Origin: Nanobdellota archaeon
Lineage (GTDB): Archaea; Nanobdellota; Nanobdellia; Pacearchaeales; GW2011-AR1
NCBI GenBank assembly: GCA_022703705.1
Contig: JAKLDD010000002.1
Location: 4,597-68,596 of the forward strand
Length of the DNA stretch: 64,000 bases
Reading direction: 5' to 3'
Shown: positions 1-64,000 of the stretch, one piece after another
Layout of the letters: each line of letters starts with the position of its first letter
How positions within the stretch are numbered: position 1 is the first letter of the stretch
Position numbers and translations under genes: made by a program
Notes under the pieces: generated by a model
The model's input: the letters and a program-made list of their open reading frames with translations, nothing else
Databases searched by the model: none
Told to the model about the DNA's origin: nothing

Positions 1-2
1 TA

Positions 3-203
3 AAACTAAATCCAAAAGAAGCAAAGGAACTTAGAAAAACATTGATGGATTTAAATCTTGTAAAAATGAATGAAACAAATATTTGCAAATTAATAGATGT
101 TCTTCCTGAAAGGCCAGAGGAGGTGAATAAAATATTCGTTGATGTAAGCCTGGATGAAAATGAAACAAAACAAATATTGGACGCAATTAAAGAGTTTAAA
201 TAA
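3..203 (+). CDS. rpoF: RNA polymerase subunit F / Rpo4, C-terminal part (5' end outside window)
   Basis: Frame is open from the window edge to TAA at 201-203. Translation ..LNPKEAKELRKTLMDLNL..CKLIDVLPERPEEVNKIF..ILDAIKEFK resembles the archaeal RpoF C-terminal domain. It is followed by a DUF655 gene, as in the conserved archaeal rpoF-DUF655 pair. Confidence 0.75.
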   Translation, partial: KLNPKEAKELRKTLMDLNLVKMNETNICKLIDVLPERPEEVNKIFVDVSLDENETKQILDAIKEFK

Positions 204-208
204 TAAAA

Positions 209-751
209 ATGGAAAAAGAAGAAAATGTAATAATCTTAGAATATCTTCCAAATGGATATCCATTGGAGAAAAAAATGATGCCCATAGCGCAGGCTATTGG
301 TGAAAATAATTTAATTCTACTAGAACTTGTTCCTAGAAGAGGTGTTGAATTAAAAATAGGGGAAAAAGTTTATATTGGAGAAGGTAAAAGAGATAAAATA
401 TATTATATTCTTGGGAGATTACACCGAGAAAAACTTACTGAAAGCGCAAAACGACAATTAGAAGAATTTATAAGCAACCTTGTTAAAGAAAGAGAAAATG
501 AATATGTTGAATTTTTCAACAAATCCGATGCAATAAATAAAAGGGTTCACCAAATAGAACTCCTTCCGGGACTTGGAAAAAAACATATGCAAGAAATACT
601 CAAACAAAGACAAGAAAAACCTTTTGAATCTTTTAAGGATATCAAAAGCAGAATACAAAATCTGCCTGATCCTGAAAAAGCAATTAAAAAAAGAATTTTT
701 CAAGAATTAACAAACATGGAAAGATACAATCTTTTCACAGGAAAAAAATAA
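209..751 (+). CDS. DUF655-family protein (OB-like N-terminus plus HhH; putative nucleic-acid binding)
   Basis: 180 aa. Motifs ILEYLPNGYP, LLELVP, FFNKSDAINKRVHQIELLPGLGKK are typical of archaeal DUF655. Synteny with rpoF. Confidence 0.8.
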   Translation: MEKEENVIILEYLPNGYPLEKKMMPIAQAIGENNLILLELVPRRGVELKIGEKVYIGEGKRDKIYYILGRLHREKLTESAKRQLEEFISNLVKERENEYVEFFNKSDAINKRVHQIELLPGLGKKHMQEILKQRQEKPFESFKDIKSRIQNLPDPEKAIKKRIFQELTNMERYNLFTGKK

Positions 752-752
752 A

Positions 753-1256
753 ATGGTAGAACAGAAAATTCAAGAAAAACGAGAAGAAAGATTAGTGAGA
801 ATCTTATCAAAAGATATTGAAGGAAAAATGAAAGTTTATGTTGGATTAACAAAGATAAAAGGAGTTTCTTGGGCATTTTCAAATGCAGTTTGCAAATCTC
901 TTAAAATAGACAAAAACAAAACAATTGGAAGTTTAACTGAAGACGAAATAAAAAAAATCTCTGAGTTCATAAAAAATCCAAAGCTACCTGCATATCTTTT
1001 GAACAGACAAAAAGATATTGAAAGCGGGGAAGAGAGACATCTAATTGGAACAGATTTAGATTTAAGAAAAGATTTTGATATAAAGAGATTAAAGAAAATA
1101 AAGAGTTACAAAGGATTAAGACACACCTCTAAACTTCCTGTAAGAGGTCAAAGAACAAAGGCACATTTTAGAACAAATAGAAAAAAAGGTTCTGGAATTA
1201 AAAAGAAAGGTGGGGAAAGCGCTTCTAAAAAACCTTATGAAGGAGCAAAAAAATAA
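753..1256 (+). CDS. rps13: 30S ribosomal protein S13 (uS13)
   Basis: RILSKDIEGKMKVYVGLTKIKGV..., YKGLRH..LPVRGQRTK; first gene of the S13-S4-S11-RpoD order. Confidence 0.92.
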   Translation: MVEQKIQEKREERLVRILSKDIEGKMKVYVGLTKIKGVSWAFSNAVCKSLKIDKNKTIGSLTEDEIKKISEFIKNPKLPAYLLNRQKDIESGEERHLIGTDLDLRKDFDIKRLKKIKSYKGLRHTSKLPVRGQRTKAHFRTNRKKGSGIKKKGGESASKKPYEGAKK

Positions 1257-1257
1257 A

Positions 1258-1488
1258 ATGAAAAATAAATATGGTTTAATTTTAGGAATTGGTATTTTAG
1301 CTTCTTTTGGACCAATTACATATACTGCATATAAGGAAAAAGAAAATAATCTAACAAATATAGATAAAGGGCTATTTGGAGTAGGATTGTTAAGTTTAGC
1401 TGCAACATATTCTTATGGAATAGATAAAAACCCTAATTTAAATAGCATAAAAAAAAGAAATAAATTAGAGAAAGGGGTAAAAAAATAA
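1258..1488 (+). CDS. small 2-TM membrane protein (76 aa), hypothetical
   Basis: ATG 2 nt after the S13 stop. Two hydrophobic segments (LILGIGILASFGP, LFGVGLLSLAA). The track ORF 1210..1488 has an overlapping N-terminal extension that is unlikely to be real. Confidence 0.5.
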   Translation: MKNKYGLILGIGILASFGPITYTAYKEKENNLTNIDKGLFGVGLLSLAATYSYGIDKNPNLNSIKKRNKLEKGVKK

Positions 1489-1489
1489 A

Positions 1490-1981
1490 ATGAAAAGAAA
1501 GCATAAAAGATATTCAAGACCAAAAAGACCTTTTGAAAAAATTAGAATAGATGAAGAAAAAGAAATTGCTAAGAATTTCGGTTTAAAAAATAAAAAAGAA
1601 ATATGGAAAGCAGAAGCAAAAATTAAATCTATGAGAGAAAAAGCAAAAAAATTAATTTCTGCTAAACCAGAAGAGCAAAAAGCACTTTTTAATAAATTAA
1701 ATAAAATTGGGATAAAGGTGGATTCTATTTCTTCAGTTTTATCTTTAAATAAAGAAGATTATTTAAAAAGAAGATTGCAAACCGTTTTAGTTTCAAAAAA
1801 AATAGCCTCAACCCCAAGAGAGGCGAGACAATTAATTGTTCATAAAAAGGTTCTTGTGAATGAAGAAGTAGTAAACATCCCATCTTATATTGTTCCATTG
1901 GAATTAGAAGATAAAATAAAATTAAAGAGTAAAAAAATTAAAAGTAAAAAAGAAATAGGAGAAGAAAAAAATGGAGAATAA
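1490..1981 (+). CDS. rps4: 30S ribosomal protein S4 (uS4)
   Basis: KRYSRPKRPFEKIRIDEE..., S4 domain RRLQTVLVSKKIASTPREARQLIVHKKVLVN. Confidence 0.92.
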   Translation: MKRKHKRYSRPKRPFEKIRIDEEKEIAKNFGLKNKKEIWKAEAKIKSMREKAKKLISAKPEEQKALFNKLNKIGIKVDSISSVLSLNKEDYLKRRLQTVLVSKKIASTPREARQLIVHKKVLVNEEVVNIPSYIVPLELEDKIKLKSKKIKSKKEIGEEKNGE

Positions 1982-2474
1982 AGAAAAATTAGAAAAAGAA
2001 ATCTCTGAAGATGAAGAAATTGCATCTGAGGAAAATGAAGAAGAAAAATCAGAAGATAAATCTGAAAAAGAAGAAGAGAAAAAAGCCAAAAAAAAGGAAA
2101 AAGAAATAGAGGCTGTCCTTAATATTTATGCTTCATTTAATAACACAATTGCACATGTTACTGATGCTTCGGGAAGAACAATCGCAAAGGTATCTGGAGG
2201 GATGGTGACTAAACACAGTAGGCTTAAAGCAAACCCTACAATTGCGATGTTTATTGCAAAAAGAATTTCAGAAACAATGAAAGATAGGGGAATAAAGTCC
2301 TTATATGTTAAAATCAGAGCACAAACAGGCAACACGAGTCCAGGTTCTGGAGCAAATGCAATAATAAAAAGTTTATCCAGAGACGGGTTCAAAATATTAA
2401 ATATTTTAGACAACACCAGAATTCCTAGAGGAGGTCCAAAAAAGAAAGGGGGACGTAGAGGAAGAAGAGTTTAA
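1971..2474 (+). CDS. rps11: 30S ribosomal protein S11 (uS11) with ~45-aa E/K-rich N-terminal extension
   Basis: Core NIYASFNNTIAHVTDASGRTIAKVSGG..., C-terminus IPRGGPKKKGGRRGRRV. There is no internal start codon, so the acidic extension appears to be translated. Confidence 0.9.
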   Translation: MENKEKLEKEISEDEEIASEENEEEKSEDKSEKEEEKKAKKKEKEIEAVLNIYASFNNTIAHVTDASGRTIAKVSGGMVTKHSRLKANPTIAMFIAKRISETMKDRGIKSLYVKIRAQTGNTSPGSGANAIIKSLSRDGFKILNILDNTRIPRGGPKKKGGRRGRRV

Positions 2475-2498
2475 ATATGGAAAATAAATAATTAAAAA

Positions 2499-3206
2499 AT
2501 GGAAACAATAACAAAAAAAGATAACAAATTTGTATTTAAAGCAAATATAGATGAAAGTCTAGCAAATGCAATAAGAAGATATGTAAATCAAATACAAATT
2601 GTAGCAATTGATGAAATTGAAATAATAAAAAATGATTCTCCATTGTATGATGAAACCATTGCACATAGACTAGGATTAATTCCTCTTAAGCAAAATACAA
2701 AAAAAGAAGGAAAATTAAAATTAGAAACTCAAAAAGAAGGATTTGTTTATTCTGAATCTTTAATGGGAGATTTTGAAGTAGTTTATGGAAAAATACCAAT
2801 TACACTCTTAAATAAAGGGCAAGAAATAGAAATTATTGCATATGCAAAAAGTGGAAAGGGAAAAGACCATGCAAAATTTTCTCCAGGTATAATGAGCTAT
2901 AGAAAAGCATTTGAAATTAGCATTGATAAAGAACTAGCAGAAAAAGTAAGAGCAAGAATCTTAGATATTCACTTAGATATTAAAGGTGAAAAAGCAATAA
3001 TAATAGATAATAAGGAAAATGAAGTTTGTGATATTTGTGAGGGTCTTGCTGAAAAATATGAGAAAAAAATTGATATAAAACCTCTGAAAGAAATTGTTAT
3101 CTCCTTAGAATCTTTTGGACAAATCGATGCAAAAAGCATATTTACTAAATCCATTGAAACCTTAAAAAAAGACTTGGGTGAACTAGATAAGAAAGTAGGC
3201 AAGTAA
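2499..3206 (+). CDS. rpoD: RNA polymerase subunit D / Rpo3
   Basis: LANAIRRYV..VAIDEIEIIKNDSPLYDETIAHRLGLIPLK; position after S11. Confidence 0.9.
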   Translation: METITKKDNKFVFKANIDESLANAIRRYVNQIQIVAIDEIEIIKNDSPLYDETIAHRLGLIPLKQNTKKEGKLKLETQKEGFVYSESLMGDFEVVYGKIPITLLNKGQEIEIIAYAKSGKGKDHAKFSPGIMSYRKAFEISIDKELAEKVRARILDIHLDIKGEKAIIIDNKENEVCDICEGLAEKYEKKIDIKPLKEIVISLESFGQIDAKSIFTKSIETLKKDLGELDKKVGK

Positions 3207-3273
3207 AATTTTTTATTATTTCTATAGGATTAACGGATTATATATGAAATTATTTTCATGTATTATGACAAAA

Positions 3274-3310
3274 AAAAGGACAAAGCTTAATTGATAAGAA
3301 ATGTCCTTTT
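3274..3310. terminator. hairpin (9-bp stem aaaaggaca/tgtcctttt), T8 run on minus strand; likely bidirectional terminator
   Basis: Inverted repeat read directly from the sequence. It lies between convergent rpoD and 3323..3580(-). Confidence 0.5.
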
Positions 3311-3322
3311 GAATATGAATAT

Positions 3323-3580
3323 TTATTTGGGCTTATTTGCAGAATCCTCTTTTGAAAAAATATCCAGTAGATCTTCTTTATACAAATTATATACTATGGA
3401 AATTATGCCCATAATAAATCCGGCAGAAAAGAGAATTCCCAGCAATACGTCATCAAAAACATCTTCAGGGGATTTTTTAGACAAAGAGTAGAGTATCTCA
3501 AAAATAATGGCGATTAGAAAAATTAATGCGGTAGAAACTGTCAAAATTTTCCCAATAATAAGAATGACTTCTTTTTTCAT
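3323..3580 (-). CDS. small membrane protein (85 aa, 2 TM)
   Basis: ORF with two hydrophobic helices, preceded by the conserved AGAGGACAAAAAAATGAAA cassette. Confidence 0.6.
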   Translation of the reverse strand: MKKEVILIIGKILTVSTALIFLIAIIFEILYSLSKKSPEDVFDDVLLGILFSAGFIMGIISIVYNLYKEDLLDIFSKEDSANKPK

Positions 3581-3626
3581 TTTTTTGTCCTCTAAAATTT
3601 AGTTAAAAAGTATTACAATAGAATCA

Positions 3627-4144
3627 TCAATAATTATCATCTAACTCATATAAAATCCACCCCCCTACAATAAGAATAATTCCGAGGATTACCAACCCAA
3701 AGCAATACAAAAGCCAAACAATAGGAAAATTAACCTTAAACCAAATCCCTCTTAGAGTCTTAAGCATTTCATCTGCTCCTCCTTGCTCTTGTTCGGTAAT
3801 TTGCTGTATTGCAGTTTGATATCCAAAAGAAGAGATGTCCATATCTTTTATCTCGTACAACCTTTTTTGAAGAGATTTCAATGCATCAAAGTTTTTATCA
3901 AAACTATTATTAGGAGTTTTGAAGATTAATGCATTGTATTCTCCATAAAGGTTCTCTTTTGAAAGTGCTTCCACAAAGCAATCAATATGAATTGCCTTAC
4001 CTGAAATAGTCGAGGATTTATCTGCTAAATCCCAATAAGAAGAAACATTCTTCTTGTAAGTGTAATCTCCATAGATACCTACGCCAATCAAGGTAAGTAT
4101 TAAAAGTGCTCCGATAACAATTAAAAAAAACTAAATGCTTTCAT
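3627..4144 (-). pseudogene. membrane-anchored protein, frameshifted (or mis-assembled) in an A8/T8 homopolymer
   Basis: ATG at 4144 follows GGAGGACAAAAAAATG and encodes MKAFSFF, then hits TAA. Adding one T in the T8 run (4123-4130) gives MKAFSFFLIVIGALLILTLIGVGIYGDY..., in frame with track ORF 3627..4091. Confidence 0.55.
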
Positions 4145-4174
4145 TTTTTTGTCCTCCTAAATTTAAAGTTAATA

Positions 4175-4345
4175 TTAACGACACAACATACTTTCTCCAA
4201 ATTCAATTTTGGTTATAACTGATTCATACGTAATCCAATTACTAAGAATTGCGCAACAGAGAAACACAAGACCCAAGAAGATTATAATTATCTCCCCATA
4301 ATTCTTTTTAAGGAAAGAACCAATTTTTAACAAAAGTGTTTTCAT
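4175..4345 (-). CDS. small membrane protein (56 aa), below the ORF-track cutoff
   Basis: Hand translation: MKTLLLKIGSFLKKNYGEIIIIFLGLVFLCCAILSNWITYESVITKIEFGESMLCR*. Confidence 0.4.
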   Translation of the reverse strand: MKTLLLKIGSFLKKNYGEIIIIFLGLVFLCCAILSNWITYESVITKIEFGESMLCR

Positions 4346-4451
4346 AATTTAATTTTTAAAAAGTTAATATTATTTGAATGTTTTTTAGTTTTTATATAAA
4401 GAGGAAATATGCTGTTCTGCCTAAATGCAGACTATTGTTTTCAAAAGAAAT

Positions 4452-4512
4452 GAAGGCTCCTGCAAAAGATAAAAAGATTAAGCTACGAAAAAAAGAACGC
4501 ACAGGAGCCTTC
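4452..4512. terminator. 11-bp GC-rich stem (gaaggctcctg/caggagccttc) with 39-nt loop
   Basis: Perfect inverted repeat just downstream (minus sense) of the stop of gene 4544..4819. Confidence 0.4.
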
Positions 4513-4543
4513 AAACAAACATCTTCGGGTGAAGTTTTTTTAA

Positions 4544-4819
4544 TCAAACAGAATTGCCATCTCTTTTATTCTTCTTGTGTTCTTTTCTACAAGAAGATAT
4601 CCATTCCCGGATAGATGTTGCGAGCCAAGATAAACCGGCAAGAGCGCATAATATACTGATTATCAAAAAGAGATACCATCCTGAAGAGGGGGGGCCATTA
4701 CGTGTTTCTCCAAATATTTTGTAAAAGATAAAATCCAAGGAGAGTAAACCCAAGAATAATGCCCGGAAGATTCTGTTCGGGGTCCATTCACTTTTCTTAA
4801 TTTGTGATTCGTCTTTCAT
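4544..4819 (-). CDS. membrane protein (91 aa, 2 TM)
   Basis: ATG at 4819 is preceded by GGAGGACAAAAAA. The track start at 4834 is the TTG inside the SD cassette. Hydrophobic segments LFLGLLSLDFIF and WYLFLIISILCALAGL. Confidence 0.6.
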   Translation of the reverse strand: MKDESQIKKSEWTPNRIFRALFLGLLSLDFIFYKIFGETRNGPPSSGWYLFLIISILCALAGLSWLATSIREWISSCRKEHKKNKRDGNSV

Positions 4820-4842
4820 TTTTTTGTCCTCCAAAATTTAAT

Positions 4843-5271
4843 TTATTTTTTATTACCAAAGTAAATTTCAACTGAAAATTTATCGTACACTTCATAGAAA
4901 AGTTTAGACTCTATGCTGTGAGAGCACATGTGTTCTGCCTTAAACAGAAAACAATTAATTTTGTAATTTAACCCGACAGTATACTCTATTTGGAGAGGAT
5001 CATAAACATCAATCTTCTCGCATTGAAAGTAACTTTTAATCCCTGTATAAAGGGAGAATTTTTTATAATCTGCATTAAGATTAATCTTTGCAAATTCGCT
5101 CTTATTTAACAAGTTCGACTGGATTTCCATTCCTGTAGTTGTACCCTCATTAAGGCGAACTATTCTACTCTCATACCCTAACTCAAGAGAACCCCCTGTT
5201 TCTATCTGAGAAAAAACTAGGCAAATAGGGTAAAGAAGAAAAAGCAAAGAGAAGAAAATTAACTTTTTCAT
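4843..5271 (-). CDS. secreted beta-rich protein with Sec signal peptide (142 aa)
   Basis: MKKLIFFSLLFLLYPICLVFSQ signal. The mature part shows alternating hydrophobic/polar beta-strand periodicity (LELGYESRIV, FSLYTGIKSYF, EYTVGLNYKI, FSVEIYFG). Confidence 0.6.
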   Translation of the reverse strand: MKKLIFFSLLFLLYPICLVFSQIETGGSLELGYESRIVRLNEGTTTGMEIQSNLLNKSEFAKINLNADYKKFSLYTGIKSYFQCEKIDVYDPLQIEYTVGLNYKINCFLFKAEHMCSHSIESKLFYEVYDKFSVEIYFGNKK

Positions 5272-5309
5272 TTCCTTAATATTAAGATTTAATTTTAATG
5301 ATTTGAGGA

Positions 5310-5648
5310 TTACTTTCTCTTGTAAGCAAATATACCCCAGGACAGAGTAGTTATAATATAGTTTGGAAAAAGATACAGGCCCAAGAGAATAAGAACAAAA
5401 AAAACATCAACACTATGGAAGTATCTTGCAAGAGATACAATCTCTAGAGAGTACAAGCCTAAAAACAAAAAGAAATACGGGTAAAAATTATTGAAGTATT
5501 TTTCACCTTTAACTTCCTTATCTATATATGCCACGGTGTGAGCAGCAAAGAACGGAACAAATGTTCCAAGGAAAATCGTGGGGGGTTTAGATTTCAAATG
5601 AAGAACATCTGAAATCGATTGTTTAAATTTTAGAATAAATTTTTTCAT
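5310..5648 (-). CDS. membrane protein (112 aa, ~4 TM)
   Basis: ORF with several hydrophobic helices. Confidence 0.55.
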   Translation of the reverse strand: MKKFILKFKQSISDVLHLKSKPPTIFLGTFVPFFAAHTVAYIDKEVKGEKYFNNFYPYFFLFLGLYSLEIVSLARYFHSVDVFFVLILLGLYLFPNYIITTLSWGIFAYKRK

Positions 5649-5726
5649 TGCTTTAAAATTTAAAGAATTAATATTAATTGATTATATTTTGTTCTGTATA
5701 AAAACAGAGTATTATTTTAAAAATAA

Positions 5727-5761
5727 AAAGGGCAAATCAGCTGAATTCAGAAATGCCCTTT
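5727..5761. terminator. hairpin aaagggca/tgcccttt with inner palindrome ctgaattcag; T-run on minus strand
   Basis: Inverted repeat followed on the minus strand by tttttattttt. It lies just after the stop of gene 5770..5973. Confidence 0.5.
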
Positions 5762-5769
5762 CGTTAGAA

Positions 5770-5973
5770 TTACTTTATTAACTCAATTAATTCTGGTGGT
5801 AAACCTGCAACTTCCCAGATGATAGAAACAATTGAGAAAGTAATTAGGATAAATATAATCAACGCTATGATTATATTCTTACTCCCTCTCTGATAATCAG
5901 AGTTTTTTAATACTCTTCTTATCCAAAATATGGAAAAGATAAGCATAACCAAAATAACAACAATTGCTTTCAT
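5770..5973 (-). CDS. small membrane protein (67 aa, 2 TM)
   Basis: Internal Met MKAIVVILVMLIF.. avoids overlap with the upstream lipoprotein gene. The track ORF extends to 6039. Confidence 0.45.
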   Translation of the reverse strand: MKAIVVILVMLIFSIFWIRRVLKNSDYQRGSKNIIIALIIFILITFSIVSIIWEVAGLPPELIELIK

Positions 5974-5981
5974 AAATAGAA

Positions 5982-6629
5982 TTATTTGGTCTGTCTTGCC
6001 ATAACATATAAACATGAACCGGTGGCTGCCATCCAACAAGATATCCCCTCAAAATCACAAAGGAATTTAATTACATCTATTGACTCGTAATGGTTTCTTA
6101 TAATTCTATAGCATTTAAAGAAACCTATTCTCTTGGCTTGATCTTCAAGATATTTATCTGGCATTGGATAAAAATCATTGGTTTGAATTATATTATCAAC
6201 AACCAAATATTCATCATGTAAGAAGTTTTGATAATTCACCCCGTACATAAGAACATTCCCGGTTCGTGATTCAAAATCAAACCTTGTAAAGTCCACCAAA
6301 TTAATAAAATAAAGATCTCCCTCTGGAAGCATGCCCGGTTCCATTTTGATAATTTGCAACTCTGCCACTTTTACATTTTCATTATCTACATATTTGTAAT
6401 ATGGCAAAAACATCTGCACTGTTTCATTATTTTCACTTATCTGAACAGTTCCGGTGTTGTACGCTCCATAAGAAGCAAATAAGCATTCATACTTTGTCCA
6501 TTCTGGAGAAGTAAGAAATTCCCGAATCTCTTTTGGTTGAAAAATAGGAGATTCTTCTTTTTCTTTCTCACAATTATTTAATAAAAGAGTGAGAGAAAAA
6601 ACTATTAGAATAACAAAAAACTTTTTCAT
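5982..6629 (-). CDS. putative lipoprotein (215 aa)
   Basis: MKKFFVILIVFSLTLLLNNC: signal peptide ending in Cys (lipobox-like), followed by the acidic linker EKEKEES. Confidence 0.6.
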   Translation of the reverse strand: MKKFFVILIVFSLTLLLNNCEKEKEESPIFQPKEIREFLTSPEWTKYECLFASYGAYNTGTVQISENNETVQMFLPYYKYVDNENVKVAELQIIKMEPGMLPEGDLYFINLVDFTRFDFESRTGNVLMYGVNYQNFLHDEYLVVDNIIQTNDFYPMPDKYLEDQAKRIGFFKCYRIIRNHYESIDVIKFLCDFEGISCWMAATGSCLYVMARQTK

Positions 6630-6798
6630 TGATTTAATTTTCTAAAGATTAATTATTTCTATAACTCGCCAGCCAGGAATAGAATTGTTTGACTTTTACC
6701 TCCTTTTTTAAATTGTTAATATTATGTGAATTATTTTTTAAGTTCCTGTGTTATGAATTTGGAAATATGATTGTGAAAGATTATTTTCAAAAGAAAAA

Positions 6799-6849
6799 GG
6801 AAGCCCTCGAGGAAAAATATATTTTAAAGATTATACAGCGAAGGCTTCC
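6799..6849. terminator. 7-bp stem ggaagcc/ggcttcc with 37-nt loop
   Basis: Inverted repeat in the 290-bp gap after the stop of gene 6921..7532. Confidence 0.3.
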
Positions 6850-6920
6850 AAGAAATACAAAAATAACAAGCGCCTCATCTCAACAACCTTGTTCTACTCC
6901 AAGAATAATTTAACTAAGAA

Positions 6921-7532
6921 TTATTTCCTCCAATCTGCTCGCAAAGGCATTTCATTTCCGTTTTTATCAAGAACCCAGACTTCCCAATGTTTAATCTTCT
7001 CGAGAAGCGTCGGCTCATTATCTTCTTCCCCGAAATTCAAAAGAGGCATTTCTTCACTTGTTCGAACCAGGAACGTTGGAGAATATTTGTAAGGCTTGGA
7101 AGGGTCCGGAGAAGTTTTAGAAAATACAAACAAATCGCCTTTTTGCACAATAGTCAGATAATCCTGTAAATCCGCGATAGGCATACCCCAGTCCAATTTA
7201 ACAGATGGAAAAAGATACTTCGTTACGAAAAAGGACGATTCCGGATAGCTCAAAGTGTCCTGGAACAAAGAAAAATAAAACTTCTTTTCCGAGGGATAAA
7301 GATTTCCCTTAAGATCAATAACTCTTTTTTCTCCAGCAGTTATCCCAATAACTTTCCCGGGCTCAATCAAGGGGAAATTTGATACACTCTCTTTCATAAA
7401 ACCATAAACAGTTTGCACCTTTGGAGGGGGCGGGGGTGGCGGAGGGGGTTCTGGAAGTGTAACTTCTTTTTTCTTGCATCCTGCTTCTAAAGCAAGAACA
7501 AAAATCACAATTAAAAATAAAAACTTTTTCAT
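6921..7532 (-). CDS. putative lipoprotein with poly-proline linker (203 aa)
   Basis: MKKFLFLIVIFVLALEAGC lipobox-like signal, then KKKEVTLPE-P9-K. Confidence 0.65.
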   Translation of the reverse strand: MKKFLFLIVIFVLALEAGCKKKEVTLPEPPPPPPPPPKVQTVYGFMKESVSNFPLIEPGKVIGITAGEKRVIDLKGNLYPSEKKFYFSLFQDTLSYPESSFFVTKYLFPSVKLDWGMPIADLQDYLTIVQKGDLFVFSKTSPDPSKPYKYSPTFLVRTSEEMPLLNFGEEDNEPTLLEKIKHWEVWVLDKNGNEMPLRADWRK

Positions 7533-7670
7533 TTTTGTAAAATTTAAAGATTAGACAATAAAGTTTTGGGGGTTCGGCCCAATTTGAACTTAGTTTAGAT
7601 TTACCTCCTTTTTAATTTTTTAATGTGGTTAATAATTAAGAAATTTAAGTTAATATTAAAAATAATTATA

Positions 7671-7716
7671 ATTTCGTGATATTTCGCGCGTATTTTATGA
7701 TATTTCAGGGTATTTC
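7671..7716. repeat. five phased copies of ATTTC/ATTTT at 10-11 bp spacing
   Basis: atttc at 7671, 7681, 7702 and 7712, and atttt at 7692, with an embedded cgcgcg. Located 140-185 bp upstream of the lipoprotein gene start (7532). Confidence 0.55.
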
Positions 7717-8030
7717 AGCGCTGTTCAAGAATGCTTTCTATAAAGAATTTTTGCTATTTTTAATATCGTGTCTAAATCGACGTCGGTATTTTAAAGATTC
7801 ACTTTGTTTGTTTTGTTTTTATTCAACAGAGTGATTTATTTCAGATCAATTAAAAATCTTGCAAGATTAACGAATTGTTATGGGTATAATTTCTATTTAT
7901 TGAAATTATTTGTGTTTGTTTTGTATCTTGTATGTCGATTTTTTGTGATGTTTGAAATTTTTGTGTTTGTTGTTTGTTTTATTGGGTGAATATGATTTGA
8001 TTGTGTGAATATGAATGTGAATTTTAAGTT

Positions 8031-10016
8031 TTAATGTGCATGAACATTTTCTGTTAATCTAATAAATTTTTTCCAGCCTCTTGCATTCTTCTCTTCCTGT
8101 ATTCTAATTAAATCTTTATCCAATAATTTATTTTTTATTATGTTTCCTTTTCTTGTGGATAATTTCATTTTATTATATAGTTCGACTGTGCTATCTTCAT
8201 GAAGAGAATTTTCTATTAAATAAACAATAAAGTCCATTTCTTCTTTATCCAGGGTTTTAAGTATAGGATATTTTTCCATTTTATCTTTTTTTAGATTTAA
8301 CTCAAATTCTTCTTTATTTAATCTTAAATTTATTAAAGAGTTTATTGCTTCCAAAATATCCCTTGAAGTATAACATTTTTCAAATAGCCTTCTCTCAAGA
8401 AGTTCTTCTATTTCCCTTAAACTCCTTCCTTTTTGCAGTTGTTCAGATATAAAAGAACGCAAGATTTCTTGTGTTGGAGTTAAGGTTGATTCAAGTTTAA
8501 CCTCTTCTATTTTCTCTTGCGGTTCCAAGGTTTTTATCTCTAATTTAATTTCTGTAACGGGCACAACTTCTAAGCTTTTTGGATTTGATGGATTAATTAA
8601 AGCTTCTTTGAATTCCGGGTCGTCTTTTTCAACTTCAATACCCTGAACAATACATTCCATTCTCTTTGCAATTATTTTATCATCAATTATTTCATTTCTT
8701 AATTCAGTAAATGGGACCTTTATTGAAAAAGGAAAAGTATACCTTTCTGAAAGTTTAACGACTGCAACCCCCACCGGAAGTTGGGTAAAGAGTTCTTTCT
8801 TTTCAGGAATTTGCATTATTGAACTAATATCATAAACATCTTGAGGTAATTGCTGCTGAAATGCTATATGGCATGCACTGTTTCCTTTTACTGTGTCGCT
8901 CAATTTGGATATATGTTGATCCAAACAGATTAATCCTGTACCATATTCTCTCATTTCTCTATAAACCATGTCTGTCACTGACTCGGATACAAAATAAGTT
9001 TTATTTTTCAAAAATATATTATGTGCTTCATCCACAATAATTGCGTGATTAAAACCTTCTGAGATTTTTAATTGATTTGCTTTTTTTAATTTATACAAAT
9101 AGGTAAGAATAAATTCACAGAAAAATTTCTTTTCAACATTTCCTAAGGAATTTAATTCAAGAATTACTTTTTTGTCGTATAAATCCTCAATTGAAAGACT
9201 TTTCTTACCATCATAATTAATTACTTTCCCAAAATCTCCAAATGTAAGCACTGTTGCTATTCTAAGAGCACTCTCATACCATGTTGCTTCTCTCCCCCTT
9301 GCTTCTCTTGCTTTTATTTCAAGCATTTTTTTTATATGTTGCCAATTAGGGTAATGAGGGGAACCCTTGTAAATGCCCCACCCTTCAAAAACTTCATCTA
9401 ATGTTTCCATTAAAACTTTATGAACTCCAAATGACACGCAAAAACTTTCTGTTAATAAATCGCATAGAACGTTAATCCATTCTCTTGGAGAAATTCCTTT
9501 TGGAGGACGATTGATGTTTGTCCTAAATAGGTTGCTTACTGAATCATTCCCTATTGTAAAACACATTACAGAAGAATCTGCTTTTAAAAGTGGACGGAAA
9601 CTTTTTTTCCAGTCAAATACTAAAAAAGGTTTGTCTTTTTCAACAAATCTTTGAAGAATATTTAAAGCAAGAGTAGTTTTTCCACTTCCACTCATCCCGC
9701 TTATACAAACATGTCTTGGCCAATCATTTTCTCTTAAACAAAAATTATGGAGCTCTTTTCCAGCATAGATCACTCTAGCCAAGTCGTATTCTCCAAGAAC
9801 AAATTTTTCTTCAGGAGGTTCTAACAACAGCTTTTTGTCTAAAAATTTTCCAAGATGTTTTTGATAAAGTGCCCCTAGAACACATAAAATCTGGTTTTTT
9901 TCTTCAAGCGAATCAGAAACAGTATATCTAAAATAAAGTTCATCTATTTTATTTCCTAAAATTGGCTTTAATCTTGAGCTTATTTCCTCTATTGAAAGGG
10001 TTTTTTGAATGGACAT
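8031..10016 (-). CDS. HerA/FtsK/VirB4-superfamily P-loop ATPase (DUF87/AAA_10-like) with C-terminal winged-helix domain (661 aa)
   Basis: Walker A VCISGMSGSGKTTLALN; FLVFDWKKSF; Walker B HAIIVDEAHNIF; GTGLICLDQHISKL. The C-terminal ~90 aa is wHTH-like (EMDFIVYLIEN..STVELYNKMKLSTRKGNIIKNKLLDKDLI). No TM segments. Confidence 0.7.
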   Translation of the reverse strand: MSIQKTLSIEEISSRLKPILGNKIDELYFRYTVSDSLEEKNQILCVLGALYQKHLGKFLDKKLLLEPPEEKFVLGEYDLARVIYAGKELHNFCLRENDWPRHVCISGMSGSGKTTLALNILQRFVEKDKPFLVFDWKKSFRPLLKADSSVMCFTIGNDSVSNLFRTNINRPPKGISPREWINVLCDLLTESFCVSFGVHKVLMETLDEVFEGWGIYKGSPHYPNWQHIKKMLEIKAREARGREATWYESALRIATVLTFGDFGKVINYDGKKSLSIEDLYDKKVILELNSLGNVEKKFFCEFILTYLYKLKKANQLKISEGFNHAIIVDEAHNIFLKNKTYFVSESVTDMVYREMREYGTGLICLDQHISKLSDTVKGNSACHIAFQQQLPQDVYDISSIMQIPEKKELFTQLPVGVAVVKLSERYTFPFSIKVPFTELRNEIIDDKIIAKRMECIVQGIEVEKDDPEFKEALINPSNPKSLEVVPVTEIKLEIKTLEPQEKIEEVKLESTLTPTQEILRSFISEQLQKGRSLREIEELLERRLFEKCYTSRDILEAINSLINLRLNKEEFELNLKKDKMEKYPILKTLDKEEMDFIVYLIENSLHEDSTVELYNKMKLSTRKGNIIKNKLLDKDLIRIQEEKNARGWKKFIRLTENVHAH

Positions 10017-10018
10017 TT

Positions 10019-10513
10019 TTACTTTGTTAAATCCTCCAGATTTTTTGGGTATTCAGAAATATTTGCTCCTAAAATATTTAAAATTCTTAATTGAAAAAAA
10101 TAATATCTTTCTATTTTGGATAGAATTTTTTCTTTAGTTGAATTAAATTTTGAACAAATATACCCTAATTCTCTTTCTTTTTCATCAAGTAAGCAAATTG
10201 CATCATGAAAATTTATACAATCTTGCAAAATTTCTTCGTGCTCCCAAATTTTCTCTTTTTTAAGATTTAACTTTTCTGTATAATCAAAAGGAGCATTCAT
10301 ATCAACAAAACTAAATTTATCCTGAATTTCGGAATTTTTAAGCAAGCTTTTCAATAACTGATGTTTTGACTTATTGTTTGGAGAATCTTCGTAAAAAATT
10401 AAATCATTTACAAAATATTTACAAAAATCCCCTCCAAAAAGAAAATCCTGAGTAGATTCATTATTTAAAAATTTTTCAATTAATATCTCGTGGGGATTTT
10501 TTCCATATTTCAT
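10019..10513 (-). CDS. hypothetical protein (164 aa), operon partner of the ATPase
   Basis: 2-nt gap to the ATPase start and 1-nt gap to the upstream gene. No motif recognised. Confidence 0.6.
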   Translation of the reverse strand: MKYGKNPHEILIEKFLNNESTQDFLFGGDFCKYFVNDLIFYEDSPNNKSKHQLLKSLLKNSEIQDKFSFVDMNAPFDYTEKLNLKKEKIWEHEEILQDCINFHDAICLLDEKERELGYICSKFNSTKEKILSKIERYYFFQLRILNILGANISEYPKNLEDLTK

Positions 10514-10514
10514 T

Positions 10515-10982
10515 TTATTTTCCTTCGTTTAAAATATCATTTAATTCTTTCATCCTGTTTTCTTTTTCACTCAGCTCCTTTTCATATATTCTGAGTTCTT
10601 TTTTCAAGAGCGAAATATCTTTCCAACAATCTATTTTTTCTTTTAATTGTAATTCGGCAATTTCAACCTTTTTATTTCTAAGGGCATTTTTTTCACTTAA
10701 GGCTTCACTCTGTCCGATAGAGGTATTTCTTAAGGTATTTTCATTTGAAAGTATTAAATTTTCAATCTCTAATTTTATTGAATCTCCTTCTTCTATAAAT
10801 TTTTTACTCAATGTTTTTCTATCTTCAATCAGCCTTTTTATCTCAGATATTGCATTTTTCAAAGAACTTATTTTTTCTTGCCCAAGGCTGTTGATTGAAC
10901 TCTCGCTTGAAAAATCGGTTATTTCAGGTTTTTCAAATCCTCTGAGCAATTTTTTGTTGTCCAAAAATCCACTAATTTCCAT
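10515..10982 (-). CDS. coiled-coil protein (155 aa), first gene of the ATPase operon
   Basis: Heptad-rich E/K/L sequence. TATA-like ctttataaag lies ~25-30 nt upstream of the ATG on the minus strand. Confidence 0.6.
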   Translation of the reverse strand: MEISGFLDNKKLLRGFEKPEITDFSSESSINSLGQEKISSLKNAISEIKRLIEDRKTLSKKFIEEGDSIKLEIENLILSNENTLRNTSIGQSEALSEKNALRNKKVEIAELQLKEKIDCWKDISLLKKELRIYEKELSEKENRMKELNDILNEGK

Positions 10983-11073
10983 AATTATTTAGTAGTAACA
11001 TACTTTATAAAGATTACCATTTTATAGCTATTAAATAGTTACATTAGATTAACAATAGAGAAGGTACAAAAGT

Positions 11074-11083
11074 TTTTATAAGA
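11074..11083 (+). promoter_or_regulatory. TATA-like box for tRNA-Leu
   Basis: tttttataag, 27-36 nt upstream of tRNA position 1. Confidence 0.45.
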
Positions 11084-11109
11084 GACTATCAATAAGAATA
11101 ATGGAACAG

Positions 11110-11193
11110 GCGGATGTGCCGGAGTGGTCAAACGGGACAGACTCAAAATCTGTTGGCTTAGTGCCTACGAAGGTTCGAACCCTTTCATCCGCA
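11110..11193 (+). tRNA. tRNA-Leu (anticodon CAA at 11144-11146), long variable arm, no encoded CCA
   Basis: Hand-folded: acceptor GCGGATG/CATCCGC, anticodon stem ACAGA/TCTGT, loop CTCAAAA, variable arm TGGCTTAGTGCCTACG, T-arm GAAGG TTCGAAC CCTTT, discriminator A. Confidence 0.9.
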
Positions 11194-11236
11194 TAGAGAT
11201 GAATTAGAAATTTACAAAATCAAGGGAAAATTTCTT

Positions 11237-11248
11237 TTTCATCCGCAT
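11237..11248 (+). repeat. 12-nt duplicate of the tRNA-Leu 3' end (tttcatccgcat)
   Basis: Identical to 11183-11194, which is the T-stem/acceptor 3' strand plus 1 nt. Confidence 0.7.
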
Positions 11249-11280
11249 CAAAAGGTTTATAAAAGAAATAATTTTTAGCA

Positions 11281-11292
11281 TTTCATCTGCGA
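11281..11292 (+). repeat. degenerate third copy of the tRNA-Leu 3' end (tttcatctgcga)
   Basis: 10/12 match to 11183-11194. Confidence 0.45.
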
Positions 11293-11331
11293 GCGAAAGC
11301 GATAGTAGAGTTAGATTATTCTAAACTTTGC

Positions 11332-11340
11332 TATTTAAAT
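11332..11340 (+). promoter_or_regulatory. TATA-like box for L18e operon (leaderless spacing)
   Basis: tatttaaat, 19-27 nt upstream of the ATG at 11359. Confidence 0.45.
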
Positions 11341-11358
11341 TTCACTTACTTAAATACA

Positions 11359-11727
11359 ATGAAATCAAAAACAAAAATTTCAAAACAATTGGAACGAAAA
11401 GGAAATTCAGAATTAACTAATAGTATACTTGCTGCAAAAAAAAATAATTCTTGGGTGGAGGTAGCAGGATTGCTTTCTAGACCAAGAAGAAAAAGAATAA
11501 ACTTCAACTTGGATGAAATAAATCAAAAATGCAATGAAGGAGAGAGTATAATCATCCCCGGAAAAGTTCTTTCTCAAGGAAAAATAGAAAAAAAAATAAA
11601 AATAATTGCATTTAATTTCTCCGAAAAAGCAAAAGAAAAATTATTAAGTTCAAAATGCCAAATTACATACATCTCAGATGAAATTAAATCAAACCCTTCT
11701 GCAAAAGGATTGAAAATATTAAAATGA
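11359..11727 (+). CDS. rpl18e: 50S ribosomal protein L18e
   Basis: LLSRPRRKRINFNLDEIN..IIIPGKVLSQG; starts the conserved L18e-L13-S9 order. Confidence 0.88.
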   Translation: MKSKTKISKQLERKGNSELTNSILAAKKNNSWVEVAGLLSRPRRKRINFNLDEINQKCNEGESIIIPGKVLSQGKIEKKIKIIAFNFSEKAKEKLLSSKCQITYISDEIKSNPSAKGLKILK

Positions 11728-12113
11728 TAATCGATGGAAAAAACACTGTTCTTGGAAGATTAGCTAGCTATGCAGCTAAAGAAGCTCTTAAAGGAGAAGA
11801 GATAATTATTGTAAATTGCAATCACGTTATAATTAGCGGGAATAGAAAAAATATTATCAATGAGTTTCAACAAAAAAGAAAGAGGGTCGGTTTTTCACAA
11901 AAAGGCCCAAAATATTCTAAGGACAACGAAAAAATAGTTAAAAAAACAATACGAGGAATGCTTCCAGACCATCGAGAAGGTAGAGGAAGAATTGCTTTTA
12001 AAAAAATAAAATGTTATCAAGAAACTCCAGAAAAGTATTTAGATTCAAAAAAAGTTTCTTTAAATACAGGGGATAAAAATAAATTTATTGAAGTTCAGGA
12101 AGTTTTCAAATGA
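11724..12113 (+). CDS. rpl13: 50S ribosomal protein L13 (uL13)
   Basis: IIDGKNTVLGRLASYAAKEALKGEEIIIVNCNHVIISG..; ATGA overlap with L18e. Confidence 0.9.
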   Translation: MIIDGKNTVLGRLASYAAKEALKGEEIIIVNCNHVIISGNRKNIINEFQQKRKRVGFSQKGPKYSKDNEKIVKKTIRGMLPDHREGRGRIAFKKIKCYQETPEKYLDSKKVSLNTGDKNKFIEVQEVFK

Positions 12114-12511
12114 ATAAAATTGTTACATCTGGAAAAAGAAAAACTGCAATTGCGCGAGCAATTTTAACAGAAGGGGATGGAAAAATAAGTATAAATCATA
12201 GAAATTATGAGCATCTTCACGAATTTGATATTTTAAGAATGAAAGAACCTTTGAAAATAGCCGAAAATGTCCTTGGAAAAATGAATTTTAATGTGGATAT
12301 TCTTGTTCATGGGGGCGGTGAAAAAAGCCAGATAGAAGCTGCAAGACTTGCTTTAGCAAGAGCAATTGTAAAATTTACAAATTCAGAAAAACTAGAAAAA
12401 GAATATTTAGATTATGATAGGAACCTTCTTGTTGCGGACGTTAGAAGAAAAGAACCAAATAAGCCCGGAGATTCAAAAGCACGTGCTAAGCGTCAAACTT
12501 CTTTCAGATAA
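12110..12511 (+). CDS. rps9: 30S ribosomal protein S9 (uS9)
   Basis: GKRKTAIARA.., GGGEKSQIEAARLALARA.., C-terminus KARAKRQTSFR; ATGA overlap with L13. Confidence 0.92.
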   Translation: MNKIVTSGKRKTAIARAILTEGDGKISINHRNYEHLHEFDILRMKEPLKIAENVLGKMNFNVDILVHGGGEKSQIEAARLALARAIVKFTNSEKLEKEYLDYDRNLLVADVRRKEPNKPGDSKARAKRQTSFR

Positions 12512-12553
12512 GCAAAAAGCAAGATTTATTAATGGTATTTTCTTAATATTAAA

Positions 12554-12853
12554 ATGGAAAAGAGGCGTAAAAAAAAGAGAAAAATAAAAGCAGAAGAAGT
12601 TTGGATGAGAATTCCTGTTTTTATTATTGCAGGTATAATGTTATATGTTTGGGGATTCTTTGTACTTTGCTTTTCGCTTGCACAATTCATAATTATTTTA
12701 ATCGACGATAAAAAAAATAAAGAATTGGTCCGTTTATGTCGTTTATTTAATATCCAAGCATATGATTTTATGAATTATATCACCTTTGTATCTGAAAGAA
12801 GACCTTTTCCATTTGGACATTTTCAAAAAAGTGTTCCTGATTTAATAGAATAA
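12554..12853 (+). CDS. small membrane protein (99 aa)
   Basis: Basic N-terminus, then IPVFIIAGIMLYVWGFFVLCFSLAQFIIIL. It occupies the position where rpoN/rpoK normally follow S9. Confidence 0.5.
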   Translation: MEKRRKKKRKIKAEEVWMRIPVFIIAGIMLYVWGFFVLCFSLAQFIIILIDDKKNKELVRLCRLFNIQAYDFMNYITFVSERRPFPFGHFQKSVPDLIE

Positions 12854-13279
12854 TTAAAAATTATTTTTCTTTTCTAGTTTATCTAATTTATCTTGAACAT
12901 GATTAAAAAGAGTTGTTGAAATAATTGGGGGGTGTTTTCCTTCAGAAATTTGCCCATCAAACCTAACTTTACCAACATAAACAAAATTTCTTAAAATTTT
13001 TTTTAATCCATTAACTGAAAAATTATGCTTTTCTGCAATTTTAGACAAGTTCATTTCTGGATTCAAAAACTCTTCAAAAATTTCTTCTACTTCTCTGTAG
13101 TTTTGCGCTAAAATCAATGTTTTTTCTTTAAAATCCCATTCATATCCGAAAGGGGATCTCGACATATGTTTTCCTTCAGAAAATTTTTTTAGCATTCCCT
13201 TTTTTTGAGATTTTCCTCGATCTTCCAATTCAGGTTTTAATTCTATTTCAAATTCGTGTCCACATTTAGGGCATTTCAT
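12854..13279 (-). CDS. Zn-ribbon plus serine-recombinase 'Recombinase' (DNA-binding) domain protein, lacking the catalytic resolvase domain
   Basis: N-terminal CPKCGHEF. SPFGYEW..LILAQNYREVEEIFEEFLNPEMNLSKIAEKHNFSVNGLKKILRNFVYVGKV matches the PFGY..EA..V..IF..SL..IA..LN...I..IL.N..Y.G pattern of PF07508. ATGA overlap with the xerA stop. Confidence 0.65.
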   Translation of the reverse strand: MKCPKCGHEFEIELKPELEDRGKSQKKGMLKKFSEGKHMSRSPFGYEWDFKEKTLILAQNYREVEEIFEEFLNPEMNLSKIAEKHNFSVNGLKKILRNFVYVGKVRFDGQISEGKHPPIISTTLFNHVQDKLDKLEKKNNF

Positions 13280-14109
13280 TTCATTAATTCATCTATAGGG
13301 GATTTTATCTTCTTTAATTCTTCTGTTGATATATGAGTATAAATTTGTGTTGTTGAAAGATCTGCATGCCCAAGCAATTCTTGTATTTTTCTTATATCCG
13401 TCCCGTTTTCTAAAAGATGGGTGGCAAAACTATGCCTCAAAGTATGGCAATGAATTTCCTTGTTTATTCCTGCTCTTTTTGCTGCTTTTGAAACAATTTT
13501 TTGCAAATTTCTCTCTGAAAGTTTTCCTTTTATTCCAGTAAATAAATATATTTCTTTTTTTTCTTTCTGCTTTTCTACTTGTTTTTTTAAATCTTCTAAT
13601 AAAAAATCTGGAATGTTAAAAATTCTATCTTTTTTTCCTTTTCCTTGAAGAATTTTTCCTGTTTTTTCATTAAAGTCCAAGTCCCCAATTTTTAAATTGA
13701 TTAATTCGGATACCCTAAACCCACAGGCATACATTAAAGAAACCATAATTTTTGATTTTTTCGTGTCCAATACTTCAAATAATTTTTTTGCTTCTTCTTT
13801 TGTTAAAACCGTGGGCAATCTCTTTTCTCTTTTTGGACGTTTAATTCCCAGGGTAATGTCTTTTTTTAATATACCTAAAAAAGAATATTTTAAAGCTGAA
13901 AGAAAAATAATTATGGATGAGGAAGCTTTATCAGAAAGATTCTCTGAAATATATAATTTTACATCATCTGATTCTATTTTCTCTGGATTTTTTTTTATAA
14001 ATTCAAGAAATTTTTTATTTGAATCCAAATAATTTCTCAGTGTATATAATGAATTTTTTGAAATTTTCAGTTCAACCTCTAATTTTTTTAAAAAATCTTC
14101 TGGAGTCAT
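13276..14109 (-). CDS. xerA: tyrosine recombinase XerA/XerC/XerD family
   Basis: 277 aa. ACGFRVSEL (Arg I), HTLRHSFATHLL (H-x-x-R), LGHADLSTTQIYTH (catalytic Tyr), N-terminal SAM-like core-binding domain. Confidence 0.9.
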   Translation of the reverse strand: MTPEDFLKKLEVELKISKNSLYTLRNYLDSNKKFLEFIKKNPEKIESDDVKLYISENLSDKASSSIIIFLSALKYSFLGILKKDITLGIKRPKREKRLPTVLTKEEAKKLFEVLDTKKSKIMVSLMYACGFRVSELINLKIGDLDFNEKTGKILQGKGKKDRIFNIPDFLLEDLKKQVEKQKEKKEIYLFTGIKGKLSERNLQKIVSKAAKRAGINKEIHCHTLRHSFATHLLENGTDIRKIQELLGHADLSTTQIYTHISTEELKKIKSPIDELMK

Positions 14110-14124
14110 TTTTATCTTAAAAGA

Positions 14125-14135
14125 ATTGTACGAAC
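14125..14135 (-). promoter_or_regulatory. Xer half-site (GTTCGTACAAT) between the xerA TATA-like box and start codon
   Basis: The 11-mer is identical to 17685-17695 and nearly identical to both arms of the dif-like site. A TATA-like tatttaaa (minus strand, 14139-14146) lies upstream, and the ATG is at 14109. Confidence 0.55.
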
Positions 14136-14156
14136 TTCTTTAAATAGTTTTAGACT

Positions 14157-14303
14157 CTATTTTTTAAGGAGTTCTTTTTGATTAATCAAAACCAAAATAA
14201 CTGCTCCAATTAAAAAAAGCCAATTAACTAAGATAGCTAAAACAATAAACCCTATTGCAAGTAAAGAAAACCAAAATACTTTGGGATATTTTAGAAATTT
14301 CAT
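14157..14303 (-). CDS. small membrane protein (48 aa), below the ORF-track cutoff
   Basis: Hand translation: MKFLKYPKVFWFSLLAIGFIVLAILVNWLFLIGAVILVLINQKELLKK*. Confidence 0.35.
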   Translation of the reverse strand: MKFLKYPKVFWFSLLAIGFIVLAILVNWLFLIGAVILVLINQKELLKK

Positions 14304-14383
14304 AGGGAGGAGAGTTCATAGAGATATTTAAACTATCTTCTTGGAACAATAATTTTTAAAAAATAGAAAAAATTGGGATTAAA

Positions 14384-14911
14384 ATGAGAGACTCAAATAA
14401 AAAAATTCTTGTAATTGCTTTAGCTTTACTCTTTATAGCAATTGTTTTAATTTTACTCATTTCAAGTTTAGTCAAACAAAAAGAGAAAGAGGAGAGAGTT
14501 GGGGTGCCAACATCTTTTGCTGTTTCAGAAAATCAAGATTATTCTAGCCACATTCAAGGAAAGAATTATTACTATTATGATTATAATCATCGGCATGAGA
14601 TAAATTATTATAACCTTGATCAACAAAAAACTGAAAAAAGAACTGATTTTTCTTATTATGGGAGAAAAGAACAACAAAAAGACATTTTTGGGAGTTATAT
14701 TACTAAGTATGTTGTTTCTGTCCAAAACAAGGAAAATGTTGGAGATTATTTTACAGTTACATTTAATTTTAAAAATCAAAGGGGATTTGAATATTCTGAA
14801 GCAGTAACTCAGTATTTAAAAGCAGGAGAGAAAAAAGAATTTGTTTATAAAGATGTTCAATTTGAAAGGACAGAAATCTTAAGCTGGAGCTATAGAGTTA
14901 AACAGGTATAA
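14384..14911 (+). CDS. N-terminally anchored extracellular protein (175 aa)
   Basis: Signal-anchor ILVIALALLFIAIVLILLISSL, a Tyr/Asn-rich segment, and a beta-rich C-terminus. Confidence 0.6.
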   Translation: MRDSNKKILVIALALLFIAIVLILLISSLVKQKEKEERVGVPTSFAVSENQDYSSHIQGKNYYYYDYNHRHEINYYNLDQQKTEKRTDFSYYGRKEQQKDIFGSYITKYVVSVQNKENVGDYFTVTFNFKNQRGFEYSEAVTQYLKAGEKKEFVYKDVQFERTEILSWSYRVKQV

Positions 14912-14927
14912 ATAAGCTATTTTTAGT

Positions 14928-14955
14928 GGTTCGTATAATGTATATTGTACGAAGC
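14928..14955. other. dif: dif-like Xer recombination site GGTTCGTATAA-TGTATA-TTGTACGAAGC
   Basis: 11-6-11 architecture with near-palindromic arms. It shares 20/28 identity with E. coli dif (GGTGCGCATAATGTATATTATGTTAAAT, from memory), including the identical TGTATA spacer and 17 of the first 19 nt. Located 0.8 kb from xerA. Confidence 0.75.
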
Positions 14956-14965
14956 TTTACCTATT

Positions 14966-15460
14966 TTAGAAGGATTTTGGAGGTTTTGATAGTATTTCCT
15001 TAGTAATCTTAACAATTTGTTTTAATATTTTCGGATTTGTGGCCTTTTTTAAAAACTGTTCATCTTCTGTTGAAAATTGTCTTGCACTTAGGTTAGCTTT
15101 GTTATTTTTTGTTTGATATTCTTTGAAAGCCGGTGAATCTTTATGAACTAAAAGATACTCAAAAACATCCCCGAGGTTTTTCTGGTAGTCTTTAAACTGT
15201 TCTTCACTAATAAGAGCATATTCATGAAATTCATTTAAAGAGAGATTTCCATGTCTTTTTAAAAGAGGGAACCATACAGAAAGTTTCCCATCTTCTACAT
15301 AGTGAATTCCTAATGAATTTTCTTCAGGAATCTGAAATAATAAATGTGGGGCCATCATGTTTTGAAAATACTTTCCCTTGAAATTTTCAATTAATAAATC
15401 ATAAAGAGTGTGCTCATACGGGATTAGTTTTGGTTCTAAACCTTTTTTCATTTTATTCAT
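14966..15460 (-). CDS. hypothetical protein (164 aa)
   Basis: ORF with no recognised motif. Repeat R1 lies ~100 nt upstream. Confidence 0.55.
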   Translation of the reverse strand: MNKMKKGLEPKLIPYEHTLYDLLIENFKGKYFQNMMAPHLLFQIPEENSLGIHYVEDGKLSVWFPLLKRHGNLSLNEFHEYALISEEQFKDYQKNLGDVFEYLLVHKDSPAFKEYQTKNNKANLSARQFSTEDEQFLKKATNPKILKQIVKITKEILSKPPKSF

Positions 15461-15559
15461 AAGAAAAGATTCCTTTTAACTATTTATATTAAGCAAGATA
15501 TATTTTTTAAAATTTTTACTCTTACACTTTTTACACCTGCAAAAATCTTTTAACTAAGT

Positions 15560-15594
15560 TTCACCTGCCTTTTTGCACTTAGGTTAGGTAAGTT
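15560..15594. repeat. repeat R1 copy a (ttcacctgcc-ttttgcacttaggttaggtaagtt)
   Basis: The 24-nt core is identical to 16074-16097. It lies ~100 nt upstream of the start of gene 14966..15460. Confidence 0.8.
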
Positions 15595-15638
15595 CACTTA
15601 ATTAAATTTATTAAAATAATTTTAAAATTATTTAAAAC

Positions 15639-15959
15639 TTAATAAAAAGGACATCTAATCCCATTTAATTTATGAAGATGCTCTTCTGGAGTATTAACAA
15701 ATCCCCTTTTAAAAAAAGGGGCATAAGGTAGTCCTCTGCTGGAAGTATTTTCAAGGGTGAGGGTTGAACCAAAATAGTACCATTTCTTTTCCAAATCTTT
15801 CTTACTCTTTCCGAATCTTCTAAATTTAATATGATATAGTTCATCAAATTCATTACCTAGTTCTCCGGATGGATTATATATGGCAAGCTCATTTGCATTA
15901 AATAATGGCTTAGGTTTTGATCTATTTTTGGGCATTAAAATTTTAGTAAGCTTAATCAT
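15639..15959 (-). CDS. hypothetical protein (106 aa)
   Basis: ORF with no recognised motif. Repeat R1 lies ~105 nt upstream. Confidence 0.5.
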   Translation of the reverse strand: MIKLTKILMPKNRSKPKPLFNANELAIYNPSGELGNEFDELYHIKFRRFGKSKKDLEKKWYYFGSTLTLENTSSRGLPYAPFFKRGFVNTPEEHLHKLNGIRCPFY

Positions 15960-16063
15960 TCTTCTTAAAGCAATTAATTATTTTTAAAAATTTGGATTAA
16001 GAAGGGTATATGAAGTTTATTTTTTACAACAAATTTTTCAGTAAAATTTTCTTGCTATTTATT

Positions 16064-16097
16064 TTCACCAGCATTTTGCACTTAGGTTAGGTAAGTT
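16064..16097. repeat. repeat R1 copy b
   Basis: ttcaccagca-ttttgcacttaggttaggtaagtt, at the same offset from the start of gene 15639..15959. Confidence 0.8.
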
Positions 16098-16122
16098 ATT
16101 TGTAATTAGTTTAATTTTAATG

Positions 16123-16150
16123 CGTTGGATGTGTTGGATGTGTTGGAATG
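16123..16150. repeat. repeat R2: three tandem 9-mers (gttggatgt gttggatgt gttggaatg)
   Basis: The 20-mer tgtgttggatgtgttggaat (16130-16149) recurs exactly at 17800-17819, inside a CDS. Confidence 0.8.
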
Positions 16151-16179
16151 CCAGTTAAAAATGTATAATTTACCTGTTT

Positions 16180-16311
16180 AAACAGCTGTTTGTTATATTT
16201 TATCGACGGAATAATAAAAATTAAAAAAACAAAAATTAATTAAAATTTAAGGTGTTTAAATGGCTGTTTAAATTTTAAACAGCTGTTTGCCACTGTTTAA
16301 ACAGGCTGTTT
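16180..16311. repeat. iteron cluster: 12-bp palindrome AAACAGCTGTTT (2 perfect + 2 degenerate copies)
   Basis: Perfect copies at 16180-16191 and 16277-16288. Variants aaatggctgttt at 16258-16269 and aaacaggctgttt at 16299-16311. Confidence 0.8.
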
Positions 16312-16470
16312 GTAGTTATTTTTTTACTATAAACATGGTTTTTTAACAATTTTTTAGCTTATTTTTTATTTATTTTTGTACCCTTTTTTTGTTTTTAAAT
16401 CAAAGAAAAATTTCGTTTTTCCCGATGAAAAAAACAAAACATTTTTAAACCGGTTTTTCTAATAGATATT

Positions 16471-17103
16471 ATGTTTAGATGGTTTTCTAAAAAAAAGGAT
16501 AAAAAAGAGCTTGAAGATATAAAAGAAGAAACAAAAAAAGGTTTTGATTTTGTAAAAAAAGATATTGCAACAGTAAGTGGATGGATTAAACACCTAGATT
16601 CTGAAAAAAAAATACAAGAAAAAGATATATTATCCATTAAAGAAGATTTGACGACGGTTAAAGAAGAATTAGAAGGATTAAAAAATGTTTTATCTATTAT
16701 GAATGATCTTAAACCCAAACAGCTGTTTAAAACAAACAAACAGCTGTTTAATAAACAAACAGCTGTTTATGCTGTCCAAACAGGTGTCCAAACAGGTGTC
16801 CAAACACCAAATTTAGGACAATTTTCTGTAACAGAAAGAGCGATTCTATGGGTGTTATTAAACACAGATATGAAACTAGGTTATGATGATCTTTCTACTA
16901 TGCTAGGAAAAGAAAAGAGCACAATAAGAGGTCAAATAAACTCCATAAAAGCAAAAAGTGAGGGTATAATAGAGGAAATTATTGAGACAAATGGCAAAAA
17001 AAGAGTGTTTATACCTGAAGAAATTAAAGAAAAACTACTAAAAAAGTCAAAAGTAAGGGTTGGACAGTCAAAAAACACCAAAAAAGTCAAAAGTGAGGAT
17101 TAG
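16471..17103 (+). CDS. coiled-coil / low-complexity linker / C-terminal wHTH DNA-binding protein (210 aa)
   Basis: N-terminal KKGFDFVKKDI..coiled coil, linker KQLFKTNKQLFNKQTAVYAVQTGVQTGVQT, and wHTH SVTERAILWVLLNTDMKLGYDDLSTMLGKEKSTIRGQINSIK. Paralog of 17328..18032. Confidence 0.65.
   Translation: MFRWFSKKKDKKELEDIKEETKKGFDFVKKDIATVSGWIKHLDSEKKIQEKDILSIKEDLTTVKEELEGLKNVLSIMNDLKPKQLFKTNKQLFNKQTAVYAVQTGVQTGVQTPNLGQFSVTERAILWVLLNTDMKLGYDDLSTMLGKEKSTIRGQINSIKAKSEGIIEEIIETNGKKRVFIPEEIKEKLLKKSKVRVGQSKNTKKVKSED
16717..16806. repeat. three more perfect AAACAGCTGTTT palindromes plus AAACAGGTGTCC x2, inside the CDS
   Basis: Perfect copies at 16717-16728, 16738-16749 and 16757-16768; ccaaacaggtgt x2 at 16776-16800. 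Confidence 0.8.
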
Positions 17104-17166
17104 TAACCCTTAAAATATTAAAAAAATAAGAAAAAATTAGATAAAAAAGTCAAAAGTGAGAGTTAA
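17041..17166. repeat. three copies of aaaaagtcaaaagt[ag]ag[ga]g spanning the CDS 3' end and downstream
   Basis: Copies start at 17041, 17081 and 17144. The second contains the stop codon, and the third repeats the C-terminal coding module after the stop. Confidence 0.7.
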
Positions 17167-17210
17167 TAGATTCAAAAAATAAGAAAATAAAAAGAAAAAA
17201 TCGGGGGGAA

Positions 17211-17246
17211 AGAAAAAAGGGAGATAAAAGAAAAAAGGGAGATAAA
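17211..17246. repeat. 18-bp tandem duplication (gaaaaaagggagataaaa x2) in a ~220-bp almost pure-purine tract
   Basis: Read directly. The tract 17104-17327 is A/G on the plus strand and T/C on the minus strand. Confidence 0.75.
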
Positions 17247-17327
17247 AGAAAAAAATAAAGAGAAAAAAACACATAAGAAACCCAAAAGGGAGGGAAAAAA
17301 GTTATTCGGTAAGCAAGATAACTATAA

Positions 17328-18032
17328 TTAAAGCTCCCTTAACTGTAAAATTGTGCTTAAAGAAGCAATTTTCTTAAAGTTTGATGAAATAATCAATTGA
17401 ATATTTTTATTATTGATTTTAATTTTCTCGACGGGAATTCCTTTTTTAATTAACCTTCCAACATAATCCCTAATAGAGCTTTCAGTTAATTTTAGCTTTT
17501 GAGATAAATTCCTATAATCTGCATATCCTTCTTCTTCACAAGATTGATACAGTGCAGAAAAAACAGTCATTTCTTGATCTGTAAGTCGTTTAAATTTTAA
17601 ACGTATCTCTTTTTTTAGATTATCGAGAGAATCTAAAATTTTTACAGCATCTATTATGGGGCTTTCTTTTTCTTTATTATTGGTATTGTACGAACCTTTA
17701 TCTGTCTGTTGGTTTGTCTGTTGGTTTGTCTGTTTGTCTGTTGGAACCCCTACATTTCCAGTGGAAATACCTAAATTTTCATCCCTAAGGAGCCCAAAAT
17801 GTGTTGGATGTGTTGGAATTTGTGGTGAGGATGTTGAATTTTCTGATTTATGTGTTGGATCTTCTTTAAAATTTTCTTCTTTCTGCTTTATTGAAATTTT
17901 CTTTATTAATTCACATAATTCAATTAAACTTTGCCTATTTTCTTTTAATCCTTCTTTTAAAGAATCAACCTCTTTTCTCAAAATATCCATATCTTGTTTT
18001 ACCTTTGAAAATGCCTCTTTTATTTGTTCCAT
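17328..18032 (-). CDS. coiled-coil / low-complexity linker / C-terminal wHTH DNA-binding protein (234 aa), paralog of 16471..17103
   Basis: IKEAFSKVKQDMDILRKEVDSLKEGLKEN aligns with KKGFDFVKKDI..VKEELEGLKN. wHTH LTDQEMTVFSALYQSCEEEGYADYRNLSQKLKLTESSIRDYVGRLIKKG. The linker carries PTHPTH and TDKQTNQQTNQQTD repeats. Confidence 0.65.
   Translation of the reverse strand: MEQIKEAFSKVKQDMDILRKEVDSLKEGLKENRQSLIELCELIKKISIKQKEENFKEDPTHKSENSTSSPQIPTHPTHFGLLRDENLGISTGNVGVPTDKQTNQQTNQQTDKGSYNTNNKEKESPIIDAVKILDSLDNLKKEIRLKFKRLTDQEMTVFSALYQSCEEEGYADYRNLSQKLKLTESSIRDYVGRLIKKGIPVEKIKINNKNIQLIISSNFKKIASLSTILQLREL
17685..17695 (-). other. isolated Xer half-site GTTCGTACAAT inside the CDS linker
   Basis: 11-mer identical to 14125-14135, in the same orientation as the right arm of the dif-like site. 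The flanking would-be left arm is degenerate (5/11). Confidence 0.5.
17704..17744. repeat. tandem gtctgttggttt repeats (minus strand AAACCAACAGAC), related to the AAACAG half-iteron
   Basis: Two 12-mers plus two shorter units, encoding the QTNQQTNQQTD linker. Confidence 0.7.
17800..17819. repeat. repeat R2 second locus (exact 20-mer)
   Basis: tgtgttggatgtgttggaat is identical to 16130-16149 and encodes PTHPTH on the minus strand. Confidence 0.8.
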
Positions 18033-18096
18033 CTTTTTTTAAATAATATCTCCTATAAAAAGATTGAGATATTTTAAAATAATATTTGAGAAATAT

Positions 18097-18372
18097 TCAG
18101 TTTAAGCTTTGCCTGTTTTTGTACACCTTATAAACTTCATCTGAAAGCCTCCATCGACTTCTTTTAAGGTAGTCTACTCCCTTGGAATTCTTTTTTATTT
18201 CAACAACCAACTTTTCCTTTTTTAGTATTAATAATAAATTTTTTATAAATTCTTCATCTCGAGCGATTTCTTTTGCAATATTTGATGTAAAAACCGATTT
18301 TGGGTTAACAGAATAGAGGTAAGCAAGAATTTGTTCAGAGATTTTCTCTTTTTTTTCTTTTGAAATAAACAT
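18097..18372 (-). CDS. small winged-helix DNA-binding protein (91 aa)
   Basis: ISEQILAYLYSVNPKSVFTSNIAKEIARDEEFIKNLLLILKKEKLVVE has a wHTH pattern. Confidence 0.6.
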   Translation of the reverse strand: MFISKEKKEKISEQILAYLYSVNPKSVFTSNIAKEIARDEEFIKNLLLILKKEKLVVEIKKNSKGVDYLKRSRWRLSDEVYKVYKNRQSLN

Positions 18373-18502
18373 AATTAGATTAAGAAGAAAGTTCTTTTAA
18401 AGTTAATTATCTATTATGTTTTAAAATTACTTCTTAAATTCTAAAAATTATTTGTTTAGTTTTAAAAAAATGTAATTTAAAAAAGCTTCTTTAGGTACTT
18501 CT

Positions 18503-18916
18503 TTAATTTTTTTCTTGAGATTTTATAGAAGGAAGGGGGATATGCAATGGAAGATTAAATTCTTCTTCAAAAGGAATTGCTTTTAGACTTGCCTTTTTTA
18601 AGATTATGTTGAAAATATTTAATTTAAATTCTTCCGGCATTTTTTTATCTTGCCATTGTCTTAAAACTTCTTTAGCTTCTTTAGATTCTACTGAAACAAG
18701 CATATTTCCAGTAAAGTCTAATTTAGCTATTTTTTCCTCATAAGAAATATTGTAATTGAATTTAACTGCAATTAAATCTCCATTTAACTTTAAAAAATCA
18801 GATTTTACTGTTTTTATATCAGAAATATCTACTCCTGTATTAATTTTTAAGTCTTTTAGATTATCTGAAAGCTTTTCTACATTTATTTTTGTAAAATTGA
18901 AACTAACTAACTTCAT
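18503..18916 (-). CDS. hypothetical protein (137 aa)
   Basis: Clean ORF with no confident motif. Confidence 0.55.
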   Translation of the reverse strand: MKLVSFNFTKINVEKLSDNLKDLKINTGVDISDIKTVKSDFLKLNGDLIAVKFNYNISYEEKIAKLDFTGNMLVSVESKEAKEVLRQWQDKKMPEEFKLNIFNIILKKASLKAIPFEEEFNLPLHIPLPSIKSQEKN

Positions 18917-18969
18917 ATTATGATATTAAATTTTATATTTTTAAATATTTAGGTTAAAAAATAATACTT

Positions 18970-19230
18970 TTAAATTAAATCTTCTTCAGAAACAATAACA
19001 AAATCACCTATAGCAATAATTGAACTATACGGTACCAAAAATTCTCCAGAAGAGGTTTTTTCAAGATTTAAATTTCTAGAATAAGGTGTGGGATCTTTTA
19101 AAACAACTCCAATTAACTCTCCGGATTTTGTTTCAAAAGTAATATCTTTAACATAACCTAATCTTTTTCCTTCTTTTGTTACTACCATTTTTCCAATAAT
19201 AACATTAAAGGGAGTCTTTTCTATTTGCAT
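18970..19230 (-). CDS. PRC-barrel domain protein (86 aa)
   Basis: Start at the internal Met MQIEKTPFNVIIGKMVVTKEGKRLGYVKDITFETKSGELIGVVL..IIAIGDFVIVSEEDL. The track N-terminal extension runs into the origin AT tract. Confidence 0.65.
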   Translation of the reverse strand: MQIEKTPFNVIIGKMVVTKEGKRLGYVKDITFETKSGELIGVVLKDPTPYSRNLNLEKTSSGEFLVPYSSIIAIGDFVIVSEEDLI

Positions 19231-19316
19231 ATTGAAAATAAAAGTAATCAATTTATAAACTTTTCTGTAAAAATATATAGAGATTTGAATGTATAAAACA
19301 ATCAAAATTTAAATCC

Positions 19317-19341
19317 CACACCCTTTTGTTTCTTATGGAAA
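19317..19341 (-). promoter_or_regulatory. ORB-like box 1 (inverted): TTCCATAAGAAACAAAAGGGTGTG
   Basis: Dyad TTCCAnnnGAAAC plus a G/T-rich tail, comparable to archaeal ORB/mini-ORB elements (TTCCAGTGGAAAC type). Confidence 0.6.
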
Positions 19342-19394
19342 TATTTATAAATCAAAATGAAAAATTTTATTTTATTTATTTATTTATAAAAATT

Positions 19395-19426
19395 TATATT
19401 ATATATTATATATTATATATTATATT
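19395..19426. repeat. (TATATTA)n heptamer repeat, ~4.5 copies
   Basis: tt doublets recur every 7 nt at 19399, 19406, 19413 and 19420. Confidence 0.8.
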
Positions 19427-19437
19427 TTACTATTTTT

Positions 19438-19461
19438 AATAATAATAATAATAATAATAAT
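19438..19461. repeat. (AAT)8 microsatellite
   Basis: Read directly from the sequence. Confidence 0.9.
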
Positions 19462-19667
19462 AAAAGAATTAAAAGAATCAAAAACACTATAAAAGTAATA
19501 TAACAATAACATAACAAGAAGACATAATTAATAACATTCTATCAAAAACATAAAAATTATAATAATTATAATAAAAGAAATAATTAAAATTTTGGTAATA
19601 AATTAAAAATAACAGCTAAAATCTCAAAAACTTAAAAATAGCACTTAAAATTCAAAAAAACTAATCA

Positions 19668-19690
19668 TTCCATTAGAAACGTAGGTGTTT
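19668..19690 (+). promoter_or_regulatory. ORB-like box 2: TTCCATTAGAAACGTAGGTGTTT
   Basis: Same dyad and G/T tail, in the opposite orientation to box 1 across the AT-rich region. Confidence 0.6.
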
Positions 19691-19764
19691 CTCTTAATTA
19701 GTGGTTATAATTCTTTATATAAGAAATACATTTTTTTCATCGATAATTTAATTAATTTTAAATT

Positions 19765-19788
19765 TTCCACAGGAAATAAACGTGTGAG
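19765..19788 (+). promoter_or_regulatory. ORB-like box 3: TTCCACAGGAAATAAACGTGTGAG
   Basis: Same dyad, 30 nt upstream of the cdc6 ATG. GAGGT SD-like element at 19806-19810. Confidence 0.55.
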
Positions 19789-19817
19789 ATAATGAAATTA
19801 AAACGCGAGGTTAAAAG

Positions 19818-21029
19818 ATGAAAATAGATATTGAAAAAATTTTTGATACTTTTGATAAAAATGGAATTTTTAAAAACAAATCTTTATTACAATCAAATTA
19901 TACTCCAAATGAAATTCCCCATAGAGAAGAAGAAATAAAGCAGATTGCTTCTATCTTGGCTCCAGTATTGAGGGGAGAAAAAACAAGTAATTTATTTCTT
20001 TACGGGAAAACAGGAACAGGAAAAACCCTTTCTGTCCAATTTGTTCAAGAAGAATTAAATAAGCGAGTAAAAAAAGATTCAAATTTTAAATTAAAAATAG
20101 AATATTTAAATTGTAAATTAAAAAAGGTGTCTGATACAGAATATAGAATTTTAGCAGAATTAATTAAAAAAATGGGGGGGGAAGTTCCTCAAACAGGGCT
20201 TCCAACTCAAGCAGTATATAACAAATTTATAGAAACAATTGATTCTGAAAGGCAAGTAATAGTACTTATTTTAGATGAAATTGATCAAACAGTAAGGAAA
20301 ATTTCAAGCGATTTTTTGTATAATTTAATAAGATTAAATTCAGAACTTTCAAAATCCAAGCTTTGTATAGTTGGAATTAGCAATAATTTAACCTTTTTAG
20401 ATGAAATAGACCCCCGAGTAAGAAGTTCCCTTTCAGAAGAGGAAATTGTTTTTCACCCGTATGATGCTCTTCAATTGCAGGATATCTTAAATAAAAGGGC
20501 AAGAATGGCATTTAAAGAGGGAGTTATTCAGGAAGGGGTTGTTTCTAAATGTGCCGCATTTGCTGCAAGAGAGCACGGAGATGCAAGAAGAGCCCTAGAT
20601 TTACTTAGAATAGCTGGAGAGTTAGCAGAAAGAGACAATTCAGGTAAAATTTTAATAAAACATATAGATGAAGCAAATAATAAAATAGAAAAAGATAAGA
20701 TTTTAGATGTAATTCAATCAGAACCCAAACAATTTCAGTTAGTTTTAAAGGCAATTATTTATTTATCTGAAACTCAAAAAAACGAACCCATTTTTACAGG
20801 AGATGTTTATAATGTATATCAGGATTTTTGTTTAAGGCATAAACTAGAAGTATTAACCCAAAGGAGAGTGGGGGATATAATTCAAGAGTTTGATATGCAT
20901 GGAATAATTAATATAAAAGTTATTTCTAAGGGCCGGGGAGGGAGAATGAGAGAAATTAAATTAGCAATTCCAAAAGAGATTACAAAAAAAGCAAATGAAA
21001 TTGTTGAACACTCCTTAAATTATTTATAA
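19818..21029 (+). CDS. cdc6: Orc1/Cdc6 replication initiator
   Basis: IPHREEEIKQI.., Walker A YGKTGTGKT, Walker B LILDEID, sensor GISNN, GDARRALDLLR, and a C-terminal winged helix. Confidence 0.93.
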   Translation: MKIDIEKIFDTFDKNGIFKNKSLLQSNYTPNEIPHREEEIKQIASILAPVLRGEKTSNLFLYGKTGTGKTLSVQFVQEELNKRVKKDSNFKLKIEYLNCKLKKVSDTEYRILAELIKKMGGEVPQTGLPTQAVYNKFIETIDSERQVIVLILDEIDQTVRKISSDFLYNLIRLNSELSKSKLCIVGISNNLTFLDEIDPRVRSSLSEEEIVFHPYDALQLQDILNKRARMAFKEGVIQEGVVSKCAAFAAREHGDARRALDLLRIAGELAERDNSGKILIKHIDEANNKIEKDKILDVIQSEPKQFQLVLKAIIYLSETQKNEPIFTGDVYNVYQDFCLRHKLEVLTQRRVGDIIQEFDMHGIINIKVISKGRGGRMREIKLAIPKEITKKANEIVEHSLNYL

Positions 21030-21041
21030 TCTTTATTTAAA

Positions 21042-22664
21042 ATGGACACCAAAAAAATTTTGAAGTTTTGTTTAGAGAACGGATTATTGCTGGACAAAGA
21101 TGCTCTTGAATTATTTAGTGAAACTTGTAATACAGAATCCGTAAAACTAATCATTGAAAAAATAAAATCTTCAACAAAGCAAAAAATTATAACAAAAAAT
21201 ATTTTTTATGAAAATAAAGGGGAAATAATCAAATTTTTTTCAGATTTGCCAAAAGAAACCCAAAAAGAATTAGAAAGTTTAAAAATAAATCTGGGGCTAA
21301 GCATTGAAATTTCAAAGGAAAAAATCTCTTTAAATGAAAAAAAGCAAAATTACTCAGAGACAAAAAGCGATATAAAAATTCTTTCTCCTTTTCCCCCTGT
21401 TTCTTCTCAGGGGCATAAAATAGATGTGCAAGATTTTGTTAAATTTTTTAGAAATCGTTTTTTTGAAATGAAAAAAATTCTTCAGGGGCATTCTGAATTG
21501 GATAATCTCGTTTCTATAAATAAAATATTTGGAAATAGGCACGGAATTTCTATTATAGGGATGATTTGTAGTAAAAGTATTACAAAAAATAAAAATATGA
21601 TTTTTGAAGTTGAAGATTTTACCGGTAAAATAAAAATAATTGTGAGCAAAGAAAAGAAAGAATTGTATGAAAAGGCAGAAGAAATTTGTTTAGATTCTGT
21701 TTTGGGTTTTAAGGGTGCTGGAAATGGGGAGATTTTTTTTGCAAATGATATAATTTTTCCTGATGCAAACCTTGCAGAAAAGAAAAAGTCCCCGGAAGAA
21801 GAATATGCTTTATTTTTAGGGGATTTACATCTTGGAAGCAAGAGATTTTTCAAGCAGAGCTTTCTAAAATTTATAGATTATTTAAATGGCAATTTTCCAA
21901 ACACCCCCGAAGTTTACAAAATAAAGTACCTTTTTATAGTGGGCGATTTAGTTACTGGAATTGGAAATTATCCGAATCAAGAAGAAGATTTAGAGGTTGT
22001 AAATTTGGAAGAACAGTTTTCCTTGCTTGCCAATTTGCTTGGAAAAATAAGAAAAGATGTTAAAATAATTCTTTCGCCAGGAAATCACGATGGGGTACGA
22101 TTAATGGAACCGCAACCTCTTTTTGATGAAAAATATGCTTGGCCAATTTATAATCTGGAAAATGTAACAATAACTTCAAATCCTTGTTTTCTTAATTTTG
22201 GTTCTAAGGAAAATTTTGATGGGTTTAATGTCTTAACTTATCATGGATTTTCTTTTCAATACTATGCAAATTCTGTTCAAAAATTAATTCAAAAAAAAGC
22301 AATGAATTGTCCTGAAGAAATAATGAAATATGTTTTAAAACATAGGCATCTAGCCCCAACGCATGCCTCAACACAATACTTTCCTACTGAGGAAGATAAT
22401 TTATTAATAAAAGAAGTTCCAGATATTTTTGTATCTGCACACACTCACAAAAGCGGAGTTTCTGTTTATAATAATATTTTAATTATTTCAACTTCTTGCT
22501 GGGAAGCAATGACTCCTTACCAAGAAAAATTTGGAAATGAACCAGATCATTGCAAGGTTCCTATGCTTAATTTAAAAACTCGCGCTATCAAAATCTTAGA
22601 TTTTGAAGAAAATGAAAGAGGAGTAGATAAAAATTTGGAGATAAATTTAAATGAAAATAAATGA
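21042..22664 (+). CDS. DNA polymerase II (PolD) small subunit DP1
   Basis: OB-fold plus calcineurin-like phosphoesterase motifs: LFLGDLHLGS, FIVGDLV, SPGNHD, SAHTH. Confidence 0.9.
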   Translation: MDTKKILKFCLENGLLLDKDALELFSETCNTESVKLIIEKIKSSTKQKIITKNIFYENKGEIIKFFSDLPKETQKELESLKINLGLSIEISKEKISLNEKKQNYSETKSDIKILSPFPPVSSQGHKIDVQDFVKFFRNRFFEMKKILQGHSELDNLVSINKIFGNRHGISIIGMICSKSITKNKNMIFEVEDFTGKIKIIVSKEKKELYEKAEEICLDSVLGFKGAGNGEIFFANDIIFPDANLAEKKKSPEEEYALFLGDLHLGSKRFFKQSFLKFIDYLNGNFPNTPEVYKIKYLFIVGDLVTGIGNYPNQEEDLEVVNLEEQFSLLANLLGKIRKDVKIILSPGNHDGVRLMEPQPLFDEKYAWPIYNLENVTITSNPCFLNFGSKENFDGFNVLTYHGFSFQYYANSVQKLIQKKAMNCPEEIMKYVLKHRHLAPTHASTQYFPTEEDNLLIKEVPDIFVSAHTHKSGVSVYNNILIISTSCWEAMTPYQEKFGNEPDHCKVPMLNLKTRAIKILDFEENERGVDKNLEINLNENK

Positions 22665-23619
22665 TAGAGTTTATGGAAATCAAGAGATAAATGAAGCAAT
22701 TCTTTTGGATTTAATTAATTCTAATTCAATTAAGAGATTAAAAGACATTTCTCAAATAGGGATGCCAGATGAATATCTTTCTTTCTCAGGATTTTCTAGA
22801 TATGAACATTCTTTGGGGGTTATGATTCTTTTAAAAAGATTGAGGGCTAATTTAGAAGAACAAGTTGCCGGGTTATTACATGATATTTCTCATACCCCCT
22901 TTTCCCATGTTATAGATTGGGTTATTGGGGATCCAACTAAAGAAGATTATCAAGATAGTATTTTTAGGGAATTTTTAGAAAAATCAGATTCATTTGATAT
23001 TCTTAAAAAGCATAAATTAAACACAGAACTTATTTCAGATTTAAATAATTTTAAACTTTTGGAAAGAGAATCTCCGAAGTTGTGCGCGGATAGACTTGAC
23101 TATTCTTTGAGGCAAATTAGAATGGAAAAAGGCAAAGAATTGGCTAACAAAATTTTTGGAGATTTATGTGTTTATGAGAATCAAATTGCATTTAATAGTT
23201 TAGAAGTTGCAAGATTGTTCGGAAAAGAGTATATGAATCTTCAAACTCTTAGGTGGGCGGGAGATGAAATGAGAAGTAAATATTATATTTTATCTGAAAC
23301 ATTGAAAGAAGCATTGAATAAAAGTTTAATCGAATTTAATCAATTTTATGGGACAGAAAAACCCATTTTGAAAATTTTAAATAATTCAAACAATGAACTT
23401 ATTTTATCTAACTTAAACTTACTGAAAAAAGGTTTCTCTGTCATCGAAGATGAAAATGGAATAGAATTAAAAAAGAAGTTTAGATATGTTGATCCAGAAA
23501 TTAGAATGAATGGGGGGATTGTTTGTTTAAGCGATATTTGTGAGGATTATAAAAAACTTATTAATTATGAAAAAGAAAAAAATTTGGAGGTTAAGAAAAT
23601 AAAGATAATTCCTAATTAA
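22651..23619 (+). CDS. HD-domain phosphohydrolase (COG1078/SAMHD1-like family, short form)
   Basis: INDRVYGNQEI...IKRLKDISQIG, SRYEHSLGVMIL, LLHDISHTPFSH, CADRLDYSLR. 14-nt overlap with DP1 and a 1-nt gap to DP2. Confidence 0.75.
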   Translation: MKINDRVYGNQEINEAILLDLINSNSIKRLKDISQIGMPDEYLSFSGFSRYEHSLGVMILLKRLRANLEEQVAGLLHDISHTPFSHVIDWVIGDPTKEDYQDSIFREFLEKSDSFDILKKHKLNTELISDLNNFKLLERESPKLCADRLDYSLRQIRMEKGKELANKIFGDLCVYENQIAFNSLEVARLFGKEYMNLQTLRWAGDEMRSKYYILSETLKEALNKSLIEFNQFYGTEKPILKILNNSNNELILSNLNLLKKGFSVIEDENGIELKKKFRYVDPEIRMNGGIVCLSDICEDYKKLINYEKEKNLEVKKIKIIPN

Positions 23620-23620
23620 A

Positions 23621-26600
23621 ATGAACACCCAAGAATATTTTGAAAATCTTAAGAAGGAAATCGATAAAATATATTTAATTGCAGAAAAAGCTAGAGCAAA
23701 AGGATATGACCCTGCAAATGAGGTGGAAATTCCCTTAGCAATGAGTATGGCAGAAAAGGTTGTTGGTTTAATTTCTACAATATATCCTCAAATGAAAAAT
23801 TCTGGAATTGCAGAAAGGATTCTTGAGCTTGAAAAAGAATATGGGAAATTGGATACAACAATTGTATTTAAGATTGCAGAAGAAGTTGCAAAACAAAAAT
23901 TTTGCAAATTTAAGGATCTTCTCGAATCAATGGATGCTGGAATAAGAGTTGGCTTTGCTTATGCTACCTTGGGGGTAGTTTCAAGCCCAATAGAAGGATT
24001 CACTGGATTAAAAATAAGAAAAACGAGAAACAATCAAGAATATATTGAAGCAAGTTTTTCAGGCCCAATTAGAAGTGCAGGAACAACTGCAAGTTGTATT
24101 GTTTTAATTTTAATTGACTATCTAAGGGAGATATTTGGATTTGCTAAATATGATCCCACAGAAGAAGAAATCAAAAGAATGTATTCTGAAATGGAACATT
24201 TTCATGAAAGGGTTGCAAATTTGCAGTATATGCCTACAGAAAAAGAGGCAAATTTTTTAGCAAAAAATCTTCCAATTCAAATTGCAGGAGATGCTTCTGA
24301 AAAAATTGAAGTTCCAAATTATAAAAATTTGGAAAGAGTGGATACAAATTATTTGAGGAGTGGTTTTTGTTTAATTATCGGGGAAGGGCTTGCCCAAAAA
24401 GCAGCAAAAGGATTTAGGTTGTTAAATATTTCAAAGAAAAATGGGATAAAATCAACGGGGTTTGATTTTTTAGAAGAATATATAAAAATTCATGAAAAAA
24501 GGGCAAAAGGAAAAAAAGATGAAACTCCTGTTTATATGAAAGATTTGGTTGCCGGAAGACCTGTTTTTGGGCATCCTGCAAAATCTGGGGGTTTTAGGTT
24601 TAGATATGGAAGAGGAAGGGTTTCAGGATTTAGTGCAACTTCTTTGCATCCTGCAACAATGGCTATAACTGACGACTTTATTGCAATTGGAACACAATTA
24701 AAACTTGAAAAACCAACTAAAGGTTGTGTAGCTACTGTTTGTGATTCAATAGAAGGACCGATAGTCAAATTGTTTAATGGGAGTGTAAAAAAGTTAAATT
24801 CTTTAGAAGAAGCTAAATTAATTTATCCAGATGTAGATGAAATTATTTATTTAGGAGACATTTTGTTTCCATTTAGTGATGTTTTAAACAGAAATGCGCA
24901 GCTTATAAAACCGGGGTATGTTGAAGAGTGGTGGAAATTGGATTTGATGGAAAAAAACAATCTGGAAAAAATAGATTGTTTTAATATTTCTCTAGACAAA
25001 GCAATTGAATTAAGTGAGAATTATTCTATTCCATTACACCCAAAATATATTTTTTATTGGACAGAATTATCTAAAGAATATTTCTTGGATTTAATTGATT
25101 GGTTAATTGTTTCAAAATATGACAAAAAAATAATTTTTCCATATAATAAAACTGAAAGAGAAAAATTTAAGCTGGGAAAACGTGCCTTGGAGTTGCTGGG
25201 CATAGAACATCAAGTAACTTTAGAAAATGTTGTTTTGAACGAAATTACCAGCAAGGCTCTTCTTCTTAATCTTGGTATTAATATTCCCCATGAAGAATTT
25301 TTATTTAAAGAGCTAATTTTTAAGGAAAAGTATTTGTTAGACAAAAATGTTTTAGAAATTATTAATTCTGTTTCTAATTTTAAAATAAAAGATAAGGCGG
25401 GAGAGTTTATTGGAGCTAGAATGGGCAGGCCAGAAAAAGCAAAATTAAGAAAATTAATTGGGGGTCCAAATGTTTTATTTCCTGTTGGAAAAGAGGGGGG
25501 AAGATTGAGGAGTTTTCAAGCAGCTTGTGGAGAAGGAGAAGTTTTTGGAAGCTTTCCTATTTATTATTGTGAAAAGTGCAACCAGGAAACAATCTATCCT
25601 ATTTGTGAATCTTGTGAAAATAAATGTAAAAAAATGTATTATTTTCCTGAATTAAAAGAAAAAGCATTTGTTAAAATAAAAGAGGGGATTGAGAAAGGAG
25701 GAGTTCCTTACATGAATAAGAGGATAAATATTCAGCATTATTTTGAAAGTGCAATAAAAAAATTAGGTTATTCTAAAGAGCAAATACCCCCATTAATTAA
25801 AGGAGTTAGAGGAACTTCTTCAGAAAATCATTCCATAGAAAATTTTGCAAAAGGGATGATAAGAGCAAAATATAATTTACAAGTAAATAAAGATGGAACA
25901 ATAAGATTTGATGCAACAGAACTTCCCATAACATCTTTTAAGCCAAAAGAAATTTTTGTGGGTGTTGAAAAATTGAGGGAATTGGGTTACGATAAAGATA
26001 TTTTTGGTAATGAATTAATAAATGAAGACCAAATCCTAGAGCTTTTACCCCATGATGTTTTGCTTCCAATTTCTTCAGACTCTCTTGATGAAAAAGCAGA
26101 TGATATCTTTTTTAAGGTTTCAAAATTTGTTGATGAAGAATTAGAAAAATTTTATGGATTAGGAAAGTTTTATGATTTAAAAGAAAAACAAGATTTGGTT
26201 GGGCAAATTGGGGTTTGCATGGCCCCCCATAATTGTGCAGGGGTAGTTTGTAGATTTATTGGATTCTCAAACACTCAAGGCCTTTTTGCAAGTCCGTATA
26301 TGCACGCAGCAATAAGGAGGGATTGTGATGGGGATGAAGCAGCAGTTATGTTGCTGGGTGATGTATTAATTAATTTTTCAAGAGAATTTTTACCAAGTCA
26401 CCGGGGGGGAACCCAAGATGCCCCGCTTGTTTTAAATGCAAAAATAGATGCTGGTGAAGTTGATGATCAAATTTTAGATTTTGAATTTTTAAACGAATAC
26501 CCTATTGAATTGTACAGGTTTTCAGAGGAAAAAAGGCATTCCTCAGAAGTAAAATTAAATACTGTAAAAGAAATTCTAAAAAAAGGGGAAGATCCTTTTA

Positions 26601-27073
26601 AAGGAGTTGGATTTACTCACTCTACTAACAATTTTAATGAGGGGGTTTTGTGTTCTTCATATAAAAGACTTTTAACTATGCAAGATAAAGTAGGGCATCA
26701 AATGGAATTAGTAGAAAAACTTCGTTCTGTTGACACTGCAGATACTGCACGCCTTATTATTGATAGACATTTTATCAGGGATATTAGAGGTAATCTTAGA
26801 AAATTTTCAATGCAAGAATTTAGGTGTGTTGCTTGTAATGAAATTGTAAGAAGGCCCCCTCTTGAAGGGGTTTGCCCGAAGTGTCGCGGAAAATTAATTT
26901 TTACAATTCATGAAGGGGGAATAAAAAAATATCTTGATTCGGCATTGGACTTGGCAAAAAAATATAATCTTTCTTCTTATTTGCAGCAAAATCTTGAACT
27001 TGTTAAAAGATACATAGATGCTGTTTTTGGTAAAGAATTGGAAAAGCAAAAAGCTTTAGCAGATTATTTTTAA
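23621..27073 (+). CDS. DNA polymerase II (PolD) large subunit DP2
   Basis: 1150 aa. Motifs GRPVFGHPAKSGGFRFRYGR, ARMGRPEKA, IRRDCDGDEAA, and Zn fingers CEKCN..CESC and CVACN..CPKC. Confidence 0.93.
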   Translation: MNTQEYFENLKKEIDKIYLIAEKARAKGYDPANEVEIPLAMSMAEKVVGLISTIYPQMKNSGIAERILELEKEYGKLDTTIVFKIAEEVAKQKFCKFKDLLESMDAGIRVGFAYATLGVVSSPIEGFTGLKIRKTRNNQEYIEASFSGPIRSAGTTASCIVLILIDYLREIFGFAKYDPTEEEIKRMYSEMEHFHERVANLQYMPTEKEANFLAKNLPIQIAGDASEKIEVPNYKNLERVDTNYLRSGFCLIIGEGLAQKAAKGFRLLNISKKNGIKSTGFDFLEEYIKIHEKRAKGKKDETPVYMKDLVAGRPVFGHPAKSGGFRFRYGRGRVSGFSATSLHPATMAITDDFIAIGTQLKLEKPTKGCVATVCDSIEGPIVKLFNGSVKKLNSLEEAKLIYPDVDEIIYLGDILFPFSDVLNRNAQLIKPGYVEEWWKLDLMEKNNLEKIDCFNISLDKAIELSENYSIPLHPKYIFYWTELSKEYFLDLIDWLIVSKYDKKIIFPYNKTEREKFKLGKRALELLGIEHQVTLENVVLNEITSKALLLNLGINIPHEEFLFKELIFKEKYLLDKNVLEIINSVSNFKIKDKAGEFIGARMGRPEKAKLRKLIGGPNVLFPVGKEGGRLRSFQAACGEGEVFGSFPIYYCEKCNQETIYPICESCENKCKKMYYFPELKEKAFVKIKEGIEKGGVPYMNKRINIQHYFESAIKKLGYSKEQIPPLIKGVRGTSSENHSIENFAKGMIRAKYNLQVNKDGTIRFDATELPITSFKPKEIFVGVEKLRELGYDKDIFGNELINEDQILELLPHDVLLPISSDSLDEKADDIFFKVSKFVDEELEKFYGLGKFYDLKEKQDLVGQIGVCMAPHNCAGVVCRFIGFSNTQGLFASPYMHAAIRRDCDGDEAAVMLLGDVLINFSREFLPSHRGGTQDAPLVLNAKIDAGEVDDQILDFEFLNEYPIELYRFSEEKRHSSEVKLNTVKEILKKGEDPFKGVGFTHSTNNFNEGVLCSSYKRLLTMQDKVGHQMELVEKLRSVDTADTARLIIDRHFIRDIRGNLRKFSMQEFRCVACNEIVRRPPLEGVCPKCRGKLIFTIHEGGIKKYLDSALDLAKKYNLSSYLQQNLELVKRYIDAVFGKELEKQKALADYF

Positions 27074-28269
27074 AACAAATATAATATTATTGTTGGGATT
27101 AACAAACATCCCATCATTTGGGTTCTTTTTACATTTAGTGAAATGCAATAAATTCCTGTTGCTGTTGAAACAATAAAAACAAAAAAACCCAAAATCCCGG
27201 AAATCATGCAAATAATTATTGATAAAAAGATTAAAATTCCTATTGAAAGCTTTTTGTAATTCACTTTTTCTATTATTTTTAAAAATTTTAAAGATAAAAA
27301 TTTGGTTAGAAAAAAAGAGAGTACTCCTGAAAATAAGCAGATGATAATTATAAGTATTAATAAGTTTAAATTTAGAGTTCCAATTAAAGATTGGATTGCC
27401 GCAGAAGCACCTGTTCTTGTTTTTGAAATAGAATATAATGAGATGAATGAAATTCCCATTACTAAAATATTTACTGCTCCAAGAAGGATAAGGAAATCTT
27501 TTTTGTCAGATCTTGAAATCTGGTTTCCTATTACTGCTGCTTGTCCTCCTCCAAGCCCGGGAAGAAAACCACAAAGGGGGGAAGCAATTAATGCTGCTAA
27601 AATGGGTTTGTAAACTTTTTTTAGATTTAATTTTTCAGAGAGGGTTTTTTGTTTTGGTATTTTGGTATTTTGATTTATGCTCATTAACATCATGGAACTT
27701 CCAAATAAACCAGAAAGAAGAGGTAGAAGGGGTTCCTTCAAATTTAAATTTAAGACACAGACTCCAAAAAAACCAGTTAAAATAAGGACGACTGCGGCTG
27801 AAAATTTTTTCTTTTCAGAAAAAATCATTAAAAAGCATACAAAAATTAAAATAAACGGAATTAATTTTCTTATGATTGGATAAATCCAAGAAATTAAATG
27901 AACAAGAGGTAATGTCAAGAGCACTAAAATAAAAATAGAAATCAATCCTCCATAAGCGGTTCGCATTATTGCAGAATGCCCTTCTCCTTGTTTTAATAAT
28001 TCATGCCCTGGTAAAACAGATAATTCTGTATCTGAATCCGGACACCCCAAAAAAATGCTCGGTATAAAATCAATAAACGTATGTGCAATTGCAAGAGATG
28101 CAATAAATACAATTAAATAAATGGGGGAAATTCCAGCTAAAAAAGTTGAAGAAAGAGTAACCAAAAAAGCCCCAACAAGATTTATATGTATTCCAGGAAA
28201 TAAGCCTGTGAATACCCCAACTAAAATGCCCAACAACAAAGCAACTATTATTTGTATAAGCATACTCAA
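27070..28269 (-). CDS. polytopic membrane protein, TctA/DUF112-like
   Basis: ~10 TM. GLFPGIHINL and GFLPGLGGGQAA motifs resemble the two PG-loop repeats of the DUF112/TctA family. Confidence 0.55.
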   Translation of the reverse strand: MSMLIQIIVALLLGILVGVFTGLFPGIHINLVGAFLVTLSSTFLAGISPIYLIVFIASLAIAHTFIDFIPSIFLGCPDSDTELSVLPGHELLKQGEGHSAIMRTAYGGLISIFILVLLTLPLVHLISWIYPIIRKLIPFILIFVCFLMIFSEKKKFSAAVVLILTGFFGVCVLNLNLKEPLLPLLSGLFGSSMMLMSINQNTKIPKQKTLSEKLNLKKVYKPILAALIASPLCGFLPGLGGGQAAVIGNQISRSDKKDFLILLGAVNILVMGISFISLYSISKTRTGASAAIQSLIGTLNLNLLILIIIICLFSGVLSFFLTKFLSLKFLKIIEKVNYKKLSIGILIFLSIIICMISGILGFFVFIVSTATGIYCISLNVKRTQMMGCLLIPTIILYLF

Positions 28270-28304
28270 AAAAAGTATTTAAATTAGTATTTATATACAG
28301 ATGT

Positions 28305-29090
28305 ATGAAAAAGAGAAACCCCATTATTGCTCTTGCTCAAATAAGGTATTTTGATAGTTATGAAAAGAATAATGTAGAAAAAATAAAAAAATATATCAGA
28401 CTAGCCAAGAAAAAAAATGCAGATATAATTTGTTTTCCAGAATCATGCATCCATAAGTTAGATTTTTTACCATTTGACCATAAATTAATAGAAGAAATTA
28501 AAAAGGAATGTAAAAAAAATTCAATTTGGTGTATAATTTCAGATGATATGGCCATTGGAAGGAAAATTTACAATGCTGCAATTCTAATAAATCGAGAAGG
28601 AAAAATTGAGGGGTCTTACAAAAAAATTCACCTTTATGGGGACAACAAGGGGGTTCGAGCAGGAAGAAAAATTAAAGTTTTTAAAACAGATTTCGCAAAA
28701 ATAGGGATTGCAATTTGCTGGGATTTAGCATATCCAAAATTATTCAAAAAAATGAAATTAAAAGGTGCTGAAATTGTTTTTTGTCCTACTTATTGGAAAT
28801 ATGAGCTTCAAGCACACCATGCTAGAAAATATGAAGAAAAACATAAGAACCGGGAAAAAGGAACTCTAAAATCTTTATTAATGGCAAGAGCATTTGAAAA
28901 TCTTTTTTTTGTTGCATTGTGCAATCCTGCTAATGGTGAAAAAGATTTGATTTCTTATTCTGCAATATGTTCCCCACATAAAATTTTATCTGATATAAAT
29001 AGTAAAGAAGGATTAATTTATTCTCATGTTGATTTATCTGAAATAGAAAAATTGCAAAAACTTTATGACCCCTCAAGAATAATCAATTAA
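28305..29090 (+). CDS. carbon-nitrogen hydrolase (nitrilase superfamily)
   Basis: E-K-C triad context: ICFPES, YKKIHLY, IGIAICWDLAYP. Confidence 0.8.
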   Translation: MKKRNPIIALAQIRYFDSYEKNNVEKIKKYIRLAKKKNADIICFPESCIHKLDFLPFDHKLIEEIKKECKKNSIWCIISDDMAIGRKIYNAAILINREGKIEGSYKKIHLYGDNKGVRAGRKIKVFKTDFAKIGIAICWDLAYPKLFKKMKLKGAEIVFCPTYWKYELQAHHARKYEEKHKNREKGTLKSLLMARAFENLFFVALCNPANGEKDLISYSAICSPHKILSDINSKEGLIYSHVDLSEIEKLQKLYDPSRIIN

Positions 29091-29091
29091 A

Positions 29092-29952
29092 TTAATTTTT
29101 ATATTTAATTAAATAATCTAAAACACATTCAAGAAGTTTTTTTCTTTCATTTAAAAAGAAATCAAATCCTGGAGCTGCATTTATTTCCAAAACAAACCAG
29201 GAATCCCCTTTCTTTAATAAATCAATCCCGCATATTCCTATTCCCGAAAATTTTACAACTTTTTTAATTATCCTTTCTAATTTTGAATTTACCTCAAATT
29301 TTTTAAATCTTTTAAATTTCCCCTTATGTAATCCTGTTGCTTTCCATCCAATATTTTCTTTTATTGCAGTTTGAACTATCTTGTTATCTATAACTGTTAT
29401 TCTATAACTAGGAGACCGTATAAATTCTTGTGCTATTATTGGATGTCTTTCTAAACTTTTTTTCCAAAATTTTTTTATTATTTTCTCTGCCTCTTCCAAA
29501 TTATTTGCTTTTTCAACAAATTCTCCCCAAGTTCCATGAATTCTTTTTAAAATTACTGGCCATCTTTTAAATTTTTTTAATTCAGATTTTGCGAGAATTA
29601 TATTATCAGATAAAAGAATTGTTTCCGGTGTGGGTACCCCGTTTTCCTTGCACTTTAAAAAAAACATCCATTTATCTTCTATAAAATAATATGTTTCTGG
29701 GGGTTCTATAATTGTTTTTCCCAGGGCTTCTACTGTTTTTGCTATTTCAATTCCAGCACCCTCCCCAATATTATTATACACTATATCACATTTTTTTATT
29801 TTATCTTCAATTTTTTTATCGTCTGTTTCCTTTGAAGTATTTATTAGAACTAAGTCTATCTTCTTTCTTTTTGCAAGGCGAACAAAAATTTTTTCTTCCC
29901 TCCCTAATTCTTTTTGTTCTCCATAAAGAATTCCTATGGTTTTATTTGGCAT
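29092..29952 (-). CDS. ATP-grasp ligase (RimK/LysX-like)
   Basis: WPVILKRIHGTWGEFV, IAQEFI, FVLEINAAPGF. Confidence 0.75.
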   Translation of the reverse strand: MPNKTIGILYGEQKELGREEKIFVRLAKRKKIDLVLINTSKETDDKKIEDKIKKCDIVYNNIGEGAGIEIAKTVEALGKTIIEPPETYYFIEDKWMFFLKCKENGVPTPETILLSDNIILAKSELKKFKRWPVILKRIHGTWGEFVEKANNLEEAEKIIKKFWKKSLERHPIIAQEFIRSPSYRITVIDNKIVQTAIKENIGWKATGLHKGKFKRFKKFEVNSKLERIIKKVVKFSGIGICGIDLLKKGDSWFVLEINAAPGFDFFLNERKKLLECVLDYLIKYKN

Positions 29953-30073
29953 TCTCTTTTAATCACCTTTTACTTTTATACTATTTAGCAAAAAACATAT
30001 TTAAATTCTATGTTTTGGGGTAAATATGAAAAGAACATATTAAATTTATAAATGTCTATTGCTTTATTTTTCA

Positions 30074-31045
30074 ATGCCAAAAAAAATGGATGCTGATAAA
30101 AAATTAAAATTAATTAAAGAAAATTTAGTTGAGGTCGTTACCGAACAAGAAATATTAGAATTATTAAAGAAAAAAAATAATCCAGTGGTATATTGTGGTT
30201 ATGAGCCTAATGGTCCGCTTCATTTAGGGCACTTTGTTACAGTCACCAAATTAATGGAATTATCCAAGTTAGGTTTCAAGGTAATTATTCTTCTTGCAGA
30301 TATTCATGCTCTTCTTAATAGGAAAGGTTCAATTGATGAAATAAAAAAAGAAGTTCAAAACTGGAGAAAAACAATACGGGCAATGGGCCTTGAAGCAGAA
30401 ATTATTCTAGGAAGCGATTTTCAGTTTAAAAAAGATTATCAAATTGATATTATGAACCTTGCGCAAAATTCAACAATTTCAAGAGGATTAAGGAGCATGC
30501 AGGAAATTGCAAGAGATATTGAAAACGCAACAATCTCTCAATTATGGTACCCATTAATGCAAATTGCGGATATAAAGCATTTAAATGTTGATGTTGCTTT
30601 AGGAGGATTAGAACAGAGAAAAGTGCATATGTTTGGAAGAGATATGTCTGGAATTTTAAAGTATAATTTTATTGCTTTGCACACTCCTTTGATAACTTCT
30701 TTAAAGGGGCCCGGACAAAAAATGTCTAAATCAATTCCCGGTTCAGGAATAAGTGTTATAGATAGCAAAGAGGAGATTAAAAAAACTTTAAAGGGAGCAT
30801 ATTGCCCAGAAGGAATTGTTCAAGATAACCCCATTCTTCAAATAATGCAATTAATAATCTTTCCAAGATACAAAAAAATTGAAATAAAACGTCCAGAAAA
30901 ATATGGGGGTAATTTGTTTTTTAATGATTATAAAGAATTAGAAAAAGTATATATTGAAAAAAAGTTACATCCTTCTGATTTGAAATCTGCAACAGAAGAA
31001 TATCTAGAAAAAATAATTGACCCAATAAGAAAAAATTACAAATAA
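30074..31045 (+). CDS. tyrS: tyrosyl-tRNA synthetase (archaeal type)
   Basis: YCGYEPNGPLHLGH (HIGH) and KMSKS. TATA tttataaa at 30045-30052 fits a leaderless start at 30074. The track start at 30059 is TTG. Confidence 0.9.
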   Translation: MPKKMDADKKLKLIKENLVEVVTEQEILELLKKKNNPVVYCGYEPNGPLHLGHFVTVTKLMELSKLGFKVIILLADIHALLNRKGSIDEIKKEVQNWRKTIRAMGLEAEIILGSDFQFKKDYQIDIMNLAQNSTISRGLRSMQEIARDIENATISQLWYPLMQIADIKHLNVDVALGGLEQRKVHMFGRDMSGILKYNFIALHTPLITSLKGPGQKMSKSIPGSGISVIDSKEEIKKTLKGAYCPEGIVQDNPILQIMQLIIFPRYKKIEIKRPEKYGGNLFFNDYKELEKVYIEKKLHPSDLKSATEEYLEKIIDPIRKNYK

Positions 31046-31047
31046 AA

Positions 31048-31953
31048 TTAACTTGTTTTAAATTCAACAATGTCTAAATCTTTTAGTTTATGAGAAAGTC
31101 CAACTTTTTGCCCCGAAAATTTGCTTGAAGGACCCCAAATTTTTGTTTCTTTAACTTTTTTTGAAAAACCTTTTAAAATTTTTTCAGCAACATCTTTTGT
31201 AGTCGAATCTGGTTCCATAATAATTGGGCGGGAACTTTTTTCTTTTCCTGGTTCTTTAGTATAAATTCTTATTTTTTTAAAACTTTGAAATAACCCTTCT
31301 TTTAACTCTTCAATCCCTTCAAGAGTTTTTGCGGAAATCATTACAAAATCATATTTTTTTGATTGAAGGGTTGCCTTTATTTTTCTTTTTTCATTTTCAT
31401 TAAGCAAATCAATTTTATTAAACACAATTATTTTCTTTCCCTCTGTTTTTAATTCATTCAATATATATTCTATATCTTTTAATGAATCAATTATTATTAA
31501 TACAGTGTCTGCTGTATGGACAATTCCTCTAGTATAAAATTCAGAACCAATTGCAGGGATTTCTATTAACTGGATATTCGTATTTTCATAATGCACTGTC
31601 CCTAATATTGGCTTTTTTGTAGTAAATTCATAATCTGCTATTTGGGGTTCGGAATTAGTTAAAATCTTTAATAAAGAAGATTTCCCAGAATTTGTTTTCC
31701 CAATTATAACCGCTTGCATATCTTCTTTTTTTATTCCAGCTATGGAAGATTTTCCGGAATGTTTAGATTTTATTAATTGTTCTTGTAGTTTTTTTAATCG
31801 CGTTTTTAATTGAGCCCTTAAATTCTCTCCCCCCTTGTGTGCTGGAGCATAAGAAATCATTTTTTTTAATTTTTCAATTTTTTCTTCCAAAGTTTTTGCT
31901 TTTAGGTATTCTCCTTCTGCCGCAATATATTCTGGATGCGCATTAATTGGCAT
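31048..31953 (-). CDS. OBG/DRG-family GTP-binding protein with C-terminal TGS domain
   Basis: G1 IIGKTNSGKSSL, G3 IEIPA, G4 FNKIDL, and a TGS-like C-terminus. Confidence 0.8.
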   Translation of the reverse strand: MPINAHPEYIAAEGEYLKAKTLEEKIEKLKKMISYAPAHKGGENLRAQLKTRLKKLQEQLIKSKHSGKSSIAGIKKEDMQAVIIGKTNSGKSSLLKILTNSEPQIADYEFTTKKPILGTVHYENTNIQLIEIPAIGSEFYTRGIVHTADTVLIIIDSLKDIEYILNELKTEGKKIIVFNKIDLLNENEKRKIKATLQSKKYDFVMISAKTLEGIEELKEGLFQSFKKIRIYTKEPGKEKSSRPIIMEPDSTTKDVAEKILKGFSKKVKETKIWGPSSKFSGQKVGLSHKLKDLDIVEFKTS

Positions 31954-31986
31954 AATTTATTAAGTTCATCTATATTTAATAAAATT

Positions 31987-32766
31987 ATGGATAAAACAGA
32001 GATTATGCGTAAAATTATTAGTAAAAGAGATTTTTCTCAGCTTCCTGCAAAAGATGTTGGGCTCGCATTCGGGAAATTTGAAAAACGACAATGTTCAGAA
32101 GAAGAAAAAATAGATTTAACTAGAGATTTGCTGAGAAAAGTTTTTTCTGCATTTACGAGCCATAAAATACTTTCACTTAAAAATAAAGATGAAGAATGGA
32201 TTTTAAGAAAACATTTATCTACAAGAGAAAGATTGCCTTATTATAATCAAATTTATCATAGAATTTTGAAAGATATTAAAGATAAAATAACTATTTTGGA
32301 TTTAGGTGCAGGAATTAATGGATTTAGTTACAAATATTTTTCAAAAAATATTAATTATGTTGGAATTGAATCTATGGGCCAGTTAGTCGATTTAATGAAT
32401 TTTTATTTCAAAAATAAAAATATCAATGCAAAGGCAAAAGCAATACATGAAAGTTTGTTTAATATAGATAAAATAAAAAAAACAATTTTGGAAAACAAAG
32501 GAAAAAAAATTTTGTTTTTATTCAAAGTGATTGATTCTCTAGAAATGCTTCAAAGAGATTATTCAAAGAAATTATTATTTGAAATTAGCCCTATTGCAGA
32601 TAAAGTTGTGGTGAGTTTTGCAACACAAAGTATGATTAAACGAGAAAAATTTAAGGTTAATAGGGGTTGGATAATTGAATTCATCAAACAAAATTTTAAT
32701 GTTTTGGATGAATTTGAATTTGGAGGAGAGAGATATCTGGTTTTTAGAAGCAAACAATTTAAATAA
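31987..32766 (+). CDS. FmrO/ArmA/RmtB-family 16S rRNA (guanine-N7) methyltransferase homolog
   Basis: IISKRDFSQL, KHLSTRERL (cf. HASTKERL/HSSTNERV), ILDLGAGINGFSY (cf. VLDIACGLNPLAL), ILFLFKVIDSLE, VVVSFATQS (cf. MAVSFPTRS). The ArmA/RmtB comparison sequences are from memory. Start moved to the ATG at 31987 to avoid overlapping the GTPase gene. Confidence 0.6.
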   Translation: MDKTEIMRKIISKRDFSQLPAKDVGLAFGKFEKRQCSEEEKIDLTRDLLRKVFSAFTSHKILSLKNKDEEWILRKHLSTRERLPYYNQIYHRILKDIKDKITILDLGAGINGFSYKYFSKNINYVGIESMGQLVDLMNFYFKNKNINAKAKAIHESLFNIDKIKKTILENKGKKILFLFKVIDSLEMLQRDYSKKLLFEISPIADKVVVSFATQSMIKREKFKVNRGWIIEFIKQNFNVLDEFEFGGERYLVFRSKQFK

Positions 32767-32786
32767 CTAATTTTCTTTTTTATCTT

Positions 32787-33992
32787 ATGAAAAGTAATTT
32801 TTACAGGAAAGTTTTGAAAAATGGAATGACTATTATTCTTGAAAAGAGAAATTTGCCTGTTGTAAGCATAGCATTCGCAGTCAGAAACGGGGGGGTAAAT
32901 GAAAAAGAGGAAGAGAAAGGGATATCTCATTTTATTGAGCATTTACTTTACAAAGGAACCCCTACAAGAAATCCAAAGAAAATTGCAGATGAAATTGAAA
33001 AACGGGGGGGAGAATTAAATGGTTTCACTTCAGAAGAAATTACTGCTTATTGGTGTAAAATTCCTTCTAAGCATATAAAATCTGCATTAGATGTTTTAAG
33101 TGATATGATTAAAAATCCTCTTTTTGATGAAAAAGAAATAGAAAAAGAAAGATTAGTTATTTTTGAAGAAATTAAAATGTATCATGACACCCCAAGATTG
33201 CATGTTTTTGACGAAATACAAAAGTCTCTTTATGATAAAACCATGTCAATTAATCTCGCTGGGACTTTTGAAACAATGAATTCTATCAACCGAGAAAAGA
33301 TAATTAAGAAATTTAAACAAGTTTACACCCCGAACAATCTCATTCTTTGTGTTGTGGGAGATGCTGATTTTAATTCTTTAGTTGATTTTGCAGAAAAAAA
33401 TTTTGATAATAAAAAAGGAAATGTTCCATTTAATAAATTTAACATGAAAAATGATTCTAAAATAGAATTTCGTTCGGGAATAGACCAAGCAAATTTGGTT
33501 TTCGCATATCACTCTCCTCTTGCTGGAAATGATAAATCTTATGCTTCTTTGGTTTTGAATACTCTAATGGCAGGAGGGATGTCTTCAAGATTATTTTCAG
33601 AGATAAGGGAAAAAAGAAATTTGGCTTATGCTGTAAAGGGAGAGCGTTCAATAAATAAAACTTTTTCTTATAGTTTAATTTATGTTGGGACAATGAAAGA
33701 GAATATTAACAAGGTTAAAGAATTAATTTTACAAGAATTTGAAAAGGTTTCAACGACTCTTAATGAAAAAGAATTAGATGAAATTAAAGAACAATTGATT
33801 GGAAATCATTACATTTCAATGGAAGATTCTCAAACTCAAATGGTCAGCTTATTAATAGATGAAATACATGGGAATGCAAAAAGTTTTTATGATTTTGAAA
33901 AAAAGATTTCGGGGGTTACATTAAATGATGTTAAAAAATTGGCTTCCAATGTAAAAAATGATTATAGTTTTTTTGCTTTGGTTCCAAAATAA
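32787..33992 (+). CDS. M16-family zinc peptidase (pitrilysin/insulinase-like)
   Basis: Inverted zinc motif HFIEHLLYKGT and a downstream E-rich segment. Confidence 0.85.
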   Translation: MKSNFYRKVLKNGMTIILEKRNLPVVSIAFAVRNGGVNEKEEEKGISHFIEHLLYKGTPTRNPKKIADEIEKRGGELNGFTSEEITAYWCKIPSKHIKSALDVLSDMIKNPLFDEKEIEKERLVIFEEIKMYHDTPRLHVFDEIQKSLYDKTMSINLAGTFETMNSINREKIIKKFKQVYTPNNLILCVVGDADFNSLVDFAEKNFDNKKGNVPFNKFNMKNDSKIEFRSGIDQANLVFAYHSPLAGNDKSYASLVLNTLMAGGMSSRLFSEIREKRNLAYAVKGERSINKTFSYSLIYVGTMKENINKVKELILQEFEKVSTTLNEKELDEIKEQLIGNHYISMEDSQTQMVSLLIDEIHGNAKSFYDFEKKISGVTLNDVKKLASNVKNDYSFFALVPK

Positions 33993-34067
33993 ATTTTTTA
34001 AGAGTTTTTTAGAATATATAATTTAATTAAAGAATAATATTAAAAAGCCAATTTATTGTGTAAAAGT

Positions 34068-34871
34068 ATGTTTGTAGTAAAGATACCTGGGATAAATGGG
34101 CTTGGTAAAACAGCAGGATGTGAGAAAGCAGGAAATGCAATTATAAATTCTTTAAGAGAGATATATTCAAGCGAGGTTGGAAATCCTATTAATGTGGACA
34201 ATCTGGATTTTGAAGAAATTCATCTTGATAATAAAAATTTAAAACTTACTAATAAATTAATTTATAAAAATTCTTTTGAAATTTATGAAACAAAACCAAA
34301 AGTCGTTTTTCTTGGGGGAGATCATTCAGTTAGCTATTCCACTACGCGTGCATTTTTAGATTATTGTGATAATTTTGGAAAAAAACCTTGCTTAATTGTA
34401 TTTGATATGCATCCAAATTGTATGAAATCTCCTGAAGAACCAAATAATATCACCTGGCTCAGAAAATTAATTGAAGATGGATTTCCTTCAGAAAATATTC
34501 TTTTAGTCGGAATTAGAAATTCTCATGAATCAGAACTGGAATTTTTAAAAGTAAAAAAAATAAAGACTATCTCTCTTAACTCAATATTACTGGATATAGA
34601 GGGAAACTGTGATTCAATTATGGAATTTTCAAATGGAAAAGAACTTTATGTTTCAATTGACATGGGGGTAATTGATCCTGTTTTTGCTCCTGCAGCAGGA
34701 TATGAAAGCGAAGTGGGGGGATTAACTTCCCGTGAATTTATTTATTTGATTCAAAGAATAAATAAAATAAAAAATTTAAGAGCAGTAGATATTGTAGAAA
34801 TAAATCCAAATAAAGATAAAGATAGTCAGACAATTAAACTTGGTGCTAAAATCTTAGGAGAGATTGTATAA
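34068..34871 (+). CDS. arginase/agmatinase-family (ureohydrolase) protein
   Basis: GGDHSVSY and SIDMGVIDPVFAPAAG. The second metal motif reads FDMHPN instead of the usual DAHxD. The track start at 34056 is TTG. Confidence 0.7.
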   Translation: MFVVKIPGINGLGKTAGCEKAGNAIINSLREIYSSEVGNPINVDNLDFEEIHLDNKNLKLTNKLIYKNSFEIYETKPKVVFLGGDHSVSYSTTRAFLDYCDNFGKKPCLIVFDMHPNCMKSPEEPNNITWLRKLIEDGFPSENILLVGIRNSHESELEFLKVKKIKTISLNSILLDIEGNCDSIMEFSNGKELYVSIDMGVIDPVFAPAAGYESEVGGLTSREFIYLIQRINKIKNLRAVDIVEINPNKDKDSQTIKLGAKILGEIV

Positions 34872-34873
34872 AA

Positions 34874-35395
34874 ATGAGGGTTTTTATTTCAATAAAACTT
34901 CCAACAAAAATTTTAATGAAAGTCAAAGAAATTCAGGAAAAGCTCCCGGAATTTACTGGAAAGAAAACAGAAATTAAAAATTTACATTTAACATTAAAAT
35001 TTTTCGGGGAAATTTCTTTTGAAAAAATGGAAGAAATAAAAGAAAAATTAAAGGAGATTAATTTTGAAAAGTTTGAGGCAAGAATTGGAAAGATAGGCTT
35101 TTTTGATAAACCTAAATCAGGGATTGTTTGGTTGGAAATAAACAATTGCACGCTTTTGCAAAAGGAAGTAGACAAAATCTTAAAAGATACTTTTGATGAA
35201 GAAAAAAGGTTTATGGGACATTTGACAATTGCAAGAGTTAAAAAAATCAAGGATAAAAAAATATTTTTTGATAAACTTAACCAAATTAATAGCCCCCATA
35301 TATTTTTTATTGTTGATAGATTTTATTTAATGCAATCTAAACTTAAAAAAGAAGGTCCAGAATACCTTGCTTTAAACGAATATATTCTGAAATAA
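34874..35395 (+). CDS. 2'-5' RNA ligase / 2H phosphoesterase (LigT/ThpR)
   Basis: Two H-x-T-x motifs: HLTLKF and HLTIAR. Confidence 0.85.
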   Translation: MRVFISIKLPTKILMKVKEIQEKLPEFTGKKTEIKNLHLTLKFFGEISFEKMEEIKEKLKEINFEKFEARIGKIGFFDKPKSGIVWLEINNCTLLQKEVDKILKDTFDEEKRFMGHLTIARVKKIKDKKIFFDKLNQINSPHIFFIVDRFYLMQSKLKKEGPEYLALNEYILK

Positions 35396-35396
35396 G

Positions 35397-36110
35397 TTAA
35401 TATTTTTCTTCAATTATTTTTCTTATTTGTTTTGCTTTTTCCCCAAGTATTTTTTTTAATTCTTCTGTAGGTGCAAGAATAATATTCTGTATCGATCCGA
35501 ATTTTTCCAGAAGTTTTTTAGATTTTTTTGGGCCAATTCCTGGAAAACTTTCTATTATAAATTGCAATTGTTCTTTTTTACTGAGAGTTTTCTTTTTTGC
35601 GTTAAGATTAATTTCTTTTTCCTTTTTTTTAAAAAGAATATTCATAAATTTTGCAGTGTCTTCTGAATTTTTTGTAAATAAAACCGGAATTTTATGTTTA
35701 AGAAGAATTGAAAGCAAAAACCCCCTTATTGCATTTGGATTCATCCCCCCTTCTTTCTCTGAACTACTGTAAAGTTCTTTTTCTGAAATTCCTTCAACAA
35801 TTAATAATTTATTAGGATATTGTTTTAATTCTTCAATTTGTTTTAATAATCTTTTATTTATCATTGAAGAAATAAAATCCGAAACTGTTTTTCTTTCAAT
35901 AACGATGTTTCTCACAATGTAATCCCCAATTTTTAATTCTTTAAATTCTACTTCTATCCCTAATTTTATTAAATGAGAAGCAATCAAAGAATTTTTTTCC
36001 CTATAATCAATTATAATTTTTTCTATTGTTTCTGTTTTTTTAACTTCCTTATCCTTTTTTTTATTTTGGGAAAAGATGTCTAATAATTTTGGAGAGTTTA
36101 TTGTTTTCAT
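35397..36110 (-). CDS. XPF/ERCC4-type nuclease with C-terminal (HhH)2 (short form; nuclease half of Hef)
   Basis: IIDYREK.., GDYIV..VIERKTVSDF (GDxnERKxxxD), C-terminal FPGIGPKKSKKLLEKFGS. Confidence 0.85.
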   Translation of the reverse strand: MKTINSPKLLDIFSQNKKKDKEVKKTETIEKIIIDYREKNSLIASHLIKLGIEVEFKELKIGDYIVRNIVIERKTVSDFISSMINKRLLKQIEELKQYPNKLLIVEGISEKELYSSSEKEGGMNPNAIRGFLLSILLKHKIPVLFTKNSEDTAKFMNILFKKKEKEINLNAKKKTLSKKEQLQFIIESFPGIGPKKSKKLLEKFGSIQNIILAPTEELKKILGEKAKQIRKIIEEKY

Positions 36111-36163
36111 TTTAGCATAAGAGAAATAGTTATATTTATAAATTTGTTTTTATTTACCCTAAT

Positions 36164-36679
36164 ATGCATCATTTACATAAAGGAGCAAAGTGGCTTTTTA
36201 GAGTTCAAATTTATTCTGTATTAATTTTTTTATTTGTTTTTTTTGGAATTTTTTTAATGCCCCTTTGGTTAGAGGGTGTCTTTACAATTTCGCCTACATT
36301 CATAATTTTACCAATTGCCGGTTTATTTTTATTCATTTTATTGGGAGAATTATTTGTTAATTGGGCCTATAAGAATTGGAAATATGAATTTACAGAAGAT
36401 TCTCTTAAGATAGAAAAGGGAATTATAGTAAAAAGATATAAATCAATACCCTATCAAAGAATTCAAAATGTGGATATTACTAGGGGAATTTTAGCAAGGA
36501 TTATTGGATTTTCTACAATAGATATTCAAACAGCAGGATATTCTATGTATGCAGGTTCTGGAAGAGGGGGGATGTTTTCAGAAGGACATATACCTGCCAT
36601 TTCAATTCAACACGCAGAGGAGATTCGTGATTTTTTAATAGAAAAAATTTCTCACAGAAACAACAATCAAGGATTATAA
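36164..36679 (+). CDS. membrane protein with bacterial-type PH (bPH_2/YdbS-like) domain
   Basis: 2 TM, then YEFTEDSLKIEKGIIVKRYKSIPYQRIQNVDITRGILARIIGFSTIDIQTAG. Confidence 0.75.
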   Translation: MHHLHKGAKWLFRVQIYSVLIFLFVFFGIFLMPLWLEGVFTISPTFIILPIAGLFLFILLGELFVNWAYKNWKYEFTEDSLKIEKGIIVKRYKSIPYQRIQNVDITRGILARIIGFSTIDIQTAGYSMYAGSGRGGMFSEGHIPAISIQHAEEIRDFLIEKISHRNNNQGL

Positions 36680-36696
36680 TACTTTTAAAAATACAG

Positions 36697-36927
36697 ATGA
36701 TTGACGAATTAAAAAAAATACAATTAGAACAAAAGAAATTTAAAAATACTTTCTGGTTTGTAGTTGGAATTTTAATTCTTCTTGCAGGCACGTTTTTATT
36801 ATTTAGGGGTTTTATTAGCTCTAATGAGAATTTTATTTTATTTGGGATAATTGCATTTGTTTTTGGAAGTCTCTTAGCTGTTTTGAATAAAATTGGATTA
36901 AATAAACTTAAAGAGCAGGCAATATAA
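36697..36927 (+). CDS. small 2-TM membrane protein
   Basis: Hydrophobic segments FWFVVGILILLAGTFLLF and ILFGIIAFVFGSLLAVL. Confidence 0.5.
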   Translation: MIDELKKIQLEQKKFKNTFWFVVGILILLAGTFLLFRGFISSNENFILFGIIAFVFGSLLAVLNKIGLNKLKEQAI

Positions 36928-36930
36928 TTT

Positions 36931-38487
36931 TTATTCTAATTTTTTTTGAATTTCTATTTTATTTTTGTTTCCATTTTCAAAATCGCTTTTTATGCTCTCA
37001 ATTGCAATTTTCATTTTTTTCTCACGGGATTTAGAAACATAGAAAAATGCTTCATCACGGGTTTTTTTTGTTATGAGCATTATTATTTTCCCTTTCTTTA
37101 ATCGGGCAGTTCTTCCTGAACGCTGTATTGTTCTTATTGCAGAAGGAATTGGTTCATAAAAAATTACAATATTTACTTCCGGGATATCCAAGCCCTCTTC
37201 TGCTATGCAAGTTGCGCACAAAACATTTATCTTTCCTTCTGAAAATTCTTCAATTATTTTTTTTTGTTGTTTTTGATTTAATCCGCCCGTAGAATCTTTC
37301 TTGGCTTGTCCTATAAAGAGTTTGGATTTTATATCCTTAAGTTCATTTATCCTTTTTGAAATATTAGAAGCAGTTTCCCTAAATTGAGTAAATATAATTA
37401 TTTTTATATTTGGATTTTCAATTTTTTCTTTTTCAATTAATTTTATCAATTCATGCAATTTTGGGTGCTCTCTTTTTTTAGAAAGTAATTCACTAGAACG
37501 TGTAAAAACAAAATTAAATTCTGGTTTTGCAACAAGTTTAACAACTCCCTTGCTCTGTTTTTTTGAAGCTTGTTCAAATAATCCTTTTAAATATTTATTA
37601 AATCCTTCTAATGTTTGAGTTTCAAGCAATTCAAGTGCATGCTGAATTTTAACTGCTTGAGCGCAAGCACTTGCCCCCATCATATAATTAAAATTTCCGG
37701 GGTTTCTCATCAATAAGCCGGAGATTTTCCCTTGGAGAGCAATTAGTTCTGTTTTTGAAGCAGAACCAAATAAGATTTTTCTACTTCTTAATTCTTCTAC
37801 ATATTCTCCAAAAATTTTTAATAGAACTTGCCTTATTTCTTCAAATTCCTGGGGAAAATCTACGAGTATTTTTTCAAATTTTAATTCTTGTAAGTATTCT
37901 TTTACATCTGAGCTTTCTCTTGTACGCAATTCAACTTCTTCAATAAAAAGGTTTTTACATATTTCTTTTATTTTTGATTTTTCACTTCCGGGAGAGGCAG
38001 TTAAACCGAGTATTCTTGGGCAGGAAGATTGTGCAATATATTCTTGAGCTATGTAATTATAATCATAATTTTTTATACATCTGTGAGCTTCATCTTCTAT
38101 AAGAAGGCAAACATCTTTCAGATTATACATTCTATTTTTTAAATCGTTTGCAATACATTGGGGGGTAGAAAATATTATGTCTCCTGTTTGCCAAATTTTT
38201 TTTCTATTTTGTGCGTTTATACTTCCTGTAAAAAGCTGCATTTCTCCAAATAATTCTGGAAGATTTTTTTTAAAATAATTTAAATGTTGCTCTGCAAGAG
38301 GTTTGGTTGGAGCAAGAAAGAGCACTTTTTTTCCAGGAAAATTTTTCATTCTGTCAATTGTGAGCATTAATGCAATAAGAGTCTTTCCTAAACCAGTAGG
38401 AAGAACAACCAAACAGTTTTTCTCTTTGCATGTTTCAAATATTTTTTTTTGATATTCTCTCGGAGAAATATTTTTTAAAAATTCCAT
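36931..38487 (-). CDS. Hef/FANCM-type SF2 helicase (helicase half only)
   Basis: PREYQ, LPTGLGKT, IEDEAHR, LGLTASPG, TCIAEEGLDIP, QRSGRTAR. It ends without a nuclease domain. Start moved to Met33 (MEFLKNISPREYQ) to avoid overlap with the upstream gene. Confidence 0.85.
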   Translation of the reverse strand: MEFLKNISPREYQKKIFETCKEKNCLVVLPTGLGKTLIALMLTIDRMKNFPGKKVLFLAPTKPLAEQHLNYFKKNLPELFGEMQLFTGSINAQNRKKIWQTGDIIFSTPQCIANDLKNRMYNLKDVCLLIEDEAHRCIKNYDYNYIAQEYIAQSSCPRILGLTASPGSEKSKIKEICKNLFIEEVELRTRESSDVKEYLQELKFEKILVDFPQEFEEIRQVLLKIFGEYVEELRSRKILFGSASKTELIALQGKISGLLMRNPGNFNYMMGASACAQAVKIQHALELLETQTLEGFNKYLKGLFEQASKKQSKGVVKLVAKPEFNFVFTRSSELLSKKREHPKLHELIKLIEKEKIENPNIKIIIFTQFRETASNISKRINELKDIKSKLFIGQAKKDSTGGLNQKQQKKIIEEFSEGKINVLCATCIAEEGLDIPEVNIVIFYEPIPSAIRTIQRSGRTARLKKGKIIMLITKKTRDEAFFYVSKSREKKMKIAIESIKSDFENGNKNKIEIQKKLE

Positions 38488-38522
38488 GAGTCCTTTAAAT
38501 TCTATTAATTTTATAAACTCTT

Positions 38523-39170
38523 TTAAACCAAGAAAAAAGTATATGCTAATCCAATCAAGGTTATTATTGCCAAGAAGCTCCAAAGCACGTAATTTCCGAA
38601 AAATACCTTATTTCCATCTAAATTGGATATTGGAATCATATTAAAGAATGCAAACCAAATATTAAATTTTGCAAAAATCATCCCAAATTCTCCCCCTACA
38701 AAATAGAATATTACAGCAAGAACTAAATTTACAAAAATTCCTGAAGCAGCTATAATTCCTACTTGCCATTCTGTCATCTCTGAAAAAGAATACATCCCAT
38801 GCCTTTTAGCTGCATGATAAACTTTTGCTTTAACCTCAAACACAAGAGAAGCCATCCAAACAAAACCTGCCAGTGGAAAAAGTATTATTTTAGACAATAA
38901 TGGAAAAAATGCTCCTGCAGGAAATCCTTTTTTAAAAGATTGCCCTCTTTTATATCCCCATTTTTTAAAAGACCAAATATCTATTTCAATTTCAGATTCA
39001 AAAAAATACGCAACAATTTTTTTAACTAATGAATTGATTAAGATTATTATGAAGATTGCTAAAAGGGCATACAAAAAAAGATTTATCTCAAAAGATTTTG
39101 AAAGCACACTTGAAAAAGCTATTATTATTGAACAAATCGTGATAATAATTATTTCTTTTAAGTTTATCAT
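38523..39170 (-). CDS. M50 (site-2 protease)-like membrane protein with degenerate active site
   Basis: The C-terminal FNMIPISNLDGNKVF matches the M50 NxxPxxPLDG motif. INSLVKKIVA sits where HExxH is expected. Confidence 0.5.
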   Translation of the reverse strand: MINLKEIIIITICSIIIAFSSVLSKSFEINLFLYALLAIFIIILINSLVKKIVAYFFESEIEIDIWSFKKWGYKRGQSFKKGFPAGAFFPLLSKIILFPLAGFVWMASLVFEVKAKVYHAAKRHGMYSFSEMTEWQVGIIAASGIFVNLVLAVIFYFVGGEFGMIFAKFNIWFAFFNMIPISNLDGNKVFFGNYVLWSFLAIITLIGLAYTFFLV

Positions 39171-39277
39171 GCTTTTTTTAGGAAATATTTTTTTATAAAC
39201 CTTATTATATTCTGACTTATATAAAATATCTTATACATTATGGAAAAGTATTTAAATGGAATATTATAAAAGTTAAT

Positions 39278-39550
39278 ATGCAAATAAAAAGAATCTCAGA
39301 GGTTTTAGGAAAAAGAGTCTTTACTGATTTAGGAGATTTTTTTGGAGAGGTTGAAGAAGCAAATCTTAGAGAAAATAAGGTGGATGGTTGGAGGATTAGG
39401 GTAGGTGGAAGTGTTCTTTCTTTGGTTGGGGGTGCTCGAGGCGTTATAATCCCACATCAGTTTGTTAAATCAATAAGCGATGTATTCATAATATCTAAAT
39501 CCGCTTTGCCAAGCCAAGAATCTGGTTTTGAAGAAGTGCCTATAGATTAA
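39278..39550 (+). CDS. PRC-barrel domain protein (90 aa)
   Basis: ISEVLGKRVFTDLGDFFGEVEEANL..VDGWRIRVGG..IIPHQFVKSISDVFIISK. Confidence 0.7.
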   Translation: MQIKRISEVLGKRVFTDLGDFFGEVEEANLRENKVDGWRIRVGGSVLSLVGGARGVIIPHQFVKSISDVFIISKSALPSQESGFEEVPID

Positions 39551-39576
39551 ATAAAAAAGGAGAAAAAAGAGGATAG

Positions 39577-40086
39577 ATGGGAATGTTTATTTTTGAAAGT
39601 CCGATTTTAGTAAATTTTGTATATCCTTTTTTCTTGATTTTTTTTGTTTTGTTTGCTGTTCTTGATAGGACTAAAATTTTTGGGGAGGAAAAAAAGCAAA
39701 TTAATGCTCTTGTGGCATTTATTGTAGCATTTATTTTTGTAAGTGCTGTTTTTCCGAAAGTAATTGTCAGTAATTTAATTTTATTTTTGGCAATCGCTTT
39801 AATTGTGGTTTTTATTGTTCTTTTACTTTGGGGATTTGTTATGGGGGGAACTAGTCTTAATATATTTGAAAATTCTAAACCGGGATTTAAAATTTTTGTA
39901 GGGGTTTTAATTTTGGTGGGAGTCACAATTGCTGTTCTTTGGGCAGCGGGAGTTGATACTGGTGGACTTCTAGGAAAATTATTCAATTCTGATTGGAGTG
40001 AATCATTTTGGACAAATGTTTTATTTTTTGTTTTAGTTGCAATTGCTTTGGCAGTTATGTTAAGAACAAGTGGAACTAAGAAATAA
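39577..40086 (+). CDS. polytopic membrane protein, family member 1 of 4
   Basis: 5 TM. Motif FFVLFAVLDRTKIFGEEKKQINALVAFIVAFIF is shared with 40169.., 50459.. and 51103... Confidence 0.6.
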   Translation: MGMFIFESPILVNFVYPFFLIFFVLFAVLDRTKIFGEEKKQINALVAFIVAFIFVSAVFPKVIVSNLILFLAIALIVVFIVLLLWGFVMGGTSLNIFENSKPGFKIFVGVLILVGVTIAVLWAAGVDTGGLLGKLFNSDWSESFWTNVLFFVLVAIALAVMLRTSGTKK

Positions 40087-40168
40087 TTTGATTATCCTAA
40101 TTTAAATCGCTTTATGCCCCAATTAAATAATACGAAACATATTTAAATAATATTTAATAAAATATAAT

Positions 40169-40789
40169 ATGATAGAGGGGTTGATTACACTTGCATCTTT
40201 TGGTTCTTTTGGGGGGGGTGCAATTGGAGAATTATTTGCTCAGTGGGAGGCACAAGGAATTTTTGAATATCTGCTTCCATTTCTTCTTATATTTGCATTA
40301 GTGTTTGGGCTTTTAATGAGGTTAAATATTTTTGCAACTAGTCATGGAAATGAAGTTAATCAAAATAAAGGTATAAATGCAATAATAGCCTTGGCTGTTT
40401 CTTTACTGGCTTTACAGTTCAATGTTGTTTCTTTATTTTTTGCAGAGATTTTTCCAAGAATGGGTATTGCTTTAGCAATAATTTTAATTCTTTTAATTTT
40501 AGGTGGCTTATTCATACCAACGAATAAAAAAAATAACTGGTTTATGGTTGTTCTTGTAATTCTTGTTTTTGGAATTGTAATAACAGTAGTATATTCTTCT
40601 ATGAATGCAATGGGCTGGGGATTTTTTAGTAGCGGAGGATTTTCTTTCTTTTGGAGACAATATGGAGCTCTAATAATCTTCCTTGCAATTGTCATTGCAG
40701 TTGTGGCAACAACAAGCATTAAACCAAATAAGGATAGGCCAGAAGTGGAAAATGTTCTTTCAAGAATTCTCGGCGGGTCTTCTTCTTAA
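40169..40789 (+). CDS. polytopic membrane protein, family member 2 of 4
   Basis: LIFALVFGLLMRLNIF...INAIIALAVSLLAL; ~6 TM. Confidence 0.6.
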   Translation: MIEGLITLASFGSFGGGAIGELFAQWEAQGIFEYLLPFLLIFALVFGLLMRLNIFATSHGNEVNQNKGINAIIALAVSLLALQFNVVSLFFAEIFPRMGIALAIILILLILGGLFIPTNKKNNWFMVVLVILVFGIVITVVYSSMNAMGWGFFSSGGFSFFWRQYGALIIFLAIVIAVVATTSIKPNKDRPEVENVLSRILGGSSS

Positions 40790-40812
40790 TTACTTTTTTA
40801 ATTTTTAAAAAA

Positions 40813-41514
40813 TTATTTTGAAGCACGTCTTTTCTTTGAATTTGCTTCGTGCAATCTTGGAACTATTTTTTCAAAAGAATCTTGCATCATTTCCATTTCA
40901 CTTTTTATTGATTCCAAATTTTTTCCATATGAACCTATTTTTTCAAGAATAGCTATCTGTAATTTGTCAATTATTATCTCTATTCTTTTTATTCTTTCAT
41001 GATTATTGCTTATTTTTGTTTCAGCAAGAGTTGCAAATTCATTTAAAGCTTCAATTTGCTTTTGCTCTTTTTTAATTTTCTCAGAAAAAACTTGCTCTGC
41101 AATTTCTATAAATGTGTCAGAATTATATCCTGTTTCTTGAGATTCTACATATCCTTCTTGGGGGTAATATTCTTCGCTAGAATTCTGTGGAGAATATTCC
41201 TCGCTAGGGTATTCCTCGTATGCGGGTGGATTTTCTATTATTGGGGCAGAATATACTTCTTCTGGAGAATTTACCATCTCTTTACTTTTTGGAGTATAAA
41301 AACTTTGGAAGGTTTCTTCATTTTTTTTATTTGGCAATGGTGAAGGAACGTCCATCTCTTCATTTTCAGGGACAATAGCATTTTTTATACTTAGTCTATT
41401 AAAAGCATCATCAATTGTTTTTGGAGTAAGTCCTTTTTCTTGCAGAACTCCCGAAATTTCCCTGTCTCCCATTCCCTGATTACGCATATTTATTATCTCC
41501 TCTAAAATCCTCAT
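40813..41514 (-). CDS. HTH-like N-domain / acidic Tyr-Pro-Glu linker / coiled-coil protein (233 aa)
   Basis: N-terminus MRNQGMGDREISGVLQEKGLTPKTIDDAFNRL, linker EEYPSEEYSPQNSSEEYYPQEGY, C-terminal coiled coil. Confidence 0.6.
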   Translation of the reverse strand: MRILEEIINMRNQGMGDREISGVLQEKGLTPKTIDDAFNRLSIKNAIVPENEEMDVPSPLPNKKNEETFQSFYTPKSKEMVNSPEEVYSAPIIENPPAYEEYPSEEYSPQNSSEEYYPQEGYVESQETGYNSDTFIEIAEQVFSEKIKKEQKQIEALNEFATLAETKISNNHERIKRIEIIIDKLQIAILEKIGSYGKNLESIKSEMEMMQDSFEKIVPRLHEANSKKRRASK

Positions 41515-41540
41515 GGTTATTATATGTTTTTATTTGTTTT

Positions 41541-41900
41541 TTAATTTTTCTGCCCCTTTGAAAATCTTATATTTTCTAAATCTTTTCTTGTTAAGAAGTC
41601 CAATGGTTGGAACATTTTTGCTTGCTTTGAAAGAATTTCCAAATCTTCTTTTCTGGCAAATTTTGAAACTTCCCCAGAAATACTTTCCAGAAAGCTTTTC
41701 ATTCTTTCCAAATCCCTTTTTATTATTTCTATTTCTTTTTTTATTTCCAAAAATGATTGGGAGAATTCTTCTTTAAACTCAATCATATTCTGCCCAATTA
41801 AAAGAACTCTATCTTTGAGGATTCTTTGTTTTTCTTCTAAATCCCTAACCTTTGTGCTTGTTTCAGTAAAAAAAGAATTTTCATACTCTTGCCCTTCCAT
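41541..41900 (-). CDS. coiled-coil protein (119 aa)
   Basis: Start at MEGQEYE (ATG 41900), ~25 nt downstream of a TATA-like ttttatattt on the minus strand. Divergent from the pilus ATPase gene. Confidence 0.55.
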   Translation of the reverse strand: MEGQEYENSFFTETSTKVRDLEEKQRILKDRVLLIGQNMIEFKEEFSQSFLEIKKEIEIIKRDLERMKSFLESISGEVSKFARKEDLEILSKQAKMFQPLDFLTRKDLENIRFSKGQKN

Positions 41901-41977
41901 AATATATAAATATAAAAAGAGTTTAAATTTGTTTGGATTATACAAAATAATTTAAAGTCCAAATGGTTTTTTTCTGA

Positions 41978-44266
41978 ATGGAATTTGAAAGTGAAGAGGG
42001 GATTTATTCTTATGAAATAAAAAGAGAAGGTGGAGAAGATATAATCTACATTAATTATATTGGGGCGCCTTATGTTCCAAGCATTTCAGAGTATCCAGAA
42101 GTTATGGAAAGAACAATTGACGTTTTAATAGAAAATCCAAATGTTTCTAGAATTGTTTTTGTTCAGCAAAAAAATTACAATTATGATTTTAATGAAACAA
42201 GTTATCTTTTAGAAATTGCCCAGTTGTATGTTTCTTTATTAAAGCAGGAAAAAATTCTTTCCCAAGAAAAACTTGTAACAATAAAACCCGAGTTTTTTTC
42301 TAAAAGATATAATCAAATATTTTCTTTTTTATATCTCCTTAAAAAAGATCCTCTTGCAGCATATTCTCAACTCAAAAAAATAATTATTGAAGAAAAAATC
42401 CTTTTAGAAAAAATTGAAGATTCTATTAAACCAGATCAAAAAAACTATCTTTCTCTTCTTGAAAAAATTTCTAATCTTGTTGTTAAAACAAAAATTTTCC
42501 AAGAGGCAGCACCATATCTTGAGAATTATCATAAGGGGGAGAGAGAAATTTATTTTAAAATTTTTAAACCAGATGTTATTGCAAATTTTACTTTTACTAG
42601 AATGGTTTCTGATTTGCCTTCAGATGCAGAGATTATAGATCAGTATGAAATTTCAAATGGGGAATATGACAAATCCCTAGTAACTATTTTGAAGAGAAAA
42701 GATGAATCAAAACTTCTGTATCACTTGGTTCCTCCAGAAAATGTTTTAAGTGAAGACCATAATATTTTGCTTAATTTAGCAAGAAGTGTTTTAATTGAAC
42801 ATCAGCCAAAAGCAGAAGAGTTTACAGACACAGAGAGAATTAGGCAAGTTTTTTTGAATATCTCTAAAGATTTACTTAGGGATTTAGCTCAAAGCAAGGG
42901 AATTAAATTGGATTATTCTTCATTAAATATGCTTTCTTCCATATTAGTTCGACATACAATTGGTTTTGGAATTATAGAAATTCTCCTACAAGATAAAAAG
43001 CTTCAAGATATTTTTTTAAACTCCCCTATTCCCCAGACGAATATATTTGTTATTCACCAAGAATATGATGAATGTTTTACAAATATTCTTCCAAGCCAGG
43101 AAGATGCAGATTCTTGGGCTGCAAAATTTAGGATGCTTTCGGGAAGGCCCCTGGATGAATCCAATCCCATTTTAGATACTCAACTTGAAGTCGGAAATCT
43201 TCGTTCAAGAATTTCAGTAATTCAGCAACCCCTTTCTTCTGATGGATTAGCATATGCTATTAGAAGACATAGAGAAAATCCATGGACTCTTCCACTTTTT
43301 ATTCAAAATAAGATGATAAATCCCTTTGCAGCAGGATTAATGAGTTTTTTAATTGATGGTTCAAGAACTCTTTTAGTTGCAGGAACAAGAAGCTCAGGTA
43401 AAACTTCTTTACTTGGAAGTTTAATGCTAGAAATTGTTCCCAAGCATAGGATTATAATAATAGAAGATTCTCTTGAACTCCCTGCCGAATCTCTTAGAAA
43501 ATTAAATTATAATGTGCTCAGAATGAAAGTTCGTTCTGCATTGCTTAAAACAACCACAGAAGTTTCTGCTGATGATGGTATAAGAACAAGTTTAAGATTA
43601 GGGGATAGTTGTTTAATTATTGGAGAAGTTAGAAGTGTTGAGGCAAAAGCTCTTTATGAAGCAATGAGAGTTGGGGCTTTAGCTAATGTTGTTGCAGGAA
43701 CAATACATGGGGCTTCTCCTTATGGGGTTTTTGACAGAGTTGTAAATGATTTAGAAGTTCCAGCGACCAGTTTTAAGGCAACAGATTCTATTATAATCTG
43801 CAATCCAATAAAATCTCCGGATGGATTACATTCTTGGAAAAGAATGCTTCAGCTTACAGAAATTAGAAAACATTGGAAAAAAGATCCTATGCTTGAAAAT
43901 GGATTTGTAGATTTGCTTAAGTATAATGTAGAAAAAGATGAACTTGAACCAACAGAAGATTTAATCAATGGAGATAGTGAAATAATCAAGGATGTGGCTG
44001 CAAATGTAAGGGGGTGGGCAGGAAATTGGGATGCAGTTTATGATAATATTTTGCTTAGAGCCAAAATAAAAAAAGAACTTTTTGAAACAGCTAAAAAAAT
44101 AGGAGATTTTAATATTTTGGAATCAAAATTTAATACGCTTTCTAATCATACTTTTCATAGAATCTCTGATGAAATAACCCAAGAAGTGGGATTGCCTTCT
44201 AGTGAAAGAGTATTTCCAGTTTGGCAGGAATGGTTAAATAAAGAGATTAAAAAAAGAAAAATTTAG
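41978..44266 (+). CDS. type II/IV secretion-family ATPase (FlaI/PilB/GspE-like) with ~400-aa N-terminal extension (762 aa)
   Basis: Walker A LVAGTRSSGKTSLLGS, Walker B/Asp box RIIIIEDSLELP, IIGEVRSVEAKALYEAM, His box AGTIHGAS. Confidence 0.88.
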   Translation: MEFESEEGIYSYEIKREGGEDIIYINYIGAPYVPSISEYPEVMERTIDVLIENPNVSRIVFVQQKNYNYDFNETSYLLEIAQLYVSLLKQEKILSQEKLVTIKPEFFSKRYNQIFSFLYLLKKDPLAAYSQLKKIIIEEKILLEKIEDSIKPDQKNYLSLLEKISNLVVKTKIFQEAAPYLENYHKGEREIYFKIFKPDVIANFTFTRMVSDLPSDAEIIDQYEISNGEYDKSLVTILKRKDESKLLYHLVPPENVLSEDHNILLNLARSVLIEHQPKAEEFTDTERIRQVFLNISKDLLRDLAQSKGIKLDYSSLNMLSSILVRHTIGFGIIEILLQDKKLQDIFLNSPIPQTNIFVIHQEYDECFTNILPSQEDADSWAAKFRMLSGRPLDESNPILDTQLEVGNLRSRISVIQQPLSSDGLAYAIRRHRENPWTLPLFIQNKMINPFAAGLMSFLIDGSRTLLVAGTRSSGKTSLLGSLMLEIVPKHRIIIIEDSLELPAESLRKLNYNVLRMKVRSALLKTTTEVSADDGIRTSLRLGDSCLIIGEVRSVEAKALYEAMRVGALANVVAGTIHGASPYGVFDRVVNDLEVPATSFKATDSIIICNPIKSPDGLHSWKRMLQLTEIRKHWKKDPMLENGFVDLLKYNVEKDELEPTEDLINGDSEIIKDVAANVRGWAGNWDAVYDNILLRAKIKKELFETAKKIGDFNILESKFNTLSNHTFHRISDEITQEVGLPSSERVFPVWQEWLNKEIKKRKI

Positions 44267-44280
44267 ATTTTTTGAAATTT

Positions 44281-44540
44281 ATAATTCTCCAAAGATTTAT
44301 TAATTATGGGGTTCTTTTAAGAAAAGAACCTACAATGGTAGAAAATGGGTTTCTTTTTAGAAAAAAGAAACTACAATAGTAGAAAAACTAAAATAGAAAA
44401 GAACTTACAATGATAGAAAACGGGGATTTAGAAAATCCTACGATGGCAAAAGAAAAAAACTACAAAACTAAAAATCTACAAGGGTAGAAAAAACTAAAAT
44501 AGAAAAGAACTTACAATGATAGAAAATAAAGAGGAGAAAA
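44281..44540. repeat. intergenic repeat/hairpin array: six CTACAATGGTAG-like motif sites (four as full ~24-nt units AAAAGAAMYTACAATRRTAGAAAA, two divergent) and three short perfect hairpins
   Basis: Hairpins at 44310-44330, 44349-44371 and 44424-44438, each with a 3-nt loop. A ~42-nt direct repeat occurs at 44379-44420 and 44484-44525. Read directly from the sequence. Confidence 0.8.
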
Positions 44541-46745
44541 ATGTCTGATTATACAAAACCCAGTGTTGATGAAATTCTTAGAAAATATGGAAAAAAGATA
44601 GAAGGTCAAATTAAAACTACTGAATTTGGAAAAATTAATGACAGCAAATCTTATTTGAAGTTTAAAGAAGAACGTTCTAGAAATTTAATAAATTATGAAC
44701 GATGGTGCAAAACCCTCGGCAACATAATAAAACTTAAGGCTTCTAAAAAAGATGAAGAAAATATAAACAAATACATAAAAATTGCTCATTTGGATATTGA
44801 ACCCGGTCAAGCAATAACTTTAAGTGTTATGTCTTTTATTTCAGTTTTCTTTTTAGGGCTGATAATTTCAATAGCAATTTCTCTTATAAATTCTGGCGAG
44901 ACAGGAGGATTTGGCTCTTTTCCAGTTTTATTTTTCTTTTTAACAACAATTCTTTCTTTTTTTCTTTTTTATTATATTAATGGTTATCCTGAAAGATTAG
45001 CAAACAAATGGAGATTGAAAGCTTCAAGTCAGATGGTGCCTGCAATTTTGTATGTTGTTATTTACATGAGGCATACTTCTAATCTTGAAAAGGCAATTGA
45101 ATTTGCTTCTGAACATTTGCAATATCCTCTTGCATTGGATTTTAAAAAAATATTTTATGATGTTGCAATTGGAAAATTTTCAACAATTAAAGAAAGCTTA
45201 GACAATTATCTTGAAAATTGGAAAGATTATTCAATTGAATTTATAGAATCCTTTCATCTTATTGAAAGCAGTTTATTTGAGCCAAGTAAATCCAGAAGAA
45301 TTGCAAGTCTGGAAAAATCTTTACAAATTATTCTTGATGGAGTTTATGAAAAAATGCTTAAATTTACCCACGATGTTAAAGCTCCACTTACAAATATTTA
45401 CATGCTTGTAATTATGCTCCCAATACTGGGAATTGCATTAATCCCTCTTGCATCTGCTATGCTTCAAGGAATGATAAAATGGACACATATTTTTATTCTT
45501 TATAATTTGATTCTTCCTTTTCTTGCATTTTTTATGATGGACAAAATTCTTCTTTTAAGACCAGGAGGATATGGGGAAACATCTTTCCTTGAAAAAAATC
45601 CGCTTTATCCTCAGTATAAATCCAAAAAACCCTATCTTTGGGCATTTTTTATTTGCTTTCCTTTATTAATAATTGGATTAATTCCTTTAATCTTTCAATT
45701 TACTCCTATTCCTGGAATTTTAGGTGTTCCTTCTGATCCCACTTTTGGAGATTTAGGATTATCAAATCTTGGAATAGATTTTTTGGATGCACTTTCAAAT
45801 ATTAAAATTTTTGATTTTACAAAAATAGATTCTAAAATTGTTGGACCATTTGGACCTATGGCATTATTTTTAAGTTTATTTTTTCCTCTGGGAATTGCAT
45901 TGTTTTTTTCTATTGGAGCAAAAGATAGAACAATTAATTTAATAGAAGAGAGAAAAAAAACAAAACAATTGGAATTGGAATTTAACAGTTCCTTATTTCA
46001 ATTAGGAAATCGTTTGGGCAACAATGTTCCTTCTGAACTTGTTTTTGGTAAAATTGCAGAATCTTCAAAGGGATTAGCATCTGGAGATTTTTTTAAGAGA
46101 GTAAATTATAATATTCAACAGATGGGTATGAGTGTTGAAAAAGCAATTTTTGATTCAAGACGAGGAATTCTTCTTTATTATCCTTCAGATTTGATTTCAA
46201 CAAGCATGAGGGTTTTAATTGAATCTTCTAAAAAAGGATTAAAAATTGCAGCAGTTAGTTTAATGAGCATTTCAGAATATGTCAAGAATATTGAAAAAAT
46301 AACTTCAAGATTAAAAGATATGTTAGCAGAAGTAATTTCTGAAATGAAAAGCAATATGACTTTTCTTGCACCATTGCTTTCCGGAATTGTTGTTTCTCTT
46401 GCATTAATGATTACTTCTATTTTAAGTTATTTAAGTTTTGAAGGAATCGGTGGAATTGATTTTGGTGGAATTGATGCAGATATGATAAATGGGTTATTTG
46501 ATAAACTTTCTATGATTCCCCCATATTATCTTCAGATTATAATTGGAGTATATTTAATACAAATTATTTTTATTTTAACAGGAACTTTGGTTACAATAGA
46601 TTCTGGAGAAGATGGGCTGGAAAAAACAAGTAGAATCGGGCAAAATCTTAAGAAAGGAATCACATTTTATTTTATAACTGCACTTATTGCTTCTTTAGCT
46701 TTGTTTGTATTAACAACAGTAGTTTTAGGAAGCTTGGGCACTTAA
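44541..46745 (+). CDS. PilC/FlaJ/TadC-like polytopic platform protein (734 aa)
   Basis: Position after the ATPase. Two cytoplasmic helical modules resemble T2SSF repeats (AIEFASEHLQYPLALDFKKIFYDVAIGKFSTIKESL and LGNNVPSELVFGKIAESSKGLASGDFFKRVNYNIQQMGMSVEKAI), each followed by TM clusters. Confidence 0.6.
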   Translation: MSDYTKPSVDEILRKYGKKIEGQIKTTEFGKINDSKSYLKFKEERSRNLINYERWCKTLGNIIKLKASKKDEENINKYIKIAHLDIEPGQAITLSVMSFISVFFLGLIISIAISLINSGETGGFGSFPVLFFFLTTILSFFLFYYINGYPERLANKWRLKASSQMVPAILYVVIYMRHTSNLEKAIEFASEHLQYPLALDFKKIFYDVAIGKFSTIKESLDNYLENWKDYSIEFIESFHLIESSLFEPSKSRRIASLEKSLQIILDGVYEKMLKFTHDVKAPLTNIYMLVIMLPILGIALIPLASAMLQGMIKWTHIFILYNLILPFLAFFMMDKILLLRPGGYGETSFLEKNPLYPQYKSKKPYLWAFFICFPLLIIGLIPLIFQFTPIPGILGVPSDPTFGDLGLSNLGIDFLDALSNIKIFDFTKIDSKIVGPFGPMALFLSLFFPLGIALFFSIGAKDRTINLIEERKKTKQLELEFNSSLFQLGNRLGNNVPSELVFGKIAESSKGLASGDFFKRVNYNIQQMGMSVEKAIFDSRRGILLYYPSDLISTSMRVLIESSKKGLKIAAVSLMSISEYVKNIEKITSRLKDMLAEVISEMKSNMTFLAPLLSGIVVSLALMITSILSYLSFEGIGGIDFGGIDADMINGLFDKLSMIPPYYLQIIIGVYLIQIIFILTGTLVTIDSGEDGLEKTSRIGQNLKKGITFYFITALIASLALFVLTTVVLGSLGT

Positions 46746-46784
46746 TTTAGTAAATTTTATTAAGGGAGATTTATATATTAAAAT

Positions 46785-46943
46785 ATGAAAAATATGAGAA
46801 AAAAAGGGGTTATAATGGATTATCTTCCTTGGATAATTCTTGCTGTTTTGGTTTTAGTAATTTTATTCATATCAATTTTTGTAATTAAAGATACTGGGAT
46901 AGGTTTTTTGGATAAAATAAAATCTCTATTTAGGGAGAATTAA
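46785..46943 (+). CDS. micro-protein (52 aa) with possible class III signal peptide (RKKG|VIMDYLPWIILAVLVLVILFI)
   Basis: Hand-translated. The stop overlaps the next ATG (TAATG). Confidence 0.4.
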   Translation: MKNMRKKGVIMDYLPWIILAVLVLVILFISIFVIKDTGIGFLDKIKSLFREN

Positions 46944-47107
46944 TGGAAATAACAATTGGAAATATAATAAAGATAATTTTAGCAGTTTTAGTTGTAGTGG
47001 CTGTCGCATATGGATTGTATCGTTTTTTTAGTAATTCAGTTATAAGTCATTTTAAAAATATTGGAATTGGAAATACTTCCATTGAACTCTGGATGAGTTT
47101 GTTATAA
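46943..47107 (+). CDS. micro-protein (54 aa), single TM
   Basis: MEITIGNIIKIILAVLVVVAVAYGLYRFF..; tightly packed between neighbouring genes. Confidence 0.35.
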   Translation: MEITIGNIIKIILAVLVVVAVAYGLYRFFSNSVISHFKNIGIGNTSIELWMSLL

Positions 47108-47108
47108 G

Positions 47109-47567
47109 ATGAATAAAAAAGGTTTTTTGCTTGCAGAAGAAACTTTGAAAGTTTTAATTGCTGCAATTTGCATTGTTTTTTTGATTTTCTTGATAATTAC
47201 AGTTTATAATTTTATTACTGGGGAAAAGAAAACTAAACAAGCAGAAGAAAATCTGAATAGAATCGATGAGATTATTGCTTCTCTTGAAAATGAAGAAAGT
47301 GAAAATCAAGATGTTTCAAATCCAGAAGGGTGGCACTTAATGAGTTTTGTTAATGAAGAAACTCCAAAATCATGTGCAGGCATTAATTGTTTATGCATTT
47401 GTAGTAAAGCAGTTATTAAATCGCAGGTTGAAAAATGTGATAAAAAAGGAAGTTGCATAATTTTCCCAAATTTGGCGGGTGGAAAAGTTAACATAAAAAT
47501 TAAACAGCCTACAGTTTTGACTATTCTGAAGCATGAAGGAAATATTTTCATAGGAGAAGCTTTCTAA
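47109..47567 (+). CDS. pilin-like protein with class III signal peptide (MNKKG|FLLAEETLKVLIAAICIVFL), Cys-rich
   Basis: K/R-G cleavage motif, Glu at +5, hydrophobic helix, and 7 Cys in the C-terminal domain. Confidence 0.7.
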   Translation: MNKKGFLLAEETLKVLIAAICIVFLIFLIITVYNFITGEKKTKQAEENLNRIDEIIASLENEESENQDVSNPEGWHLMSFVNEETPKSCAGINCLCICSKAVIKSQVEKCDKKGSCIIFPNLAGGKVNIKIKQPTVLTILKHEGNIFIGEAF

Positions 47568-47568
47568 A

Positions 47569-47670
47569 ATGAATTTAGATGAATTTTTAAAATACGCTGT
47601 TTGGATTGTTTTTTTTGGAATTGCTTTAGTTGGAATTTATTTTTTATTGAGGAGGTTGGGAATTGTTTAA
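47569..47670 (+). CDS. micro-protein (33 aa), single TM
   Basis: MNLDEFLKYAVWIVFFGIALVGIYFLLRRLGIV*. It contains the GGAGG SD for the next gene. Confidence 0.3.
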   Translation: MNLDEFLKYAVWIVFFGIALVGIYFLLRRLGIV

Positions 47671-47671
47671 T

Positions 47672-48682
47672 ATGAGAAAATTATTTAATAGAAAAAAAAA
47701 TAAAAAAGGAGAACTGACAACAGAACAGATTGTTGGTTTAACAATCCTTATAGCTAGTTTTGTTATTTTAATTATATACATAGCATACATGCAGTTTAAT
47801 AAACAAACGAATGATGAAGCTTGCCGTGCTTCTGTTGTTTTAAGGGGGGGAATTGGAGAAACAACTCCTTTAAGTTGTCAGAGAGAGTTTGTTTGTATTA
47901 CTCAAGATGGAAGCTGTGAGGGAATGTCTAAACCTGAGATAAAAAAAGTTAAAACAGAGTATGAAGTTTATGATGTTTTGGCTGAAGAAATGAGAGATTG
48001 CTGGTTGATGTTTGGAGAAGGAAATATTAATTATGTTAAAGATAGATTGACAAGACAAAATTTATGCTCAATTTGCGACCAGATTTTTTTTGATAATAGT
48101 GTTAAAAATGTTAAAGGTTTTTCCGGAACATCTGAAATTTATCCTTTTGCTAATGGAAAAATAAACAAAGATGAATTTTATAAATATCTTTCAGCAAATA
48201 AAATGCCTGATAGTGATAAAGATTTGACTTATTCCCAATATATTTTTAATGTAGATAATTTTGATGATTTAAAAAGCGGGCTTTCAAGTAATGCAGGAAA
48301 ACAAGTTACATTTGGAACAATTGAAATTGAAAAAAATTATCTTATTGTTATGGGTATTACAACTGAAGTTAATGATATCACTTGGGCATTGGGGGGAGCA
48401 GTTATTGTTGGAGCAGGAGTGCTTACAGCAGGATTTATTTATGTTCCTCTTTCAGTTTTAGCTATCCCTGGCGTGGTTTTTTCAGGAGTTCTTGTGGGAG
48501 AAGCTGCAGGGGGTGCAATTGGGTTGGGGGCAAAAGAGATTTCTGAATTATTTTCCCCCGAGATAAATGCAATATTAGTGGAAGGTGGTGAAGTTGAAAA
48601 TAAATTCATGGCCCCTACAATAGTAGAAGCAGATTCAAATAAATTTAAGTTTCTTGAATGCAAAGAAATTATTTCTGGTTAA
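47672..48682 (+). CDS. pilin-like N-terminus (KKNKKG|ELTTEQIVGLTILIASFVILII) + Cys-rich domain + C-terminal Gly-rich TM pair (336 aa)
   Basis: ATG at 47672 follows a GGAGG; the track start at 47663 is TTG. C-terminus WALGGAVIVGAGVLTAGFIYVPLSVLAIPGVVFSGVLVGEAAGGAIGLGA. Confidence 0.65.
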   Translation: MRKLFNRKKNKKGELTTEQIVGLTILIASFVILIIYIAYMQFNKQTNDEACRASVVLRGGIGETTPLSCQREFVCITQDGSCEGMSKPEIKKVKTEYEVYDVLAEEMRDCWLMFGEGNINYVKDRLTRQNLCSICDQIFFDNSVKNVKGFSGTSEIYPFANGKINKDEFYKYLSANKMPDSDKDLTYSQYIFNVDNFDDLKSGLSSNAGKQVTFGTIEIEKNYLIVMGITTEVNDITWALGGAVIVGAGVLTAGFIYVPLSVLAIPGVVFSGVLVGEAAGGAIGLGAKEISELFSPEINAILVEGGEVENKFMAPTIVEADSNKFKFLECKEIISG

Positions 48683-48731
48683 ATTATTCTTTAAAAGATA
48701 ATTTTATTAACAATCTTTCTTTCTTGTTATT

Positions 48732-49181
48732 ATGAAAAAAAAACAAAAAAAGAGGAATTTTTTTAATTTCAATTTTTTTAAAAAAAATAGAAAGGGGACA
48801 TTATTGATTGAGAATGTTATTTATATTATTTTAAATGGGGTGTTTCTTTTTGCTCTTGCTTTATTTTTAATTAAGCAAGGTTCTGGCGCAATTGTTTTAG
48901 AGCAAGCATATTCAAAAGAAATTGCTTTAATTGTTGATTCTGCACAACCATTAATGTTAATAAAAATAGATCTGGATAAAGGAAAAAAAATTGCAGAAGA
49001 AAATGGGATTAATTTTAAAGAAATTGTAAAAATAGATGAAAATATTGTTAGTGTAAAATTAAGTAACAATGGCGGATATAGTTATTCTTTTTTTAATGAC
49101 ATGGATGTTAAGGCATATCCTGAAGTAAATGAACAAAATGAATATACTGGAATGTATATTATTACTATAAACGAAAAATAA
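48732..49181 (+). CDS. pilin-like protein (NRKG|TLLIENVIYIILNGVFLFALALFLI)
   Basis: Class III signal pattern with Glu at +5. Confidence 0.65.
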   Translation: MKKKQKKRNFFNFNFFKKNRKGTLLIENVIYIILNGVFLFALALFLIKQGSGAIVLEQAYSKEIALIVDSAQPLMLIKIDLDKGKKIAEENGINFKEIVKIDENIVSVKLSNNGGYSYSFFNDMDVKAYPEVNEQNEYTGMYIITINEK

Positions 49182-49189
49182 TAATTAAA

Positions 49190-49756
49190 ATGAGAAATAA
49201 AATAAAACACATAATAAAAGAAAAAAGAGGGGCAGAAAAATATTTGTCTCTTTACTGGTTTTTTATTTTAATGTTAATTGCTTTGGGGGTTTTTATAATG
49301 ACTTATAATTATTATGGTGCCCCTTATGATATAAGAAAAGTAGAATCAGAAATATTGGCAAATAAAATTGCAGATTGCATTTCAAATCAAGGAAGAATAA
49401 ATCCTGATTTTTTTATTGAAAAAAATTTGAATTCGGCAATTTCAGATACTTTTCTTGAAAAGTGTAAAATTAATTTAGATGTTGAAGAAGGATACCCCGA
49501 GGATTCTCTTCCCCCTTACTTTTTTGAAGTTGAATTTTATAGAATAGAGGATGTATCTAAGTCTGCTCTTACAATATTTGAAGGTAATTTAAATTTGAAA
49601 GCAGATTGTCTTATTAATGAAGAAAATAATAAAAATTTTAGAGTGCTTTCAAAATGCACAGAGAGAAGGTTTTATGCTGTGGATGATTCTTCAAATCAAT
49701 ATTTAATTAAAATATTATCATCTGTAAAGAAAAATGAAAAAAATATTAAGATATAA
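49190..49756 (+). CDS. pilin-like protein (KEKRG|AEKYLSLYWFFILMLIALGVFIM)
   Basis: Class III-like signal; 5 Cys. Confidence 0.6.
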   Translation: MRNKIKHIIKEKRGAEKYLSLYWFFILMLIALGVFIMTYNYYGAPYDIRKVESEILANKIADCISNQGRINPDFFIEKNLNSAISDTFLEKCKINLDVEEGYPEDSLPPYFFEVEFYRIEDVSKSALTIFEGNLNLKADCLINEENNKNFRVLSKCTERRFYAVDDSSNQYLIKILSSVKKNEKNIKI

Positions 49757-50087
49757 TAAAAATTGTAAGGCTCAAATAGGAGAAACTTTAACTTGGGTAA
49801 TTGCAACCTTAATTATTGCTTTGATTTTGGTTGCATTCATTATTGCTTCTGCTACTTTGGGCAAAGCCAAGAATTTGACATCAAGCAGGAAAGTGGAAAT
49901 TGGAGATTCAAAAATAGATTTAATAAAAACAAAAACAGAAATTGCGTATACTATTAATAATGAAAATAAAAGTAAAATTGAGGGGTGGATTGCTTTGGAA
50001 AATTTCTTTGAGAAGGAAAATTCGGTTGATTTTGAAGGTTATGGAGGAGGAGATGCTGGCGGTGGAGGAGCAGGAAATGAATGGTAA
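49734..50087 (+). CDS. pilin-like protein (NCKAQ|IGETLTWVIATLIIALILVAFII) with Gly-rich C-terminus
   Basis: KAQ-type cleavage motif. C-terminus GYGGGDAGGGGAGNEW. Overlaps both neighbouring genes. Confidence 0.55.
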   Translation: MKKILRYNKNCKAQIGETLTWVIATLIIALILVAFIIASATLGKAKNLTSSRKVEIGDSKIDLIKTKTEIAYTINNENKSKIEGWIALENFFEKENSVDFEGYGGGDAGGGGAGNEW

Positions 50088-50382
50088 AATAATAAACAAA
50101 AGAATGAATAAAAGAGGAGATTTGCCTGTAACTATACTTGTTATTGGTGTTCTTGTTGTTTGCACACTTGCATTTGTTAGTTTTTTGCATTCTTCTTCCA
50201 AAGTTGGAAAAGTTTTTCAGGGAATTGATTTAATAGAAGAAGCAAATGCAAAAATAGAAGCAGGAAATTTAGACACTTTTTATATTGAAAAAAAAGTAAA
50301 TAAATTTTCCCCCAGTTTTGAAGGGGAAGATTTTTCTTGGAAAAAAGAAAAAATTATTCTTTCAGTAGAATATAACCCTTAA
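50077..50382 (+). CDS. pilin-like protein (MNKRG|DLPVTILVIGVLVVCTLAFVSFL)
   Basis: Start at MNGK (50077) or MNKRG (50101). The track ORF 49942.. has a spurious N-terminal extension. Confidence 0.6.
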   Translation: MNGKIINKRMNKRGDLPVTILVIGVLVVCTLAFVSFLHSSSKVGKVFQGIDLIEEANAKIEAGNLDTFYIEKKVNKFSPSFEGEDFSWKKEKIILSVEYNP

Positions 50383-50458
50383 TTTATTTTTTGGATTTAA
50401 TTTTAATGGAATATTAAAAACCAATAAAGTTTATAAATGCTTTAATCTTTTTGAATAA

Positions 50459-51061
50459 ATGAAGTTTGAAGTAAAGAGGTTTATGCTTGCATTGTTTTTT
50501 GCATTGTTCATATTTAGTTTATTTGGAAGTTTAAATTTGATTTCTGCTGCAGAACCATCTAATTCTGGAGGAGATACAACATATAATTTTTATAATGATA
50601 GAATTGTTAATACAGACGAAGGGGCAGGGAAAATTCTTGGGTTTTTGAATTTAACAGGAACTTGGAGAGAAATACTTTTAGGATTTCTTATTTTATTAAT
50701 AATATTTGCAGCAATGTATGATATTTTGCAACTTATTTCTATTTTTCAAAGTAAGTGGGTTATTCTATTAATTGCTTTTGCAATTGCTCTTGCAGCAGCT
50801 TTGACTAATTTTGTTCATAAAATGGCAGTATTGCTTACACAGATTTTAGCTGGATTAGGAGCAGCAGCAATCTTTGTTGAAATCGCAATATGCATAGTTA
50901 TTTTTGTTGGATTATCCTTTGGAAGTACCTGGATTGGAAAATGGGCTGCAAAAAGAAAAGGGAATGTAGAAGAGATTAAAGCAATAAAGAGTGCTGGACA
51001 AGCTAAAGCAGCTATAAGAGGAATGAGAGAGATACAGGAAGAATTTAGAAGAAAAAGTTAA
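50459..51061 (+). CDS. Sec-signal polytopic membrane protein, family member 3 of 4
   Basis: Signal ..SLNLISA|AEP. Motif FAAMYDILQLISIFQSKWVILLIAFAIALAAAL. Basic cytoplasmic tail. Confidence 0.65.
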   Translation: MKFEVKRFMLALFFALFIFSLFGSLNLISAAEPSNSGGDTTYNFYNDRIVNTDEGAGKILGFLNLTGTWREILLGFLILLIIFAAMYDILQLISIFQSKWVILLIAFAIALAAALTNFVHKMAVLLTQILAGLGAAAIFVEIAICIVIFVGLSFGSTWIGKWAAKRKGNVEEIKAIKSAGQAKAAIRGMREIQEEFRRKS

Positions 51062-51102
51062 ATCTCTATAAAATTTAAAAAGTCTTTTTAATTGTTTATT
51101 GC

Positions 51103-51762
51103 ATGGTGTTAAAAAAGAGAAATTTTTTTAAATTATTTTTTGTAGTATTTTTTATCTGGATTTTTTTAGCGCAGATTTCAATTTTATCTGCAGATTTAAC
51201 AACAGATATTGCAAATGGAGATGCTGATTATCTTACAGATTCAAGCAAATGGAGTAATTTAACTCAGAATTGGAAGCAGGGTATTCTAAGCACAGGAGTT
51301 TTTTCTGGAATTGATTCTTTTTTTAAAAAATTAAATCCTTTTTTTTCAGTTATTTTTGGAGACCCTTATAGTTTATCGTTTTTTTTCTTTTTTGTGCTTG
51401 TGCTTTGGTTTTGGTTTTTTGCTCAATTTAGAAAATTATTAGGAATGACTCTTTTTTCAAAATGGGTTGTATTGCTTATTGGATTTGCTCTTACAATTAT
51501 GGTTGCCCAACTGGGATTATTTAGGGGGCTTTCAAGTCTTTTTGTTAGAATAATATTTATTCCAAATAAGCCTTGGTTAGGAATTGTATTTTTCTTTTTG
51601 ATAATTTTTATTTTATCATTTATATCAAGATTAGGTAAAATGATTGAAAAAAAGTTGAAAAAGAGCAGGGAAGATTTGGAAAAAGAAAAAGAGAAAATAA
51701 ACAGAAAAACGTTGAGCACAATTACAGACTCTGCCAGCAAGATGTTTTTGAGAGATAAATAA
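51103..51762 (+). CDS. Sec-signal polytopic membrane protein, family member 4 of 4
   Basis: Signal ..ISILSA|DLT. Motif FFAQFRKLLGMTLFSKWVVLLIGFALTIMVAQL. Charged coiled tail. Confidence 0.65.
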   Translation: MVLKKRNFFKLFFVVFFIWIFLAQISILSADLTTDIANGDADYLTDSSKWSNLTQNWKQGILSTGVFSGIDSFFKKLNPFFSVIFGDPYSLSFFFFFVLVLWFWFFAQFRKLLGMTLFSKWVVLLIGFALTIMVAQLGLFRGLSSLFVRIIFIPNKPWLGIVFFFLIIFILSFISRLGKMIEKKLKKSREDLEKEKEKINRKTLSTITDSASKMFLRDK

Positions 51763-51821
51763 GAAATATTTATAAACGCAACTTTGCTTTATAATTTATA
51801 AATAGCAGAAAAATAAAAGAG

Positions 51822-52154
51822 ATGACAATGAAAAACAAAAAAGCACAGGAGATGAGCACAGGGGCAATTGCATTAATAATTCTTGCAGTAATAGTATTGG
51901 TTGTTTTAGTTTTGGGATTTAGCATGGGGTGGGATAAAATTATTCCTTGGTTAAAATCAAATAATATAGAATCAGTAAGAACTGCTTGTTCTATTGCATG
52001 CACTACTGGGGGAACTTATGATTTTTGCAGTGCTCAAAGAGATATTAAAGACGGGACTCTTGATAAATATAAATCAACTTGCAATCAATTAGTCACAAGT
52101 CATCCTGAATATGGAATAGAGCTTTGCCCTTCTATAACTTGTCCTTCTTCTTAA
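51822..52154 (+). CDS. candidate major pilin (KNKKAQ|EMSTGAIALIILAVIVLVVLVLGF), 6 Cys, own promoter
   Basis: TATA-like tttataaa at 51795-51802 fits a leaderless start at the second ATG (51828). Small (108-110 aa), with a Cys-rich globular part. Confidence 0.65.
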   Translation: MTMKNKKAQEMSTGAIALIILAVIVLVVLVLGFSMGWDKIIPWLKSNNIESVRTACSIACTTGGTYDFCSAQRDIKDGTLDKYKSTCNQLVTSHPEYGIELCPSITCPSS

Positions 52155-52163
52155 TAATTTAAA

Positions 52164-52286
52164 ATGTCCTCTGATTATTCTTCTGGTTGCGAAAAGAGAA
52201 ATAAAGGCAAGAGCAAACGCAAGGAAAAGAAAAAACACCCGTATTCTAAGGGTGGAAAGCATAGAAGTGCTAATATAAAGAAGTGA
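52164..52286 (+). CDS. highly basic 40-aa peptide (hypothetical)
   Basis: Hand translation: MSSDYSSGCEKRNKGKSKRKEKKKHPYSKGGKHRSANIKK*. Locally less AT-rich than the flanks. Confidence 0.3.
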   Translation: MSSDYSSGCEKRNKGKSKRKEKKKHPYSKGGKHRSANIKK

Positions 52287-52320
52287 TTAGTTTTATAAAA
52301 TATCTTTTCTTTTTATTTGA

Positions 52321-53148
52321 ATGATAGAGGTGATTTTTTTAATTGCTCTTGGATTAATATGGATTATTTTTGCAGTTTTGCAAGACTTAAAAAAAAGGGA
52401 GATTGCTAATTGGCTTAATTTTTCACTTATAATTTTTGCGCTTGGATTTCGTTTTTTTTATTGTTTATTTTCTGGAACTGATTTTAATTTTTTCTATTAT
52501 GGATTAATGGGATTTGCAATTTTTTTTATTTTAGGGAATGTATTTTATTATAGTAAAATCTTTGCAGGGGGAGATGCAAAATTAATGATTGCTCTTGGGG
52601 GGGTTCTTCCTTTAACCGGAACTATTAATGGAAATCTTAATCTATTTCTTATCTTTATACTTCTTTTTTTAATTGTGGGAGCAATTTATGGATTTTTATT
52701 TAGTGTTATTCTTGTAATAAAGAATTTTAAAAAGTTTAAAAAAGAATTTTTAAAGAATTTTTCAAAAAATAAAAAACTCTTTTATTTGGCACTTGTAATA
52801 TGTGCGATATTAATTTTTGTTTCTTTTTTCTTAGAATTAGTAATTTATCTTGCAGTTATTGCTTTTATTTTCCCTTATCTTTATTTTTCAGCAAAATCCT
52901 TAGATGAGACGTGTATGATTAAAGAAATTTCTACTAAAAAACTAACCGAAGGGGATTGGCTTTATCGCGGAGTAAGAGTAAAAAATAGGTTCATAAAATA
53001 TACATGGGATGGATTGACTAAAGAAGAAATACAAATCCTAAAAAAAACAGACAAAAAAGTTTTGATAAGGCAAGGAATTCCATTCAGTCCAGTATTCCTT
53101 ATAGCATACCTTGTTTGGTTTTATTTTTTTATTAGAACTTTTTATTAA
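52321..53148 (+). CDS. prepilin/preflagellin peptidase (A24 family, PibD/FlaK-like)
   Basis: First Asp context AVLQDLKKREI, second Asp motif FAGGDAKLMIALGG; polytopic. Confidence 0.85.
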   Translation: MIEVIFLIALGLIWIIFAVLQDLKKREIANWLNFSLIIFALGFRFFYCLFSGTDFNFFYYGLMGFAIFFILGNVFYYSKIFAGGDAKLMIALGGVLPLTGTINGNLNLFLIFILLFLIVGAIYGFLFSVILVIKNFKKFKKEFLKNFSKNKKLFYLALVICAILIFVSFFLELVIYLAVIAFIFPYLYFSAKSLDETCMIKEISTKKLTEGDWLYRGVRVKNRFIKYTWDGLTKEEIQILKKTDKKVLIRQGIPFSPVFLIAYLVWFYFFIRTFY

Positions 53149-53151
53149 AAA

Positions 53152-53799
53152 TTAAGGAATTCTTTTTGGAATCAAAATTTTTTGTTCTTTTATTTTGCTT
53201 ATTTTCGCTTTTTTTATTTTTTTTGGTTTTGATTTCTTCTCAATAATTTTCTGCAATTCTTCAAGCTCTTCTTTTGAAGCAGGATTTCTTTTTGAAGTTA
53301 AAGATTCTTTATCATAAACAGGCAAAACTTGAACTATTGTTTCTCCTAAGATAACTGAAGAAGAAATGATTGTTTCTTTTGGCTTGAAATAAGAAGTTAT
53401 TCTCTTAGATACTTTTTTTGCAAGAGTAAATAAAGAAGAGGGTATTTTTTCTGAATCTTTTATTGGTTTTTTTGGAATTATTATTGTGTGAGCCTTGGAT
53501 ATTGGATTTATTTCAAGGACTGCAATAGAATCCTTGTTTTCTTCTATGAGGTAGGACGGAATTTTTTTTTCAATAATTAGCCTGAAAGGATTTTCATTTT
53601 GAATATTTGGTTGGGATTCATTTGTTTCATCTGAAGAATCTATCAATTTATTCTTTTTTAAAAATTCAAGAAATTGCTCATCATTCATTTCTTCAACTTG
53701 CTTTATTGCAGAAATTTTTTTGTCTTCAGGAAAAGTAGATTCAATTTGTGAAATTATCTGTTTTTTTAGACTTTTAATTTGTTCATTATTTATGTCCAT
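53152..53799 (-). CDS. HIT-fold protein lacking the histidine triad, with N- and C-terminal extensions
   Basis: FRLIIEKKIPSYLIEENKDSIAVLEINPISKAHTIIIPKKP matches the HIT N-terminal half. GETIVQVLPVY sits where HxHxHxx is expected. Confidence 0.5.
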   Translation of the reverse strand: MDINNEQIKSLKKQIISQIESTFPEDKKISAIKQVEEMNDEQFLEFLKKNKLIDSSDETNESQPNIQNENPFRLIIEKKIPSYLIEENKDSIAVLEINPISKAHTIIIPKKPIKDSEKIPSSLFTLAKKVSKRITSYFKPKETIISSSVILGETIVQVLPVYDKESLTSKRNPASKEELEELQKIIEKKSKPKKIKKAKISKIKEQKILIPKRIP

Positions 53800-53830
53800 T
53801 CTATCAATAAAGAAAAAGGATTAATAAGTT

Positions 53831-54103
53831 TTATGCAATTTTACGCATATCAATTGTTTGAACTGACTGAACATTTTCAATATTTCCCAATTTTTCTTCT
53901 AAATATTCTATTTCTTTTTCTTCTGGCCATTCAAAAAAAGCAATAATTGCTTTAAGCCCAAATGCTATTGGTTCTATTTCATATTGTCTGTTAAATCCCC
54001 CTTCACCGCCCACAATTTCTTTTGCTTTATCTTCTATTTCTTTTAAATTTACTTCTGGTGAAGTTGGCATAATTTTTATTTTTATCCCGGCAATTCCAGT
54101 CAT
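53831..54103 (-). CDS. translation elongation factor aEF-1 beta
   Basis: IKIKIMPTSPEVNL..IEPIAFGLKAI..VQSVQTIDMRKI. Confidence 0.88.
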   Translation of the reverse strand: MTGIAGIKIKIMPTSPEVNLKEIEDKAKEIVGGEGGFNRQYEIEPIAFGLKAIIAFFEWPEEKEIEYLEEKLGNIENVQSVQTIDMRKIA

Positions 54104-54210
54104 AAGTTAAAATAATTTAAGGGGTTTATAAAGTTTGAGATTTTAACCTGCTTTTTTGTATTGATTTTTAGTATCACAATACTTATAAAATAGGGTTATT
54201 TTTTTTGGTA

Positions 54211-55137
54211 ATGGTGATTGGAAATTATGAAAAATTGGTGGAGAAAATTGCAAAATCTTCGGGGTTAAGTAAAGAGGAGATAAATAGAAAAATTGAGGCT
54301 AAAAGGGCAAAACTTTCTGGTTTAATTAGTTCTGATGGTGCTGCACAAATAGTTGCTGCAGAGTTGGGGGTAAATTTTGAGAATGAAAAATTAAAGATTG
54401 ATGAATTGCTGCCTGGGATGAGAAAGATTAACACTTGTGGAAAAATAATAACTCTTTCTCCTATAAGAACATTTAAAACACAAAAAGGAGATGAGGGGAG
54501 AGTTTTGAATTGCATTATTGCTGATGATACTTCTAATATAAAAGTTGTTTTTTGGGATACAAATCATATTTCTTTAATTGAAAATGGGGAAATCAAACAA
54601 AATGATGTAATTGAAATCACTAATGCCTCTATGAGAGATAGCGAGTTACATCTTGGAAGTTTTTCAGAAGTAAAAAAAAGCAATAAAGATATTGAAAATG
54701 TAAAATCAGAAAAAGTTGTTAAAGAAAAGAAAATAAAAAACTTTAAGGTTGGAGATTCGGTGCTTTTAAGAGCATTTATTGTTCAGGTTTTTCAACCCAA
54801 ATTTTTTGAGGTTAGCAAAGAGACAGGAAAAAAATTAACTGAAGAAGAAAAAGCGCAGGGAATTTCTGCAGATAAACGCGCTTTAATCAATCTTGTTTTA
54901 GATGATGGGACAGAAACTATTAGGGCTGTTTTATTTAATGAAAATATTTCTGCATTGGGATTGAGTAACTTAGAAGATAAAGAAAAATTATCCTTTCAGA
55001 TTGAAGATTTATTAGGCAAAGAGTTATTATTTTCAGGAAATGTAAGAAAAAATAATTTCTTCAATAATGAGGAATTTATAGTTGATTCTGTAAAAGAAGT
55101 TAATTTAGATGAATTAGTTGCCCAATTGGAAGCTTAA
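54211..55137 (+). CDS. RPA/SSB-like OB-fold single-stranded DNA-binding protein
   Basis: N-terminal helical domain (KIAKSSGLSKEEINRKIEAKRAKLSGLISSDGAAQIVAAELGV), then two OB-like modules (INTCGKIITLSPIRTF..VLNCIIADDTSNIKVVFWD). TATA at 54183-54190 fits a leaderless ATG at 54211. Confidence 0.7.
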   Translation: MVIGNYEKLVEKIAKSSGLSKEEINRKIEAKRAKLSGLISSDGAAQIVAAELGVNFENEKLKIDELLPGMRKINTCGKIITLSPIRTFKTQKGDEGRVLNCIIADDTSNIKVVFWDTNHISLIENGEIKQNDVIEITNASMRDSELHLGSFSEVKKSNKDIENVKSEKVVKEKKIKNFKVGDSVLLRAFIVQVFQPKFFEVSKETGKKLTEEEKAQGISADKRALINLVLDDGTETIRAVLFNENISALGLSNLEDKEKLSFQIEDLLGKELLFSGNVRKNNFFNNEEFIVDSVKEVNLDELVAQLEA

Positions 55138-55191
55138 TATATCTTTTAAAGAACAGATTTCTTTTTAAAAGAAGAGTAGTTGCTGTTTATT

Positions 55192-55533
55192 ATGAGAAAA
55201 GAGCATTATAAAGAATTTAATAAGGAAGTCGATTTTGATACCCCTCAAGTTAATTCCCAGTATGGTAAAATTTTAAGACTTATGCAAAGATATTCTGGAG
55301 ACAATTCTTCTGTGGATTCAGGACTAATGTTAACTGGAGCATTTTATATACCAAAAAAAGAAGAAATTATTCCTTGCCTATTTGGGACACTATATAATGG
55401 AAAAATATTTAGCGAAATAGAATACTCTAAATCACAGATTCAAGAAAATGCAAATTTGAGAGTTAAATCTTGGTGTAAAAATAAGAGAACTCTTGATAAA
55501 TTTGTTTTAGATTTAGGAAAAGCATTTTCTTGA
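55192..55533 (+). CDS. hypothetical protein (113 aa)
   Basis: ORF with no recognised motif. The track start at 55180 is TTG. Confidence 0.5.
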   Translation: MRKEHYKEFNKEVDFDTPQVNSQYGKILRLMQRYSGDNSSVDSGLMLTGAFYIPKKEEIIPCLFGTLYNGKIFSEIEYSKSQIQENANLRVKSWCKNKRTLDKFVLDLGKAFS

Positions 55534-55570
55534 GCAGTTTTTTTAATATATATTTATTACACAAATAATC

Positions 55571-55578
55571 TTTATAAA
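55571..55578 (+). promoter_or_regulatory. TATA box (tttataaa) for radA, leaderless spacing
   Basis: 22-29 nt upstream of the ATG at 55600. Confidence 0.5.
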
Positions 55579-55599
55579 GAGGGGGTATTTTGGAGAGAG

Positions 55600-56631
55600 A
55601 TGGTAGTTAAAAAAGAAGATATAGAAGAAGAAAAAGAGGTTGAAGGAAAAGAAGAAAAGAAATCCAAAAAGAAAGGGGACAAAGAATTAACTTTGATTGA
55701 TTTGCCTGGAATAGGGCCAGCTGTTGCTGCTAAGCTTGAAGGAGCAGGAATTTTTGATTTAATGTCTTTAGCTGTTGCAAGTCCTGCTGTAATATCTGAT
55801 ATTTCTGGTGTAAGCCCTGCTGTTGCACGAAAGGCTATACAGGCTGCACGTGAGATGCTTGATTTAGGATTTCAGGATGGGGTGGAATATGCTCAAAGAA
55901 GATCTAATGTTTCATACATAACTACAGGAAGTAAAAATTTTGATGAACTTTTGGGTGGGAGAGGAATTGAAAGCAGAGCTATTACAGAAGCTTTTGGGGC
56001 ATATGGTTCTGGTAAGACTCAGCTGGGGTTGACCTTAAGTGTAAGAGTTCAGTTACCAGTTGAGCAGGGAGGTGCAAATGGGAAAGCAGTGTTTATAGAT
56101 ACAGAAGGAACATTTAGACCTGCTAGAATAAAACAAATTTCAGATGCATTAGGAGCAAATTCTGAAAAGGTTCTTAAAAATATTTTTGTTGCAAGAGCCT
56201 TTAACTCAGATCATCAAATGTTGCTTTTGGAGAAAGTTACTGAGATGGTTAAATCTGGAGAACCAATTAAACTTCTTATTGTAGATTCTTTAACAGCTCA
56301 TTTTAGGGCAGAATTTGCAGGAAGAGGGCAGTTAGCAGACAGGCAACAGAAATTGAATAGATATATGCACGATTTAATGAAATTAGCTGAAACTTATAAT
56401 TTAGCAGTTTATGTTACAAATCAAGTTATGGCAAATCCTGCACAGATGTTTGGAGATCCAACAACCGCTATTGGAGGAAATATTGTTGGACACGCATCTA
56501 CTTACAGATTATATTTGAGAAGAGGAAAACAAGGTTCTAGGGTTGCTAAATTAATTGACTCGCCAAATCTACCCGATAATGAGACAGTGTATTATGTTAC
56601 CGCTGGTGGTGTTAGTGATAAGGAGGAGTGA
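55600..56631 (+). CDS. radA: DNA repair and recombination protein RadA
   Basis: N-terminal HhH LPGIGPAVAAKLEGAG, Walker A GAYGSGKTQ, Walker B LLIVDS; typical length. Confidence 0.95.
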   Translation: MVVKKEDIEEEKEVEGKEEKKSKKKGDKELTLIDLPGIGPAVAAKLEGAGIFDLMSLAVASPAVISDISGVSPAVARKAIQAAREMLDLGFQDGVEYAQRRSNVSYITTGSKNFDELLGGRGIESRAITEAFGAYGSGKTQLGLTLSVRVQLPVEQGGANGKAVFIDTEGTFRPARIKQISDALGANSEKVLKNIFVARAFNSDHQMLLLEKVTEMVKSGEPIKLLIVDSLTAHFRAEFAGRGQLADRQQKLNRYMHDLMKLAETYNLAVYVTNQVMANPAQMFGDPTTAIGGNIVGHASTYRLYLRRGKQGSRVAKLIDSPNLPDNETVYYVTAGGVSDKEE

Positions 56632-56639
56632 AAAATAAA

Positions 56640-56933
56640 ATGGGAAGACTTGAAATACCATTAATTAATACTTATCTTAGAATAGATTTAAGCATTAAAC
56701 AAGTTCCTAAAGGAAAAAGCTTGGTCAAAGAATTAACTGATTTTTTTGATAAGCATAAAATTGCTGGAATAAAAATTAAATCATTTGAAATTGATGATCA
56801 TTGCAACGTTCATCCAGATTTGCAAGGAAGAAAATTGTCTGCAGAAGATAATTATGAAGAAGAAATAAGATCGATCGGAAGAAAATACTGTATTGATAAT
56901 TTACAATTTTATATTGGATGTTATGGGAAATAA
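56640..56933 (+). CDS. hypothetical protein (97 aa)
   Basis: ORF. The ATG at 56640 is preferred over the GTG at 56628. Confidence 0.5.
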   Translation: MGRLEIPLINTYLRIDLSIKQVPKGKSLVKELTDFFDKHKIAGIKIKSFEIDDHCNVHPDLQGRKLSAEDNYEEEIRSIGRKYCIDNLQFYIGCYGK

Positions 56934-56946
56934 TCTTTTTAGTATT

Positions 56947-57399
56947 TTATTCAACCAATTCGTCCTTGTCAAACCAGATAGATATTTCTTTTTCTCCGTT
57001 TTCAGGTGAGTCTGATGCATGAATTACATTATCAATGTTCTTTGTCTTTGAGTTTACTTTACCATATCTTCCCCTTAAGCTTATTGGATCTGCTTCATCA
57101 GGATACTTAAGACCTATGTACTCTCTTAGTTTTTGTACTGCGTTTTCCCCGTTATAAGCAATCGCAATAATTGAATGAACATTATGATATTCTCCCATAA
57201 TATATTTTAATAAATCAGGATAAAATGGTTTTTCTTTATGCACTTCATAATGTTTTTCTGCCAAATGTTTTTGAACACTAACTAACTTTAATCCAATCAT
57301 TTTAAGTTTTAGTTGGGATAAATCATGAATAATTATTCCTGAAAGGTTCCTTGCCATAGCGTCGGGTTTTATTAAAACCAAAACTTTTTCTTCTGTCAT
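56947..57399 (-). CDS. ndk: nucleoside diphosphate kinase
   Basis: LVLIKPDAMARNL.., NVIHASDSPENGEKEI. Confidence 0.9.
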   Translation of the reverse strand: MTEEKVLVLIKPDAMARNLSGIIIHDLSQLKLKMIGLKLVSVQKHLAEKHYEVHKEKPFYPDLLKYIMGEYHNVHSIIAIAYNGENAVQKLREYIGLKYPDEADPISLRGRYGKVNSKTKNIDNVIHASDSPENGEKEISIWFDKDELVE

Positions 57400-57452
57400 T
57401 GTAAGTATATTTTTATAATATAGTTTAAAAAGTTTTGTTTATACTCTTGAAG

Positions 57453-58676
57453 ATGGTAGAAATAATCAAAGGGGTGTTTGCAGATCTACATATTCATTCG
57501 AGATTTTCAAGAGCGTGTAGCAAAGATATTACAATAGAAAATCTAGAAAAATGGGGTAAAATAAAAGGATTAGGGTTAATTGGAACAGGAGATTTTACTC
57601 ATCCCTTATGGCTTAAGGAATTAAAAGAAAATTTAGAAGAAAAAAATGGGATTTTATATTCAAAAAATGGATTTAAATTTATCTTAACAGGTGAAATAAG
57701 CTTAATGTATACTCAAGGAAGAGGAAGAAGAGTGCATTTGGTATTATTAGTTCCTAATTTTGAAATTGCAGATAAAATAAATTCATATTTGGATACAAAA
57801 GGAAGAAGAGATTATGATGGGAGACCAATATTCAAAATTTCATGTGAACAATTTGCAAGGGATTTAAGGGAAATTTCAGATAAAATAGAGATAATTCCCG
57901 CACATGTTTGGACTCCATGGTTTGGAATTTTTGGAAGTTCAACAGGTTTTGATAGTTTAAAAGAAGCATTTGGAAATGAGGAAAAAAATATACATGCAAT
58001 TGAGACTGGAATGTCCAGTAATCCAGAAATGAATTGGCATCTTTCTGAATTAAATAATAAAGCAATTGTTTCTTTTTCAGATTCTCATAGCTTTTGGCCC
58101 TGGAGAATGGGGAGAGAGGCAACTATTTTTGAAAAAATTGAAAGTTTTCAAGATATAATTAATGCAATAAGAGAAAATAAAATTCTTGGAACAATTGAAA
58201 CAGAGCCGGCATATGGAAAATATCATTGGGATGGGCATATTGATTGTAATTTTTCAAGCCCCCCAGAAGAAACAAAAAAAATAAATGGGATTTGCCCTAT
58301 TTGTGGAAAACCACTTGTTATAGGTGTTGCAAACAGAGTTAATGAAATTGGTAATCAGGATATAACTAAAAATATTAATAAAAAAAAATATTACACTTTG
58401 CTGCCTTTACATGAGCTGATTGCATTTGCTATTTCTTCAAAATTAGAAAATAAAAAGACTTGGGAGATTTACAATAATCTTATTGAAAAATTTGAAAATG
58501 AATTTAATATTTTGCTTAATGTCTCTAAAGAAAATTTAATCAATGAATTAAAAGATAACGAAAAGCTGGTTAAGCTTATTCTAGAGAATAGGGAAGGGAA
58601 GATTAAAGTTAAGCCAGGGTATGATGGAAAATATGGGGAGATGATTGGGGGTGAAAAACAAGTGAAGTTGTTTTAG
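57453..58676 (+). CDS. endonuclease Q-like PHP-domain nuclease (TIGR00375 family)
   Basis: FADLHIHSRFSRA, LIGTGDFTHPLW, IPAHVWTPWF, FSDSHS, GKYHWDGH, Zn motif CPICGKPL, C-terminal PGYDGKYGE. Confidence 0.8.
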   Translation: MVEIIKGVFADLHIHSRFSRACSKDITIENLEKWGKIKGLGLIGTGDFTHPLWLKELKENLEEKNGILYSKNGFKFILTGEISLMYTQGRGRRVHLVLLVPNFEIADKINSYLDTKGRRDYDGRPIFKISCEQFARDLREISDKIEIIPAHVWTPWFGIFGSSTGFDSLKEAFGNEEKNIHAIETGMSSNPEMNWHLSELNNKAIVSFSDSHSFWPWRMGREATIFEKIESFQDIINAIRENKILGTIETEPAYGKYHWDGHIDCNFSSPPEETKKINGICPICGKPLVIGVANRVNEIGNQDITKNINKKKYYTLLPLHELIAFAISSKLENKKTWEIYNNLIEKFENEFNILLNVSKENLINELKDNEKLVKLILENREGKIKVKPGYDGKYGEMIGGEKQVKLF

Positions 58677-58718
58677 AGTATAATAATCCTTAAAAGTAGA
58701 TTCTTATTTTGTTTTTTT

Positions 58719-59066
58719 ATGAAAACATTCAAACCATTTGAAGATTTACATTTTGCAAAGATGAAAGTTAATGATAAATATGTTTTAATTCATACTGCTT
58801 TTAGTGATAAATTATTATCTCCTTCAACATCACAATTTTTTTTCAATTTAGATTATAATAGTTTTAGCAAGTATTTGCAAGGAGCATGTTTTGGAAAAGA
58901 TGATAAAAAAATTCATTTATATAATGGGATACCAGAAAACATTAAACAAAGTGATTTTTTTCCAGATAAAAGATTTTCTTGTTTAGAAAAAGGAAATTTA
59001 ATAAAACTTCTTTTAGATACCGGATTAAATGAAGATTTTGGCAATTCTATAAAAACAATAAAATAA
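58719..59066 (+). CDS. hypothetical protein (115 aa)
   Basis: ORF with no recognised motif. Confidence 0.5.
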   Translation: MKTFKPFEDLHFAKMKVNDKYVLIHTAFSDKLLSPSTSQFFFNLDYNSFSKYLQGACFGKDDKKIHLYNGIPENIKQSDFFPDKRFSCLEKGNLIKLLLDTGLNEDFGNSIKTIK

Positions 59067-59219
59067 TTATCTTCTTCTTACAATATTTGAATTGCTAGGA
59101 GGAGCATCTCTGATTTTTATAAATTTATAATGGGCATCTTTTGTTTTTATCCTATTTATTTCTTCTTTTAATGTGTAAATTTTTTTTCCTTCAGAATCAA
59201 TGTAGAATTTAAGTTTCAT
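59067..59219 (-). CDS. nop10: Nop10-like H/ACA RNP protein (50 aa), Cys-less; not in the ORF track
   Basis: Hand translation: MKLKFYIDSEGKKIYTLKEEINRIKTKDAHYKFIKIRDAPPSNSNIVRRR*. LKFYIDSEGKKIYTLK resembles eukaryotic Nop10 LQYYLNEQGDRVYTLK (from memory). ATGA overlap with the upstream gene. Conserved aIF2alpha-Nop10 neighbourhood. Confidence 0.6.
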   Translation of the reverse strand: MKLKFYIDSEGKKIYTLKEEINRIKTKDAHYKFIKIRDAPPSNSNIVRRR

Positions 59220-59605
59220 CCTAGTCCAAAGATATATCCTTTTAATCTTGGTGGGAGTTTCTTTCTTAAATGTTTTTCAATTTCTTTTGGATTTATCCAC
59301 CTTAATTCTGTAACATTTTTACCTGGTTTTTCTTCTCCTTCTGTAGCTTCACATAAAAAATAAATACGAAGGGCTTGCTTATCTTTTAATCTATTTTCTG
59401 CATAAACTGCTCCAAGATTATGGACAATGTATCCTGTTTTTTCTTTTGCAACCCTTTTTAGTCCAATATCCAGCTCCTCATCATATTTTAAATCCCCTTC
59501 CAAGAAACTTAAATATCTGTCTCCCTGATTTTTTCCAACTAAAATCTTTCTTGCTGCTGGATTGAACATTATTCCAATGATTTTTACTCTAAATTTGTCT
59601 TCCAT
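59216..59605 (-). CDS. Nudix-fold protein with degenerate Nudix box
   Basis: GDLKYDEELDIGLKRVAKEKTGY versus the consensus Gx5Ex7REUxEExGU. Two of the three box Glu residues are replaced (REU to RVA, EE to EK). Confidence 0.55.
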   Translation of the reverse strand: MEDKFRVKIIGIMFNPAARKILVGKNQGDRYLSFLEGDLKYDEELDIGLKRVAKEKTGYIVHNLGAVYAENRLKDKQALRIYFLCEATEGEEKPGKNVTELRWINPKEIEKHLRKKLPPRLKGYIFGLG

Positions 59606-59619
59606 TTTTATATTTTTAC

Positions 59620-60327
59620 TTATTTTTCCTTTAATTCAAAATATGCCCCTAATTCTTTTGTTTTTTGCTCTATTTTTTCAATAAAGTTTTTTAGTTCTTG
59701 GTCTCCTTTTTTAGCATCTTCACTTTCTATCTTAAGGGAGTATTTTCCTGCTGCTAAGTACTTAATTTCAATGTTCTCTGGTTTTTTAAGTATTTCCTTT
59801 ATCAATTCAACCCCCCTTGGTTCTGTTGTTCTTAGCAATATTATTTTCTTTATTATTGTCTTTTTTTTCTTTTGTTCTTTAAGAATATTTAATATTTTTT
59901 TAGAATCTTCTTTTCCAACAAGATTTTCCAGTTCTTTTGGATTTTCTTTTGCCTCTTGTAGAAAAGTGGATAATCTCTCTTTTTTTAAAATTTCTTCAAG
60001 CACCTTATCAGTTTTTTCTTTTAAAATACTTTTTAAAATACTATTGTAACTTTTTTCTTGATTATGAATTTCCAATACTTCTTTTTTTTCTTTCTGAGTT
60101 ACTCTTCTTAATGAAAGAGAAATTGTTTCTCCACTTGTTCTTAATACTTTGCAAACTATTCTTTTTTTTGGTATTACATACTCCCTTAAATTTCTTATTC
60201 TACCAGGAGCAATTTCACTCAAAATTATGCTCCCCCTTTTTTCTTCATTGTCTATTACTACAAAAACAACTGTTCCAACTATTTTTTCTACAGTGCACAA
60301 TACTATTTCTCCTTCTTCTAATGCCAT
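59620..60327 (-). CDS. translation initiation factor aIF-2 alpha
   Basis: S1 domain EEGEIVLCTVEKIVGTVVFV..GSIILSEIAPGRIRNLREYV..IVCKVLR..ISLSLRRV. Confidence 0.75.
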   Translation of the reverse strand: MALEEGEIVLCTVEKIVGTVVFVVIDNEEKRGSIILSEIAPGRIRNLREYVIPKKRIVCKVLRTSGETISLSLRRVTQKEKKEVLEIHNQEKSYNSILKSILKEKTDKVLEEILKKERLSTFLQEAKENPKELENLVGKEDSKKILNILKEQKKKKTIIKKIILLRTTEPRGVELIKEILKKPENIEIKYLAAGKYSLKIESEDAKKGDQELKNFIEKIEQKTKELGAYFELKEK

Positions 60328-60367
60328 AATTTAACAAGAAATAATCTGGTTTTAAAGGTTATCTTTT

Positions 60368-61708
60368 TTAAATTTTCACCAATTCAACTTCTAAATTTTT
60401 TTTAAGCAAATCAATAAATTCATTTTCTTTTTCTTGGTCAATTATACACCCTGCAGCATGTTCATGCCCCCCAATTTCTCCCCCAATAACATCGATGGTT
60501 TTGCTAAGAAGTTCTCGGATATTTCTTCCTTCTTTTCCAGCTGTTCTTGCAGAGACTTTTATTTTATTTTCAAAATATGCCATTGTTGTTATAATTGTGC
60601 CTTCTTCATATATTGCAGAATTTGAGATTATGCTGGCAATTGTGCCTATCATAGTATCTTTTACCCTATCTCTAGCATTTATTATTACAAATCCTTTTCC
60701 GGATATTTTTTCTGTTTCTGTTATATAATTTAATCCTGTTATAAGATTTTGTTTGTATTTTATATGGGTAAGTTCAGCATTCTTTTTTGCAGCAGATATC
60801 TCCAAGCAGTATTGGACTGCAAGTTCTGGTTTTCCAGAACGGGAGCAAGCATTTATTACTGCACTTAAATCTCTTGCATCTTCCAATTTATTAAACATTT
60901 TTATAAGAAAAATATCCCCCACCAACTCCTTGCTCTTTATTTTTGCATTCCTAAGAAGAATAGCAGTGGTTAGTTTTTCCATTTCTTTTTCATTGAGTTC
61001 AATTAGACTCTTATATTTTCCATTTTCAGGAGTTATTCCCACTTCCCTAAGCAATTCAAGCACTCCTTTAATATTTCCTGTTACTTCTGGAATATAGGGG
61101 TTTGAAGAATATTCAAGAACACGATTTATCGGACGAGTTGAAGGATAGATTAAAAGTCCTCTTTTTCTCTGAACTCCGCTTTCTTCAAGAATTCCATGGT
61201 TTAAGAAATCTATTTCTTTTTCCAAGCAATCTCCAATCATTCCTAAAACAGCAAGTTTTGCAAGTTCTTTATATTCCTTATTTTTTTCTTTGCAAAACAA
61301 GTATGCAAGTCCAGAGGCGCTTATTTTTTGTTTACCCTCCAAGTGAGGATTTATTATTTTTACATTTTCAGGAAGGATTTTTGAAGTTAATTCATGATGG
61401 TCAATTATAAAAACTTCTTTTAATTTTGCTTTTTCAATATGTCTAAGACTCCCAGAAGCTAAATCTAAAAACAGAATTATTTTGTCTTTAGGAAGTTCTT
61501 CTATAAATTGCTCATTTAAACTTTTTACAATTTTAAGAGAAAATCTTTTATCTAATTTTTTTAATGTAGAGACAACTATGCTGGCAGAGGTAATACCATC
61601 TGTATCAAAATGGCTCACTATGCAAACTTCTTGATTATTTATCTTTTCGAAGAATTCTTCTGAAATCGCGTTAATTTCTTTTTCAAATTTCTCTTCTCCT
61701 CTTTTCAT
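60368..61708 (-). CDS. DHH-family phosphoesterase (archaeal RecJ/GAN/Cdc45-like)
   Basis: VSHFDTDGITSA, LDLASG, FIIDHH, GGHEHAAG (DHHA1). Confidence 0.8.
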   Translation of the reverse strand: MKRGEEKFEKEINAISEEFFEKINNQEVCIVSHFDTDGITSASIVVSTLKKLDKRFSLKIVKSLNEQFIEELPKDKIILFLDLASGSLRHIEKAKLKEVFIIDHHELTSKILPENVKIINPHLEGKQKISASGLAYLFCKEKNKEYKELAKLAVLGMIGDCLEKEIDFLNHGILEESGVQRKRGLLIYPSTRPINRVLEYSSNPYIPEVTGNIKGVLELLREVGITPENGKYKSLIELNEKEMEKLTTAILLRNAKIKSKELVGDIFLIKMFNKLEDARDLSAVINACSRSGKPELAVQYCLEISAAKKNAELTHIKYKQNLITGLNYITETEKISGKGFVIINARDRVKDTMIGTIASIISNSAIYEEGTIITTMAYFENKIKVSARTAGKEGRNIRELLSKTIDVIGGEIGGHEHAAGCIIDQEKENEFIDLLKKNLEVELVKI

Positions 61709-61727
61709 TTTTAGTTTAAGAATTTAT

Positions 61728-62075
61728 TTACTCTTTTTTTAGATATTTTTTTATTTTTCTAATCTGAGAGAATACTCTACTTCTTTCCCTCATAGCTCTT
61801 TTATCTTGTTTATTCTTTTTAGAATGTTGTTCTATTCTGGTTAATTTTCTTTCAGTATTTTTTAATTCAGGATCAACATATTTTTTGCCCAAAATTTTAG
61901 ATATTTTTTTATTATATTCTTTTGGATGAATTCCCTGCTTTTTTAGTTCTTCCCCTATTTTTTCAGCAGTTAATCCTTTATCAGACAATTCTATTATTTT
62001 TTTTTCATATTCTTCTAGGCTTAATTTTTTCTGTTTTTCTTCTGATTCTTCATTTTTTTCCATTTTTTTTGGCAT
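61728..62075 (-). CDS. rps15: 30S ribosomal protein S15 (uS15/S13e type)
   Basis: LTRIEQHSKKNKQDKRAMRERSRVFSQIRKIKKYL. The S15/RecJ-like gene pair is conserved in archaea. Confidence 0.75.
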   Translation of the reverse strand: MPKKMEKNEESEEKQKKLSLEEYEKKIIELSDKGLTAEKIGEELKKQGIHPKEYNKKISKILGKKYVDPELKNTERKLTRIEQHSKKNKQDKRAMRERSRVFSQIRKIKKYLKKE

Positions 62076-62209
62076 CTTAGTATTTCGTAAAGGGGTTTTT
62101 TAAAGCTTGTTGTTTTCTTTGGAGTGATTATATAATCTATTATTTTTAATCATCATTTTTAATTTCAAAAGCCTTTTAAATTCCTTAAAGTTGCTTTTAT
62201 AGTGCAAAA

Positions 62210-62302
62210 AGCCCCATAGTACAGTGGTCAAGTATACGGCCCTTTGGTGTTATTAAGTAATGGAGAAAGGCCGGGACCTCGGTTCGAATCCGAGTGGGGC
62301 TA
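62210..62302 (+). tRNA. tRNA-Gln (anticodon TTG at 62244-62246) with a 20-nt intron at the canonical 37/38 position (62248-62267)
   Basis: Hand-folded: acceptor AGCCCCA/TGGGGCT (A1-U72, typical of archaeal tRNA-Gln), D-arm GTAC AGTGGTCAA GTAT, anticodon stem CGGCC/GGCCG interrupted by tgttattaagtaatggagaa, T-arm CTCGG TTCGAAT CCGAG. Confidence 0.85.
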
Positions 62303-62312
62303 TTTGAAATAA

Positions 62313-63269
62313 TCAATCCTTTAATTTTATGTTCAATTTTCTAAATAAAAAGAACATAAACATGGAGATCACAATCATAAAAACAATCGCCCAAACCCAG
62401 ATATTCATATCATTTTGAAAAGGCAATTTTATGTTCATTCCATAAAAACCGGTTATAAGGGTAAGCGGCATCATAATCGCCATGATTACAGTTAAATTTC
62501 TCATTGTTTCATTTAATCTATTTGATGTTATTGATTGATATGCATTCCTCATACCATTTATTCTTCCAAGCATGCTTTTTAGTGATTCTGTTGTTTTAAA
62601 AGAGTGGTCATATACATCGCGAAAATATGGAAGTAGATTTTCTGAAATGTAATTGTCAGTAGGTTTTGTTAAGTATAAACAAAGGTCAGTAACAGATTCC
62701 ATTAATTGCCTTGTTTCTAAAATCATCAATTCTTTTTTAAACAATTCTTTTAAACTTTCTTTTTCAGAATTATTTATAAAATTTCTTTCTAATTGTTTAA
62801 ATCCTTCAAAAATCTCAGATTTTATTCTTACAGCTTTATCAACTTCTTTATCTAAAATATAGTGGAGAACATAATCTTTCCCTTTTTTTATAAGATGCTC
62901 TAACTTTTTTGGATTATTTATTAAATAGTCTATATTTCCATTTTTCTCAAAATGAGAGGTTATTAAATAATTTTCCCCGAATATAAAAGAAAGATTATAG
63001 GTTATTATGTTTAAAGCTTCAAATTTATCTATTCCCTGAAATATTATCGCAGTATTCTCTTCGAATTCTTCATATTTTATTCTTGTTTGATTTGACAAAA
63101 TATCCTCTTCTGCTGTTGGATGAATATCAAAAAAATCTTTTATCACATCAACCTCTTTTGAATTGGAGCAGTCTAAATCCACCCAATAAGTTATTTTTTG
63201 GCTTTTTTTTAATTTATCTGGCTGGATTTCTTCTAATTTATTTTTTTGAAATGAAAAAATTCTAATCAT
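62313..63269 (-). CDS. corA: CorA-family magnesium/cobalt transporter
   Basis: C-terminal two TM with GFYGMNIKLPF (GMN motif). Confidence 0.9.
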   Translation of the reverse strand: MIRIFSFQKNKLEEIQPDKLKKSQKITYWVDLDCSNSKEVDVIKDFFDIHPTAEEDILSNQTRIKYEEFEENTAIIFQGIDKFEALNIITYNLSFIFGENYLITSHFEKNGNIDYLINNPKKLEHLIKKGKDYVLHYILDKEVDKAVRIKSEIFEGFKQLERNFINNSEKESLKELFKKELMILETRQLMESVTDLCLYLTKPTDNYISENLLPYFRDVYDHSFKTTESLKSMLGRINGMRNAYQSITSNRLNETMRNLTVIMAIMMPLTLITGFYGMNIKLPFQNDMNIWVWAIVFMIVISMFMFFLFRKLNIKLKD

Positions 63270-63313
63270 CTTAAAATCATTTAAAAGGGGTATTTAAATT
63301 TTTTTGAGAAAAA

Positions 63314-64000
63314 TTATTCTAAATTTAATGAATCATAGATGTAATTTCCCAAATCAATTGTTATTGCTTTTTTACTTTTAGAAATATCAACCCCAATATA
63401 ATCCATATTAAATTCTCCTTTTTTTAAAGAGGTAATTATAAACTCATTTATTAAATTTGAAATTTTTAAACTTTCTTCTATAACATACTCATCTGTGGAG
63501 CTGGGTCCTGCAAATTTACTTTCATTATACTTGCTAGAATGCAAATGGAAATATCCAATTTTCTTTGAGCAATATGCTTCCAGAGAAACAGAATACCCTT
63601 CATTATTGGAAGTGTCCTTAGCTGCTTTTTTTTCTTCATTACCTGCACTTTCTATGCTCCTTAAATTTATTTTGTTATTTTCTTTAAATTCCACTATTCC
63701 CCCTTTTTCTGAATAATTGTCTATTAAATCTTCCTGGATTATATTTCTAATATTATTTACAAAAGAAGAATCTTTAAGCGCATCTAACATTAGATAAATT
63801 GCCTTTTTTTGTTTTAAGGAGAGATTATTTATTTGATTATAATGCTCATTAACTGGATTATCTTTTCTATAGGTATGATCTCTTTTTTTTAAAGTAGATA
63901 TTATGGAATCTTCCAAATTTTTTTCATTATTAAATATTTTAATAGATTTAGTGTGCTCATAGAGATATTCTTCCTCTTTTTTATTTATATCTGCTATTAC
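63314..64000 (-). CDS. hypothetical protein with JAB/MPN-like metalloprotease motif (5' end outside window)
   Basis: The frame stays open upstream of the track TTG start to the window edge (..VIADINKKEEEYLYEHTKSIKIFNNEKNLEDSII..). Motif FHLHSSKYNESKFAGPSSTD resembles JAMM HxH..S-x2-D. Confidence 0.4.
   Translation of the reverse strand, partial: VIADINKKEEEYLYEHTKSIKIFNNEKNLEDSIISTLKKRDHTYRKDNPVNEHYNQINNLSLKQKKAIYLMLDALKDSSFVNNIRNIIQEDLIDNYSEKGGIVEFKENNKINLRSIESAGNEEKKAAKDTSNNEGYSVSLEAYCSKKIGYFHLHSSKYNESKFAGPSSTDEYVIEESLKISNLINEFIITSLKKGEFNMDYIGVDISKSKKAITIDLGNYIYDSLNLE

Follow-up and report, generated by a model that had tools for sequence, protein, structure and literature searches.

A conserved pair of a helical protein and a HerA/VirB4-type ATPase in DPANN archaea, a candidate vertically inherited nucleic-acid motor

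We asked what kind of machine is encoded by a compact cluster of three genes, the last of them for a HerA-like ATPase, and whether the cluster belongs to a mobile or defense module or to the resident gene set of its host. The window, that is, the whole stretch of DNA analyzed, comprises 64,000 nt from a Nanobdellota archaeon (GCA_022703705.1 JAKLDD010000002.1:4597-68596), and positions are counted from its first letter. A preliminary description of this DNA had read the cluster as a three-gene operon of accessory or mobile origin. The features of the locus are as follows.

10515-10982, minus strand: gene 1, 155-aa charged helical protein (ORF call)
10019-10513, minus strand: gene 2, 164-aa soluble protein in a variable slot (ORF call)
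8031-10016, minus strand: gene 3, 661-aa HerA/VirB4-clade ATPase (ORF call)
11004-11018, minus strand: predicted operon promoter, with the TATA box TTTATAAA at 11004-11011 and a BRE-like stretch just upstream (read from the sequence)
11027-11042, minus strand: degenerate copy of a promoter-upstream element, GTAACTATTTAATAGC (consensus TGTAACT-N4-AGTRACAACA)
7703-7799, minus strand: degenerate remnant of a non-coding element 3' of the ATPase gene (covariance model, hairpin)
3323-7532, minus strand: array of genes for small membrane proteins, lipoproteins and secreted proteins (translations)
11110-11193, plus strand: tRNA-Leu(caa), the right-hand boundary of the island (sequence; follows RpoD directly in a relative with an empty site)

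The three open reading frames, of 155, 164 and 661 aa, all lie on the minus strand and are separated by 1 nt (genes 1 and 2) and 2 nt (genes 2 and 3), as tightly as first described. The leaderless-type promoter proposed for them also held up. The TATA box starts exactly 29 nt before the ATG of gene 1 (10982). Of 75 related loci, 63 have this box at the same start, -29, with AGAAAGR before it, and the information content is 0.7 to 1.8 bits at each position from -35 to -22. This promoter predicts a leaderless mRNA starting at or beside the ATG. Farther upstream, 24 of 63 loci have ACT-N4-AGT at -57 to -55, compared with 2.1 +/- 1.4 in shuffled sequences, and the window has a palindrome at 11016-11039. 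We dropped the alternative idea of inverted repeats bracketing the TATA box in favor of this positional element because the signal over shuffles was too weak (mean longest exact repeat of 4.8 nt versus 4.2 +/- 0.28).

The ATPase carries all four of the motifs first quoted for it: GMSGSGKT (residues 107 to 114), FLVFDWKKSF (131 to 140), IIVDEAHNIF (326 to 335), and LICLDQH (362 to 368). It matches the Pfam DUF87/HerA central domain above the gathering score (E = 1.2e-10). Its AlphaFold model, built from a 41-sequence alignment, has a pLDDT of 82.6; it replaced an earlier run on 22 close homologues (pLDDT 66) that had blurred the Foldseek ranks. With this model, Foldseek returned Sulfolobus HerA (4d2i, E = 1e-15) as the best structural match and a probability of 1.00 against HerA, VirB4, and TrwB. 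The TM-scores, normalized to the target, were 0.75 for VirB4 (4ag5) and 0.71 for DndH-C (7es4), and SIR2-HerA, DUF4297-HerA, and TdpAB were further structural neighbors. Residues invariant among 41 sequences from both subfamilies (the window clade and the nuclease-bearing family described below) are Walker A G107-T114, R141, E330-H332, R353/R356, and D366-Q367-H368. Walker A, the Walker B acid, the arginine, the Gln after the sensor strand, and a RecA-like core are all present, as in the FtsK-HerA superfamily. Judged by its residues, the 661-aa protein is thus a predicted catalytically intact member of that superfamily, on its HerA/VirB4 branch, and the HerA/FtsK assignment of the preliminary description stands on the Pfam match, the Foldseek matches, and the invariant motifs.

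The model divides the protein into an N-terminal four-helix domain (residues 9 to 61), a beta hairpin (77 to 94), a RecA-like core with a helical insert (100 to 440), a disordered linker (475 to 513), a helical domain (514 to 588), and a winged helix (591 to 654). The winged helix anticipated at the C terminus is recognizable in the model as helices 591-602, 610-616, and 621-633 followed by a beta hairpin at 637-654, and a PHROG transcription-regulator match covers residues 597 to 656. PHROG and JGI annotate this end as MarR or transcription-regulator type, and the clade shows no variation at recognition-helix residues S620, R622, G624, N625, and K628. Kyte-Doolittle scanning found no transmembrane segment in any of the three proteins, in line with the first reading of the ATPase (maximum 19-residue means: ATPase, 1.32; middle protein, 0.63; first protein, 0.11). 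No ATPase paralogue was seen in the window or related loci.

Compared with archaeal HerA of the HerA-NurA system (Sulfolobus, 4d2i), the window ATPase is alike in fold, DUF87 domain, Walker A and B motifs, arginine, and D-Q-H sensor, and a hexameric double-stranded DNA pump would be expected likewise; identity is only 14 to 18%. Canonical HerA has a HAS-barrel, where the modeled window protein has the four-helix domain and two-strand hairpin. Unlike HerA, it also has the extra C-terminal helical domain, the winged helix, and a dedicated helical partner. Searches for NurA, Mre11, and Rad50 gave no match among its partners or its neighbors within 8 kb, nor in related loci, and neither small protein matched any family, so that the reported lack of a nuclease, NurA, or Sir2 partner was upheld. 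FtsK/SpoIIIE and Streptomyces TraB share the superfamily and a C-terminal winged helix, which in those proteins reads short, oriented repeats (KOPS, clt), but have an N-terminal membrane domain, which the window ATPase does not. The window protein had no FtsK_SpoIIIE (PF01580) match, and no FtsK was among the top 50 Foldseek matches.

Gene 1 had been called a coiled-coil protein, a label that finds only loose support. It is rich in E, K, L, and I, has a single proline, and weakly matches coiled-coil proteins, but its heptad periodicity is not significant (p ~0.06). Its C-terminal half carries an invariant E-x-Q-x-x-E-K-I-x-x-W-K-D...L..E.R motif. In 77 of 83 loci, all those with upstream sequence available, the gene for this helical partner of about 150 aa precedes the ATPase gene on the same strand, and the two proteins diverge in parallel (Spearman 0.74). 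Gene 2 behaves otherwise: tblastn found a homologue in just 4 of the 83 loci, and its subfamily has 8 members, sharing a C-terminal G-x-D-[VI]-S-x-Y-P-x-x-L-E motif. The slot it occupies between partner and ATPase holds 0 to 6 genes; it is vacant in about 26 of the 66 loci. BLAST sorted the 59 slot proteins into about 40 groups unrelated to one another, and Pfam recognized among them isochorismatase and FHA only and no nuclease or toxin. The 164-aa middle protein is a lineage-specific accessory outside the core, and the three-gene operon is refuted as a conserved unit; what is conserved is the pair of partner and ATPase. Searches of both small proteins against Pfam, NCBIfam, PHROG, PADLOC, and PDB profiles gave nothing usable, leaving them as unrecognized as they first appeared.

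The origin of the pair can be read from a wider family that consists of a helical partner and an ATPase-wHTH-PD-(D/E)xK nuclease fusion (P0142-like). The ATPase core and winged helix of the window protein are homologous to it (hhalign E = 3.5e-99, 35% identity). Of the 92 representatives below 40% identity, 88 carry the nuclease; of the 11 above, none does. In the wider family, too, the partner is directly upstream of the ATPase; it can be aligned with gene 1, with the common motif W-[KEQ]-D...SL..E.R, and it carries a weak precomputed PF26406/DUF8104 match. The window protein has neither the C-terminal nuclease nor the DHH/DHHA1 domain sometimes found there, while slot genes, membrane-protein array, and the extra helical domain belong to the window clade and not to the wider family. 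The hosts of that family are diverse archaea and bacteria, and its neighborhoods contain integrases, Cdc6-like proteins, methyltransferases, and GmrSD; the nearest outside relatives (30 to 38% identity) adjoin these same kinds of genes, and relatives also lie beside restriction-modification genes, AAA_15/21, and UvrD. By homology, the window clade is a nuclease-less branch of this family, which occurs in mobile-element or defense-island settings. The accessory or mobile origin suggested for the locus is plausible as ancestry, but no current mobile module is seen.

The present distribution of the pair looks like that of a resident gene set. We found it in at least 210 species-level DPANN genomes. 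The ATPase search gave 833 matches at E <= 0.001, and the best 120 of these 833 are 57 to 80% identical at full length. Among loci selected via the ATPase itself, mean identity is 61.9% for the ATPase, compared with 58.3% for L18e, 58.6% for L13, and 67.6% for S9, and ATPase divergence correlates with ribosomal-protein divergence (Pearson r = 0.81). In the gene tree, the nuclease-less sequences form a single clade, and every synteny type is monophyletic too. Chromosomal contexts of the pair number at least three; in three of them, from separate clades of Pacearchaeota/Woesearchaeota-type archaea, its upstream neighbors are translation genes: L18e-L13-S9; L35Ae-L10e-methyltransferase; and GatD/GatE, aminoacyl-tRNA synthetases, and TGT. 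Viral contigs (IMG/VR) held no relative of either subfamily. With ribosomal-protein-like conservation, monophyletic synteny types, and translation-gene neighbors, the notion of a currently accessory or mobile module was not borne out. The preliminary description had set against its own proposal universal conservation at this position together with a housekeeping role: the pair is kept at its position through a whole clade, but one site is empty and no housekeeping role is known. Literature searches on DUF87 in DPANN archaea, DPANN HerA/FtsK, and DUF8104 returned nothing.

The empty site bears on the history of the island, which splits S13-S4-S11-RpoD from tRNA-Leu-L18e-L13-S9 in the window. 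In one relative, L089, RpoD, 40 nt, tRNA-Leu(caa), and L18e are contiguous and the island is absent, in agreement with the described interruption of a conserved operon. L089 was the sole informative locus from a metagenome presence/absence search baited with the recombinase, whose peptide patterns were generic Xer motifs, and the absence refers to the island site only. This absence, like the mobile and defense settings of the relatives, speaks against a housekeeping motor. Integration at the tRNA was considered and rejected, the only tRNA 3'-end repeats being 10 to 12 nt long and lying between the tRNA and L18e rather than flanking the island. We likewise rejected the Xer-type recombinase (13276-14109) as a functional partner by analogy with FtsK-XerD; it is adjacent only in the L18e-block clade and absent in the other contexts, and the adjacency is treated as synteny rather than evidence of function. 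Orc1/Cdc6 lies at 19818-21029 in the window, with an AT-rich stretch before the gene. Proximity to a replication origin was set aside as an explanation; no Cdc6 falls within the flanks of any related locus.

Downstream of the ATPase gene we found a recurrent non-coding element. In 1.08 Mb of related loci, 129 of 183 occurrences of GAAATACC lie within 500 nt past the ATPase stop. In 57 of 74 loci the element, strand-specific with up to 5 copies, separates this stop from the array. It contains covarying hairpins, with compensatory base-pair changes and G-U pairs; a covariance model locates it after the ATPase in about 35 loci. The window copy is degenerate, scoring only 20.9 bits with the covariance model, though the ATPase is intact. 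It keeps one hairpin (loop GTCGAtttAGAC and TGAAATACCCTGAAA), and two weaker GAAATATC copies lie at 7671-7706. No Rfam family was found for the element, which looks at least partly like structured RNA and is a candidate new structured RNA. Spacings of the GAAATACC copies lie near multiples of ~10.6 nt, but we do not claim helical phasing because the intervening hairpins, with their compensatory and G-U changes, account for the unit lengths just as well. TraB, which recognizes direct 8-bp repeats in clt, is a precedent for a sequence-guided translocase with a C-terminal recognition domain and nearby repeats (PMC4447253). In the window clade, an oriented 8-mer direct repeat lies close behind the gene, in a region that also behaves like structured RNA.

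The best explanation of these observations is that the pair is a lineage-specific, vertically inherited nucleic-acid motor of two conserved proteins, with a substrate (DNA, RNA, or protein) that we infer from the modeled fold alone. Our leading, still tentative version, somewhat short of an even chance, is a DNA motor that forms a hexamer, is guided by sequence, and has been domesticated for a housekeeping role. The ATPase hexamer would pump double-stranded DNA through its pore, as do HerA, TraB, and TdtA. The winged helix may position or load it on a specific sequence, the candidates being the promoter-upstream element and the downstream GAAATACC repeats, and the helical partner may regulate or tether the ring. 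Once the nuclease was lost, the module would have been domesticated to do housekeeping work on DNA, for example in repair or in the movement, clearing, or resolution of chromosomal DNA at division.

The array of small surface-protein genes raises a different possibility, namely, that the ATPase is the cytoplasmic motor of an envelope transfer machine (Ced/Ted, VirB4, or TdtA-like) built with the array genes, for import or export of DNA or protein between symbiont and host. The array, which fills the variable rest of the island from the ATPase to RpoD, is co-directional and has no family matches. In the window it encodes two lipoprotein-like precursors, each with a signal peptide of lipobox-like type, and several hairpin proteins of 85 to 112 aa with two TM segments. 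The ATPase heads such an array in all three clades, and hydrophobic (TM- or signal-like) segments occur in 60% of downstream ORFs versus 26% upstream (57 loci, p = 1e-25), the upstream reference being cytoplasmic translation genes. However, 403 of 461 array clusters are singletons, non-orthologous even among close relatives and unlike a conserved machine, and the non-coding gap between ATPase and array has a median of 348 nt. The array marks a hot spot, consistent in position, where surface-protein genes turn over. Together with the variable slot, so hypervariable an array would be more usual in an accessory, surface, or conflict locus than around a housekeeping motor.

For the ATPase itself, the highest TM-scores are those to the VirB4 C-terminal domain and DndH-C, and, as with VirB4, CedB, CedD, and TedB, small membrane proteins are adjacent. 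Its N-terminal domain is a short helical bundle, not a VirB4-type domain, it has no TM segment, its membrane neighbors are not conserved, and the window showed no polytopic channel protein of the VirB6/CedA kind. VirB4-type ATPases are not known to have a DNA-binding winged helix, a domain that the window ATPase is predicted to carry. The NCBIfam match to CedD (1e-13) reaches only 50.7 bits against a cutoff of 600. DNA import in Sulfolobales requires CedD, whose architecture has been described (PMC11868833), and in Thermus the motor of DNA donation is a stand-alone HerA-like ATPase (PMC5365140). A C-terminal peptide motif common to some slot proteins could be a recognition tag. On balance, we consider an envelope machine doubtful, with perhaps one chance in several.

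An anti-virus HerA-type defense module, in which variable slot genes have replaced the ancestral fused nuclease, is less probable again. Its ATPase core is like those of SIR2-HerA, DUF4297-HerA, TdpAB, DndH, and MADS mad8, the first three of them structural neighbors; the best PADLOC matches are weak, to mad8 (1.5e-12, 45.7 bits) and HerA of several systems (<= 31 bits), with DndH for relatives. Variable cassettes beside a conserved ATPase are common in defense loci, and relatives adjoin restriction-modification and other such genes. Against this, no partner matches any PADLOC model (Sir2, DUF4297, TdpB, DndFG, mad1-7), there is no effector partner, and the often empty slot holds no recognizable nuclease or toxin. 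The vertical, ribosomal-protein-level conservation, congruent divergence, and clade-wide fixed positions also argue against defense. For virus packaging, cellular HerA is at least as close as any BFVD match, and a PHROG terminase match covers the P-loop only. At the family level, then, the known defense, conjugation, or virus module envisaged earlier found no match in PADLOC, NCBIfam, PHROG, IMG/VR, or BFVD.

We give a similarly low probability to a broader scheme in which the pair, the GAAATACC element, and the array form one DPANN-specific system: a domesticated mobile-element HerA/VirB4-type motor would exchange nucleic acid or protein with the host across the envelope, the RNA or repeat serving as loading signal or cofactor and the membrane proteins as host-specific contact parts. 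Slightly less likely still, the island may be an ancient integrated mobile element that became fixed, with the pair as what survives of its maintenance or transfer apparatus, retained through addiction or inertia and not for any host function. The empty site, the abutting tRNA gene, the integrases and Cdc6-like replication proteins flanking relatives, the fast cargo turnover, and the several chromosomal contexts fit this history; the island, however, has no integrase, replication gene, or flanking repeat, the short tRNA-end repeats are on the other side of the tRNA, purifying selection is strong over a deep clade in which each context is monophyletic, and viral contigs hold no relative. Just as improbable is a regulator or remodeller of array expression acting via the GAAATACC element, which the position of the element, the invariant recognition helix, and the regulator-type annotations would suit, but no HerA-type ATPase is known to be a transcription factor, the compensatory and G-U pairs point to RNA and not to a DNA operator, and the window element is degenerate beside an intact ATPase.

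Pacearchaeota/Woesearchaeota-type DPANN archaea are abundant and uncultured and have tiny genomes. Genes kept as strictly as ribosomal proteins in such genomes are therefore likely to be central to their biology. The pair, comprising two proteins, one fixed promoter, and two candidate cis elements, is a candidate archaeal DNA-handling motor that could differ from HerA-NurA, SegAB, FtsK, and Ced. It would also be an example of a mobile-element ATPase-nuclease module turned core gene after loss of its nuclease.

The ATPase gene lies within about 7.9 kb, referred to here as the island, that separates an RpoD-containing block from tRNA-Leu in a window that derives from a DPANN archaeon and is low in GC (about 29%). 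The island is coded entirely on the minus strand and gave no family match. Our gene calls reproduced the three closely packed open reading frames (ORFs) of the preliminary description, with spacings of 1 nt and then 2 nt. A TM-like segment is absent from all three proteins. An NCBI entry 100% identical to the ATPase comes from a 'Candidatus Pacearchaeota archaeon' MAG and is annotated merely as a DUF87 domain-containing protein. The features are as follows.

209-3206, plus strand: DUF655-S13-S4-S11-RpoD, left of the island
3323-7532, minus strand: array with two lipoprotein-like precursors and several two-TM hairpin proteins
8031-10016, minus strand: gene 3, the ATPase, 661-aa ORF
10019-10513, minus strand: gene 2, 164-aa ORF
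10515-10982, minus strand: gene 1, 155-aa ORF
11110-11193: tRNA-Leu(caa), right of the island, with L18e-L13-S9 beyond

The conserved unit comprises two genes, those for the 155-aa partner and the ATPase, rather than three. When one genome was scanned for each GTDB species, relatives were encoded at 210 loci, the best 80 of which belong to Pacearchaeota, Woesearchaeota or Nanoarchaeota-labelled MAGs, except for two contigs with bacterial labels ('bacterium' and Desulfobulbaceae MAG). In 77 of 83 loci a homologue of the 155-aa protein is encoded upstream in the same orientation; the others are truncated. The slot between the two genes is empty in about 26 loci, holds one gene in about 25, and holds up to six in the others, on the same strand and closely packed. 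By BLAST, the 59 slot proteins make up about 40 unrelated groups, among which Pfam recognized solely one isochorismatase and one FHA domain. Since the partner is retained and the slot genes are replaceable, the three-gene unit proposed earlier does not stand. The 164-aa protein sits in the largest slot group (8 members), which shares a C-terminal G-x-D-[VI]-S-x-Y-P-x-x-L-E motif. The partner is a helical, strongly charged protein in which the block ...E-x-Q-x-x-E-K-I-x-x-W-K-D... is invariant; its heptad periodicity is not significant, and it has no match in Pfam, PDB or PADLOC.

Slot fillers at three related loci (L077 6531-8001, L036 6383-8005 and L068 5300-8004) look signalling- or enzyme-like. 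Among them, an FHA-domain protein precedes two small proteins whose kinase-like hhIDFxxW motif was read by eye; others are tandem isochorismatase-like proteins, one confirmed by Pfam and the second read by eye. At the basal relative L072, a second, shorter and divergently encoded HerA-like ATPase (2998-4308, minus strand; 436 aa, DUF87 + HerA_C) lies directly 5' of the partner gene.

Pfam detected a DUF87/HerA central domain in the ATPase (1.2e-10), and every motif quoted for it in the preliminary description is present. A first AlphaFold model based on 22 close homologues was poor (pLDDT 66). A second, based on 41 sequences of 32-77% identity, reached a pLDDT of 82.6 and predicted the following parts.

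Residues 9-61: N-terminal four-helix domain
Residues 77-94: beta hairpin
Residues 100-440: RecA-like core with helical insert
Residues 475-513: disordered linker
Residues 514-588: helical domain
Residues 591-654: classic winged helix

Foldseek ranked Sulfolobus HerA first in the PDB (E = 1e-15), followed by DndH-C (TM-score 0.71, normalized to the target), with further matches to the HerA proteins of SIR2-HerA, DUF4297-HerA and TdpAB and to the VirB4 C-terminal domain (0.75). FtsK was not among the top 50 PDB matches, and viral predicted structures offered nothing closer. The Pfam and Foldseek results agree with the original placement in the HerA/FtsK superfamily. Canonical HerA, however, has a HAS-barrel and a NurA partner; the window ATPase has neither, and we rejected that identity. 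The protein also missed the CedD family threshold (50.7 bits versus 600).

The wider family places these proteins in an evolutionary setting. An exhaustive profile-free search returned 3601 clusters at E <= 0.001 and 294 at E <= 1e-30. A PD-(D/E)xK-type nuclease follows the winged helix in 88 of 92 representatives below 40% identity and in none of the 11 above it; one nuclease-type representative additionally carries DHH/DHHA1. Profile-profile comparison aligned the nuclease-less and nuclease-type subfamilies over both the core and the winged helix (E = 3.5e-99). Walker A, R141, E330-H332, R353/R356 and D366-Q367-H368 are invariant in both, and because these catalytic residues are retained, the ATPase is predicted to be active. 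In the five nuclease-type genomic contexts inspected, a 150-210-aa protein is encoded immediately before the ATPase; it aligns with the window partner and shares its W-[KEQ]-D...SL..E.R motif. Other neighbours in these contexts are integrases, Cdc6-like AAA proteins, methyltransferases, GmrSD, UvrD and ThiF/JAB; IMG/VR holds no member of either subfamily. Given this homology and these neighbours, the most fitting view of the DPANN clade is a domesticated branch, without the nuclease, of a module linked to mobile elements or defence islands. The integrases and Cdc6-like proteins beside the nuclease-type relatives also make the mobile ancestry suggested previously plausible.

We compared divergence at 35 loci that also carry L18e-L13-S9, with the window as reference. 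The ATPase averages 61.9% identity and the partner 54.4%, compared with 58.3%, 58.6% and 67.6% for L18e, L13 and S9, respectively; ATPase and ribosomal-protein divergence are correlated (Pearson 0.81). In a neighbour-joining tree of the ATPase core, the L18e-adjacent loci form one clade, loci 3' of L35Ae-L10e-methyltransferase form a second, and basal lineages adjoin GatD/GatE, aminoacyl-tRNA synthetases or TGT. Neither the window nor any related locus contains an ATPase paralogue. By these sequence comparisons the pair behaves like a core gene that is inherited vertically and rarely relocated. The claim that it is currently accessory fails here, as its divergence tracks the ribosomal proteins and its synteny types form clades.

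The island itself interrupts a conserved operon, as first described, but the insertion is old. In the metagenomic relative L089, whose recombinase is 69% identical, DUF655-S13-S4-S11-RpoD is followed after 40 nt by tRNA-Leu(caa)-L18e-L13-S9, with neither island nor pair at this site. The L18e-context clade, whose ribosomal proteins reach down to about 50% identity, has the insertion in common. Neither an integrase nor a replication gene nor a flanking repeat was found for the island; the tRNA 3' end is repeated only in copies of 10-12 nt, on the side of L18e. The last 12 nt of tRNA-Leu (TTTCATCCGCAT; 11183-11194, plus strand) recur 54 nt downstream at 11237-11248, and a third copy of 10 nt with one mismatch follows 44 nt further (11281-11290, plus strand). 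Both extra copies lie between the tRNA and L18e and could be old integration scars or a duplicated terminator.

Several features lie beyond the island. An Xer-type tyrosine recombinase (277 aa, Phage_integrase 1e-47; within 12854-14109, minus strand) overlaps by 4 nt the gene for a 141-aa protein whose sole domain is 'Recombinase' (PF07508). The two are co-conserved beside S9 in about 38 related loci (62-88% and 45-79% identity, respectively). An Orc1/Cdc6 gene (19818-21029, plus strand; within 19001-21029) and its 5' kilobase, the most AT-rich of the window (GC 0.21), probably mark an origin of replication, which would lie about 9 kb away from the operon, a proximity that does not recur within the flanks of related loci. 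At 62210-62302 (plus strand) ARAGORN called a tRNA gene, which Rfam confirmed at 53 bits. Its anticodon loop was read, oddly, as four bases (tttg), and the gene possibly contains an intron.

The pair is preceded by a conserved promoter, AGAAAGR-TTTATAAA, whose TATA box begins exactly 29 nt 5' of the partner ATG in 63 of 75 loci. This placement predicts a leaderless transcript, in agreement with the promoter type initially assigned. Further upstream, ACT-N4-AGT occurs at -57 to -55 in 24 of 63 loci (2.1 +/- 1.4 in shuffles), followed by GTRACAACA; the window copy is degenerate.

The ATPase stop is followed by an unusually long noncoding gap (median 348 nt) with one to five same-strand copies of GAAATACC. 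At least one copy is present in 57 of 74 loci. The 1.08 Mb of loci contain 183 occurrences in all, and 129 of these are located no more than 500 nt downstream of the stop. The hairpins between copies covary: RNAalifold predicted 30 base pairs, 12 of which show compensatory changes. Shuffles gave 5.9 +/- 1.8 compensatory pairs against the 12 observed (0 of 500 as high), and 89% of alignment cells are paired versus 25-51% in slid controls. Covariance models trained first on 8 and then on 23 sequences, which did not capture the L10e-context clade, matched about 35 loci at E < 0.1, all after the ATPase on the gene strand; a single extra match under this cut-off is situated elsewhere, in the opposite orientation. 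The window keeps a weak remnant (7703-7799, minus strand; 20.9 bits, E = 0.0023 in a 901-nt search). Rfam has no matching family, and we propose a new candidate structured noncoding element 0-500 nt after the ATPase stop in related loci L004-L083. Between one and three hairpins that covary (loop GAWAAAGA) accompany its GAAAUACC repeats, and the helix GAAAUACC:GGUAUUUC closes it. It may be a small RNA in its own right, as suggested by a T-run and a BRE/TATA-like AAAAAGATTTTTTA directly upstream. On a Pacearchaeota contig, L018 45-245 (plus strand) matched Rfam RT-16 RNA with 71 bits, which exceeds the gathering score; this match has no connection with the operon.

The 5 kb 3' of the ATPase in 57 loci contain 481 mostly co-directional ORFs. 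TM or signal-like segments occur in 60% of them versus 26% upstream (odds ratio 4.3, p = 1e-25), an enrichment partly expected because the comparison set consists of cytoplasmic translation genes. Singletons make up 403 of 461 sequence clusters. Notably, each of the three chromosomal contexts in which the pair occurs has such an array; nuclease-type relatives have no comparable one. This region, with its genes for small membrane proteins, lipoproteins and secreted proteins, is a hypervariable hot spot of surface-gene turnover.

The locus encodes an intact HerA/VirB4-clade ATPase with a winged helix and a dedicated helical partner under one promoter; the pair is inherited like a core gene and stems from a family of ATPase-nucleases. 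Drawing on HerA, TraB (PMC4447253) and TdtA (PMC5365140) as analogues, we tentatively favour a hexameric double-stranded DNA pump that would be loaded in a sequence-guided manner through its winged helix, regulated or tethered by the partner, and devoted to a housekeeping DNA task. The adjacent membrane array and VirB4-like fold would also suit the motor of an envelope-transfer machine, but a conserved membrane partner is lacking, and we regard this role as unlikely. A defence system is more doubtful still, and the ATPase reached no PADLOC model at family threshold. We give least credence to a fixed element remnant or a regulator of the array.

The preliminary interpretation was accordingly half right: superfamily, island and ancient mobile ancestry stand, and the three-gene unit and present accessory status do not. 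The locus is an uncharacterized variant inside a known superfamily. It matters for its deep conservation in an uncultured lineage and its clear domestication story, and also for the associated noncoding element and gene-turnover hot spot.

What the first reader, a model, noticed from the sequence alone, without database searches (positions are those of the whole stretch)
14109..17695. Isolated Xer half-sites: one inside the xerA promoter, one inside a regulator gene
The 11-mer GTTCGTACAAT (minus strand) occurs at 14125-14135 and 17685-17695. It is nearly identical to both dif arms (GTTCGTATAAT and CTTCGTACAAT). Four occurrences of this GC-containing 10-11-mer in 64 kb of AT-rich DNA are very unlikely by chance. 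My rough expectation for a given 11-mer is well below 1; this is a back-of-envelope estimate, not a computed value.

- The first copy lies between the xerA TATA-like box (14139-14146) and the ATG (14109), which suggests autorepression by XerA.
- The second copy has a degenerate partner arm (5/11) and sits in the linker of the wHTH gene 17328..18032. It has the same orientation as the dif right arm, 2.7 kb from dif.

The segment in between (14956-17684) holds the orphan genes and the iteron array. One speculative reading is an old Xer-exploiting integrative element (IMEX-like) whose distal site has decayed.
Basis: partly seen in the sequence, partly recalled or inferred. Interest (0 to 1): 0.6.

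Follow-up and report, generated by a model that had tools for sequence, protein, structure and literature searches.

The report
Conserved lone XerA-arm sites, not IMEX scars
Two single copies of the arm sequence of the chromosome-dimer resolution site dif are real and conserved in this tiny DPANN archaeon, one placed to let the XerA recombinase shut off its own promoter and one locked at a fixed distance from a replication-origin box inside a gene; they are not scars of an old mobile element.

Summary
GTTCGTACAAT lies at 14125-14135 and 17685-17695 (minus strand). With the two dif arms it gives 4 matches in 3.6 kb, against 0.29 expected in the window and 5 in the whole 623-kb genome.

Both sites are conserved in relatives.
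- **Site 1** sits 3 nt after the xerA TATA box, between TATA and the predicted transcription start. The layout TATA-N2-5-GTTCG(C/T)A(C/T)AAT recurs in 21 of 24 genomes of the genus and in at least 39 of 74 Pacearchaeota/Woesearchaeota loci. In three lineages a full dif lies just upstream of the same TATA. This looks like an operator for XerA autorepression. Binding itself is not shown.
- **Site 2** lies in the coding linker of an origin-associated wHTH gene. It begins 54-55 nt after the G-string of an Orc1/Cdc6 box (ORB) in all 16 orthologues examined in the genus. Synonymous codons in this block never vary (9/9 against 2/40 elsewhere, p=3e-8), so selection acts on the DNA. Its function is unknown; a XerA docking site at the origin is my best guess.

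The IMEX reading fails. The order dif, wHTH pair, cdc6 is syntenic across the genus, and the host gene exists in another genus without the half-site.

The parts
13276..14109 (-). xerA, the only tyrosine recombinase found in this genome
   Evidence: NCBIfam recomb_XerA_Arch 241.9 bits, cut-off 220. Pfam Phage_integrase 1.4e-47. One match in G000.
12854..13279 (-). Zn-ribbon plus 'Recombinase' (PF07508) domain protein; its start overlaps the xerA stop
   Evidence: Pfam PF07508 3e-9. The gene is adjacent to xerA in all genus loci. It is absent just downstream of xerA in 27 of 69 wider loci.
14125..14135 (-). Isolated XerA-arm site 1, the proposed operator of the xerA promoter
   Evidence: Exact 11-mer. 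It lies 3 nt downstream of the TATA box. It is conserved in 21 of 24 genus genomes and in at least 39 of 74 family or order loci.
14139..14146 (-). xerA TATA box (TATTTAAA on the gene strand)
   Evidence: Sequence. Genome-wide, TATA hexamers peak at -29..-27 from the ATG. Here the hexamer starts at -35, which predicts a transcription start about 6 nt before the ATG.
14928..14955 (.). dif, GGTTCGTATAA-TGTATA-TTGTACGAAGC (11-6-11)
   Evidence: A convincing dif-like site (conserved central NRTATA), one per genome, in about 13 of 24 genus genomes. It always lies beside tm175 and the origin block.
15080..16097 (+). Three TTGCACTTAGGTTAG boxes (15080-15103, 15571-15594, 16074-16097) between small variable ORFs
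   Evidence: The boxes occur only here in the genome. Similar arrays exist in other genera, and lie within about 2 kb of ORB1 in at least five of them.
17328..18032 (-). wHTH234: coiled-coil, linker and winged-HTH gene that hosts site 2 and ORB1
   Evidence: Weak HTH_24, HTH_36 and DnaD_N hits. Orthologues in 16 genus loci and one other genus.
17685..17695 (-). Isolated XerA-arm site 2 (codons GGT TCG TAC AAT = G S Y N)
   Evidence: Exact 11-mer. The codon TCG is invariant in 16 of 16 orthologues. The purine before it starts 54 nt, and the 11-mer itself 55 nt, after the start of GGGGTTCC in 16 of 16. It is absent from 29 other-genus loci that carry the same ORB block.
17696..17742 (-). CAGACA/CAAACC repeat tract between ORB1 and site 2
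   Evidence: No insertions or deletions in 16 genus genomes.
17743..17768 (-). ORB1: ATTTCCACTGGAAAT-GTA-GGGGTTCC, inside the coding linker
   Evidence: The pattern GGAAANNNNGGGGTTCCAACAGAC matches 126 of 201 genomes of the order, once in all but two of them; the reversed control matches none.
19666..19788 (+). ORB2 (19666-19691) and ORB3 (19762-19788) upstream of cdc6, after an AT-rich stretch
19818..21029 (+). orc1/cdc6
   Evidence: ORF. 75-80% identical orthologues sit in the same position.

Best explanation
Both isolated 11-mers are conserved, non-recombining single-arm binding sites for the chromosomal recombinase XerA.

**Site 1** lies directly downstream of the xerA TATA box. It covers about -19 to -9 relative to the predicted transcription start of a leaderless-type promoter. 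XerA bound there would let TBP/TFB bind but block RNA polymerase recruitment or promoter opening, which gives negative autoregulation. The ancestral layout, still seen in three lineages, is dif, TATA, single arm, ATG. In this genus dif has moved 0.8 kb or about 50 kb away, and the single arm has stayed with the promoter.

**Site 2** arose in the ancestor of this genus. It sits in the coding linker of an origin-associated wHTH gene, 54-55 nt (about five helical turns) from the G-string of ORB1. Selection on the DNA itself keeps it there. The most likely role is to dock one XerA protomer on the origin nucleoprotein complex, 2.7 kb from dif.

**Shown:** the motifs, their positions, their conservation, the codon-level constraint and the synteny.

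**Inferred:** XerA binding, repression and any origin-linked role.
For: **Motif statistics**
- 4 matches against 0.29 expected in the window.
- 4 of 5 genome-wide matches lie in this 3.6 kb.

**Site 1**
- TATA-N3-GTTCGTAYAAT is conserved upstream of xerA, or of a HAD-xerA operon, in the genus.
- It is found in at least 39 of 74 Pacearchaeota/Woesearchaeota loci and in other families.
- The information profile peaks on the TATA box and on the 11-mer only.
- L142, L158 and L174 carry a full dif, then 20-21 nt, then TATA (hexamer at -29), then the single arm at -18..-8, then the ATG.
- TATA hexamers in this genome peak at -29..-27 from the ATG, which is the geometry of leaderless mRNAs.
- In the distant clade whose dif arm is GTTCGCTTAAT, the promoter arm is GTTCGTTTTAA. 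This is partial co-variation.

**Site 2**
- Fixed spacing to the ORB1 G-string (54-55 nt) in 16 of 16 orthologues.
- 9 of 9 four- or six-fold degenerate codons in the block are invariant, against 2 of 40 elsewhere in the gene; Fisher p=2.7e-8.
- The conserved footprint equals the 11-bp arm.

**Literature**
- P. abyssi XerA binds and cleaves isolated half-sites (PMC3646895).
- Haloarchaeal dif-like sites lie upstream of the xerA operon, and T. acidophilum dif1 binds XerA without recombining (PMC11840125).
Against: - No binding or expression data exist for this uncultured organism.
- The motif varies little, so co-variation with dif arms is weak inside the genus.
- Some genomes lack site 1 (for example L033; about a third of the wider loci by my pattern).
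- Site 2 is confined to one genus and I have no tested function for it.
- Another DNA-binding protein could read the same sequence. Candidates are the Zn-ribbon/Recombinase-domain protein encoded with xerA and the two wHTH proteins.
- Tyrosine recombinases usually bind single arms more weakly than full sites.
Confidence: 0.55

Rival explanations
1. The 11-mer is read by a protein other than XerA, such as the Zn-ribbon/Recombinase-domain protein encoded with xerA or one of the origin-associated wHTH proteins. That protein would also contact the dif arms as an accessory factor. The sites would then form a small regulon of that factor.
For: - The Zn-ribbon/PF07508 gene overlaps the xerA stop and is conserved in the genus.
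- Large serine recombinases use this domain to read att half-sites (established knowledge).
- Several other locus-specific DNA motifs sit in this origin region and need readers.
Against: - The sequence equals the consensus strong arm of dif, which is the known XerA target type.
- Site 1 is present in at least 12 loci where the Zn-ribbon/Recombinase-domain gene is not downstream of xerA.
- XerA is the simplest common denominator of the promoter, dif and site 2.
Confidence: 0.2
2. One reading: 14956-17684 is an old Xer-exploiting integrative element (IMEX-like). Its proximal junction would be dif and its distal junction would have decayed to a half-site.
For: - The half-site has the same orientation as the right dif arm, and 29 nt around it are 79% identical to dif plus its flank (D17).
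- The 1.1-2.1 kb next to dif varies in gene content between species.
Against: - The segment is syntenic in all genus loci examined.
- The half-site lies inside one continuous conserved gene, whose orthologue in another genus has the same layout without the site.
- The site is under purifying selection with fixed spacing to ORB1.
- Assembled contigs from four independent metagenomes show no junction between dif and a half-site.
- The variable part is bounded by its own repeat family, which lies near ORB1 in several genera.
Confidence: 0.03
3. The matches are by-products of chance, of base composition, of a conserved peptide (G/S-S-Y-N), or of a general promoter element.
For: - The genome is AT-rich.
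- The degenerate pattern GTTCGYAYAAY is no more frequent genome-wide than its reversed control (60 against 62 in 24 genomes).
Against: - About 45 of those 60 matches fall at the three orthologous places.
- TCG, GGG and TCC codons are invariant in the block while the same amino acids use 3-4 codons elsewhere.
- The 9-mer occurs nowhere else in G000, so it is not a general promoter element.
Confidence: 0.03
4. Site 2 is a functionless copy of the right dif arm and its flank, made by a short conversion or duplication event and not yet eroded.
For: The site exists in one genus only. It shares flank similarity with dif.
Against: The 16 species have saturated synonymous sites elsewhere in the same gene, yet none has a change at the constrained positions or an insertion or deletion in the 84-nt block.
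Confidence: 0.07

Closest known systems
Autoregulation of a site-specific recombinase through its own site at its promoter (Tn3/gamma-delta resolvase at res; established knowledge)
   Same: A recombinase target sequence overlaps the promoter of the recombinase gene, so the enzyme can repress its own synthesis. In three lineages a full dif plus an extra arm bracket the TATA box.
   Different: Here the enzyme is a tyrosine recombinase of the Xer type in an archaeon. The operator is a single arm between TATA and the transcription start. In this genus the recombination site itself has moved away. Nothing has been shown biochemically.
Haloarchaeal dif-like element upstream of the xerA operon; T. 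acidophilum dif1, which binds XerA but does not recombine (PMC11840125)
   Same: An archaeal XerA target lies next to the xerA promoter, and XerA-binding sites without recombination activity exist.
   Different: Those are full 28-bp sites. No lone arm inside the core promoter has been described, and no origin-linked arm.
XDS, dif-like XerD-binding sites that unload SMC at the bacterial terminus (Karaboja et al. 2021, as cited in PMC11840125; details from memory)
   Same: Isolated Xer-type binding sites are used for a non-recombination purpose.
   Different: The sites here are at the origin, not the terminus. No SMC hinge domain was found in this 87.5% complete genome.
IMEX elements such as CTXphi, which integrate at dif using the host Xer (established knowledge)
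   Same: dif-like sequences lie near variable DNA.
   Different: The segment is syntenic and the distal site is selected, not decayed. No archaeal IMEX is mentioned in the review of archaeal tyrosine recombinases (PMC8371274).
ORB cluster inside the dp1 coding region of Pyrococcus, bound by Cdc6/Orc1 in vivo (PMC1904270)
   Same: Origin recognition boxes are written inside a protein-coding gene next to cdc6.
   Different: Here the box is followed by phased CAGACA repeats and, in one genus, a Xer arm at fixed distance.

Membership tests
Functional Xer recombination site (full dif) | Two inverted 11-bp arms separated by a 6-8 bp spacer | tested here: not met
   For sites 1 and 2 the partner arm matches 5-6 of 11 and is not conserved in relatives. 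The true dif at 14928-14955 meets the feature.
IMEX (integrative element exploiting Xer) | The element is present in some related genomes and absent from others, leaving an empty dif | tested here: not met
   The segment is syntenic in all genus loci. The host gene is intact in an outgroup genus.
IMEX (integrative element exploiting Xer) | The element is flanked by two dif-like junction sites | tested here: not met
   The distal site is a lone arm inside a conserved gene. It is under selection and phased to ORB1.
IMEX (integrative element exploiting Xer) | Excision or empty-site junctions are detectable in sequence data | tested here: inconclusive
   Contigs of 4 metagenomes show no such joint. 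Contigs drop rare variants, and raw reads were not available.
Recombinase autoregulation via own site | A recombinase target sequence overlaps the core promoter of the recombinase gene | tested here: met
   The arm lies 3 nt after the TATA box and before the predicted transcription start.
Recombinase autoregulation via own site | The recombinase binds the site and represses transcription | not testable with these tools
   This needs EMSA or footprinting and in vitro transcription.
XDS-like Xer half-sites (SMC unloading) | An SMC-ScpAB complex is present in the organism | tested here: not met
   PF06470 (SMC hinge): no match in G000, which is 87.5% complete; the control genomes matched.
XDS-like Xer half-sites (SMC unloading) | The sites lie in the replication terminus | tested here: not met
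   Site 2 starts 55 nt after the ORB1 G-string and lies 2.1 kb from cdc6.
Archaeal XerA (NF040815) | The protein scores above the curated cut-off of the equivalog model | tested here: met
   241.9 bits against a cut-off of 220.
Archaeal oriC with ORB elements | A TTCC...GGAA dyad with a G-string, several copies, an AT-rich stretch, next to orc1/cdc6 | tested here: met
   ORB1 at 17743-17768(-), ORB2 and ORB3 at 19666-19788(+), GC 0.22 at 18-20 kb, cdc6 at 19818. Core motifs as described in PMC1904270.

The most novel reading that the evidence does not exclude
In this genus XerA may be a structural part of the origin complex. One protomer would be held on site 2, five helical turns from Orc1/Cdc6 on ORB1. 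Together with the protomer on the xerA operator and the two on dif, the four arms within 3.6 kb could assemble a XerA tetramer in cis. Such a complex would keep dif locked, keep xerA repressed, and release both when the origin fires. That would couple replication initiation to chromosome-dimer resolution in an archaeon that has no FtsK and, so far as found, no SMC.
Probability: 0.12. Interest if true: 0.85.

Novelty: new variant of a known kind. Interest (0 to 1): 0.55.

Why it matters
How archaeal XerA is controlled is an open question. It recombines dif in vitro without an FtsK-like partner (PMC8371274).

A lone dif arm is conserved in the core promoter of xerA across an entire DPANN order, and in some lineages a full dif sits on the other side of the TATA box. 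This gives a simple, testable control circuit: the enzyme limits its own level.

The second arm is phase-locked to an origin box and kept by selection inside a coding sequence. Together with dif sitting only a few kb from oriC, it points to a physical link between initiation and dimer resolution in very small archaeal genomes. It is also a clean example of DNA signals constraining codon choice.

Tried and rejected
- **Junction search.** I looked for deletion or inversion junctions between dif and the half-sites in public data. Only assembled contigs were available. They show the locus intact in four metagenomes and no relevant joints.
- **Known RNAs.** An Rfam scan of 13800-20000 found nothing credible.
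- **Bacterial-type promoter and terminator scan.** It was uninformative for an archaeon.
- **Internal promoter upstream of site 2.** The upstream sequence (GATAAAG) does not match the TATA consensus or spacing, and there is no in-frame start downstream. Rejected.
- **Integron-like or Xer-linked cassette system for the variable ORFs next to dif.** Their repeat (CACTTAGGTTAG) is unrelated to the Xer arm. It also lies near ORB1 in other genera, so I treat it as a feature of the origin region.
- **Extra TTRTACGAAG upstream of tm175 in three class-B genomes.** It lies in the C-terminal coding part of a 1101-aa ORF and is present in only 3 of 7 such loci. I did not pursue it.
- **Co-variation of the promoter arm with the genome's own dif arms inside the genus.** The motif varies too little to be informative.
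- **Literature on XerA autoregulation.** The search found nothing relevant.


Full report
**1. Observation**

The 11-mer GTTCGTACAAT is present exactly where reported, at 14125-14135 and 17685-17695 on the minus strand. The two arms of the 28-bp dif (14928-14955, GGTTCGTATAA-TGTATA-TTGTACGAAGC) each differ from it by one base.
- The window has 4 matches at up to one mismatch against 0.29 expected. No shuffle out of 100 reached 4.
- The whole assembly is 622,739 bp in 40 contigs, 29.5% GC. It has 5 such matches, four of them in this 3.6 kb.
- The 9-mer TTCGTACAA occurs three times in the genome, all here.
- The TATA-like box at 14139-14146 and the xerA ATG at 14107-14109 are as described.
- The recombinase is a bona fide XerA (NCBIfam equivalog 241.9 bits, cut-off 220). 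It is the only tyrosine recombinase found in this genome.
- The organism is a DPANN archaeon of the Pacearchaeota/Woesearchaeota group, judged from the record titles of close relatives.

**2. Synteny**

I fetched the xerA and dif neighbourhoods from species of the same genus and from others in the order.

In every genus locus that reaches far enough, the order is tm175, dif, a 1.1-2.1 kb variable stretch, wHTH210 (+), wHTH234 (-), orf91, orf137 (not found in one locus), orf111, an AT-rich stretch with two ORBs, then cdc6.
- In seven genomes, including this one, xerA lies directly beside tm175.
- In at least four others xerA lies about 50 kb away on the same contig. The edges of that intervening DNA carry giant ORFs that have no counterpart in this genome.

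In another genus (G037), wHTH210 and wHTH234 are arranged the same way, but wHTH234 has no half-site. The two sides of site 2 are therefore parts of one old gene and not a junction.

**3. Site 1, in the xerA promoter**

On the gene strand the window reads TATTTAAA-GAA-GTTCGTACAAT-N15-ATG.
- The same layout, TATA, 2-5 nt, then GTTCG(C/T)A(C/T)AAT, is found upstream of xerA in most genus members. The exact degenerate 11-mer sits at the xerA promoter in 21 of 24 genus genomes (one search compared).
- A strict pattern finds it in 39 of 74 usable loci from diverse Pacearchaeota/Woesearchaeota. About eight more are visible by eye.
- In some 15 of these loci a HAD-like gene lies between this promoter and xerA, and the arm stays with the TATA box, 630-720 nt from xerA.
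- The distance from the arm to the ATG varies from 5 to 39 nt, while the distance to the TATA box does not. The element is therefore tied to transcription.
- An information profile over aligned promoters peaks on the TATA box and on the 11-mer, then falls to background.
- In G000, TATA-type hexamers upstream of 302 well-defined starts pile up at -29 to -27. This is the signature of leaderless mRNAs.

In L142, L158 and L174 (= G036) the xerA promoter has its TATA hexamer exactly at -29 and the single arm at -18 to -8. In addition, a full dif lies 20-21 nt upstream of the TATA box.

It is established for several archaeal repressors that a protein bound between TATA and the start site blocks polymerase recruitment.

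Other families of the order have one dif arm reading GTTCGCTTAAT. There the promoter arm reads GTTCGTTTTAA or GTTCGTTTTAG. This is partial co-variation.

P. abyssi XerA binds and cleaves isolated half-sites in vitro (PMC3646895). Haloarchaea have a dif-like site upstream of the xerA operon (PMC11840125).

I conclude that site 1 is most likely a XerA operator. Binding and repression are inferred, not shown.

**4. Site 2, in the wHTH234 linker**

The linker of this protein varies strongly in length and sequence, except for one block that translates as ISTGNxGVPTD(K/R)QT...(G/S)SYN.

At the DNA level the block has three parts:
- a canonical origin recognition box, ATTTCCACTGGAAAT-GTA-GGGGTTCC (17743-17768, minus strand);
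- then CAGACA/CAAACC repeats;
- then the Xer arm.

The purine before the arm begins 54 nt after the first G of GGGGTTCC, so the 11-mer itself begins at 55 nt, in all 16 genus orthologues. There is no insertion or deletion in the 84 nt.

All nine conserved four- or six-fold degenerate codons inside the block use a single codon in every species: TCC, GGA, GGG, GTT, CCA, ACA three times, and TCG. Only 2 of 40 such columns elsewhere in the gene do so (Fisher p=2.7e-8). Selection therefore acts on the DNA and not only on the peptide.

The conserved footprint at site 2 is (A/G)GTTCG(T/C)A(C/T)AA(C/T), which is exactly one arm.

The ORB plus GGGGTTCCAACAGAC part matches 126 of 201 genomes of the order, once in all but two of them; the reversed control matches none. 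None of the 29 other-genus loci I could read carries a Xer arm after the repeats. Site 2 is therefore an innovation of this genus that has been kept since.

ORBs inside a coding region have a precedent in the Pyrococcus dp1 gene (PMC1904270).

What site 2 does is unknown. Its fixed phase with ORB1 suggests a joint nucleoprotein complex.

**5. What it is not**

- **Not a full Xer site.** The partner arms are degenerate and not conserved.
- **Not an IMEX scar.** See section 2; also, contigs from four independent metagenomes carry the locus intact without relevant joints, although contigs cannot exclude rare events.
- **Not an XDS-like SMC unloading site.** No SMC hinge domain is detectable in this 87.5% complete genome, and the site lies at the origin.
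- **Not a known RNA**.

**6. The variable stretch next to dif**

Between dif and wHTH210 each species has two or three small minus-strand ORFs, drawn from at least seven families. They are separated by 2-5 direct copies of TTGCACTTAGGTTAG(C/G)T(T/A)(T/A)GTT.
- The repeat lies at or just after the 3' end of each ORF, and once more upstream of the first ORF.
- It is found nowhere else in this genome.
- Exact matches occur in 16 of 80 other genera sampled from the family. Where the ORB1 position is known (at least five of them), they lie within about 2 kb of it.

The repeat is unrelated to the Xer arm. I regard it as another feature of the origin region.

**7. Verdict**

- The autorepression idea is well supported by position and phylogenetic footprint, but it is untested biochemically.
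- The IMEX idea is rejected.
- The arm phased to ORB1 is new and unexplained.

I found no paper describing XerA autoregulation or lone XerA arms.

The earlier notes of this scan that I read after my own analysis agree on three points: the origin, the ORB inside the gene, and the xerA-coupled Recombinase-domain gene.

Noticed in passing
window 17743-17768 (-), inside gene 17328..18032: A canonical ORB is written in the coding linker (peptide ISTGNxGVP). The 24-nt pattern GGAAANNNNGGGGTTCCAACAGAC matches 126 of 201 genomes of the order, once in all but two; the reversed control matches none.
   Followed up: yes
window 15080-15103, 15571-15594, 16074-16097 (+): Direct repeats TTGCACTTAGGTTAG... 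mark the 3' end of each small variable ORF between dif and wHTH210. There are 2-5 copies per species, at least 7 ORF families are shuffled between species, and the repeat is found only at this locus. The geometry is cassette-like, the mechanism unknown.
   Followed up: partly
window 16120-16310, 16716-16790 and 17799-17819: AAACAGCTGTTT palindromes (5 copies, only here in the genome) and ATGTGTTGGATGTGTTGGAAT occur both in the intergenic region upstream of wHTH210 and inside the linker-coding parts of wHTH210 and wHTH234.
   Followed up: partly
window 12854-13279 (-): A 141-aa Zn-ribbon plus PF07508 'Recombinase' domain protein with no catalytic domain overlaps the xerA stop. It is conserved in the genus but is not directly downstream of xerA in 27 of 69 wider loci.
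   Followed up: partly
L026, L032, L037, L039, L041 and about 15 of L117-L196: A HAD-hydrolase-like gene of about 220 aa sits between the arm-bearing promoter and xerA in many relatives, forming an operon. It is absent in this genome.
   Followed up: no
G019, G016, G009, G017 (L031/L063, L030/L064 and others): In these species about 50 kb separates xerA from tm175 and dif. The edges of that DNA encode giant proteins (3027 aa, 1101 aa) that are absent from this genome. Three of the seven loci with xerA not beside dif have a TTRTACGAAG in the C-terminal coding part of the 1101-aa ORF.
   Followed up: partly
L045 (G037) 11511-12317: In another genus a second Xer-like recombinase (42% identical to XerA) lies directly beside the wHTH210/wHTH234 pair, at the place that dif and the cassettes occupy here. 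Similar paralogues exist in several genus genomes on other contigs.
   Followed up: no
window 14928-19817 and G039, G030, G037: dif lies only 2-5 kb from ORB1 and cdc6 throughout the genus. xerA and ORB1 lie within about 12 kb of each other in several other families, with dif located between them in G039. dif is therefore close to the origin and not at a terminus.
   Followed up: partly
whole genome G000: No SMC hinge domain (PF06470) was detected in the 87.5% complete assembly.
   Followed up: no
window 17675-17841 in run X4: Summed contig depth jumps to 212, against 15-40 nearby. Contigs of many related species match the conserved ORB, repeat and arm block at 90% identity or more.
   Followed up: no
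whole genome G000, upstream of 302 ORF starts: There is a sharp peak of TATA-type hexamers starting at -29 to -27 from the ATG. This suggests that a large share of mRNAs are leaderless.
   Followed up: yes

Follow-up and report, generated by a model that had tools for sequence, protein, structure and literature searches.

A candidate dif site upstream of xerA near the predicted replication origin of a Candidatus Pacearchaeota chromosome

Results

A candidate XerA site next to xerA

A 28-bp dyad located upstream of xerA in a Candidatus Pacearchaeota (DPANN) chromosome is probably the cognate dif site of the adjacent recombinase, and it is very likely that XerA binds it. The proposal is based on sequence comparisons. 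The initial annotation had singled out the 28-mer as a likely substrate of the neighbouring XerA; this view is supported by the equivalog-level assignment of the recombinase and by the occurrence of the dyad, in single copy and upstream of xerA, in 48 related loci. Three features of the locus are unexpected: the conserved placement of the site beside a predicted replication origin, the presence of a half-site in the xerA promoter, and a conserved neighbouring gene encoding an RD-domain protein. The features identified in the analysed 64-kb stretch of DNA, hereafter the window, are listed in Table 1.

Table 1. Features of the xerA-oriC region in the window.
Feature	Position	Strand	Remarks
Stand-alone "Recombinase" DNA-binding domain (RD) protein, 141 aa	12854..13279	-	Start overlaps the xerA stop codon; Pfam PF07508, 3e-9
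xerA, 277-aa tyrosine recombinase	13276..14109	-	Pfam Phage_integrase, 1.4e-47; NCBIfam NF040815
Isolated half-site AGTTCGTACAAT	14125..14136	-	The xerA ATG follows 15 nt downstream; may act as an operator or accessory site for XerA
TATA-like box TATTTAAA	14139..14146	-	Directly upstream of the half-site; putative xerA promoter, by analogy with TTTATAAA in compact loci
Variable gene on the xerA side of the site, for a predicted membrane protein of 175 aa	14384..14911	+	Only in the closest relatives (L001, L170, L171); no family match
Dif-like XerA site, 28 bp, 11-6-11	14928..14955	.	GGTTCGTATAA-TGTATA-TTGTACGAAGC; 36.7 bits with the matrix from relatives
Arm facing xerA, GGTTCGTATAA	14928..14938	+	Outer positions degenerate in many relatives
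6-bp centre, TGTATA	14939..14944	.	Presumed crossover region; cleavage predicted at its borders
Arm facing oriC, GCTTCGTACAA read on the minus strand	14945..14955	-	Consensus AGTTCGYAYAA; the more conserved arm in the family
Variable gene on the oriC side, 164 aa	14966..15460	-	No family match
Conserved coiled-coil/wHTH gene, 210 aa (p210)	16471..17103	+	Bounds the variable gap; present in 39 loci
Predicted replication origin	19306..19817	.	ORB-like boxes at ~19314-19339 (-), 19669-19694 (+) and 19766-19791 (+) around an extremely AT-rich stretch
orc1/cdc6	19818..21029	+	Pfam Cdc6_lid, 2.6e-26; Cdc6_C, 1.1e-25
PolD DP1	21042-22664		Follows orc1/cdc6; followed by an HD protein
PolD DP2	23621-27073		DP2 domains

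The full 28-mer, read directly from the sequence, is GGTTCGTATAATGTATATTGTACGAAGC, and has the geometry of a 28-bp imperfect inverted repeat, in which two 11-bp arms are separated by a 6-bp spacer. Upon reverse complementation of the right arm, GGTTCGTATAA and GCTTCGTACAA agree at 9/11 positions. The 28-mer is located within a 54-bp gap separating the stop codons of two convergent ORFs, one on the plus strand (14384-14911) and one on the minus strand (14966-15460), and lies 819 bp upstream of the xerA start at position 14109. These data agree with the initial annotation, which described a dif-like 28-mer with an 11-6-11 layout and near-perfect inverted repeats as arms, set in an intergenic gap between convergent genes about 0.8 kb from xerA.

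A similarity to the E. coli dif site had also been pointed out. The reported figures are correct, as the two sequences are identical at 20/28 positions, among which are the entire TGTATA centre and 17 positions in the first 19 nt, and the E. coli string is printed verbatim in the literature (e.g., PMC3025954). The match has little statistical weight, however. It is the best in the window, and yet it belongs to a continuous tail in which 20 identities are reached at 1 position, 19 at 4, 18 at 7 and 17 at 26; similarly, 50 window positions exhibit an arm complementarity of at least 9/11 in the 11-6-11 frame. In an AT-rich window (29% GC) a 20/28 match falls inside the chance tail, and is thus weak evidence when taken alone. 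Moreover, the loxP core matches the 28-mer at 22/28 positions, and this better fit indicates that the likeness to any one model site is generic to tyrosine-recombinase sites of this kind. Similarity to E. coli dif was consequently rejected as evidence.

The distinctiveness of the site is supported by a weight matrix made only of the sites found in related genomes. The window site scores 36.7 bits, while all other positions in the 64-kb window stay at 8 bits or below and the best scores of shuffled 20-kb loci are 12 bits or less; by this measure, the site is far beyond chance. The 28-mer is unique in the window, with up to 3 mismatches allowed.

The adjacent recombinase

The xerA product features SAM-like and Phage_integrase domains (Pfam). 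It scores 241.9 bits with the NCBIfam model NF040815 (recomb_XerA_Arch), the cut-off of which is 220, and therefore qualifies as an archaeal XerA equivalog. NCBIfam cut-offs for XerC, XerD, XerS and integron integrases were not reached; the XerS model, for instance, gave 95.5 bits relative to a cut-off of 267. The best PDB match is the XerA protein of Pyrococcus abyssi (4A8E, 3.4e-42), and the alignment spans the RVSEL (catalytic Arg), HxLRH, LGH and QIYT (catalytic Tyr) motifs, in keeping with the R-K-H-R-H/W-Y catalytic set of XerA-type tyrosine recombinases. XerA from Thermoplasma acidophilum (5HXY) is a further close solved structure, while XerH is a weak match. These results agree with the earlier designation of the gene as a xerA of the single-recombinase type, and no second XerA-like gene was found in the 64-kb window. 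A bacterial XerCD system would entail two paralogous recombinases and distinct arms; the window contains one XerA-like gene, the product of which falls below the XerC and XerD cut-offs. Similarly, the low XerS score and the 6-bp centre of the site distinguish the locus from XerS/difSL systems.

An identical XerA protein is recorded in a Candidatus Pacearchaeota MAG, and thousands of homologues with 60-90% identity are found among DPANN assemblies. xerA is a core gene across many Pacearchaeota and Woesearchaeota, in which it is in fixed synteny with the S9-L13-L18e operon.

Conservation of the site among xerA loci

The comparison set included 80 loci encoding relatives of the window XerA, one per species, extending up to 10 kb on each side. 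Exactly one strong dyad (24-42 bits) with the same 11-6-11 geometry was found in 48/80 loci. The dyad is located upstream of xerA in all 48 site-bearing loci, and no second full site was found in any of them (~20 kb each). The site is therefore conserved, in the sense of Cortez et al., among genomes with a similar XerA. Of the 32 loci in which a site was not found, 16 extend less than 2.6 kb upstream and another, L044, extends 3.5 kb; 8 encode distant homologues (54% identity or less), one of which is from a Clostridium, and one of these 8 loci, L069, gave a weak 15.5-bit match. The weight matrix did not find a site in 7 fairly close relatives, all covered for 8 kb or more upstream, indicating that linkage between the site and xerA is frequent, not universal.

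The gene order is conserved, and includes PolD-cdc6, a PRC-barrel gene, three small genes, p210, a variable gap, xerA, the 141-aa gene, (DUF4389) and S9-L13-L18e. The site is found inside the p210-xerA gap in 37 of the 39 loci containing both genes. This gap ranges from 0.8 to 9.4 kb, and its gene content is unrelated between genomes. In the 37 loci, the site is a median 1.2 kb away from p210 and between 47 bp and 8.4 kb away from xerA. The spacing to xerA reaches 9.6 kb in L014, a locus without a p210 match, and in 8 loci the site precedes the xerA ATG by 47-48 bp.

The boundaries of the element are sharp. In an alignment of 49 distinct sites with 30-nt flanks, the information content jumps at the 28 bp and is zero outside. 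Seven columns (T3, C5, A8, A10, A11, T18 and T19) are invariant, and mean column identity is 78%. AA-N6-TT is found in 49/49 sites, while the 6-bp centre varies. The family-wide consensus is AGTTCGYAYAA-N6-TTRTRCGAACY. The arm nearer xerA has diverged in its outer half in several sublineages (GACGT, CACTACC), whereas the distal arm has not, and asymmetric sites have a constant orientation relative to xerA. The core of the window site is TAA-N6-TTG and that of the family is YAA-N6-TTR; TAA-N6-TTA is found in just 6/49 family sites. Among the dif sites reported in archaea, TAA-N6-8-TTA is said to be conserved more than any other feature (PMC11840125).

A metagenome scan with the exact core retrieved 3 contigs, two of which are syntenic. 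The third, the short contig L172, is indeterminate; it carries the same 26-nt core in a different gene context, and xerA is not found in the 4.8 kb and 1.1 kb examined on it.

In the window, the site is placed between two convergent stop codons and may form a 10-bp stem; these features, and the location of the E. coli dif match, taken alone, in the chance tail, would fit a bidirectional transcription-terminator hairpin shared by the convergent genes, or a chance palindrome. Comparative data point elsewhere. In 47 distinct sites, 74.3% of the arm positions are able to pair, compared with 74.1 ± 0.8% after shuffling of the 3' letters, and measures of arm covariation are unremarkable. Folding of the site region as RNA is no better than that of shuffled sequences (z = -1.45), and scans for Rfam families and tRNAs gave no match at or near the site. 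In relatives, the 28-mer is found not only in convergent contexts, but also where its two neighbours are co-directional or where xerA follows directly, as in the 8 loci mentioned above. Arm pairing at shuffle level, the folding score and the non-convergent contexts together indicate that the symmetry of the site reflects two copies of a protein half-site, and not a stem; a stable stem kept by compensatory changes was not found, and the hairpin was ruled out on these grounds. The gap between 36.7 bits and the 12 bits at most of shuffled loci similarly argues against a chance palindrome. We give next to no credence to either version, both being effectively refuted by the comparative data already at hand.

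Position relative to the predicted origin

The gap upstream of orc1/cdc6 is 512 bp long, is extremely AT-rich and contains three ORB-like boxes with the pattern TTCC-N4-5-GAAA-N4-GGTGT. Two of the boxes, spaced 97 nt apart, have the same orientation, and the third is inverted. Together with the orc1/cdc6 and PolD genes and the strand divergence described below, this gap has the features by which an archaeal oriC is usually recognised. The TTCC...GAAA core of the boxes is also that of the ORB elements of Pyrococcus (PMC1904270). Adjacency of cdc6 and DP1 was observed in 23 relatives, and similarly placed ORB boxes are found in ~15 of the 21 relatives in which the cdc6-p111 gap was examined. Coding strands diverge near 19.5 kb, with 65% on the minus strand leftward and 69% on the plus strand rightward. 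The GC skew of the window is dominated by gene strand, and fits an origin near 10-20 kb only loosely.

About 4.4 kb separate the site from the predicted oriC; in relatives the spacing is 4-7 kb. Given this short distance and the conserved layout, the site does not appear to be at the terminus. The terminal location expected of a dif was hence not borne out: ORB boxes, the AT-rich stretch, orc1/cdc6 and PolD mark the vicinity of the site as origin-proximal, in the window as in relatives. Dif sites of the bacterial and Thermococcales type are located in the termination region, where polar skews invert; the origin near the window site is itself a prediction. In Saccharolobus solfataricus, the experimentally defined dif is outside the fork-fusion zones, at 0.26 Mb from oriC3. 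As the Sulfolobus dif is also away from termination zones, an origin-proximal position does not disqualify the site. To our knowledge, no dif this close to an origin has been described, and the literature searched yielded nothing on dif in DPANN.

A half-site in the xerA promoter

The arm motif GTTCGYAYAA is found outside full sites at 75 positions in 1.18 Mb of loci. Most of these extra half-sites (55/75) are on the xerA strand, no more than 1.5 kb upstream of xerA. Typically, an ATG lies 8 nt downstream of the half-site, and belongs to xerA (19 loci), to the first gene of its operon or to an inserted gene that precedes xerA, for example one for a HAD hydrolase. In compact loci the elements occur in the order dif, ~20 nt, TTTATAAA, AA, GTTCGYACAAT, 7 nt, ATG. 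A location between TATA box and start is the classical position of archaeal repressors. Because the half-site of the window similarly lies between a TATA-like box and the start codon, we infer that XerA is autoregulated, and probably represses its own transcription by binding at the promoter half-site. In S. solfataricus, a comparable partial dyad near dif binds one Xer subunit (PMC3020120).

The gene downstream of xerA

The RD gene is found downstream of xerA in 52/80 loci, and its products are uniformly ~140 aa long. The only domain matched by the protein is the DNA-binding "Recombinase" domain that is part of large serine recombinases, and a catalytic domain was not found in it. The AF2 model has a mean pLDDT of 80, and the best Foldseek match of the model is the complex of a large serine recombinase (LI integrase) with DNA (4KIS, E 2.8e-6, TM 0.61 by query length). 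It is plausible, as a matter of speculation, that the RD protein is a DNA-binding accessory factor of XerA.

Variable genes and mobile DNA

Genes on both sides of the site are hypervariable among relatives. On the oriC side, nucleotide identity with the closest relatives is at background level right from the edge of the site. The flank on the oriC side also consists of non-conserved coding sequences, and the homology breakpoint is therefore weak evidence for a recombination junction. Dyads with the same arm type, and with extended palindromic flanks, were found in 89 contigs in an IMG/VR scan (GC 0.30-0.64). In 3 low-GC contigs of tailed viruses the dyad adjoins terminase genes, and no integrase was found in the stretch examined.

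These observations raise the question of whether the dyad is an att or target site of mobile DNA, either the attB of viruses or plasmids that hijack XerA, as IMEX do, or the att of an element bearing xerA itself, the variable genes being the cargo. Variable flanks, the homology drop and the viral dyads would all be accounted for. In contrast, xerA and the genes flanking the gap (p210 to p111) are syntenic core genes and not mobile ones; the cargo looks cellular, as it includes genes for a HAD hydrolase, an UppP-like protein, a ZIP transporter and MsrAB; and the two direct-repeat sites that would flank an integrated element were not found, since a second full site is missing both in the window and in the 48 loci. 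As is the case for bacterial IMEX, an att role would in addition complement a dif function, and not replace it. On balance we regard this explanation as improbable. Hypervariable flanks and the homology drop are compatible with occasional XerA-mediated gene traffic.

Two other candidates were examined in the same region and discarded. The 15-19.3 kb block, which encodes small wHTH proteins, is not an integrated element, being part of the core synteny kept in 27-39 loci. A ~500-bp periodicity of a 24-nt repeat (at 15080, 15571 and 16074) had suggested tandem paralogous units, and these units align only at the 24-mer. The 24-nt repeat element was found only in the closest relative.

Discussion

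Knowledge of other archaea supports a dif function of the 28-mer. The XerA proteins of P. abyssi and S. solfataricus recombine 28-bp dif sites in vitro without partners, and the P. abyssi enzyme cleaves DNA at the spacer borders (PMC3646895). According to reviews, some archaea carry a xerA/dif module (PMC5357621), and dif-like elements have been found upstream of the xerA operon in the haloarchaea H. volcanii and H. salinarum (PMC11840125). An element of this kind, and its linkage to xerA, are thus already known from other archaea. By homology with characterised archaeal XerA proteins, one XerA monomer would bind each 11-bp arm (AGTTCGYAYAA), and two such sites would synapse in a chromosome dimer. 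The catalytic tyrosines would then cut at the borders of TGTATA, and strand exchange would proceed via a Holliday junction, converting the dimer to monomers, a reaction for which an FtsK-like partner might not be strictly required. Site and xerA would make up a linked module, held 4-7 kb from the predicted oriC in this lineage.

Binding and recombination do not always coincide. T. acidophilum has two XerA-binding sites, only one of which recombines, as dif1 is bound and not recombined. In S. solfataricus, the dif defined by ChIP is located between SSO1161 and SSO1162, and hence, judging from locus tags, far from xer (SSO0375), while an in-silico study had placed the dif of Sulfolobales "close to xerA". 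Other observations that count against a dif function are the 7 fairly close relatives in which a site was not found, the core on L172 with no xerA in the stretches examined, the dyads in other contexts on IMG/VR contigs, and the placement near the origin. On account of the T. acidophilum dif1 and of the placement of the S. solfataricus dif, the main competing explanation is that the dyad is bound by XerA as a regulatory or architectural site, i.e., as an operator of xerA and its neighbours or as a domain or SMC boundary near the origin, the functional dif being elsewhere. The overlap of a half-site with the xerA promoter, the proximity to the origin, which is unusual for a resolution site, and the coincidence of dif regions with SMC-dependent boundaries in euryarchaea (PMC11840125) would be in line with such a role. 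We nonetheless deem it unlikely. The dyad retains the complete 11-6-11 recombination geometry, with an invariant AA-N6-TT; a site separated from xerA by up to 8.4 kb of unrelated genes in several genomes is hard to reconcile with an operator; the xerA promoter already has a half-site of its own; and another full site, which might act as the resolving one, was found neither in the 64 kb nor in the 48 loci.

If the 28-mer is the dif site of XerA, as we favour, the analysis provides a specific candidate substrate, along with a family consensus, for DPANN, uncultivated archaea for which a dif has not been described. Should both the origin call and recombination hold, the uncoupling of dimer resolution from termination known in Sulfolobus would be extended to an extreme case, in which the site is found by oriC. 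The site may also provide a reference point by which fragmentary DPANN assemblies can be oriented and scaffolded. A more tentative idea, which we put forward with some doubt, is that the Xer site, xerA, the promoter half-site and the RD gene, whose stand-alone domain would derive from large serine recombinases, form a plasmid-like cassette fixed 4-7 kb from oriC, that XerA-dependent processing of the chromosome in these small-genome archaea is organised around the origin and not the terminus, and that the RD protein is a new accessory factor. In that event, origin-based processing might correspond to dimer resolution or, alternatively, to sister pairing, formation of domain boundaries or SMC handling.

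Comparison with known systems

Among bacterial systems, the E. coli XerCD/dif system shares with the window site the 11-6-11 geometry and the TGTATA centre, and both window arms are similar to GGTGCGCATAA, the arm bound by XerC, with identity at 9/11 and 7/11 positions. It differs in relying on two recombinases and on FtsK activation, and in the location at the terminus. XerS/difSL of streptococci and lactococci and XerH/difH of Helicobacter and Campylobacter are closer in organization, since one recombinase acts at a site located by its gene (PMC5357621). Both XerS and XerH, however, belong to other recombinase families, are FtsK-dependent and act at the terminus, and difSL is 31 bp long, with an 11-bp centre. 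In loxP of phage P1, the inner arm (ACTTCGTATA) has almost the same sequence as the window arms. In contrast to the site described here, loxP has a 13-8-13 structure; Cre is not the nearest relative of the window protein, and the replicon is here a chromosome. In having a recombinase gene beside its site and near a replication origin, the locus is reminiscent of the multimer-resolution cassettes of large plasmids (PMC5357621).

The closest parallels are found in the XerA/dif systems of P. abyssi, Thermococcus kodakarensis, S. solfataricus and T. acidophilum, which likewise feature a single XerA and a 28-bp imperfect 11-6-11 dyad with inner AA...TT. Sulfolobus provides two more points of resemblance, as an extra partial site is located nearby (DYAD2, PMC3020120) and dif need not be terminal. 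The system described here differs in the lineage (Pacearchaeota and Woesearchaeota, within DPANN), in the distance of 4-7 kb from the predicted oriC and in the conserved RD gene downstream, and it is presently defined by sequence. The dif sites of Thermococcales, unlike the window-type site, are not linked to xerA; they are found at the terminus, as those of bacteria are, which is the opposite of the origin-proximal location observed here. The dif-like elements of haloarchaea are similar in their position upstream of a xerA-containing operon, and differ in that they were found through maps of SMC boundaries (PMC11840125).

Elements surrounding the dif-like site

The region between the 28-bp dif-like site and the conserved 210-aa gene that bounds the variable gap contains copies of a 24-nt element, TTTTGCACTTAGGTTAGGTAAGTT, about 500 bp apart (Table). 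The units surrounding these copies do not align with each other. Outside the window, the element was found only in L001, the closest relative, about 90 nt from the L001 site.

One sublineage of 12 loci (L009, L016, L019, L023, L027, L032, L033, L038, L040, L043, L045 and L077) features additional conserved elements flanking the 28-mer. The motif ACGAACG occurs about 20 nt after the 28-mer in all 12, and ATTGTGCGA precedes the 28-mer by about 20 nt in L019, L032, L040 and L077. Both elements look like further fragments of the arms, possibly serving as accessory sites.

Genes near xerA

The gene for the 141-aa protein overlaps the xerA stop codon and is found downstream of xerA in 52 of the 80 loci. 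The protein, which carries a CxxC motif at the N-terminus, lacks a catalytic domain, and its AF2 model resembles the LI integrase-DNA complex 4KIS. The gene encoding the HerA/FtsK-superfamily ATPase is syntenic in nine loci.

Predicted replication origin

The prediction of a replication origin is based on ORB-like boxes, an AT-rich stretch and the adjoining orc1/cdc6 gene. The sequence between the boxes is extremely AT-rich, featuring (TATAT)n and (TAA)n, and genes for orc1/cdc6, PolD DP1, an HD protein and DP2 adjoin the predicted origin (19818-27073). Of the 21 relatives that were compared, most share this layout. A conserved cluster of genes for small proteins (16471-18916), located next to the PRC-barrel gene, stands between the predicted origin and the gap containing the dif-like site in 27-39 relatives.

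Farther along the window, ARAGORN assigns a 4-nt anticodon (tttg) to a tRNA, which probably contains an intron.

Features of the window and of viral contigs (viral positions are those of the respective locus)
Feature	Position	Strand	Remark
HerA/FtsK-superfamily ATPase (DUF87), 661 aa	8031-10016	-	3.3 kb beyond xerA
141-aa protein	12854-13279	-	sole domain: 'Recombinase' DNA-binding domain of large serine recombinases
24-nt element	15571-15594, 16074-16097		exact copies
24-nt element, third copy	15080-15103		83%
137-aa protein	within 16471-18916		no family match
91-aa protein	within 16471-18916		wHTH-like
234-aa and 210-aa proteins	within 16471-18916		C-terminal wHTH-like regions
PRC-barrel protein	18970-19305	-	immediately adjoins predicted origin
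Predicted replication origin	19306-19817
ORB-like box 1	about 19314-19339	-	TTCC-N4-5-GAAA..GGTGT
ORB-like box 2	about 19669-19694	+	same pattern
ORB-like box 3	about 19766-19791	+	same pattern
tRNA, 93 nt	62210-62302	+	Rfam, 53 bits
Viral dyad, L082	2734
Viral dyad, L116	1403
Viral dyad, L162	11056

Related sites in other contigs

The 26-nt core of the site is also present in L172 (4840-4867), a 5.9-kb groundwater contig encoding MsrAB, a thermonuclease and membrane proteins. No xerA gene was found in the 4.8 kb and 1.1 kb on either side of this core. Either L172 belongs to the same locus type and covers a long stretch of cargo, or it places the core in a second context.

Arms of the same type as in the site (TTCGYAYAA-N6-TTRTRCGAA), with palindromic outer flanks, were identified in 89 viral contigs of IMG/VR, the GC content of which ranges from 0.30 to 0.64. 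In three low-GC tailed-virus contigs (L082, L116 and L162), the dyad adjoins terminase genes, and no integrase was found in the available stretch; these viruses may use a host Xer system.

Similarity to loxP and dif

Of the 28 positions of the site (14928-14955), 22 agree with the central 28 bp of loxP, and the arms of the site are nearly the same as the inner loxP arm, ACTTCGTATA. The match to E. coli dif is lower, at 20 of 28 positions.
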